The position numbers and the translations under genes were made by a program. From the IMG/VR virus record IMGVR_UViG_3300006155_000009: a stretch of 31,397 bases of DNA, one strand, 5' to 3'. Below are positions 1 through 31,397 of this stretch, in pieces. A model generated the notes under the pieces. That model saw only the letters and a program-made list of their open reading frames with translations, did not search any database and was not told where the DNA came from. The stretch's first letter is position 1, and every line of letters begins with the position of its first letter. This stretch comes from an uncultured virus (IMG/VR IMGVR_UViG_3300006155_000009). Lineage: Duplodnaviria; Heunggongvirae; Uroviricota; Caudoviricetes.

Positions 1-32
1 CCTCCCAAATTTATCTTTGGGGGAATGTGTAA

Positions 33-323
33 ATGGAAGTGACAATCAGCGCGGATATGCTCATCGAGCTGGCCGCGCTGCTGACCGCCCTGGGGGTGAT
101 CGGTGGCGTTGCCTTATGGTGCCACAGGTTTGTACTGCGGAACAAGAAGCAGGACGAGGCTATCGCGGCAATCCGCAACGAACAGACCCTTATCTGCTAT
201 GGGGTGCTTGCCTGCCTCAAGGGTCTTAAGGAGAAAGGGTGCAACGGCCCTGTAACTGCCGCCTTGGATAAGCTGGAGAAGCATCTGAACCAGGCGGCCC
301 ATGATGTTGAAGATACAGACTGA
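33..323 (+). CDS. Small membrane protein, holin/hemolysin-like (lysis cassette 1)
   Basis: 96 aa, one N-terminal hydrophobic helix (LIELAALLTALGVIGGVALW) and charged tail; purine-rich RBS; two genes upstream of the endolysin. Confidence 0.65.
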   Translation: MEVTISADMLIELAALLTALGVIGGVALWCHRFVLRNKKQDEAIAAIRNEQTLICYGVLACLKGLKEKGCNGPVTAALDKLEKHLNQAAHDVEDTD

Positions 324-344
324 ACTGCGAAAGGATGATGCGCA

Positions 345-767
345 ACGGACATCTTAAGGTCGATTTTAATCGCCGCTGCCGCTTTGATTGTGGGGGCTGC
401 CCTGGGTATCGTGTTCAGTGCGGCCACTATCCGGCATCTGCGGAAACGGGTGAAGGAACTGCGGACAGGAAAGCCCCGGCCCAATGTCCTGCAGTCGGTA
501 ACAAGGTTTCTGTTCGCTACCACCCAAATATTTGCGCTGGGTTGGGTGTCGGTGTCCTACGTCATCGCCGTTTATTCCACCGTCAAGCTATATCAGCCGT
601 TCCCGGTAGTGGAGCTCTCCCAGCAGGCCATTACCACCATTTTGGGAGTGAACGCGCTGAAGGTGCTGGAGAACATCTTCGAGCACAACGAGGGGATGGT
701 ATTCGGCAGAAGCAGGCAGGAAGATAAACCGCCCAATGAGGGCGGGGAAGAAGGAGGAGTCGGATAA
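345..767 (+). CDS. Multi-TM membrane protein of lysis cassette 1 (start uncertain: ACG at 345 or TTG at 384)
   Basis: Frame open from 339; RBS GAAAGGA at 329-335 is spaced for ACG at 345; several hydrophobic segments; similar to 23765-24133. Confidence 0.7.
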   Translation, partial: TDILRSILIAAAALIVGAALGIVFSAATIRHLRKRVKELRTGKPRPNVLQSVTRFLFATTQIFALGWVSVSYVIAVYSTVKLYQPFPVVELSQQAITTILGVNALKVLENIFEHNEGMVFGRSRQEDKPPNEGGEEGGVG

Positions 768-770
768 GCG

Positions 771-2111
771 ATGAATACTGAAGAAAGAATCTGGAGCTTT
801 CTGAAGGCCCAGGGGCTCACCGACGCTGGCGCCGCCGGCCTGATGGGGAACCTCTACGCAGAGTCTGGCCTGCGGCCCAACAACCTCCAGAACAGCTACG
901 AGGGGAAGCTGGGCATGGCCGATGCCGAGTACACCGAGAGGGTGGACAGCGGCAGCTACACCAACTTCGCCCATGATTGCGCCGGGTATGGACTGGCACA
1001 GTGGACGTACCACACTCGCAAGGCTAACCTGCATAAATTCGCCAAAGATGCAGGTAAGAGCATCGGCGACCTGGAGATGCAGCTTGGCTTTTTGATGCAG
1101 GAGCTGTCCACCAGCTACAAGACGGTTCTGGCCACGCTGAAGACCGCCACCAGTGTCCGGGCCGCCTCCGATGCCGTCCTGCTCCAGTTCGAACGCCCGG
1201 CGGATCAGAGCGAGGCCGTGAAGGCCAAGCGGGCCGGGTACGGCCAGAAGTATTTCGACAAGTACGCACAGAAAGGAAGTGTCAACACCATGGGATTTTC
1301 CAACAGCCCTTTGGCCACGGTCAAGCTGATTTCTCCCAATAAGACCGTCGGCCGGAACCACGCCATCGACACCATCACCATTCACTGCTTTGTCGGCCAG
1401 GTGACCGCCAAGCGGGGGTGCGAGGTGTTCCAGCCGAGCAGCAAGCAGGCGTCCTGCAACTATGTTGTGGGCTATGATGGCTCCATCGGCCTGTGTGTCG
1501 AGGAGAAGGACCGCTCTTGGTGTACGGGCGGCTACAAGAAGGTGAACGGGGTCAACGTCCCCATCCGGGTGAACGGGATCTCTGGCTCCTCCAACGACTA
1601 CCAGGCTGTTACCATTGAGGTGGCCTGTGAGGCCAAGCACCCCTACGCCATCACCGAGAAGGCCATGGCCGCGCTGATCGAGCTTTGTACCGACATCTGC
1701 CGGCGCAACGGCATCAAGAAACTGCTGTGGTCCGGTGACAAGAACCTGGTGGGCAACCCCGCCAAGCAGAACCTCACGGTTCACCGCTGGTTCGCCAACA
1801 AGGCGTGCCCCGGCGACTACATCTACCAGCGGCTCGGCGACATCGCCGCGAAGGTGAACGCCAAGTTGGGCGTTACTCCTCCGGCCGAAACTAAGCCGGT
1901 GAGTACGGTTCCATACAAGGTTCGCATCACTGCAACCGATCTGCGAATCCGAAAGGGTCCGGGTACCAATACGGATATTGTCCAGAAAGCCATCAAGCCC
2001 GGTGTCTACACCATCGTCAGTGAGGCAACCGGACAGGGCGCTATCCTCTGGGGTAAGCTCAAATCCGGCATTGGCTGGGTGTCCCTCGATTACTGCAAGA
2101 AGCTGTCGTAA
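771..2111 (+). CDS. Modular endolysin: phage tail lysozyme-like domain + N-acetylmuramoyl-L-alanine amidase (Amidase_2) + SH3-like cell-wall-binding domain
   Basis: GAAGLMGNLYAES..GYGLAQWT..FERP (lysozyme-like); ITIHC, SCNYVVG, TIEVA, HRWFANKACPG (zinc amidase); LRIRKGPGT..WGKLKSGIGWVSL (SH3b-like). Confidence 0.92.
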   Translation: MNTEERIWSFLKAQGLTDAGAAGLMGNLYAESGLRPNNLQNSYEGKLGMADAEYTERVDSGSYTNFAHDCAGYGLAQWTYHTRKANLHKFAKDAGKSIGDLEMQLGFLMQELSTSYKTVLATLKTATSVRAASDAVLLQFERPADQSEAVKAKRAGYGQKYFDKYAQKGSVNTMGFSNSPLATVKLISPNKTVGRNHAIDTITIHCFVGQVTAKRGCEVFQPSSKQASCNYVVGYDGSIGLCVEEKDRSWCTGGYKKVNGVNVPIRVNGISGSSNDYQAVTIEVACEAKHPYAITEKAMAALIELCTDICRRNGIKKLLWSGDKNLVGNPAKQNLTVHRWFANKACPGDYIYQRLGDIAAKVNAKLGVTPPAETKPVSTVPYKVRITATDLRIRKGPGTNTDIVQKAIKPGVYTIVSEATGQGAILWGKLKSGIGWVSLDYCKKLS

Positions 2112-2123
2112 AGGAGCAACCGT

Positions 2124-2501
2124 ATGATTACGTTCAGACAAAAGGGCGACTTCTCTCACCTGACCAAATTCTTAGAAAGAGCAAAAGAGGTTGTGCGCCT
2201 CGGTGATCTCGATAAGTACGGTCGCGCTGGAGTGGCCGCCCTTGCGTCTGCGACACCTGTCGACTCCGGATTGACGGCGAGTTCGTGGTATTACGAGATC
2301 ACAAACAAAAACGGGACGGCGACGATTTCGTTCCGTAACTCCAACATTCAAAATGGAGTTCCCATTGCCATCATCCTGCAATATGGACATGGCACCGGAA
2401 CAGGCGGCTGGGTAGAAGGGCGAGATTACATCAACCCCGCTATCCAGCCTATTTTTGACCAAATTGCGAATGACGCATGGAAGGAGGTTGAACGGTTATG
2501 A
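2124..2501 (+). CDS. Tail completion/neck protein, HK97 gp10-like
   Basis: TPVDSG..SW..AIILQYGHGT..GRDYINPA pattern typical of the gp10-like family; RBS AAGGAG; ATGA overlap with the tape measure gene. Confidence 0.75.
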   Translation: MITFRQKGDFSHLTKFLERAKEVVRLGDLDKYGRAGVAALASATPVDSGLTASSWYYEITNKNGTATISFRNSNIQNGVPIAIILQYGHGTGTGGWVEGRDYINPAIQPIFDQIANDAWKEVERL

Positions 2502-5500
2502 GCAGGACAGTCGATGAGAGAGTCGTAGAAATGCGATTTGATAACAAGCAGTTTGAATCCGGTGTGCAAACGAGTTTGTCAACTCTGGAGAAGCTCAAGA
2601 GAGGCTTAGATCTGGATGGGGCCGCGAAAGGCTTTGACCAACTCAGCACGGCTGCTAAGAAATGCGATATGTCCGCAATCGGGCGCTCTGTCGAGACTGT
2701 ACAAGCAAAATTCTCGGCATTTGAAGTCGTAGCTATGACTGCTCTCTCCAACATCACCAATTCTGCGGTGAATGCTGGTAAGCGTCTTCTCTCCTCCCTG
2801 ACCATCGAGCCGATTTCGACGGGTTTCAGTGAGTATGAGCTTAAGATGGGTTCTATCCAGACCATCATGGCAAGTACCGGTGAAAGCCTGGACAAAGTCA
2901 ATCAGAAACTGGACGAACTGAACAAGTATTCAGACCGCACCATCTACTCCTTCTCTGATATGACCTCCAACATCGGTAAGTTCACCAATGCCGGTGTTAA
3001 GCTGGATGACGCCGTTGCCGCAATTCAGGGCGTCAGCAACGTGGCCGCTGTATCTGGCGCAAACGCCAATGAAGCATCCCGAGCAATGTACAACTTTGCT
3101 CAGGCGCTCTCGGCAGGCTACGTTAAGCTGATTGACTGGAAGTCCATCGAGAATGCCAACATGGCTACTGTTGAGTTCAAGACACAGCTTCTTGAATCTG
3201 CTGTTGCAGCTGGTACTTTAACGAGGACCGCCGATGGCATGTATAAGACTTTGGCGAAGGGGACTGTTATTGATGCGACCCATATGTTCAATGATAGTCT
3301 TCAGGAGCAGTGGATGACCACGGAGGTCTTGACTTCGACGCTGAAAGATTATGCTGATGAAACTACAGAAATCGGCAAGAAAGCCTTTGCGGCTGCTCAG
3401 GATGTCAAAACCTGGTCTCAGCTTTTAGACACTCTTAAAGAGAGTGCTCAGTCCGGTTGGGCCGAGACCTGGCAGTTGATCGCTGGTGACTACGAAGAGG
3501 CGAAGACAACGCTTCGTACTTTCTCCGAATTTTTCAGCAGCATTATTGACGGGTCGTCCGAAGCAAGAAACTCGCTTCTCCAAGGAGCCCTGATGTCAAG
3601 CTGGGGGCAACTCAAAAATCGAGTCAATGAAACAGGAATCTCTGTCGATTCATTCCGAGATACCCTTCGGGAGACCGCTGAGGGTTCTGTTGAAGGTTTG
3701 GACAAGATGATTGAGGAAGCCGGCTCATTTGATGCTGCCCTTTCCAAGGGTTGGCTGACCACCGACATTCTCTCTGATACGCTGGACAATTTGGTCAGCA
3801 AAGCCGCCGGCACGCAGGTCAGCATTTCGGAACTGTCGGATGAGCAACTTCAAAATATCGGCTATACCCAGGAGCAGATTGATGCTCTTCGAGCCCTTTC
3901 AGAGGAAGCCAAATCTTCAGACAGCAATCTTGCTTCTCTGGTCAGCACTTTGGGTCGTCAGAGTGGTCGTGAACTCCTGTTCGATTCTCTCCTGAATGGC
4001 GCAAAGGCTGTTCAGGGGTTATTCCAGACCATCAAAGGCGCTTGGCAGGATATTTTCCCTCCTGCCACATCTGAGCAGCTCTATTCTTTTATCGAAGCTC
4101 TCCACTCCACATCTGAGAGGATAAGAGATTTCTTCACACAGGCGGAGGAAGGTTCGGATGGGTTTACTGGAGCTATCAACAAGCCACTACAAGACATCGG
4201 AAACACATTCAAAGGCCTCTTTGCGATACTCGACATCGTGAAACAAGCCTTTAGTGCTTTGTGGCGTGTCATCACTCCGGCTGGGTCTGCTGTCGGAGGG
4301 CTGCTTACTGGCGTCCTCGGACTGACTGGGTCTTTTGGCGAATGGCTTGTTAAACTTGACGAGTCTATCAAGAAAGGTGATGTCTTCTACAAGGGGCTCA
4401 AAACTATCGTGGACGTCGTGAAAGGCGCTATTACTGCTGTAACTGGCTTTGCAGCCGCGATTGGCGAGAGTTTGGGCTTCCCTGGTCTCGATGGGGCAAC
4501 GGCTTCCGTTGAAGCTTTCCTTGGGACTTTGAAAGAGAAAGTCGGAGCGCCGGGCCTGGAGAAATTGCAGGTCGTTTTTGATGGTATCTGCACAAGGGTC
4601 AAGTGGGTGAAAGACGGCATTGTCGGAATGAAAGATAGTGTTGTCGACTCGATGGGTGAGATTGACGGGGCTGTTTCCGGGAATAAATTTGTTCAGGTCC
4701 TGACGGGCATTGGAACCCTTATCAGACAGGTCGCCAGTGCTATCGGAGGGCTGCTCGGAAAAGCTATCGACGGTCTTATCAATACCCTGAGCAACGCCAA
4801 TTTCAACGGCATCCTTGATTTCCTGAACGCTTTGGCCGCTGGCGGCATTATAGCCGCAATCAACAAATTCATCGATCCTGTAGAGGAACTGGAGAATACA
4901 TTTACCAGCCTCAAGGATTGGGTCAAGGGCCTCGGTGGCGGTGTCACCAAGATTTTGGATGGTGTTCGTGGAAGTCTGGAGGCTTGGCAGACAAAGTTGA
5001 AGTCCGATGCTTTGGGTAAGATCGCCGCATCTATCGCCGTACTCTCCGTCAGTTTGCTGGTGCTCTCATCTATTGACTCTGACAAAGTAACTGGTTCACT
5101 TGCCGCTATGGGCACTATGTTCGCAGAACTTATAGCGTCTATGGCTGTTTTGGACAAGTTGAGCATTGACGGAAAAGCCGCCAACAAAACTGCTTCGGCC
5201 ATGATAAAGATGGGAGCGGCGCTCCTGGTTCTGAGTCTGGCCATGAAGAACATTGGCGAGTTAGAGCCGGAACAGTTAGCGGAAGGCCTGATTGGCGTCG
5301 GCGTGTTGCTGGCAGAGATCGACCTATTCCTTAATACAGCCAAGTTCGACAAGAATGCTTCCAAATCTGCGACAGGTATGATCCTGTTTGCTGCTGCAAT
5401 CAAAATACTCTCTACCGCAGTAAAGAGCCTCGGAGAGATGGATTGGGATGATATGGCGAAGGGGCTTGTCGGCGTGGGGGTTCTCCTGGCCGAAGTCGAA

Positions 5501-8500
5501 ATTTTCCTGAACAATGCAAAGTTCAATGGAAAGGCTGTTTTGACTGCTACGGGTATCGTCATTCTTGCCTCTGCGATCAAGGTTCTTGCCTCCGCCTGTA
5601 AAGATTTTGGCTCTATGTCGTGGGGTGAAATCACTAAGGGTCTGGCATCTATTGCTGCACTTCTGCTGGAGATCACAGCGTTCACTAAACTGACCGGCGA
5701 TGCCAAACACGTTATCTCAACCGGTCTTGCCTTGATTGAAATTGCTGCCGCTATGAAGATATTTGCATCTGCGATGTCTGACTTTGGCAGTATGAGCGGT
5801 TCAGAGATTGCAAAGGGTCTTATGGCTATGGGTGGAGCTCTCGCTGAAGTGGCGATTGCTGTAAATCTGATGCCCAAGAACATGGTCAGTGTTGGGGCCG
5901 GCCTGGTCGTTGTCGGTGCGGCACTCAAGATTGTAGCCAGTGCTCTTTCCTCAATGGGCAACATGAGCTGGGAAGAGATCGCTAAAGGTCTTGTAGCTAT
6001 GGGCGGTGCTCTTGCCGAACTGGCTATCGGTCTGAACGTCATGAACGGAACGCTGGCCGGTTCTGCTGCGCTACTTGTGGCCGCTGGAGCGTTGACCGTT
6101 CTGACTCCGGTGCTCGTGATTCTTGGCAACATGAGCTGGGAAGCTATTGCAAAGGGTCTTATTACAGTTGCGGGAGCTTTCACAATTATGGGTGTGGCAG
6201 GAGCGGTTCTCGGCTCGTTGGCTCCGTCTATCCTTGCCATTTCCGGAGCACTGGCCCTGCTCGGAGTTGGTTCCGTTGCTATTGGAGCAGGCCTTACACT
6301 GATTGGTACAGGGCTGACCTCCATCGCAGTGGGTTTAACATCGTTGGCAGCCTCCTTCGCCTCCAGCGGAGCCCTCATCGTTGGTGGACTTTCAGCCATT
6401 GTTCTCGGATTCGCAGGGCTTATTCCGGCTATTGCCGAGAAAATCGGCGAGGCTATTGTGGCATTCTGCGGTGCCATTTCAAGTGGCACTCCAGCCATTG
6501 GCGAGGCTGTGAAAGCCATTGTTCTGACTTTGGTTGACATCCTCGTTGAGTGCGTTCCCGCTATTGCTGACGGTGCTCTTCAGTTGGTGACTGGCGTCTT
6601 AGCGTCTCTGGTTACTTATACACCCCAAATCGTAGATTCTGTTATGCAGTTCTTGATTGAGGTGCTTGAAGGAATTGCTCGCAATGTACCTCAGCTTGTT
6701 CAGGCAGCAATGGACGTAGTCGGCGCATTCTTCGCTGGCGTCCTGAGTGCTTTGAGCAATATCGACAGCGGTTCCCTTATTCAGGGGATCGCTGCTGTTG
6801 GTCTGCTTACAGCATTAGTCGCTGCACTCGGCGCTGTCTCGGGACTTATTCCGGCGGCCATGACCGGTGTTCTCGGAATGGGAGTTGTCATCACCGAACT
6901 CGCTGTCGTTCTGGCCGCCATTGGAGCTTTGGCACAAATTCCTGGCCTTGAGTGGCTTATCAGTGAGGGTGGTCAATTCCTCCAAACTGTCGGGAATGCG
7001 ATTGGCGGTTTTGTCGGCGGAATCGTTGGTGGATTCATGAGCGGAGTTTCCAGTTCGTTCCCTCAGATCGGGGCGGATCTGTCTTCGTTCATGACAAATG
7101 TGAAGCCATTTATTGACGGAGCCAGAAGCATCAACCCAGACATGCTCACTGGGGTCAAAGCGCTTACCGAAGCAATCATTCTCATTACTGCCGCTGATCT
7201 GCTGGAGGGATTGACCTCTTGGCTTACTGGCGGTTCCTCTTTGTCTGACTTCGCAGAACAGCTTGTGCCGTTTGGCGAGGCCATGATGAAGTTCTCCAAC
7301 ACCATTTCCGGTTTGGACGGAGATTTGGTCAGCACCGCTGCTATTGCTGGCAAAACACTGGCTGAAATGGCCGCTACTTTACCCAATACCGGAGGAGTAG
7401 TCGGATTCTTTGTTGGTGAAAACGACATGGAAGAGTTTGGGAATCAGCTCTCTGGCTTTGGCAAGTCTATGATGGACTTTGCTGACAGCATCAAGGGATT
7501 GGACTCCAACGCTGTTCAAAATGCCGCGATTGCCGGTAAGGCAATGGCCGAAATGGCTGCTACCTTGCCCAATACTGGAGGTGCAGTGTCCTTCTTCACC
7601 GGAAACAACGATATGGACACCTTTGGCGATCAGCTTGTCCCATTCGGCAAGGCTATTAAGGAATATTCCAATGCTGTGGCCGGTCTTGACGCAGACGCCG
7701 TTGTGAACTCGGCAACAGCCGGTAAGGCTCTTGTAGAACTTGCAAACACCATTCCCAATACTGGTGGAGCGGTTGCGTTCTTCACAGGAGACAATGACCT
7801 TGCAACCTTTGGCGAACAGATTGTTGTCTTTGGTAAAGCCATGAAGGAGTATTCGCAGACTGTTTCTGGTCTGGATGCCGAGGCTGTTACCAATTCCGCT
7901 ACAGCAGGAGCAATCCTCGTGGAGCTTGCAAATACCGTTCCGAATACGGGTGGGCTTGTAAGCTTCTTTGCAGGGGATAACGATCTCGAAACCTTTGGTG
8001 AGCAAATCGTTCCGTTCGGCGAGGCTATGAAGGCCTACTCCGATTCCATCACCGGCATCGATGCGGAAGCGGTAACTGCATCTACTACTGCGGCTCAGGC
8101 ACTCGCTCAGCTTCAAGCCTCTCTGCCAAACATGGGCGGGCTTGTTGATTTCTTCACCGGAAGTAATGATCTTTCTACATTCGCAGAAGGTATTATTCCC
8201 TTCGGTGAGGCGATGAAGTCCTATGGCCAATCGGTGTCTGGTATTGATGCTGAAGCCATTACTGCATCTGCCGTAGCGGCTCAGGCACTTTCCCAACTCC
8301 AAGCGACCCTCCCCAATGTTGGCGGGGTCATGGAGTTTTTCACCGGTGGAAATGACCTTGGCAAATTCTCTGAGGGGCTGGTCCCCTTTGGAGCAGCCAT
8401 GAAGTCGTATAGTGATTCTGTAGCCGGAATCAATGCAGAGGCTATTACTGCATCCGCCACTGCGGCCAAATCTCTGGCTGAGCTCCAGTCTGTTCTTCCG

Positions 8501-11500
8501 AATGTGGGAGGCGTCATGGAATTCTTCACTGGCGGTAACGATCTCGGTACTTTCGCCGCCGGCATCATTCCTTTCGGCGCAGCTATGAAGTCCTATGGGG
8601 AGGCTGTCGCCGACATCAATGCGGAAGCAATCACCGCATCCGCAATCGCGGCACAATCTCTTGCCCAACTGCAAACCACGCTTCCGGCAGTTGGCGGTGT
8701 GATGGAGTTCTTCACGGGAGGTAATGATCTTGCCACATTCGCCGCTACTATTGTTCCGTTTGGAGCGGCTATGAAATCCTACGGAGAAGCTGTTGCCGAA
8801 ATTAACACCGAGTCCATCACCGCATCCGCAATCGCGGCACAATCCCTTGCACAGCTTCAGACCACACTTCCGCAAATCGGCGGAGTTATGGAATTCTTCA
8901 CAGGCAGCTACGATCTTGCGGCCTTTGGTGAATCCCTCATTCCATTTGGCGAAGCTATGAGCTCCTATGGAGCCGCTGTCGCTGGTATTGATGCTGGAGC
9001 TGTGACAAATTCGGCGACTGCCGGACAGGCCCTTGTGGAGTTGGCCAACACCCTTCCGAAATGTGGAGGATTGGCAGAGGTATTTACCGGAAGCAATAGC
9101 TTGGCCGCTTTCGGCGATGATATTATTCAGTTTGGCGAAGACCTCTCTGCCTACGCCAACGCCATCAAAGATGTTAAACCGGAAATCGTAACAGCCTCCG
9201 CGAATGCCGCACAAGCTCTGTCTAATTTGGCAACCGGTCTTCCGGATAGCAGTCTCTTTGACAAATGGTTCGGCGGCGACCAAACCCTTGCTTCCTTTGG
9301 CAAAGATATTGCCTCGTTTGGAACCGACATGGGTAATTACTATTCCAAGGTAGCCAGTATTGATTTGACGAAGCTATCCGGGGTTGTTGCTCAAGTTTGG
9401 TCTCTTGTTGATCTGGCTAAAGGAATTCAGGGCGTTGACGCAAGTGGTCTCAGTTCGTTTGGAAATTCGTTGAAAATCATGGCGAATACTGGGATTTCTG
9501 AGTTCACCTCGGCGTTCTCAAATTCAACCGCTGAAGTCAGCAAAGCCGTTCAGGGTATGCTGAGTTCCGTAAGCGTCTCAATCACAAATGGCAAAACTCT
9601 CACTACCCCTGGTATGGAATCTGTGATGAAGTCGCTGGCCGACGTCGTTACGAAGAAGGCCACGGAGATCAACAACTCTGTAACGACAATGATGAAGGGC
9701 GTTGCAACTACTATTCGTAGTAGTGACTCATCTATCAAGAGCGCGATGCAGACCGCACTCTCTGGAGCAGTTACCACTGTGAACAGTCTGAAGCCGCAAT
9801 TCGAGACTGCTGGTGAGAATGCAGGCCAAGGCTTTGTCAATGGTATTCGTTCGATGCTTGATAGCTCAAGCGCGGCAGGCCGAAGTTTGGCATTGGCCGC
9901 ATTAAATGCTGCTAAGAAGGCATTGGATAGTCATTCACCTTCTCGTGAGTTCATCCATCTGGGTGAAAATATGGGCGAGGGGTTGGCTATTGGCGCTAAG
10001 AACAGTATTGTCCCAGCTTCTCAGGCAACCTCTACAATGATCGACGAGGTTCTTAAGGTCAGTTCCAAGGGGATTGACGCATTCCAGGAGTGGGCAGAGG
10101 AAAAGAAGTATTATGGTGAACTCAGCCTAAAAGACGAACTGGCAGGCTATGAGCGCCTACAGCAGATGTACAGGGCCGGAAGCGAAGAGCGCATCAAGAT
10201 TGACCGAGAGGTCTACCGAATTCAAAATGAGCTCGTTGCGTCCACTTATCAAGCGTCTATTAACTGGATCGAGGAGGAGAAGTATTACAACCGGCTCAGT
10301 ACGCAGGAAGAACTCGAAGCGTATGAGCGGATGCAGAAGCGATACTTGGAGGGCAGCGAGGAACGTAAGAAAATTGACCGCGAGGTCTACGCTCTTCGTA
10401 ATCAGCTCATGGATGAATCTTATCAGCACTCCATGGACTGGATCGAAGAGGAGAAGTATTACAACCGAATGAGCCTTTCCGATGAGCTCGCCGCTTACAA
10501 GCGGGTGCAAAGCCGATATGCGAAGGGCACCGATGAGCGCAAGAAGATGGATCGTGAGGTCTACCGGCTTGAACAAGAAATCTATGAGGCCCAGAAGCAG
10601 TACATTAGCGACGTTCAGAGTGTCCAGAGCGAAGCAAATCAGAAACGTTTGGATCTCGAAGAGGAGTATGCCAATAAGGTCAAGTCCATCAACGAGAAAT
10701 TAGCGTCTGATATCCAATCGCTGAATGATAAGTATCAAAGCGCATTGGAATCTCGCACCAATAGTCTTTACCAGTCCTATGGCCTCTTTGATGAGGTTAA
10801 GGAGCGGGAAGAAGTCAGTGGTGAAACGCTGATGAAGAACCTGACCGATCAGGTGAAGGAGTTTGGTGAGTGGCAGGATATTTTGGATAGCCTTTCTGCA
10901 AGAGGTCTGGATTCCGAGCTTGTCGGAGAGCTCCAAGAGATGGGCCCGTCCGCAATCGCGCAGATTAAAGCTCTCAACTCCATGAGCGATTCCGAGTTGG
11001 AGAAGTATGCTGCACTTTGGTCTATCAAGCACGCCCAAGCTCGTGAGCAGGCTGTTGGTGAGCTGGAAGGGCTCCGAATCGAAACCCAGAACAACATTGC
11101 TCAGCTTCGGGTCGATGCTGAACGGGAACTGGATGACTATCGTGCCACCTGGCAGACCAAGATGAACCAGGTCACCATCGATGCCAACAGGGAATTGGAA
11201 GAACTTCGTCAGGCCTTTGGCGAGAAAGTCGGTCTTATCAAGAAGGATACCGAAAAGGAAACGCAAGAGATGGCCGATGCCGCTCAAGCGATCCTTAAGG
11301 AAGCCGGATGGGATGAGACTGGCAAGCAGATCGTAACAGGCATTAAGGCTGGCGTCGAAGAGGAAAAGCCCAATTTCCTGGATGCTTTGACTCAGATGGC
11401 GTTGGACGGTGTTCAGGCTGTGAAAGACACACTTGACATCAACTCTCCTTCTCGGGTATTCCAGGAACTTGGTAACTTTACCGGTCTTGGTTTTGTGAAG

Positions 11501-11959
11501 GGGCTGACGGACTACGCCGATAAATCTTACGATGCCGCTGCCAATATGGCGGGGTATGCAACCGATGGCCTTTCCAACGCAATCTCCACTGTTTCCGATT
11601 TGGTCAATGGCGAGTTCGATATGCAGCCGAGTATCCGGCCTGTGTTGGACTTCACTGATGTGGCCAGAGGGGCCGGGGAACTTAACAACCTGTTTGGCTA
11701 CACAAGAACACTTGCCCTTGCTGGGCAAACCAGTCTGGCATTTAACTCCACCTTGGACAAAGATGGAATGACAGTCACCGTTGACAACGATGGCGTTGTT
11801 CAGGAACTTCGTTCTTTGAGGAGCGAGATGGCAGAGATGACCGCTCGTTTGGAGCGGATGCAGGTTGTCCTGGACACTGGTACTCTGGTCGGTGAAATGG
11901 CCGATCCGTTGGATGCAGCTCTTGGACAGAAACAAGCCTTTAGGGGAAGGGGGATTTAG
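2498..11959 (+). CDS. Tail tape measure protein (3153 aa)
   Basis: Very long Ala/Gly/Leu-rich helical protein with internal repeats, hydrophobic central region, LDSHSPSR/LDINSPSR motifs, directly upstream of Dit and Tal. Confidence 0.96.
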   Translation: MSRTVDERVVEMRFDNKQFESGVQTSLSTLEKLKRGLDLDGAAKGFDQLSTAAKKCDMSAIGRSVETVQAKFSAFEVVAMTALSNITNSAVNAGKRLLSSLTIEPISTGFSEYELKMGSIQTIMASTGESLDKVNQKLDELNKYSDRTIYSFSDMTSNIGKFTNAGVKLDDAVAAIQGVSNVAAVSGANANEASRAMYNFAQALSAGYVKLIDWKSIENANMATVEFKTQLLESAVAAGTLTRTADGMYKTLAKGTVIDATHMFNDSLQEQWMTTEVLTSTLKDYADETTEIGKKAFAAAQDVKTWSQLLDTLKESAQSGWAETWQLIAGDYEEAKTTLRTFSEFFSSIIDGSSEARNSLLQGALMSSWGQLKNRVNETGISVDSFRDTLRETAEGSVEGLDKMIEEAGSFDAALSKGWLTTDILSDTLDNLVSKAAGTQVSISELSDEQLQNIGYTQEQIDALRALSEEAKSSDSNLASLVSTLGRQSGRELLFDSLLNGAKAVQGLFQTIKGAWQDIFPPATSEQLYSFIEALHSTSERIRDFFTQAEEGSDGFTGAINKPLQDIGNTFKGLFAILDIVKQAFSALWRVITPAGSAVGGLLTGVLGLTGSFGEWLVKLDESIKKGDVFYKGLKTIVDVVKGAITAVTGFAAAIGESLGFPGLDGATASVEAFLGTLKEKVGAPGLEKLQVVFDGICTRVKWVKDGIVGMKDSVVDSMGEIDGAVSGNKFVQVLTGIGTLIRQVASAIGGLLGKAIDGLINTLSNANFNGILDFLNALAAGGIIAAINKFIDPVEELENTFTSLKDWVKGLGGGVTKILDGVRGSLEAWQTKLKSDALGKIAASIAVLSVSLLVLSSIDSDKVTGSLAAMGTMFAELIASMAVLDKLSIDGKAANKTASAMIKMGAALLVLSLAMKNIGELEPEQLAEGLIGVGVLLAEIDLFLNTAKFDKNASKSATGMILFAAAIKILSTAVKSLGEMDWDDMAKGLVGVGVLLAEVEIFLNNAKFNGKAVLTATGIVILASAIKVLASACKDFGSMSWGEITKGLASIAALLLEITAFTKLTGDAKHVISTGLALIEIAAAMKIFASAMSDFGSMSGSEIAKGLMAMGGALAEVAIAVNLMPKNMVSVGAGLVVVGAALKIVASALSSMGNMSWEEIAKGLVAMGGALAELAIGLNVMNGTLAGSAALLVAAGALTVLTPVLVILGNMSWEAIAKGLITVAGAFTIMGVAGAVLGSLAPSILAISGALALLGVGSVAIGAGLTLIGTGLTSIAVGLTSLAASFASSGALIVGGLSAIVLGFAGLIPAIAEKIGEAIVAFCGAISSGTPAIGEAVKAIVLTLVDILVECVPAIADGALQLVTGVLASLVTYTPQIVDSVMQFLIEVLEGIARNVPQLVQAAMDVVGAFFAGVLSALSNIDSGSLIQGIAAVGLLTALVAALGAVSGLIPAAMTGVLGMGVVITELAVVLAAIGALAQIPGLEWLISEGGQFLQTVGNAIGGFVGGIVGGFMSGVSSSFPQIGADLSSFMTNVKPFIDGARSINPDMLTGVKALTEAIILITAADLLEGLTSWLTGGSSLSDFAEQLVPFGEAMMKFSNTISGLDGDLVSTAAIAGKTLAEMAATLPNTGGVVGFFVGENDMEEFGNQLSGFGKSMMDFADSIKGLDSNAVQNAAIAGKAMAEMAATLPNTGGAVSFFTGNNDMDTFGDQLVPFGKAIKEYSNAVAGLDADAVVNSATAGKALVELANTIPNTGGAVAFFTGDNDLATFGEQIVVFGKAMKEYSQTVSGLDAEAVTNSATAGAILVELANTVPNTGGLVSFFAGDNDLETFGEQIVPFGEAMKAYSDSITGIDAEAVTASTTAAQALAQLQASLPNMGGLVDFFTGSNDLSTFAEGIIPFGEAMKSYGQSVSGIDAEAITASAVAAQALSQLQATLPNVGGVMEFFTGGNDLGKFSEGLVPFGAAMKSYSDSVAGINAEAITASATAAKSLAELQSVLPNVGGVMEFFTGGNDLGTFAAGIIPFGAAMKSYGEAVADINAEAITASAIAAQSLAQLQTTLPAVGGVMEFFTGGNDLATFAATIVPFGAAMKSYGEAVAEINTESITASAIAAQSLAQLQTTLPQIGGVMEFFTGSYDLAAFGESLIPFGEAMSSYGAAVAGIDAGAVTNSATAGQALVELANTLPKCGGLAEVFTGSNSLAAFGDDIIQFGEDLSAYANAIKDVKPEIVTASANAAQALSNLATGLPDSSLFDKWFGGDQTLASFGKDIASFGTDMGNYYSKVASIDLTKLSGVVAQVWSLVDLAKGIQGVDASGLSSFGNSLKIMANTGISEFTSAFSNSTAEVSKAVQGMLSSVSVSITNGKTLTTPGMESVMKSLADVVTKKATEINNSVTTMMKGVATTIRSSDSSIKSAMQTALSGAVTTVNSLKPQFETAGENAGQGFVNGIRSMLDSSSAAGRSLALAALNAAKKALDSHSPSREFIHLGENMGEGLAIGAKNSIVPASQATSTMIDEVLKVSSKGIDAFQEWAEEKKYYGELSLKDELAGYERLQQMYRAGSEERIKIDREVYRIQNELVASTYQASINWIEEEKYYNRLSTQEELEAYERMQKRYLEGSEERKKIDREVYALRNQLMDESYQHSMDWIEEEKYYNRMSLSDELAAYKRVQSRYAKGTDERKKMDREVYRLEQEIYEAQKQYISDVQSVQSEANQKRLDLEEEYANKVKSINEKLASDIQSLNDKYQSALESRTNSLYQSYGLFDEVKEREEVSGETLMKNLTDQVKEFGEWQDILDSLSARGLDSELVGELQEMGPSAIAQIKALNSMSDSELEKYAALWSIKHAQAREQAVGELEGLRIETQNNIAQLRVDAERELDDYRATWQTKMNQVTIDANRELEELRQAFGEKVGLIKKDTEKETQEMADAAQAILKEAGWDETGKQIVTGIKAGVEEEKPNFLDALTQMALDGVQAVKDTLDINSPSRVFQELGNFTGLGFVKGLTDYADKSYDAAANMAGYATDGLSNAISTVSDLVNGEFDMQPSIRPVLDFTDVARGAGELNNLFGYTRTLALAGQTSLAFNSTLDKDGMTVTVDNDGVVQELRSLRSEMAEMTARLERMQVVLDTGTLVGEMADPLDAALGQKQAFRGRGI
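7379..9330 (+). repeat. About 11 tandem 186-bp (62-aa) repeats inside the tape measure gene
   Basis: LPNxGGxxxFFTGxNDLxxF..PFGxAMKxY units; CCCAAT at 7382, 7568, 7754 (period 186); identical 29-mer at 8630 and 8816. Confidence 0.9.
10091..10610 (+). repeat. Three tandem 174-bp (58-aa) charged repeats in the tape measure C-terminal region
   Basis: WxEExKYY..ELxxYxRxQ..Y..G..ERxKxDREVY with Trp codons at 10091, 10265, 10439. Confidence 0.88.
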
Positions 11960-11960
11960 T

Positions 11961-12767
11961 ATGTATCATTCTATCACATTTGACTTCGGCGAGAAGAACA
12001 AGAAGAACACATGGGATGACTGGCATCTGGTCCCCACTTCTCGGCCTGTTTTTAACCCGCCTGCACAAAAAGTAAAAACTATAGACATACCCGGTGGGGA
12101 CGGCGTCATTGATTTGTCGCAAGCTCTCACCGGGTATCCCGTTTTCCAAAACCGAATCGGTTCTTTTGAGTTCATTGTGCCCAATGGGTTTGAACCGTGG
12201 GAAGCCGGAAAGATCGAACAGACTCCATGGCATTCGGTTTACTCCGAAATTATGGATCTCATTCACGGTCAATCTCTGAGAGCTATCTTAGAAGACGATC
12301 CCGAGTATTTCTACGAAGGGCGCTTCACCGTGAACAGTTGGAAGAGCCAAAAAGACTGGTCTCGCATTACCATTGATTACAGCGTCGGCCCCTATAAATG
12401 GTCGGTGCTGTCATCGATTGACGATTGGCTTTGGGACCCTTTCAACTTTCAAAATGGAGTTATTCGGGCTGCGATCTTCAAGAACATCTCAGTAACTACT
12501 GCGACTACTGCCCGTCAACTGGATGCAAAACTCTTTGGGCGGGCCCCCGTATGCCCTCATTTCCTTGTGACCAGCACAGCAAGGCGAGGAATTCACGTCC
12601 GTTTTGTGAACCCACAGTTGGGGATTGATGAAACCAAATTACTCCATGATGGGACTATCCAGATTCCGGAGTTCGTATTCTTCGGAGATCAGGGAGCTAC
12701 CATTTATCTATGGTGCGATTCCGGTTCAGGGACCGTATCCGTTGACTTCAGACAGGGGAGGTTGTAA
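11961..12767 (+). CDS. Distal tail protein (Dit)
   Basis: Follows tape measure; IDIPGGDGVIDLS, DDPEYFYEGR, PYK motifs typical of Firmicutes siphophage Dit; ATG at 11961 preferred over the ORF-track start. Confidence 0.85.
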   Translation: MYHSITFDFGEKNKKNTWDDWHLVPTSRPVFNPPAQKVKTIDIPGGDGVIDLSQALTGYPVFQNRIGSFEFIVPNGFEPWEAGKIEQTPWHSVYSEIMDLIHGQSLRAILEDDPEYFYEGRFTVNSWKSQKDWSRITIDYSVGPYKWSVLSSIDDWLWDPFNFQNGVIRAAIFKNISVTTATTARQLDAKLFGRAPVCPHFLVTSTARRGIHVRFVNPQLGIDETKLLHDGTIQIPEFVFFGDQGATIYLWCDSGSGTVSVDFRQGRL

Positions 12768-12770
12768 CCA

Positions 12771-15074
12771 ATGTATTCGATTTACGCAGACGGCGTTTGC
12801 ATCTACAGCGATGTGTTTGCGCTCGAAAGCATGAAGGTTCTGAGTCCAAAACTGGTATTGGAAGACAACGGCGCTGGTTCGTTATCCATGAAACTACCCC
12901 CGATGAATGTTGGCTATGAATCCATCATCCGCATGATTACGGATATTTCTGTCCAAAAGGATGGAGAAGAGATTTGGGCCGGACGAGTCCTATCGGAAAG
13001 TAAGGATTTCTGGAATAATCGGGATCTTTACTGCGAGGGGGAAATGGCATTCTTTAATGATAGCTCTCAGCCCCCGGCAGAGTATCGCGGCCTCTCTGTT
13101 CGTGCATATTTGGAACGTCTGATTGCTGTCCACAACTCCAAGGTAGCTGCAAACCGGCAGTTCTCCCTTGGGGCTGTGACAGTAGTCGACAAGAACTTTC
13201 CAATCTATTACACGAACTATGAGAAGACCATGGAAATTCTCAACACCTTGGTCGAGCAGTATGGCGGCCATCTCAGAGTGAGAAAGGTAAATGGTGTCCG
13301 ATATTTGGACTACTTGGCAGAATACCCCGATACATGCAGCCAAGTGATTCAGTTTGGGTCAAACCTTATTGATTTCACTCGAAAGTGGGACTCGACTGAG
13401 TTTGCAACTGTCATTGTTCCTCTTGGTAACCGGCTTGAGGACAGCCCCATTGAAGCTTTGGACGCTTATCTGACTGTGGAAAGTGTAAACCGGGGCAGTA
13501 TGTACGTCCAGTCCAATGAAGCTGTGGCTGCATATGGCTGGATTGAGAAGACTGTCACATGGGACGATGTCAGTGATCCGGCAGTTCTGCTGGAGAAGGC
13601 GAAGACCTATTTAACTGACATTCAGTTCGATAACTTGGAACTGGAGCTAAGCGCACTGGATCTGCATTATCTGGATGTCAAAACCGAAGCGGTAAAACTC
13701 TTGGACGAGATTCGGGTCATATCCCGCCCTCATGGATTGGATCGGATGTTCCCGGTTAAGAAACTGGACATTCCGTTGGACAATCCAGAGCAGACACAAT
13801 TCACCCTCGGTGACGCAGTGAAAACGAGTCTGACCAGCGTGAATAATCAGACCAGCGCCGCCATTCTGCAAAAGATTGAGGCCCTGCCCAAAGCCCACTC
13901 CATTCTCAAAGAGGCGAAGGAGAATGCCACTCAGATCATGAATATGGCCACCACTGGCTATATCACTATCACCAAGGACCAGTACGGCTCGGAAACTCTT
14001 TATATTTCCAATGTCCGTGACTATACAAAGGCCGATAAGTTGTGGAAATGGAATATGAATGGTCTCGGCTACTCCAACGATGGCGGGAAGACTTTCGGTT
14101 TGGCTATTACGATGGACGGTTCTATTGTGGCTGACTACATTACCACCGGCGTACTTAATGCAGATGTTATCCGGGCTGGAGTTCTCAAAGACTACGGTGG
14201 AAACTTTAGTCTTGATTTCGAGACCGGAAAACTGACCATGAAAAAGGGCTCTATCAATATCGGAAACGGTAATTTTACCGTTGATGAGGACGGAAACCTT
14301 TTTGCACGTCGAGGAACCTTCGCGGGAACATTATCCGGCGCTAAGGGAACATTCGGCGGCCAGCTTGTCGCAGCAAGCGGCGACTTCAAAGGTGTTGTAC
14401 AAGCATCCGACTTCCTTGACCGTTATGGTCGGAGCATGATGAGTGGGGATAAGTTTGCCTCCGATTATCTGGACCTGTATGGACTGACCATCCGGAATAA
14501 GAACACTGGAGCCATTACATTCGCGGTAAGCTCCACCGGCGTCATCACCATCAACGGCAACGTCACTATGGGTGCCGGAAGTTCCATCAACTGGGCGCAG
14601 GTGACCAATCAAAATCTGGCCTACAACCCCGCATACTCGCTGGCCGATAGCGCCAGGACAACCGCGAATCAGGCGTACTCACTTGCTGACGATGCCTACT
14701 ACGAGGCTCAGGCCGCCTATAACCGAGCGAACCAGGCTTATAAAATGGCTAATTCCATTGAAATGCCTTGGTATATCAAATCCACTTACATTGATGCTAC
14801 CACCATCAAATCCCCAGTTATCGAAGGTGGGGAATTCTACGGAGGCGAGTTTAACGTCATCGCTGGGAGCAGCTATGGAAGTTTCAACCTGTATGGTCCC
14901 TATGGCAACAGCCGGTATCATATGCTCACCATCAGCTACTACGAGGGCGATGCTCCCTACATCGACATTTACAGTCCTTGTGGCGGCTACATCACCATCG
15001 GTAGACGTAGCGGTGTTGTTTATTTTTCGGGACGTGTAGACTTCAGTGGAGCTACCGTTACAGGTTTGGATTAA
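12771..15074 (+). CDS. Tail-associated hub/spike protein (Tal, prophage tail endopeptidase-like)
   Basis: Follows Dit; IQFGSNLIDF, ATVIVPLG, YGWIEK motifs; WKWNMNGLGYS..AITMDGSIVAD..G.L.A and beta-repeat C-terminus. Confidence 0.85.
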   Translation: MYSIYADGVCIYSDVFALESMKVLSPKLVLEDNGAGSLSMKLPPMNVGYESIIRMITDISVQKDGEEIWAGRVLSESKDFWNNRDLYCEGEMAFFNDSSQPPAEYRGLSVRAYLERLIAVHNSKVAANRQFSLGAVTVVDKNFPIYYTNYEKTMEILNTLVEQYGGHLRVRKVNGVRYLDYLAEYPDTCSQVIQFGSNLIDFTRKWDSTEFATVIVPLGNRLEDSPIEALDAYLTVESVNRGSMYVQSNEAVAAYGWIEKTVTWDDVSDPAVLLEKAKTYLTDIQFDNLELELSALDLHYLDVKTEAVKLLDEIRVISRPHGLDRMFPVKKLDIPLDNPEQTQFTLGDAVKTSLTSVNNQTSAAILQKIEALPKAHSILKEAKENATQIMNMATTGYITITKDQYGSETLYISNVRDYTKADKLWKWNMNGLGYSNDGGKTFGLAITMDGSIVADYITTGVLNADVIRAGVLKDYGGNFSLDFETGKLTMKKGSINIGNGNFTVDEDGNLFARRGTFAGTLSGAKGTFGGQLVAASGDFKGVVQASDFLDRYGRSMMSGDKFASDYLDLYGLTIRNKNTGAITFAVSSTGVITINGNVTMGAGSSINWAQVTNQNLAYNPAYSLADSARTTANQAYSLADDAYYEAQAAYNRANQAYKMANSIEMPWYIKSTYIDATTIKSPVIEGGEFYGGEFNVIAGSSYGSFNLYGPYGNSRYHMLTISYYEGDAPYIDIYSPCGGYITIGRRSGVVYFSGRVDFSGATVTGLD

Positions 15075-15088
15075 AAAGGAGAATCATC

Positions 15089-15460
15089 ATGAAAAAGCGA
15101 TTGAAAAACTCCCGGATGGCAGAGATGATGGTTAATCTACGGCCACTTCTGTCTCATCGGGATAAAATCGGGTATATCGCCGCCCGAAACTACCGTGTAT
15201 TAGGCGAGGCCCTTACTGAATATGAGACGTTCCGCAACAGCCTTATTGAGAAATACGGTGAAGAGATCACCGACGGGCATGGACAGACCACCATTGGCGT
15301 AAAGATCGACTCCCCGAAGTTCAAGGACTTTTGCGACGAGCTGGCCCCGTTCAACGAGATGGAACACGAGGTCGAACTCATGATCGCCAAGTATGAGGAT
15401 GCTATCGGCTGTCTCACCGGCGAGGAGATTCTGGCTGTCGATTGGATGTTTGAGGATTAG
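15089..15460 (+). CDS. Hypothetical tail-region protein (DUF1617-like chaperone)
   Basis: 123 aa, RBS AAAGGAG, helical RNSLIEKYG motif, position after Tal. Confidence 0.6.
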   Translation: MKKRLKNSRMAEMMVNLRPLLSHRDKIGYIAARNYRVLGEALTEYETFRNSLIEKYGEEITDGHGQTTIGVKIDSPKFKDFCDELAPFNEMEHEVELMIAKYEDAIGCLTGEEILAVDWMFED

Positions 15461-15475
15461 GAAGGGGTGAGCTAA

Positions 15476-16759
15476 TTGGCAAACATCAGCACCTATCTGC
15501 AAAAAATCTTATCCGCTATCTATGGCGAAGAGGTGCGTGGTTCTATTCATGACGCTCTCTCCGCTATGAACGTGGAGTCATCCAGCGCCATGGAGTATGC
15601 CAAAACGGCTAAGGATTCAGCGGCCGCATCAGCGTCTACTGCATCAATCAAAGCCACAGCAGCCTCCGCCTCAGCTCAAGCTGCGAAGACTTCCGAAAAC
15701 AACGCTAAAATTTCCGAGACCAACACGAAGACTTCAGAGATCGCCGCCACGAACAAGGCCAATGAGGCCACTACGGCGGCTGCGGAAGCGAAAACCTCTG
15801 AAACGGCTGCCGCCAACTCAGAGTCTGTCGCCACCCAGAAGGCTCAAGAAGCCGCTGATTCTCAGAATGCTGCTGCATTAAGCGAAGCTGAGGCAAAGGC
15901 TGCCGAAGAAAGGGCTAAAACGGTAAGGTCTGAGGTGGAAACCCTTGGCGCTCAAGCTACAGCAGACAAAACGGCCGCAGAAGCGGCTAAAGTTGCTGCC
16001 GAGCTTGCCCGAGACGATGCTCTCGCAAGTCAAAATGCGGCAAAAAGTTCTGAAAATGCTGCTTTGGTGTCCAAGACGGCTGCCGAGCTTGCTGAGGGCG
16101 ATGCTGAGGCCGCAAAGACTGCTGCTTTGGCCGCCAAGGTCGCCGCCGAAGCCGCTCGGGATGCCGCTGACGAAGATGCGGACGCCGCCGCACAAGCGGC
16201 CGCTGACGCTGCTGCCAGTGCTCTTTCCGCTCAGCAATATAGCGGTAAGCCGCCTAAGCCGCAGGATGGAACCTGGTGGATCTGGGACGCTGCTCAGCAG
16301 AAGTATATCGACAGCGGTATTGGTTGTGATTTGGTTGGCCCCACCGGCAACGGCATTGAAAACATCCAACTCACTAAAGGTGACCATACTCCTGGCACTG
16401 CGGATATTTACACAGTGACTATGACGGATGGAACAACCTATAACATTTCCGTTTATAACGGACGGAACGGTACAGGTACCGGCGATGTACTCGGAATCTG
16501 GTTCGATCTGGTGATCCCAGCATCCGGATGGGCCAATGGCGAAATTACTATTGCCGATAGCCGTTTGATAGCCCTGTCCACCCACAAGTATTTTGTCAGT
16601 GCGGACGAGGCCAGCCGTGAGGAATATCTGGAATGCAACGTGCAGCCCAGAGACATCACCACGACTGGTTTTATCACGTTCAAGAACGATACCGACCCGT
16701 CGGAGGATATCACAGTGAATGTGATTCGCTTTGAGCTGTCTGCCAATGGAACAACATGA
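15476..16759 (+). CDS. Tail fibre protein with Ala-rich coiled coil
   Basis: N-terminal AIYGEEVRGSIHDA motif, long Ala/Ser/Glu/Lys stalk, GTWWIWD and GPTGNGI segments, C-terminal domain similar to 18055-18426; TTG start. Confidence 0.8.
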   Translation: MANISTYLQKILSAIYGEEVRGSIHDALSAMNVESSSAMEYAKTAKDSAAASASTASIKATAASASAQAAKTSENNAKISETNTKTSEIAATNKANEATTAAAEAKTSETAAANSESVATQKAQEAADSQNAAALSEAEAKAAEERAKTVRSEVETLGAQATADKTAAEAAKVAAELARDDALASQNAAKSSENAALVSKTAAELAEGDAEAAKTAALAAKVAAEAARDAADEDADAAAQAAADAAASALSAQQYSGKPPKPQDGTWWIWDAAQQKYIDSGIGCDLVGPTGNGIENIQLTKGDHTPGTADIYTVTMTDGTTYNISVYNGRNGTGTGDVLGIWFDLVIPASGWANGEITIADSRLIALSTHKYFVSADEASREEYLECNVQPRDITTTGFITFKNDTDPSEDITVNVIRFELSANGTT

Positions 16760-16775
16760 TAAGGAGGTGTGATGC

Positions 16776-17375
16776 TTGAAGATTGATATTTTGGACACAT
16801 GGGCCGTCATTGTCGAGGACGATACCCTTCGGCAAAACTCGACTAAAACCTATGAGGTGGAGTTTAACTTCGCTGAGAGCTGGGACGGATACTCCAAGAC
16901 GGCCATCTTTGAAGCAGGCCCCGCCAGCGTCATCGTTGCCCTGACGGAAGACCGGTGCACTATTCCGGCCGAATGCCTGAAGCATGGAAGTGTCAAGCTT
17001 AAAGTCGGTGTGTATGGCGTAAAAGGTGAAGAGCGTAAGGGGACCGTCTGGTGCGTCGGCAGCATGATTATCCCGGATGCTACCATGAACATGGGCAGCT
17101 CTTCGGGGAACCCTTCTCCGGATGACGTGTATTCCGAAATTATGGCCGCTATCGGCGATCTCTCTGCCGCCGGCTTCGAGGGTAAGACTTTGGCTGAGGT
17201 CTTCAAGGAGATCAAGAACAGCGTCTGCGAGACAGCAACCGACGAGGAAGTCAAGGATGCTTTGAACACCGCATTCGGCGCAAAAACCGATCCCTCTGAG
17301 CATCCTGAGGAACTTCCCAGTAATACGGCCACTGATAAAGAAGTCAGTGATCTTCTCGACGATGTTTTCGGCTGA
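16776..17375 (+). CDS. Baseplate/fibre adaptor (BppU-like N-terminus) with two ATDxEVxxxLxxxFG motifs
   Basis: RBS AAGGAGG; FxFxxxWDGYSKTAIF..CTIPAECL..VGVYG pattern; duplicated C-terminal motif at 17235-17279 and 17328-17372. Confidence 0.7.
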   Translation: MKIDILDTWAVIVEDDTLRQNSTKTYEVEFNFAESWDGYSKTAIFEAGPASVIVALTEDRCTIPAECLKHGSVKLKVGVYGVKGEERKGTVWCVGSMIIPDATMNMGSSSGNPSPDDVYSEIMAAIGDLSAAGFEGKTLAEVFKEIKNSVCETATDEEVKDALNTAFGAKTDPSEHPEELPSNTATDKEVSDLLDDVFG

Positions 17376-17411
17376 CAACCGCAAACAAATATTTTTAAGG
17401 AGGACATAAAT

Positions 17412-17990
17412 ATGTCTAAGCACACTACTCTCGACCAGCTGAAGATGCTGGCTCAGCGTACCAAGACCGAGATCGACAAGGTCGATACCAAAGTGGACAA
17501 GCTGTCTGAGCGGGTGGATGATATTGCCACCGTTGGCGGCGAGCCCAATGTCATCACCGAGATCAAGAACAACGGCACTGCCCTGGCTGTTGCCAATAAG
17601 GGCGTCGACATCGGCCCTTCCATCGCCGAAGCCGTGGCCGCCGCTGACCACCTGACCAAGAAGAAGGTAACCTCCGTAGCCGACATCGACCCTGCCGCCG
17701 ACGGTGCCGACAAGTTCATCTACCTGGTGCCCAAGACCGACTCTGACGAGGACGACGTGTACGACGAGTACATGATTCTGGACGGCAAGGTGGAGCATGT
17801 GGGTAACACCAAGGTGGACCTGAGCGGCTACGTCCAGAAGGAGGATGGCGCTGGCCTCTACCCCGATGCCGACAAGGAGAAGCTGGCTGGCATCGTGATG
17901 GCCGAGGACGCTGAGATCACCGCCATGCTGGACGAGGTCTTCGGGGCGGCTCAGACTGAACCGACGCCTCCTGAGACCACCGAGCCCTGA
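17412..17990 (+). CDS. Fibre/structural subunit (192 aa)
   Basis: Strong RBS TAAGGAGG, strongly C/G-ending codons, IYLVPK..YDEY..GNTKVDLSGY motif seen in phage fibre proteins; followed by a terminator. Confidence 0.75.
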   Translation: MSKHTTLDQLKMLAQRTKTEIDKVDTKVDKLSERVDDIATVGGEPNVITEIKNNGTALAVANKGVDIGPSIAEAVAAADHLTKKKVTSVADIDPAADGADKFIYLVPKTDSDEDDVYDEYMILDGKVEHVGNTKVDLSGYVQKEDGAGLYPDADKEKLAGIVMAEDAEITAMLDEVFGAAQTEPTPPETTEP

Positions 17991-18000
17991 ACAATCTGAG

Positions 18001-18030
18001 AGGGGATGGAGAAATATCTCCGTCCCTTTT
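18001..18030 (+). terminator. Intrinsic terminator/attenuator after 17412-17990
   Basis: GGGATGGAGA-AATA-TCTCCGTCCC stem (10 bp, one G-U) followed by TTTT. Confidence 0.7.
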
Positions 18031-18054
18031 CGCATTTGAAAGGAAGATAAACGT

Positions 18055-18426
18055 ATGGCAGAGAAGAAACTCAGCACTGTTGAGCAGCTCAAGATGCTTG
18101 CCCTCAGAGCAAAGGCTGATTCTGCCGCCCGTATCGCCGCCCTGGCGGCATTGGTTGCCGATGGTTATGGGCATCTCATCACGGTCACTTTGCCGGCTGG
18201 CAAATGGAGCGGCAGAGCACAGAAAATCGAACATCAGGCCCTTTTGGCGAACAGCGGCTACTGTTACTTTGTCTGCGGCGACGCCGACTGCTACATGGAT
18301 TGCAGTGACACCGGCATCAAAGCGGACAATGTTGTAAAGGACGGTGAGGTTATGTTCCGATGTGAAGTCACACCCGACATAGACCTGACCGTAAATATTC
18401 TTCGACTGGAGGTCGAGACAGAATGA
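18055..18426 (+). CDS. Fibre adaptor protein (123 aa)
   Basis: N-terminus resembles that of 17412-17990 (TxxQLKMLAxRxK); C-terminal domain resembles the end of 15476-16759; ATGA overlap with the DGR target gene. Confidence 0.72.
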   Translation: MAEKKLSTVEQLKMLALRAKADSAARIAALAALVADGYGHLITVTLPAGKWSGRAQKIEHQALLANSGYCYFVCGDADCYMDCSDTGIKADNVVKDGEVMFRCEVTPDIDLTVNILRLEVETE

Positions 18427-21170
18427 GTGAAAACCCCAATGTCGGCAAGGTATTCAATCTGACCGGCGGTGGCAGTAACGGCTCTCTCAAACTGGAGAGT
18501 TTGGATGTCACCAAGCCCCCTATCAAGACAACTTATAAGTCCGGGGAGAGCTTTGACCCCACTGGTATGGTGGTAACTGCCAGCTATGGCTATGGCATCA
18601 CCTCGGACGTGACCGGATACACCGTGACCCCCTCCGTCCTGACCGACGGTACTACCGAGGTCACTATCACCTACACTGAGGGCCGAACCACTAAGACGGC
18701 GAGTACGCCTGTGACTGTGGAGAAAGTCCTGGTATCCATTGAGGTCGCTACCAACCCGACCAAGATGACCTATAACTACCTGGAGAAGTTCGAGCCTCAT
18801 GGAATGGCTGTGACCGCCACATTTTCGGACGGTTCCAAGTCTGCCGCCACAGGGTATAGTTATCCCACCACGGAGTTCTCCACGCTGGGGCAGCAGGCTG
18901 TGAATCTGGATTACACCTTTGAGGGGGTTACCAAATCCACCAGTCTGACAGTGACGGTCGATCCCATTGAGGTGCCCGTTCCCACCCAGAAAGACGCCCC
19001 CAGCTATGACGGCAGCACTAAGCAGCCCATCTGGAACGGGTATGATTCCGTCAAAATGGCATTGGGCGGAACGACTGATGGAGTCAACGCCGGCAACTAT
19101 ACCGCTAAGTTCACTCTGGTCTACGGCTATGTATTCCCTGATGGGAGTAATGAGGCCGAGGCGGAATGGACAATTAGCAGAGCGGTTATTCCGGCACTGC
19201 CCACACAGAACAACGCTCTGGCCGCCGACGGCACGCCCAAGTCTCCTACTTGGGATGGTTACGTCGTAGGTCAGCTCACTATCAGTGGTGACCGATTCGG
19301 AACCGAGGCCGGCGACTACACTGCCGAGTTTACCCCGACCGACAACTATCAGTGGTGGGACGGCACTACTGATATGAAGACCGCTACCTGGACTATCTCC
19401 AGCGTCATCGTCCCTATCCCGACGCAAAAGGGCTCCCTCACCTATACCGGGGCGGCCCAGACGCCTCAGTGGGATAACTTCGATACGGAGAACTCTACCG
19501 TACAGGTCACGCCTGCTACGGATGCCGGCGAGCATACGGCTACGTTCTCTTTGCTGGCAGGTATGTGGTCGGATGGCACCACAGCCAACAAGACCATCAA
19601 GTGGGTCATTGGTCGGGCCACCATCGCCAAGATTCCGGCTCAGAGCGGTATGCCGAAGTACGACGGCAACCCCAAGACTCCGACCTGGGACACCAACTAT
19701 GACGCCACCAAGATGACGTTGAGTGTGGAGGCCAAGGTCAATGCCGGGACGGCCTATACGGCTTCGTTCACTCCGACCCCCAACTATCAGTGGCCGGATG
19801 GTACGATTGAAGCCAAGGTGGTTACCTGGGCCATTGGAAAGGGCGATAACGCCATTACGGTGAGCCCCACTTCGATTACGCTGAACACTGCGAACAAGAG
19901 CGGGAAGTTTACTGTCAGCCGGAAGGGTGATGGTACTATCACCGCCACCTCCAGCGACACCAAGATCGCTACCATCGGCGCCATCAACCAGACCACCGGT
20001 GAGGTGACTGTCAACAGCGTTGGCGATACTACCGGCACTGCGACCATCAAAGTCAAAGTTGCCGAGAGCGCCAACTACCTTGCCCCGGCGGATAAGGATG
20101 TTCCGGTCAAGGCACAATTCGTCACCATCTACGGCGTGGAATGGGATTGGACCAGTAGCGGCCCCACCAAGGGCACCCGCACCGACGCAGCGGCCGGGTT
20201 CAGCGATCCCAATCCTGCTGTGAACAACGGCACCGGTTCCTCTCCCTTCGACAGCCTGATGCCCTGGGCCGGCATGGTCAAAGAGACCCGAACTGGCGGT
20301 GTGATGGTGAAGGAGCCCAAGTATTGGTTTAAGTGGACCAAGACGGGGAAGAAGCTGAAACTGCAAATTGCGGACGGCCCCGTGGATGGGTTCCATGTGG
20401 ACCCTGTGAACATGGATAAGGGCGACGGCCTGGGCGAGCTGGACTTCTCCTACATCGGGCGGTATCACTGCGCCTCCGGCACCTACAAGTCGGAGACTAA
20501 CAAGGCGCAGCAGGTCAGTATCACCAGGAGTGCGGCTCGTACCAGTATCCACAATTTGGGGGCCAACATTTGGCAGATGGACTTCGCCCAGATGTGGTAT
20601 GTGGGTATGCTGTATCTGGTGGAGTTTGCTGATTGGAATGGTCAGAAGACGATCGGCTACGGCTGTTCCGCCGCCGGCTCCAAGGAGAACAACGGCAAGA
20701 CGGACGCCATGCAGTACCACACCGGCACTACGGCGGCCAATCGGACTACCTACGGGTACACCCAGTACCGCAACATTGAGGGCTGGTGGGACAACGTCTA
20801 TGACTGGATGGACGGCTGTTATTACAACAGTAACGGCCTGAATGTTATCTTGAACCCCAGCAAGTTCAGTGATAACGCAAATGGTACACTGATTGGTTCC
20901 ATGCCTTCGAGCGGTTATCCGAACGATATGGCAGTTCCGACACAAAGTGGATTCGAGTGGGCGCTTCGTCCGGCCACAACCGGCGGCAGTGACAGCACTT
21001 ATGTCGCGGATTACTGGTATTTCAACGGTAGTAGCCCGTGCCTGTACCACGGCGGTTACTATTACCAGATCCAGAATCACGGGCCGTTCTACGTCAACTA
21101 CGTCAGTACGTCGTACACGTACACCAGCATCGGCTGTCGCCTCCAGGAACGCCCGCCGAAGGCGGCGTGA
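18423..21170 (+). CDS. DGR target protein: Ig-like repeat adhesin/receptor-binding protein with C-terminal variable (CLec-fold-like) domain
   Basis: Two Big_3-like domains (PxKTTY..GExFDPTGMVVTAxY), about four PxQ..YxG..xPxW repeats, YRNIEGWWDNVYDWMDG and terminal IGCRL motif typical of DGR CLec targets; VR in its last codons. Confidence 0.92.
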   Translation: MSENPNVGKVFNLTGGGSNGSLKLESLDVTKPPIKTTYKSGESFDPTGMVVTASYGYGITSDVTGYTVTPSVLTDGTTEVTITYTEGRTTKTASTPVTVEKVLVSIEVATNPTKMTYNYLEKFEPHGMAVTATFSDGSKSAATGYSYPTTEFSTLGQQAVNLDYTFEGVTKSTSLTVTVDPIEVPVPTQKDAPSYDGSTKQPIWNGYDSVKMALGGTTDGVNAGNYTAKFTLVYGYVFPDGSNEAEAEWTISRAVIPALPTQNNALAADGTPKSPTWDGYVVGQLTISGDRFGTEAGDYTAEFTPTDNYQWWDGTTDMKTATWTISSVIVPIPTQKGSLTYTGAAQTPQWDNFDTENSTVQVTPATDAGEHTATFSLLAGMWSDGTTANKTIKWVIGRATIAKIPAQSGMPKYDGNPKTPTWDTNYDATKMTLSVEAKVNAGTAYTASFTPTPNYQWPDGTIEAKVVTWAIGKGDNAITVSPTSITLNTANKSGKFTVSRKGDGTITATSSDTKIATIGAINQTTGEVTVNSVGDTTGTATIKVKVAESANYLAPADKDVPVKAQFVTIYGVEWDWTSSGPTKGTRTDAAAGFSDPNPAVNNGTGSSPFDSLMPWAGMVKETRTGGVMVKEPKYWFKWTKTGKKLKLQIADGPVDGFHVDPVNMDKGDGLGELDFSYIGRYHCASGTYKSETNKAQQVSITRSAARTSIHNLGANIWQMDFAQMWYVGMLYLVEFADWNGQKTIGYGCSAAGSKENNGKTDAMQYHTGTTAANRTTYGYTQYRNIEGWWDNVYDWMDGCYYNSNGLNVILNPSKFSDNANGTLIGSMPSSGYPNDMAVPTQSGFEWALRPATTGGSDSTYVADYWYFNGSSPCLYHGGYYYQIQNHGPFYVNYVSTSYTYTSIGCRLQERPPKAA
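21007..21144 (+). repeat. DGR variable repeat (VR)
   Basis: 138 nt, ungapped match to 21330-21467 (offset 323) with 13 mismatches, 12 opposite TR adenines. Confidence 0.97.
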
Positions 21171-21226
21171 TTCCCCTGATAGAGGAAGGGGTTTGGGGTG
21201 AGGGGACCGCAGTCCCTTCCCCCAAC
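21150..21226 (+). promoter_or_regulatory. Two hairpins downstream of VR (candidate DGR homing/target-recognition elements)
   Basis: CCGCC-GAA-GGCGG at 21153-21165; TTGGGG(T)GAGGGGAC-CGCA-GTCCCTTCCCCCAA at 21193-21225; neither follows the TR. Confidence 0.75.
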
Positions 21227-21329
21227 TCTACGCCTTTGAACAATTCAAAATGGAGCTGAAACGCTCTTAAAAATCGCTTTTCTTTTGATAAAGGGAAGCG
21301 CGGGGTCAACTTTGCAGCAGACGATGTCC

Positions 21330-21467
21330 CGGATAACTGGAATTTCAACGGTAGTAACCCGTGCCTGCACCACGGCGGTAACTATAACCAGAACCAGAAT
21401 CACGGGCCGTTCTACGTCAACTACAACAGTACGTCGAACACGAACACCAACATCGGCTGTCGCATCC
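21330..21467 (+). ncRNA. DGR template repeat (TR), part of the template RNA (about 21298-21650)
   Basis: Intergenic copy of VR with 13 AAY codons in the VR frame; lies between target gene and RT. Confidence 0.96.
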
Positions 21468-21664
21468 TTGATAAGCCACGGGCTAAACCTCCTATAGGTA
21501 GTCAGGGTTCCTCACCCTTTCTATTACGCATCGTTGACCGCGCAGCACTGGCTGAAGATGAGCCGACAGGACACAGCTTAGTACACTTCGGGCCGGGTCT
21601 CGCCTCGGAACACCCCGCGGCGATGGAACAGTTGTGAGGCTACAAGGAGGAAAACATATCCCTG

Positions 21665-22840
21665 ATGAAACGAGTTCGAGTTTACCAACAAATCCTCTCT
21701 GAGGAAAATCTGCGTCTTGCCATCCAGGAGGTCTGCCGCAGTCACCGGCGCAATGGCGACCACAGCCTGAACAAGAAGGTGCTGGAGATCGAGGCAAACC
21801 TGGACGACTATGTGAAGGAGCTTCACAAGTTCATCGAGGACCTGGTGAGCGGAGACGCCCATATGAACAAACCTATCAAGCGACGGCGCTGGGACCGGAA
21901 CGGAGACAACGGGCGAGGGAAATGGCGAGACATCAACGAGCCCTTGTTATGGCCGGACCAGTGCGTCCATCACGCGGCCTTACAGGTCATGATTCCGCAC
22001 ATCATGCGGGGTATGGACCGCTACTGTATTGCAAGCGTTCAAGGCCGGGGCAACTCCTACGGCGTGAAGGCGCTGAAGAAGTGGATGGATGACGACCCCG
22101 TTGGTACCAAATATGCCTTGGAGTGCGACATTTACCACTGCTTCGAGGAACTGGACCCGGCGTATGTCATCAATGCACTGAAGCGGCTGTTCAAGGACCG
22201 GGAAACCCTTTGGCTGTGCGACGCCATGATGGAGTACGGTGTGCTGATCGGCGCATTCTTCTCCGCATGGTTCCTGCACCTTACAATCCAGCCGTTAGAC
22301 CTGATGATTCACGACAAGAAGTATGGCGTGAGTCACTATTTGCGGCAGATGGACAACTTTACCATCTTCGGTTCCAACAAGCGAAAGCTGAGGAAGCTGT
22401 TGGAGGACATGAAGGTCTGGCTGGCCGCAGTCGGATTGAAGCTGAAGGGAAACTGGCAGATCTTCCGGGTGGGCTTCACACCTCTGGTTGCTAAAGCCCA
22501 TGAGATGCTGCCCGAGAAAAAGCAGCGGCATCGCCGGCCAAGAATGCCATCCGCTCTTGGTTATCGGTTTGGTCGCGGGTACACGATTCTTCGGAAACAT
22601 AATCTGTTCCGGCTGAAACAATCGCTGCATCTGTACTACTATCGACGAGATCGGAACCGGGTCATCTCATTCAAGAGAGCATCCGGCTTGATTTCGCGGC
22701 TTGGGCAGCTTCGCAAATGCAACAGCCAACAGATACTGGAGCGGTACTACCAACCGAAGACGATGTTCGATTTGAAGAAGGTCGTCCGAAAGGAATGCAG
22801 GCGGCTTCAAGCATTATATCCGCCTTATGTGGCGGCATAA
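21665..22840 (+). CDS. DGR-class reverse transcriptase with atypical active site (QMDN)
   Basis: 391 aa, RBS AAGGAGG; ILSEENLRLA, KWRDI, PDQCVHHA, ECDIYHCF, GVLIGAFFSAWF, YLRQMDNFTIF, GLKLK, LGY motifs in RT order. Confidence 0.93.
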   Translation: MKRVRVYQQILSEENLRLAIQEVCRSHRRNGDHSLNKKVLEIEANLDDYVKELHKFIEDLVSGDAHMNKPIKRRRWDRNGDNGRGKWRDINEPLLWPDQCVHHAALQVMIPHIMRGMDRYCIASVQGRGNSYGVKALKKWMDDDPVGTKYALECDIYHCFEELDPAYVINALKRLFKDRETLWLCDAMMEYGVLIGAFFSAWFLHLTIQPLDLMIHDKKYGVSHYLRQMDNFTIFGSNKRKLRKLLEDMKVWLAAVGLKLKGNWQIFRVGFTPLVAKAHEMLPEKKQRHRRPRMPSALGYRFGRGYTILRKHNLFRLKQSLHLYYYRRDRNRVISFKRASGLISRLGQLRKCNSQQILERYYQPKTMFDLKKVVRKECRRLQALYPPYVAA

Positions 22841-22852
22841 AGGAGTGATACC

Positions 22853-23218
22853 ATGAAAGTACATGGGATGGTAGATCCCGGCAGTTTTACCGTGGAACAG
22901 ATCCCCGGGACAAACAGGAGTCTCGTGCGGCTTTTCCAGAATGTGGAGCCCTACCATGAGGAGAATTTCGACGGGTTCCAGTACAACGAGTACCATGTCG
23001 AGATTGAGACCTGGGACGGCATTGCCGCAAATGTGCAGGACAACTACGACGAGTTCCTGAAGAAGGGAATGGACAATGAAGTCGACCGCAGCAATGAGGC
23101 GCTGTTCCAAGCACAGCAGAAGACGGACATCGCTGTTCAGGACATGGATGGCATGAGCGTCGACCACGAGTATCGGCTGACCCTGCTGGAGCTGGGCCTG
23201 TCTGAGACTGATATTTGA
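22853..23218 (+). CDS. Tail fibre assembly chaperone-like protein (XkdW-like position)
   Basis: 121 aa acidic protein ending VDHEYRLTLLELG, followed by a 47-aa partner; RBS AAGGAG. Confidence 0.6.
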   Translation: MKVHGMVDPGSFTVEQIPGTNRSLVRLFQNVEPYHEENFDGFQYNEYHVEIETWDGIAANVQDNYDEFLKKGMDNEVDRSNEALFQAQQKTDIAVQDMDGMSVDHEYRLTLLELGLSETDI

Positions 23219-23236
23219 GGAAGGGAGGATTAGACC

Positions 23237-23380
23237 ATGTTGTATCGTACTCTGAAGCGCATGATCGAGCGCGGCCAGACCGATGGTATCGAGACCAAGC
23301 TGGACATCTTCTACGCTGCCGGCAAGATCTCCGAGGCCGAGTATTCTGAGTTGATCGGGATGCTGAGCGCCCAGCGGTAA
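23237..23380 (+). CDS. Small XkdX-like protein (47 aa; not in ORF track)
   Basis: RBS GGGAGG; MLYRTLKRMIERGQTDGIETKLDIFYAAGKISEAEYSELIGMLSAQR with the G.I..xEY.EL pattern. Confidence 0.75.
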   Translation: MLYRTLKRMIERGQTDGIETKLDIFYAAGKISEAEYSELIGMLSAQR

Positions 23381-23418
23381 CCCTGCACAATGCTTAAAAG
23401 CAACAGGAGGTGACAGAT

Positions 23419-23751
23419 ATGGACGGAGATTATATCTCTCGCCATGAGCATGAGGAGTTCCGCCGGAGTATGGAGGCCGAGAATCAGCGTTTGGAGGATG
23501 AAAACAAACGACAGAATCACCGGCTGGAGGCGCTGGAGGAGACCGTTAAGCAGGTTGCCGCTATCAGTACATCCGTGGAGAAGCTGGCTCTGAACATGGA
23601 GAACATGCTAAAGGAGCAGGTCAACCAAGGGAAGCGCTTGGAGACATTGGAGAGTCAGGACGGCGAGAAATGGCGTAAGGCTGTTTGGTGCGTTATCAGC
23701 GCCATTATCGGCATCGCCGTCGGAATGATTTTCCGGCTTCCTGTTTCGTGA
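23419..23751 (+). CDS. Hemolysin XhlA-like/holin-like protein (coiled coil + C-terminal TM)
   Basis: RBS AGGAGGTG before ATG 23419; RQNHRLEALE coiled coil, GEKWRK then hydrophobic helix. Confidence 0.72.
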   Translation: MDGDYISRHEHEEFRRSMEAENQRLEDENKRQNHRLEALEETVKQVAAISTSVEKLALNMENMLKEQVNQGKRLETLESQDGEKWRKAVWCVISAIIGIAVGMIFRLPVS

Positions 23752-23764
23752 TGGAGGTCGACGT

Positions 23765-24133
23765 ATGCTGAACATCAAAGCAAAGGAAGTCGCGCCCATT
23801 GTGGAGCAGCCTGCTGATTTTTCTGAGGAGTGGCCGGAGAACATCGTTGAAGAGCCCGCCCTCGACCTCCCTGAACCAAACAAAAGGAAAGCGACCACCA
23901 TGAAAATTATCGTGTGGGTCTGTCTTATCAATGGAATCGCCTGGGTGTGGTGCAGCTACATCCTCGCATGGATGGGTAAGGAACAGATCGCCGAGAGTTT
24001 GTCTCAGGTGGCACTTACTGAAATTATCGGCGTGGTTCTGGTGTACGCCATCAAATCCGGTGTCGAAAACCTCAGTAAGAATAATTCATGGCCGGATAAA
24101 CACGGCTCCACCCCGTCTGATGGGGTTGGATAA
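23765..24133 (+). CDS. Two-TM membrane protein, paralogous to 345-767
   Basis: WVxxSYxxA..LSQxAxTxIxGV..EN and identical GVG terminus shared with 345-767. Confidence 0.7.
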
Positions 24134-24150
24134 CACAAGGAGGAAAAGTT

Positions 24151-24522
24151 ATGGAAAAGTTGAACACAATTCAGAAGAGAAACAATCTGAACACCGTTTA
24201 CAGAGACGGGGAGCCAGGACCTGGTGGCGCACATCATGATTATGTGGTGTCGTTCGGCAGCAGTCTGCCGGAGAGTGATGGAGACGGTGTCCGTATTTGT
24301 TTCCAGTGCGGGCCCCGTAAGGACCCTGAGGCGCGGAAGGGCGTCTGTAATGCGGACCTGCTGGAAATTGTACGTGACCAGTTGCGTGCTTTTCAGGCTG
24401 GGCCGTTCAGCTGCCGGGAAAATGCCTGCGCCTTGACTCACATCGAGGAAGCCTTGATGTGGCTGAATTGCCGGGCTGAGGATCGGGCGGAACGTAACGT
24501 GCTGGGCACGATCGAGAAGTAA
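24151..24522 (+). CDS. tad1: Thoeris anti-defence sponge protein Tad1
   Basis: 123 aa; LxTIQKRxxLNTV, GPGGAxHxY, FQxGxRK, [36 protein letters not shown], RxEDRxERNVLGT match the Clostridium Tad1 sequence as I recall it. Confidence 0.88.
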
Positions 24523-24539
24523 CACAAGGAGGAATCAAA

Positions 24540-24845
24540 ATGGAAAGTGCTCTGAACTGGTCCATGGTCGTCAGCATCATCGGTGTGTTGGTGGTACTGA
24601 CCAACATTGTGGTCCAGGTGCTGAAGAAGTTGACCTGGGATCGGCTGCCGACGAATGTCCTGGCAGTTGTTGTCTCCATGATACTTACACTGGTGACATT
24701 CTTCGCTTATTGTCAGATCAATGCCATCGCCGTGGTGTGGTATATGGTGGCCGCCGCAGTCGTTATGGGCTTTATGGTTTCGTATGCAGCCATGTTCGGT
24801 TATGACAAGCTCATGGAGGCCATCGGCAAGGCGGGCAAGCAGTAA
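24540..24845 (+). CDS. Holin (three TM helices)
   Basis: 101 aa, highly hydrophobic, NIVVQVLKK..LPTN..AMFGYDKL pattern; RBS AAGGAGG. Confidence 0.78.
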   Translation: MESALNWSMVVSIIGVLVVLTNIVVQVLKKLTWDRLPTNVLAVVVSMILTLVTFFAYCQINAIAVVWYMVAAAVVMGFMVSYAAMFGYDKLMEAIGKAGKQ

Positions 24846-24881
24846 ACTAAATTCAGTTAAACAGAAAGTGAGGAAGTTAGC

Positions 24882-25169
24882 ATGATTCTCAAGACATTAA
24901 CCCATGACCGAGGAAGTTCTGATTGTTGGAACTACTACGACAACATCGAGAGTGCCAGCGTGTACTTCGACGAGGACGCTCAGATGTCCTGTGTTGCCGT
25001 CCGCTTCAAAGGCGCGGATTCAGATGTGGTTCTCGGTCTAAGTGAGGTGGCGTACCTGTGTAACGACAGGGGACAGACCATCGAGAAGCTTCGGCCTGCG
25101 GTGAAACAGACGGAGTCGGCTGAAGTGCATACTGTTGAACTGACCGTCGGCGAACCGGTAGGGATTTAG
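24882..25169 (+). CDS. Hypothetical protein
   Basis: 95 aa with RBS GAGG; AYLCNDRGQTIEKL motif; function unknown. Confidence 0.7.
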   Translation: MILKTLTHDRGSSDCWNYYDNIESASVYFDEDAQMSCVAVRFKGADSDVVLGLSEVAYLCNDRGQTIEKLRPAVKQTESAEVHTVELTVGEPVGI

Positions 25170-25188
25170 CAGTAATTGAGAGCGGAAA

Positions 25189-25426
25189 AAGGTGTAGGAG
25201 AGTCGTTTACTTCTTGACTACTCCTACACCTTGACCGTTTTAGCCTTGGAAACACTGGACTTTGTGCTTCTAAAATAGAAACGCTCTCTTGTATTTGCTG
25301 CTCTTTTCTGCCCTTAACTACTGTTATCTCAATGGTTTAAGCAGTAGTTAGAAGTGGAAAACTTTGTGGAAATGTAGATAACTTATCTATTATTCCTACA
25401 CTAATCCTATACCGATATTCCTATAT
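25189..25426. other. Probable attP region
   Basis: Non-coding, downstream of integrase; 12-bp IR 25189-25200/25221-25232, 9-bp IR 25315-25323/25342-25350, palindrome 25375-25389, three direct repeats TAWTCCTAYAY at 25391, 25402, 25416 resembling arm-type sites. Confidence 0.6.
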
Positions 25427-25475
25427 TTCGCAAAAGGTGGAACAGAATGAATAAAAATACAAAAAGGAGAACTGT

Positions 25476-25784
25476 ATGAGCAGATTGACCGATGAAGAAA
25501 TCAGGAAAATGCCGCTCAATGAAGCTGATATATACCTCGAAACGCACCCTGACGAGGCTCAGCATTTTGCTAAAGTGTTCGCAGTATCAGCTGCCAAGCA
25601 GACGAAAAAAGCAATCCTCTATCTCTGCGACGGCACTGTCGAAAGTTGCCGAAAAACCAGTTGCTACAAAAGAGGTCGCGAATGCCGGCACACGACAGAC
25701 GCCGATCATGCCCTGACCTCTGAGCCCCGCCACCTCGTCCCCGATGAGCAAGGCAATCTGTGGGAGACTTCTCCCAAAAATTGA
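25476..25784 (+). CDS. Hypothetical protein with Cys/His-rich C-terminal domain
   Basis: RBS AAAGGAG; YLCDG..C..C..CRHT..HA; stop codon overlaps the left 26-bp inverted repeat. Confidence 0.72.
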   Translation: MSRLTDEEIRKMPLNEADIYLETHPDEAQHFAKVFAVSAAKQTKKAILYLCDGTVESCRKTSCYKRGRECRHTTDADHALTSEPRHLVPDEQGNLWETSPKN

Positions 25785-25808
25785 AAACGCCATTTCTAAA
25801 AGAGAGGA

Positions 25809-25843
25809 AAAGGAGGAGACTGCCGGTAACAGTCCCCTCCTTT
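25809..25843 (-). terminator. Intrinsic terminator, possibly bidirectional
   Basis: AAAGGAGG-A-GACTG loop CAGTC-C-CCTCCTTT; the A/C mismatch is a G-U pair on the minus strand; between convergent genes. Confidence 0.75.
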
Positions 25844-25850
25844 CATGTGT

Positions 25851-26030
25851 TCAAGCCATTTTTGCCATCAGGTCTACAACCCGGACATCTTTGTATCGCT
25901 CTACAAACTTTTTGCCTGCATTGTTATATCGGCTCAAGTAGCAGAGGATTGCTGCATTTCCGTACTGCCAGTGACCATTTGAATCAGGCCAACCGAGTTT
26001 CCGGATAGCATTCACAAGTGCCATACTCAT
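25851..26030 (-). CDS. 59-aa hypothetical protein inside the inverted repeats
   Basis: RBS AGGAGGTG 7 nt before ATG at 26030; own upstream promoter and downstream terminator. Confidence 0.7.
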   Translation of the reverse strand: MSMALVNAIRKLGWPDSNGHWQYGNAAILCYLSRYNNAGKKFVERYKDVRVVDLMAKMA

Positions 26031-26115
26031 GCTTAAACACCTCCTCTCTTTTAGAAATGGCGTTTTCTCATTTTCCACCTCCAATACTCAAAGGGTGTTT
26101 TTCTCCTTTCCGCAC

Positions 26116-26144
26116 ACTATAGCACGACCAATTATCAAAGTCAA
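26116..26144 (-). promoter_or_regulatory. SigA-type promoter TTGACT-N17-TATAGT with extended -10 TG
   Basis: Minus strand TTGACT (26144-26139), 17 nt, TATAGT (26121-26116) preceded by TGC. Confidence 0.75.
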
Positions 26145-26192
26145 TCCGATACGCATGGAGCAGTTGTCAGAATTTTGCGCTCTTCAAACACC

Positions 26193-27428
26193 CTATCTTA
26201 TTTTTTCGATTTCGGTCTTTAGCCACTCGAACTCACGCTGAGTGTAGACTTTCTCGGTAATGTCCGAAATCTTGTGACCGACCATGTACTTGATGGCATA
26301 TTCGTCTACCCCGGCTTTCTTGGCAGCAGTTACAAAGTGTTTCCGGCCATCGTGCGGACGATGCTCCGGTTTCAACTTCAGCTCATCCCGAACCATGGCG
26401 AACCCCTTTTGGTATCGCTGATAGGTCAGCATCGTTGGCTTGCCGCTGCGGCCATCCGTACAAGTAAATAAATACTTGCTGCCAGCCTTTTGAGACGCCT
26501 GATATTGTCTCTCGACTAAGTACCGTATCTTCGAGTGGATCGGTACGACACGGTTCTCTCCGGCATCAGTTTTCATACCGCCTTTGAATGTCCAGTTTTC
26601 AAGGTCAACATTCTCCAGCTCCAGTAGGCCGAGCTCCTGGGGCCGCCAGCCTGAGTAACACTGGATCAGCAAGATATCGACATAGCGTTTATCGTCAACA
26701 TGGGCCCAAAGCTGGGCCATCTCTTCTTCGGTGAAGGGAATATGCTCCTGTTTCACCGTTTGGATCTCTTTGATAGTCTCTTCGGTCAGGTTGAATGTGC
26801 GGGAGTAGTTCCGATCAACAAGTTCATATTCCAAAGCGTAGTCTAACATGAGATTGAACAGAGATTTAATTTTGTTCTTCATACTTGCCGAAGGATGCTG
26901 CTCTTTCCCTTTGACTTTGGCGGTTCCTTCTTCCATGCAGCCTTTTACATGACGGGCTCGAACATCCATCACCCTCATATCGTAGACAGCCGAACAATAG
27001 GCCCAAGCCGATGTAACAGCTCGGATGCTACCATCCGCTTTAAGGGTCTTAAAATACTCTTCTGACCATTTGTCGTAAAGCTCCCTAACTGTAATGGACG
27101 GCTCCAAATCATACGGATTTTTGTTATACTCTACGAGAGCGGCGTAAGCGTCATTGTAAGTAGGGAAATACGATTCCGGTTTCAGAGGTTTACAAATAGG
27201 CCGCCCTTCTGGGGTCTTTCCAACCGTAACCATCGCCCGAAAAGGGTTTCGGAGGTTACGGTTCTTTATTTCACTGATTTGACCAAAGCCATTGGGGAGG
27301 CGCCTTCGTTTGTTGCTCTTAACACGGGGTTTTCGTTTTACAGTGGGCTGCATCGGGTAGCCACAATGAGGGCAGGCCGTAGCCTTATCGCTAACTTGGA
27401 GTTCGCATTCAGGGCATTTTATTAACAT
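26193..27428 (-). CDS. int: Tyrosine integrase with N-terminal zinc ribbon
   Basis: CPEC..CPHC, RRRLPNGFGQI, catalytic R (GWRPQE), K (MKT), HxxR (HDGR), H (VGH), Y (EKVY). Confidence 0.95.
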   Translation of the reverse strand: MLIKCPECELQVSDKATACPHCGYPMQPTVKRKPRVKSNKRRRLPNGFGQISEIKNRNLRNPFRAMVTVGKTPEGRPICKPLKPESYFPTYNDAYAALVEYNKNPYDLEPSITVRELYDKWSEEYFKTLKADGSIRAVTSAWAYCSAVYDMRVMDVRARHVKGCMEEGTAKVKGKEQHPSASMKNKIKSLFNLMLDYALEYELVDRNYSRTFNLTEETIKEIQTVKQEHIPFTEEEMAQLWAHVDDKRYVDILLIQCYSGWRPQELGLLELENVDLENWTFKGGMKTDAGENRVVPIHSKIRYLVERQYQASQKAGSKYLFTCTDGRSGKPTMLTYQRYQKGFAMVRDELKLKPEHRPHDGRKHFVTAAKKAGVDEYAIKYMVGHKISDITEKVYTQREFEWLKTEIEKIR

Positions 27429-27634
27429 GGCGGTTCCTCGTCTTTCTTTTCAAGAGTCTTAATCGGAAGCCTTTCGATCTTATCCACTATGCGTCCAAGT
27501 TTTTGAATGCTCCAGACAATCCCGGCAAATTTCAAAATGCCTATGACCTGCTGGTTTTTGTTATGCTCTTTTACACCCCCTTCTTCGGTATAGACCTTAT
27601 GCAGAAAGTCTTTTGGGTTCACATGTTTCTTCAT
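27422..27634 (-). CDS. 70-aa hypothetical protein coupled to the integrase
   Basis: RBS AAAGGAG before ATG at 27634; stop overlaps integrase start. Confidence 0.62.
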   Translation of the reverse strand: MKKHVNPKDFLHKVYTEEGGVKEHNKNQQVIGILKFAGIVWSIQKLGRIVDKIERLPIKTLEKKDEEPPC

Positions 27635-27689
27635 CGAATAGCTCCTTTCGCAGGTTTGGCACCTCCTTTTATGAAGGAGGTTGACTACC

Positions 27690-27902
27690 ATGAAAATAGA
27701 CAAAAAGTTAATGAACGAGGTTGAAGAGTTGTGGGTTGGCCACGAGGAGGCATTAACGCACTTCGGACAAGTATGTGTCGCGGCAGCAAAAGCTGGGCAC
27801 GATTGCAAAGTGCGAAGACATTTGCGTCTGGGTATGGTTGTAGCCACTGCGGCAACTATCATCATTACATGCTGTTTAGATTTGATGAGCGAAACTTACT
27901 AA
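27690..27902 (+). CDS. 70-aa hypothetical protein with C-terminal hydrophobic helix
   Basis: Motif copy 1, RBS AAGGAGG, ATG 27690, then terminator. Confidence 0.7.
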   Translation: MKIDKKLMNEVEELWVGHEEALTHFGQVCVAAAKAGHDCKVRRHLRLGMVVATAATIIITCCLDLMSETY

Positions 27903-27907
27903 AACGG

Positions 27908-27946
27908 GAGAGGCTCGCGGAAACGCGGGCTCTTTCTTTTATTTTT
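27908..27946 (+). terminator. Intrinsic terminator
   Basis: GCTCGCG-GAAA-CGCGGGC followed by T-rich tract. Confidence 0.8.
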
Positions 27947-27994
27947 CCCGTTTATTTTGCTTTTCCCGCTATTTCCCTTTGTTTCGCCCTAATA

Positions 27995-28023
27995 ATCATA
28001 TATGATAGTGTAGGAATTGTCAA
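27995..28023 (-). promoter_or_regulatory. SigA-type promoter TTGACA-N17-TATGAT facing the integrase operon
   Basis: Minus strand TTGACA (28023-28018), 17 nt, TATGAT (28000-27995). Confidence 0.8.
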
Positions 28024-28035
28024 GTAATTCCTACA
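28009..28035. promoter_or_regulatory. Operator-like inverted repeat over the -35 box
   Basis: TGTAGGAATT-N7-AATTCCTACA, perfect 10-bp arms. Confidence 0.75.
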
Positions 28036-28090
28036 TAACTTTTTAACTTAGATTAGGAAGCTCGTACCTTAGAACAGAAAGGAGTCATGT

Positions 28091-28462
28091 ATGATTACCA
28101 AGAACGCGTCAGTCTGCCCAAAATGCGGAGGACATCTCAGATTCTTCGACACTGTGAAACGCATTGTACGGACAAAAGCTCGGGTGACAGAATGGATTGT
28201 AATACGCAGACTCCGGTGTACTATATGTGGTTCGTTACATAGGGAATTACCAGAGGAACTATTCCCTTACAAGCAGTACGAGGCCGAAGTCATTATCGGT
28301 GTATTGGAGGGCCTTATCACCTGCGAAACACTGGGGTTTGAGGACTATCCCTGTGAGATGACTATGTCCCGCTGGCTCGCTGAATTTACAGGCGCTGTTA
28401 CGGAAAGGAGGTCGTACTATGAACGAGAAACGACTGATGGGCGAAATCGAGAAGCTGTGTAA
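28091..28462 (+). CDS. Zinc-ribbon protein (DUF6431-like)
   Basis: CPKCGG..IRRLRCTICGSLHRELP..PYKQY; RBS GAAAGGAG. Confidence 0.75.
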   Translation: MITKNASVCPKCGGHLRFFDTVKRIVRTKARVTEWIVIRRLRCTICGSLHRELPEELFPYKQYEAEVIIGVLEGLITCETLGFEDYPCEMTMSRWLAEFTGAVTERRSYYERETTDGRNREAV

Positions 28463-28643
28463 AGACGGTCATACGGATGCGCTACTCTACCTGTGCCGGA
28501 ACTATGGAGACGCGGCAATCGAAGGGTACAGACGTGGATACCGGAAAGCATTCTGGACAGGATTGGGCGTTTCCAGTCTGATCGTTACAGGTTGCATAGG
28601 AGCAATCTCGGTCATCATGAAACAGCACGGCAAGAAGAACTGA
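28419..28643 (+). CDS. 74-aa single-TM hypothetical protein
   Basis: Motif copy 2, RBS AAAGGAGG; hydrophobic FWTGLGVSSLIVTGCIGAISVIM. Confidence 0.75.
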   Translation: MNEKRLMGEIEKLCKDGHTDALLYLCRNYGDAAIEGYRRGYRKAFWTGLGVSSLIVTGCIGAISVIMKQHGKKN

Positions 28644-28719
28644 TCCAAGGAGGGAGCGGCTAAACGGCGGCTCTCTTCTTTTCGCTTATTTCACAGGTCC
28701 TTTTACGGAGGTGACTGTT

Positions 28720-29001
28720 ATGGTAATCAGAAATAAAGAATACTACACTCAGTTTAACGAAGAGATGAAGCGAGACCATAGAGCTTTGGACTACCACATC
28801 CGACAGGCAGAGAACTACAAGCGTATCTACCAGCTCACAAGAGGACGTTCGGGAGTATACGTCTTGTTGAACAAATGGGCCAAGAAGATGAATCAAATTC
28901 ATTGCGATAAGGGATTCAAAATTGCAAAGTTGGACATGGCATGGTGTCTTTACGAAATGATATACCTACAGAACTACATTCAGAAAGGCGAGGAGCCCTA
29001 A
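28720..29001 (+). CDS. 93-aa hypothetical protein
   Basis: Motif copy 3, RBS GGAGGTG, ATG 28720; stop in terminator loop. Confidence 0.75.
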   Translation: MVIRNKEYYTQFNEEMKRDHRALDYHIRQAENYKRIYQLTRGRSGVYVLLNKWAKKMNQIHCDKGFKIAKLDMAWCLYEMIYLQNYIQKGEEP

Positions 29002-29044
29002 CAGGGGCTCTTCCTTTTTGCGCAGATTTTACAGGATACATTAT

Positions 29045-29145
29045 GGAGAGGAATTAAAAGGGAAACATTGAAAAGCCAAATTGTAAGACATGGTCGGCAA
29101 TTACATTCGTAAGGATGTAATCCCAAATCATGCCCTCTCTTTTTT
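29045..29145 (+). ncRNA. Candidate small structured RNA 1
   Basis: Between motif copies 4 and 5; GAGAGG (29046-51) pairs with CCTCTC (29134-39) before a T run; 9-bp hairpin with GTAA loop (29100-29121). Confidence 0.55.
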
Positions 29146-29174
29146 GTTTCCGCAGATTTTACAAATCGTATTAT

Positions 29175-29396
29175 GAGAAGGAGAGGAAATCCGACGGGTT
29201 GTGACCAAGCAACAAAATTGTTTGGTTTGGATGTTCGACTCATCCACGGCTCGTCTTTCTCTAAGAAAATGGATAGATGCGGGTGGAAATCCCGCGGTGA
29301 GACACGAAGGCATACCGCCAAGTAATAACTTAATAAAAGATGGTACCCACCGGGCAACGGTTTTCGTTGGGCCGACCCTGAAGTCATTTTCTTTTT
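29175..29396 (+). ncRNA. Candidate two-domain structured RNA 2 (tRNA-like domain + closed second domain)
   Basis: Between motif copies 5 and 6; T-arm GGATG-TTCGACT-CATCC; 10-bp closing stems 29193-29202/29246-29255 and 29263-29272/29384-29393. Confidence 0.6.
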
Positions 29397-29438
29397 ATTT
29401 TCGCCAAATCGGCAGTGGCCTTTATGGAGGTGACATTT

Positions 29439-29633
29439 GTGGAGACCAAGAAAATTATCAGCACTATCGGAACACTCGTTATTGTGGGAGCAGTATCAAC
29501 GGCAGGAGCCGCATTATGGACGAATGTTCTGAATGACAAACTCAAGCTGGTCCAAGCAAAGAAAGCGCATTCCAAATCAGACAAAGTTATTATTGTTGAC
29601 TTTAAGAAAGCAAGGAGGGATATGGGCCGCTAA
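29439..29633 (+). CDS. 64-aa single-TM hypothetical protein
   Basis: Motif copy 6, RBS GGAGGTG, GTG 29439; stop in terminator loop. Confidence 0.7.
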   Translation: METKKIISTIGTLVIVGAVSTAGAALWTNVLNDKLKLVQAKKAHSKSDKVIIVDFKKARRDMGR

Positions 29634-29709
29634 ACGCAGCGGCTCTTTCCTTTTTCGCATAAATCGCTGGCTCCCTTATGGAAACCTTAACATTGAGAGG
29701 AGAATGGTT

Positions 29710-30015
29710 ATGAAACAACTTTTTATTAGTCAACCCTTTAGAGGGAGAACTGAAGAAGAGGTCTTTGAAGAAAGGGCCAGAATCCTGAGCAGAGTCGAGG
29801 CTATCTATAAGGAAGAGTTTTCGGTGATTGACCAGTATCATCAGATCGCGCCGGAAGATGCTGGACGGTTCTACTACCTGAGCCAGGATATTCTTATGAT
29901 GGACAAGGCGGATTTGATTGCCTTTAGTCCGGATTGGCAATCGGCAAAAGGTTGTAGAGTCGAACATGAACTTGCTACGGCATATGGTTTGAACATAATC
30001 GAGGTTGAGCTCTAA
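29710..30015 (+). CDS. DUF4406-like protein (nucleoside 2-deoxyribosyltransferase-like fold)
   Basis: LFISQP..G, AD.I.F..DWQSAKGCRVEHELA..YG; motif copy 7; start 29710 or 29704. Confidence 0.8.
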   Translation: MKQLFISQPFRGRTEEEVFEERARILSRVEAIYKEEFSVIDQYHQIAPEDAGRFYYLSQDILMMDKADLIAFSPDWQSAKGCRVEHELATAYGLNIIEVEL

Positions 30016-30058
30016 CTGGAGCTCTTCCTTTTTTCGCAGATTTAACAGAATATTTTAT

Positions 30059-30148
30059 GAAGAGGGATGAGAGTAGAGGAGAACCCAGAAGCTTAGGCTT
30101 GACTGGCCATACGTCGATTGGTGACTGACTACAATCTCCCTCTCTTTT
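30059..30148 (+). ncRNA. Candidate small structured RNA 3
   Basis: Between motif copies 8 and 9; AGAGGGA (30061-67) pairs with TCCCTCT (30137-43) before TTTT; GTAG/CTAC and AAGC-TTAG-GCTT inner stems. Confidence 0.5.
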
Positions 30149-30192
30149 CATTTTCCGCATAAAACTCCACGTCCTTTATGGAGGTGAAAGTA

Positions 30193-30468
30193 ATGAGACA
30201 AGTCATTCTTTATGGAATTTCTGGAGCAAGTAGGGCCTATACAGTTCTGAATTACTTCTGTATCTACGAGGAATTCGTATCGATCAGCACTATCTTAGGG
30301 GAAGCGAGGCGACTTCGGATGAGAAATCCGGATATCGAGCACGTTTACGCAATAGATAATCGATACGGGCTCCGCCGTGATTACAGGGAGAGCATGAAAC
30401 GGAATAGTATCGAGAGCCATTACATTTTCAAGGATATTCTGGAAAGAGAAGGTATGCGAATTATTTAA
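30193..30468 (+). CDS. 91-aa hypothetical protein
   Basis: Motif copy 9, RBS GGAGGTG, ATG 30193; hairpin terminator at 30474-30501. Confidence 0.75.
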   Translation: MRQVILYGISGASRAYTVLNYFCIYEEFVSISTILGEARRLRMRNPDIEHVYAIDNRYGLRRDYRESMKRNSIESHYIFKDILEREGMRII

Positions 30469-30568
30469 CTCCGAGGAGGGTCCCGGCAGGGACTTTTCCT
30501 CTTTCCGCAGGAATGGCAGTTCCCTTTATGAGAGGCTTAGGCTTCATCTGTTATAAGGAGTGGAAACT

Positions 30569-30730
30569 ATGTTTACAAAATTGGAAATGGTCGGAGCTAT
30601 TGCTATCAGCCTGTTCGGCGGATTCGCCATCGGCTACAGCAAGGCAAGAGAAATCTGTTTGCAAGCAATCATCACTGCTACCGGAGAGCAGAAGGAACCC
30701 GAGACGACCGAGAAGGAGGAGACGCCCTAA
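30569..30730 (+). CDS. 53-aa single-TM hypothetical protein (not in ORF track)
   Basis: Motif copy 10, RBS TAAGGAG; MFTKLEMVGAIAISLFGGFAIGYSKAREICLQAIITATGEQKEPETTEKEETP; stop in terminator loop. Confidence 0.72.
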   Translation: MFTKLEMVGAIAISLFGGFAIGYSKAREICLQAIITATGEQKEPETTEKEETP

Positions 30731-30805
30731 ACAGGGGCTCTCCCCTTTTCGCACAAACCACAGCACCTTTTATGGAAGAATCCATATTTGAAAGGAGAAG
30801 CAACA

Positions 30806-31153
30806 ATGAGCATGGAAAAGTTCAAAAGGTTTGTGGAGGACCATAAAAAGGAGCTGATTGCCACTACGGCGGTCGCTGGCGGAATCGTGCTGGTGATTCT
30901 CGGGTGCAAGCGCCACAGCGGGAAGGCGGTCAAGGCCAAAGGCATATTCAGGAGGAAAGATATTTCGATCCCGGATGGCCTCAAGGTCTGGGACACGTCA
31001 TACCTCTGGGTGGAGGGAAAGTACCTGAACGCAATCGTCAACAGCATTCCCGTGGACGACCTGGGTGAACTGGGCAAGCAATACATCAAGCATGGGCTCG
31101 CACAGCCTGGCGACATTGCAAGTGTCGTTATTGGAGTCGAGTACAACAAGTGA
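30806..31153 (+). CDS. 115-aa protein with N-terminal TM helix
   Basis: Motif copy 11, RBS GAAAGGAG; KRFVEDHKKELIATTAVAGGIVLVILG. Confidence 0.78.
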   Translation: MSMEKFKRFVEDHKKELIATTAVAGGIVLVILGCKRHSGKAVKAKGIFRRKDISIPDGLKVWDTSYLWVEGKYLNAIVNSIPVDDLGELGKQYIKHGLAQPGDIASVVIGVEYNK

Positions 31154-31266
31154 TTCTACCAAAGGTGGAGGCCGCTAAAGCAGCGGCTTTCGCCTTTTCA
31201 CCGAGGTTGTTTGTACTTCAGTGTGGTTGCTAACTTAGAATAGCCGTTGAAAGGAGGTAGTCGTTA

Positions 31267-31397
31267 ATGAGTGAACAAGAATTTCATCCAGGCTCTGTTC
31301 CAGTAGCAGTAGCAGCCCGCGTCTATGGAAAAGATGCGTCTTGGGTTCGAGCCGGCATTGTGTCAGGATGGCTTCCGATTGGTAAGGCTACCCGAAA
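31267..31397 (+). CDS. Partial winged-HTH/excisionase-like DNA-binding protein (runs off window)
   Basis: RBS GAAAGGAGG; MSEQEFHPGSVPVAVAARVYGKDASWVRAGIVSGWLPIGKATR. Confidence 0.65.
   Translation, partial: MSEQEFHPGSVPVAVAARVYGKDASWVRAGIVSGWLPIGKATR

Follow-up and report, generated by a model that had tools for sequence, protein, structure and literature searches.

The YxDD box is treated as an invariant hallmark of active reverse transcriptases (RTs), and the loss of either of its aspartates serves as the routine "dead enzyme" control. Among the RTs of diversity-generating retroelements (DGRs), both aspartates have been reported as 100% conserved (PMC3521204), and the change YMDD>SMAA is used as a DGR null control (PMC12875486). 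The DGR of Bordetella phage BPP-1 (bRT-Avd, Mtd; PDB 8ub7) diversifies a C-type-lectin-type tail-fibre tip via an adenine-mutagenised copy of its template region (TR). In its RT, bRT, residues R74 and I181 promote adenine mutagenesis (PMC7826257). As described in a preprint (bioRxiv 10.1101/2023.10.23.563531), bRT Q187 contacts the incoming dNTP, and the cryo-EM complex was modelled with a cation 3 A from D138 and D215. DGRs of simpler composition have also been described. According to Wu et al. 2018, 29% of DGRs have no accessory genes and one lineage lacks avd; the "Architecture A" and "Lineage 3" systems of that survey consist of a target-TR-RT cassette without an accessory gene (PMC5758913). 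Its main text contains neither "YXDD" nor "YADD" nor "motif 5" and describes no change of catalytic motif (PMC5758913).

The window analysed here, a stretch of 31,397 nucleotides from an uncultured virus (IMG/VR IMGVR_UViG_3300006155_000009), contains a complete DGR within a prophage tail module, with target, variable region (VR), hairpin, TR, spacer and RT all in the same orientation (+ strand). Like the Avd-less systems of Wu et al., it is a target-TR-RT cassette; with BPP-1 it shares the RT fold (TMt 0.87), the fingertip Arg, the motif-4 Ile, a putative target-site hairpin after VR and a structured RNA after TR. The target gene, an ORF at 18423..21170, follows the tape-measure, Dit and tail genes. 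It encodes a 915-aa tail-fibre / receptor-binding protein that has Big_3 domains at its N-terminus and matches the PHROG tail protein phrog_5302 over aa 624-914. The C-terminal variable-protein domain (20280..21167), which contains VR, has a C-type-lectin / FGE-like fold; the best PDB matches to its AF2 model (pLDDT 95.5) are the DGR variable protein TaqVP 5vf4 (E 6e-9), then FGE, Mtd 1yu* and TvpA 2y3c.

The VR (21001..21144) ends 26 nt before the target stop codon and is a 144-nt direct repeat of the TR (21324..21467) at 90% identity. The TR is rich in AAC codons, has 43 A in its 144 nt and ends 197 nt before the RT start. In the window, TR and VR differ at 14 positions, where the TR base is A in 12 cases and C in the other 2. 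A GC-rich hairpin lies directly 3' of VR (21149..21168; 8 pairs, one bulged C and a GAA loop in the DNA fold), and none follows TR. Its fold z-score is only -1.05; its position matches that of the DGR target-site hairpin, a role for which we presume it to be a candidate. Between TR and RT, RNAalifold over 20 loci predicts a structured spacer RNA (21456..21648) of 26 pairs; compensatory changes occur in 13 of these. The observed values were reached in 0 of 500 shuffles, and the covariation score is 0.34 vs 0.05-0.08 for slid partners. One helix pairs the TR 3' end (21465-21470, TCCTTG) with 21643-21648 (CAAGGA), overlapping the ribosome-binding site of the RT. That site had been called strong in the first-pass annotation: the sequence AAGGAGG is present (21644-21650), but it ends 14 nt before the ATG, which is a long spacing. 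Contigs from two metatranscriptome libraries (X15, X16), in which DNA carry-over is possible, span TR and RT.

The RT gene (21665..22840) encodes 391 aa with no internal stop, and the earlier description of the ORF as intact is correct. The protein matches the PHROG reverse transcriptase (4e-48), and bRT is its only sequence match in the PDB (E 1.7e-5), at only about 20% identity. The AF2 model of the RT (pLDDT 94.7) has bRT (8ub7_A) as its best PDB fold match, with TMt 0.87 and rmsd 2.5. Pfam RVT_1 (PF00078) covers aa 144-261 only and scores 25.8 bits (E 1e-5), below its gathering cut-off of 29.6. Two other classes of RT were rejected. A defence RT (DRT/UG, retron, Abi) was set aside on PADLOC, which returned its generic RT model only (58.9 bits) and weak UG matches below 24 bits, and a group II intron RT on an NCBIfam group II RT score of 34 bits vs a cut-off of 300.

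The catalytic site differs from that of bRT in three places. Motif C (22346..22357, codons CAG ATG GAC AAC) reads Q228-M229-D230-N231 in place of YxDD, which is YMDD in bRT, exactly as the first-pass annotation had read it; its context in the RT is HYLRQMDNFTIF. Only the first Asp of the box is retained, and the protein lacks the two-Asp box signature of DGR RTs. In motif 4 (I195-G-A-F-F-S200-A201-W202, 22247..22270, within GVLIGAFFSAW at aa 192-202), aligned to bRT I181...S186-Q187, the Ile-Gly and Ser of the [I/V/L]GxxxSQ signature are present, but Ala stands where the Gln would be (Ser in some relatives); the departure from the DGR-typical SQ form noted earlier thus stands, with Ala at the position of bRT Q187. 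In motif A (E153-C154-D155 of LECDI, 22121..22129, by alignment to bRT), the catalytic D155 (22127-22129) aligns with bRT D138, whereas E153, two residues before it, is Glu against Lys (K136) in bRT. The retention of D155, of the motif-4 Ile and of the Arg of KWRDI had all been read correctly in the first pass. The fingertip K86-W87-R88 (21920..21928) is followed by D-I. Residues K86, R88, D155, G196, R227, D230 and G299 are invariant across 90 aligned family members, position 231 is D or N throughout the same alignment, and I195, which aligns with bRT I181, is invariant in a 19-row DN alignment. The phmmer alignment to bRT begins at residue 94, and from the motif R88 is the probable counterpart of bRT R74.

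A departure of this kind in one sequence might be an error or a decaying gene. A change from Tyr to Gln takes two base changes (TAY to CAR), as had been argued in the first pass. QMDN is present in 92 and YMDN in 11 of the 120 homologues listed, the remaining 17, mostly fragments, giving no pattern match; the family has 1603 matches in all, 150 of them among the matches listed. The close homologues share QMDN, not YMDD. The motif is found in all 43 loci of its clade. These loci are not independent samples, since a single phage lineage recovered from mouse-gut metagenomes accounts for many of them. The four motif codons are identical in all 29 full-length QMDN coding sequences from these loci, and in none of the 29 is the ORF or motif broken. 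Over the 376 pairs of these sequences with dS >0.05, the RT has a median dN/dS of 0.084. Between the window and a relative, dS reaches about 1.4, and synonymous sites are saturated within the QMDN clade, at a dS of about 1-1.5. A sequencing error or pseudogene is ruled out by the fixed motif and intact ORFs. By these comparisons, QMDN is a natural, fixed RT variant under strong purifying selection, and not a product of decay.

The replacement of the second Asp by Asn extends well beyond this clade. The QMDN clade (support 100) is nested inside a clade of 19 rows (support 100), all but one of them DN, and it lies within a wider Y[MILV]DN clade, beyond which the outer relatives have YxDD. Further independent DN lineages exist outside the Y[MILV]DN clade; overall, the second Asp became Asn at least 4 times. 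The motif-4 change is more restricted: QMDN loci read SAW (31) or SSW (11), whereas the sister YMDN clade reads SQW in 48 of 51 loci. In the innermost clade, a box Tyr to Gln change and an "SQ" Gln to Ala/Ser change come on top of Asp to Asn. We found no description of YMDN or QMDN in any RT in the literature searched, although subscription journals and the supplementary tables of DGR surveys may hold one; to that extent the variant does not appear to have been catalogued already. The DGR is a known system, of which the Asp to Asn RT lineage appears, from sequence comparison, to be a new natural variant.

Precedents for such a box come from other polymerases. In D211N, a laboratory mutant of Ty1 RT, the second Asp of YXDD is likewise Asn. 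It polymerises in vitro with a 223-fold lower kpol and a preference for Mn2+, and it does not support transposition (PMC2148107), in agreement with what the first-pass annotation had stated of it. Unlike that engineered change, the present one arose naturally, has become fixed and seems to be compatible with the biological function of the element. Natural Asn in place of the second motif-C Asp also occurs in the RNA polymerases of Birnaviridae and Mononegavirales, right-hand polymerases in which it has been linked to altered metal use and lower efficiency (PMC4634563). These are RNA-dependent RNA polymerases of animal viruses, whereas the enzyme here is an RT, and their relatedness to it is confined to the palm fold. 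By analogy with both, chemistry on two Asp and one Asn would probably be slower and might have another metal preference. The two most important carboxylates are still in place, namely D155 (motif A) and D230, the leading Asp of motif C. Fingertip R88 and motif-4 I195 are retained as well; the bRT residues to which they correspond (probably so in the case of R88) promote adenine mutagenesis.

The TR/VR pairs bear on whether the enzyme works. Among 34 QMDN loci with >700 nt upstream, 31 have a TR/VR pair and 3 do not. Across QMDN loci, 589 of 629 TR/VR differences lie at TR adenines, A making up about 30% of the TR; this share is inflated by the filter of the scan, under which a pair needed at least 70% of its differences to fall at A. 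One locus dropped by that filter (L019) gives 11 of 16 in the unfiltered repeat list, where the adenine bias occurs only in the RT-adjacent pair and is absent from other repeats. Several independent DN lineages all have adenine-biased TR/VR pairs. Such a pattern could in principle be inherited. If the DGR had been inactivated recently, the adenine bias would be a fossil left by an ancestral YxDD enzyme and the VRs would now be frozen; one TR/VR pair by itself, such as that of the window, gives no date for the mutagenesis. The age of the DN state and the intact motif and ORF in a clade with dS of about 1-1.5 argue against this, as do the VRs themselves, which differ between loci with 99-100% identical RTs and near-identical TRs. 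The 20 QMDN loci compared have 20 distinct VRs vs 11 TRs, and 10 loci whose RTs are at least 99% identical have 10 distinct VRs vs 4 TR variants. Yet another VR is found on a contig from a different mouse-gut study that spans the region (record 19 of X3). The VRs are not frozen, and we regard a fossil DGR as extremely improbable. The sequencing-run data consist of assembled contigs, with 24 runs listed. In run X2, two contigs end inside VR, at 21017 and 21104, and the RNA-library contigs are fragmented there; a gap in contig coverage proves nothing.

With the motif fixed, dN/dS low, the TR/VR pairs adenine-biased and the VRs differing, the QMDN enzyme is very probably active. Comparative genomics thereby supports the earlier suggestion that the RT represents a divergent DGR lineage whose active site has been remodelled and which is still mutagenic. 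The RT would copy the TR RNA into adenine-mutagenised cDNA, which would then replace VR. A second way to account for live VRs is that the QMDN protein is catalytically dead and kept as an RNA-binding or structural partner while another cellular RT makes the cDNA, a complementation in trans that the first-pass annotation had offered as its other possibility. Retroviral RTs are inactivated by loss of any catalytic Asp (PMC2148107). We compared the nearest genome and virus records; host-genome RTs, of which tblastn with the QMDN RT found none, were classified with a purpose-built profile. The host genomes contain several other RTs, with 9 RVT_1 matches in one (G001), and another (G003) has a second, YMDD-type DGR-like RT (L153, 163 bits). 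Against a helper stand a complete 84-kb phage record whose RT is 100% identical and which has a single RVT_1 match, the lack of a second DGR-like RT above 100 bits in 4 of the 5 host genomes, and the absence of any similarity between the QMDN RT and the remaining RVT_1 loci of G001 (tblastn E >1). The invariance of K86, R88, D155, I195, G196 and D230, together with the dN/dS of 0.084, fits a working active site, and the same Asp to Asn change is fixed in several independent lineages with adenine-biased TR/VR pairs. A dead RT served by a helper is accordingly very unlikely in our judgement, and the QMDN RT itself presumably makes the cDNA. Taken as a whole, the locus is with high likelihood a functional, phage-borne DGR without Avd that diversifies a tail-fibre receptor-binding tip and whose RT belongs to a natural lineage with Asn for the second Asp. 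This comparative evidence indicates that the textbook three-aspartate RT site is not obligatory in nature.

Beyond what the first-pass annotation had noted, the Asp to Asn change is older and much wider than QMDN, it covaries with a motif-A residue, and no Avd is recognisable. The covarying residue lies at position -2 to the motif-A Asp. All 42 QMDN loci have E there. Of the 51 other DN loci, 28 have E and none has K, which is the residue in 40 of 40 DD loci. In the 90-row alignment, DN rows have E (20) or Q (5); among DD rows, 47 have K and 12 have Q, the other 6 being mixed and including a single E. A motif-C Asn never co-occurs with Lys at -2. On the tree, this covariation with Asn231 reduces to 4 contrasts on well-supported branches, or 6 on all, and lacks statistical support (sign test p about 0.5). 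Replacement of Lys by Glu or another non-basic residue may be a structural compensation for the lost Asp. A stronger version holds that the third carboxylate was relocated and not lost, such that Glu153, on the motif-A strand, replaces the missing Asp, a three-carboxylate site is kept and the enzyme is active. The Glu of QMDN and many other DN loci against the Lys of DD loci, and the pairing of DN rows with E or Q and of DD rows mostly with K, speak for it. The lone DD member within the DN clade (P0137) has Y at -2, and at position 233, a probable cross-strand neighbour, 76% of DN rows but no DD row have T. Against it, Q, S, C, T, A or L takes the -2 position in 23 of the 51 other DN loci, so a carboxylate is not required there; what all DN loci share is that they lack Lys. 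The independent tree contrasts are too few, the residue calls at distant loci come from pairwise tblastn alignments that may be shifted, and the E153-N231-T233 geometry is a presumption from general RT topology. On balance, we think a relocated carboxylate rather unlikely.

Avd is present in 74% of DGRs and therefore is not universal. No match to Avd (PF05635) was found among the window ORFs or in any of 6 phage records at least 90% complete, unlike in BPP-1; a divergent Avd that escapes the Pfam model is possible. Two small ORFs were considered as Avd and rejected, one of 121 aa downstream of the RT (22853-23218) and one of 123 aa upstream (18055-18426), both without Pfam or PHROG support.

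The variant may be relevant in several respects. First, motif-based filters and the Pfam cut-off would miss or discard real DGRs of this type, since the QMDN RT scores below the RVT_1 threshold. Second, the Gln of the SQ motif and the Tyr of the box would not be needed for adenine-selective infidelity. Third, the family offers natural pairs (DN vs DD, Glu vs Lys at -2, A/S vs Q in motif 4) with which the influence of the active site on metal preference and on the misincorporation spectrum could be dissected. Finally, a compact Avd-free DGR is a candidate for targeted-mutagenesis engineering.

The mutation spectrum also differs from that of the described enzyme. Among changes in DN loci, A-to-C accounts for 54 of 1141, vs 77 of 368 in YxDD relatives, which is four-fold fewer. 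It is rare in the QMDN loci themselves (28 of 589), whereas for bRT the misincorporation of dG opposite A is 11.6%, out of a total of 51.6% (PMC7826257). Scarce A-to-C would shrink the amino-acid repertoire accessible from AAC codons. A joint reading of these features is possible, and we put it forward tentatively: a large RT lineage in Oscillospiraceae gut phages would work on two Asp and one Asn, its mutator retuned by the remodelled site, with dG opposite template A nearly absent, one highly mutable template C, no Avd, and a conserved RNA pairing between the TR 3' end and the RT ribosome-binding site. If it holds, the YxDD box, the SQ motif and Avd would all be dispensable for adenine-specific mutagenesis, and the motif-C Asn with the motif-A Glu would be a naturally evolved lever on the metal use and the spectrum of the polymerase. 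The mutable cytosine is TR position 45 (21368, facing 21045 in VR), the first base of a CAC codon and a non-adenine position that varies in VRs by TR/VR comparison. It differs in 11 of 20 QMDN loci (C>T 8, C>A 2, C>G 1), and besides it the same 20 TR/VR pairs contain just 2 non-A differences.

The DGR reverse transcriptase (RT) of the window is a 391-aa open reading frame without internal stop (21665..22840, + strand), with AAGGAGG at 21644-21650 and 14 nt between this site and its ATG. Codons CAG ATG GAC AAC (22346-22357) give the box Q228-M229-D230-N231, in the context HYLRQMDNFTIF, where canonical RTs have YxDD. Motif 4 is GVLIGAFFSAW, the motif-A catalytic aspartate is D155 (in LECDI), and the fingertip is GKWRDI, all as the first-pass annotation had read them. 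An AF2 model of the protein (pLDDT 94.7) lies closest to the Bordetella phage BPP-1 DGR RT, bRT (8ub7_A; TMt 0.87, rmsd 2.5 Å), which is also its sole PDB sequence match (E 1.7e-5). Its Pfam RVT_1 score of 25.8 bits falls under the gathering cut-off of 29.6, and its homologues in the protein collection either lack a name or are called "hypothetical protein," many without Pfam annotation. Thus, surveys of DGRs or RTs that rely on thresholds may overlook this lineage.

The RT sits in a complete DGR inside a prophage. A 144-nt direct repeat pairs 21324-21467, 197 nt upstream of the RT, with 21001-21144 at the 3′ end of a gene for a 915-aa protein (18423-21170). The copies differ at 14 positions, 12 of which are adenines of the RT-proximal copy; this copy is therefore the template region (TR) and the other the variable region (VR). 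The final 290 aa of the target match a PHROG "tail protein" family, and an AF2 model of its final 296 aa (pLDDT 95.5) has the DGR variable protein TaqVP as top match (5vf4, E 6e-9), followed by formylglycine-generating enzymes, Mtd, and TvpA. A GC-rich hairpin (21149-21168) directly follows the VR; none follows the TR.

The first-pass annotation had proposed either a divergent DGR RT lineage that may still mutagenise or a dead RT complemented in trans, and had pointed to motif conservation among homologues, dN/dS, and VR variability in carriers as informative. Comparative evidence supports the former: QMDN RTs very probably form a divergent but working DGR lineage. We retrieved 58 viral-contig loci, plus 80 loci of species-representative genomes, and scanned them for TR/VR pairs; a pair was accepted only when 70% or more of its differences fell at A in one copy. 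Under this filter, pairs were found in 31 of the 34 QMDN loci with >700 nt upstream (43 loci in all), with 589 of 629 differences at TR adenines; in 39 of 42 such loci with another x-x-D-N (DN) box (51 in all), with 552 of 578; and in 26 of 32 such loci of x-x-D-D (DD) relatives (40 in all), with 368 of 403. In the repeat list without the filter, adenine bias is confined to the RT-proximal pair and absent from the target gene's other repeats.

VRs also vary between otherwise similar carriers. Twenty QMDN loci with a 144-nt TR hold 20 distinct VRs versus 11 TRs; where the RT is at least 99% identical to that of the window (ten loci), all ten VRs differ, and the TR occurs in four variants. Thirteen DNA runs from mouse gut, drawn from seven other studies, contain 0.94 of the words sampled from 20300-22900, a stretch of which the VR makes up 5.5%, and one contig covering this whole stretch has a VR unlike the window's. 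Near-identical RTs beside different VRs, together with this contig, indicate that the VR is rewritten on a time scale over which the phage is otherwise constant.

The unusual box is widely shared. A word-indexed search found 420 relatives at E ≤1e-3; among the 120 listed, the box is QMDN in 92 and YMDN in 11, and the remaining 17, for the most part fragments, failed to fit the pattern. Motif 4 carries S-A/S-W and motif A carries E-C-D in every QMDN protein; the YMDN set, at about 50% identity, keeps the canonical SQW. An exhaustive search extended the family to 1603 relatives. We aligned the query with 110 proteins from both searches: five close QMDN relatives and 105 proteins 300 aa or longer (P0098 onward in our numbering of RT-family proteins). 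DN boxes occupy 31 rows (YMDN 17, QMDN 7, YIDN 2, YVDN 2, YLDN 1, HMDN 1, YADN 1) and DD boxes 78 (YMDD 41, YADD 11, YIDD 8, YVDD 6, NMDD 5, and others); two rows are garbled. In a 90-row alignment, K86, R88, D155, G196, R227, D230, and G299 are invariant, and position 231 is D or N. On a maximum-likelihood tree computed after removing the motif columns, the QMDN clade (support 100) is nested in a 19-row clade (support 100) with 18 DN rows, and the D/N state changes 6 times by parsimony, at least four of them on well-supported branches. QMDN is thus a clade character and no accident; the nested DN clades and repeated changes show that loss of the second aspartate is old and recurrent, with Q-for-Y and A/S-for-Q a later step inside one DN lineage. 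The box tyrosine is replaced by Asn (NMDD, NVDD, NMDN) in seven further family proteins and one RT locus and by His (HMDN) in one protein, so the "Y" of YxDD is also variable in this family.

Selection on the gene points the same way. Across 29 full-length QMDN coding sequences from the fetched loci, pairwise dN/dS has a median of 0.084 and a maximum of 0.149 (376 pairs with dS >0.05), and dS between the window and its relatives goes up to about 1.4. All 29 sequences share the same four box codons; those of E153 and D155 vary synonymously. These values mark a protein under strong constraint.

If the QMDN RT were instead dead and complemented in trans, another RT would have to make the cDNA. 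One host genome (G003, that of RT locus L071) does carry a second DGR-like RT, L153, with canonical YMDD, a 414-aa open frame, and 163 bits to the family profile. However, the other four of the five QMDN-carrying host genomes searched with this profile gave no second match >100 bits, and an 84-kb virus record with a 100% identical RT, complete according to CheckV, has a single RVT_1 match. In the nearest genome, the further RVT_1 loci bear no relation to the window RT. Thus, complementation is not generally available, and we consider a dead RT very improbable.

A working QMDN RT would catalyze with two aspartates plus Asn, slowly. The catalytic aspartates of bRT are described as D138, D215, and D216, with a modelled cation 3 Å from D138 and D215 and the incoming dNTP contacted by R74, I181, and Q187 (bioRxiv 10.1101/2023.10.23.563531); the first two of these contact residues promote misincorporation at adenines (PMC7826257). 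The window RT retains the equivalents of D138 (D155), D215 (D230), R74 (R88, judging from the motif), and I181 (I195) but departs from bRT at D216 (N231), Y213 (Q228), and Q187 (A201). As the first-pass annotation had stated, Ty1 RT with the same Asp-to-Asn change (D211N) still polymerizes; its kpol is 223-fold lower with unchanged dNTP Kd, it prefers Mn2+, and its pyrophosphorolysis is poor (PMC2148107). A natural Asn at the second motif-C aspartate is reported in birnavirus and mononegavirus RNA polymerases (PMC4634563). Slow catalysis would be affordable, since the product is a 144-nt cDNA and DGR RTs are already very inefficient as a class (PMC7826257).

The residue two before the motif-A aspartate is K in 40/40 DD loci and in 0/93 DN loci scored at this position (E 70, S 7, Q 6, C 5, T 3, A 1, L 1). 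Across the 90-row alignment, it is E (20) or Q (5) beside DN and K (47), Q (12), or another residue beside DD; the sole DD member within the DN clade has Y. Position 233 changes together with this residue, being T in DN and V or I in DD. Given the usual RT palm topology, both positions presumably neighbor residue 231. Co-variation and expected proximity together suggest that a Lys-Asp pair was swapped for Glu/polar-Asn; we offer this as a hypothesis because a co-change test on the tree yielded 4-6 independent contrasts and a nonsignificant sign test. We infer compensation by Glu153, as we do the biochemical mechanism, metal use, and any change of mutation spectrum.

That spectrum was compared in TR/VR pairs of 99 loci (L001-L147 and the window). 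Changes at TR adenines are A>G 396, A>T 165, and A>C 28 in QMDN loci; 313, 213, and 26 in other DN loci; and 163, 128, and 77 in DD relatives. A>C is thus about four-fold rarer in DN (54/1141) than in DD loci (77/368; chi-square p 2e-22; per locus, Mann-Whitney p 1e-11), in VRs seen after selection, with differing target proteins and phylogenetically clustered loci. Where AAC codons are changed at their second A, A>C accounts for 1/162 sites in QMDN, 1/167 in other DN, and 15/88 in DD loci. The DD share (21%) resembles the spectrum of bRT in vitro, where a total misincorporation of 51.6% included 11.6% dG (PMC7826257). Pairing of dG with template A may therefore be rare in DN enzymes. Selection on the target, rather than an intrinsic change of spectrum, could also account for the scarcity. 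Separately, TR position 45 (cytosine 21368, first base of a CAC codon; VR counterpart 21045) is a site-specific non-adenine hotspot: among 20 QMDN loci, the VR differs there in 11 (C>T 8, C>A 2, C>G 1), versus two differences in all at other non-A positions of the 20 pairs. The homologous CAC shows C>T as well in five YMDN loci.

The 197-nt TR-RT spacer contains a conserved RNA fold (21456-21648) of 26 pairs, 13 with compensatory changes; 0/500 shuffles reached the observed scores, and its covariation score is 0.34 versus 0.05-0.08 in slid controls. In the outer helix, the TR 3′ end (21465-21470) pairs with 21643-21648, overlapping the Shine-Dalgarno region of the RT. By likeness to the TR:Sp duplex of bRT, this helix could serve as a template:primer duplex, and it could link priming to translation. 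No match to Avd (PF05635) was found in the window ORFs or in six phage records at least 90% complete. Avd-less DGRs are already known: 29% are reported without accessory genes, and "Lineage 3" lacks avd (PMC5758913).

We rate the catalytic-motif variant as new and the DGR system and absence of Avd as known. The first-pass annotation had allowed that the variant might already be catalogued; a search of full-text literature found no description of a YMDN, QMDN, or YxDN-type RT/DGR motif. It is likewise absent from the DGR papers in which YxDD or YMDD appears and from the main text of PMC5758913. QMDN contigs may be listed as DGRs, motif unremarked, in the supplements of large DGR surveys.

PHROG matches identify, among the RT neighbors, Dit, tail, and fibre genes, a tape measure (2498-11959, +), an endolysin-like gene, and a possibly lysis-related gene matching the "hemolysin" family phrog_937. 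Beyond the lysis genes lie a tyrosine-type integrase (26193-27428, − strand; phrog_1) and a DUF6431 protein (28091-28462, +; E 4.5e-27), which probably mark the prophage end and the drop in GC from about 0.54 to 0.46 past 25 kb. A 123-aa protein (24151-24522, +) matches phrog_2428 and, above cut-off (E 3.8e-7), the Acb2/Tad1 hairpin domain PF24729, making it a possible anti-CBASS/anti-Thoeris nucleotide sponge in the prophage late region. The tape-measure protein is unusually long, with 3153 aa in a single ORF.
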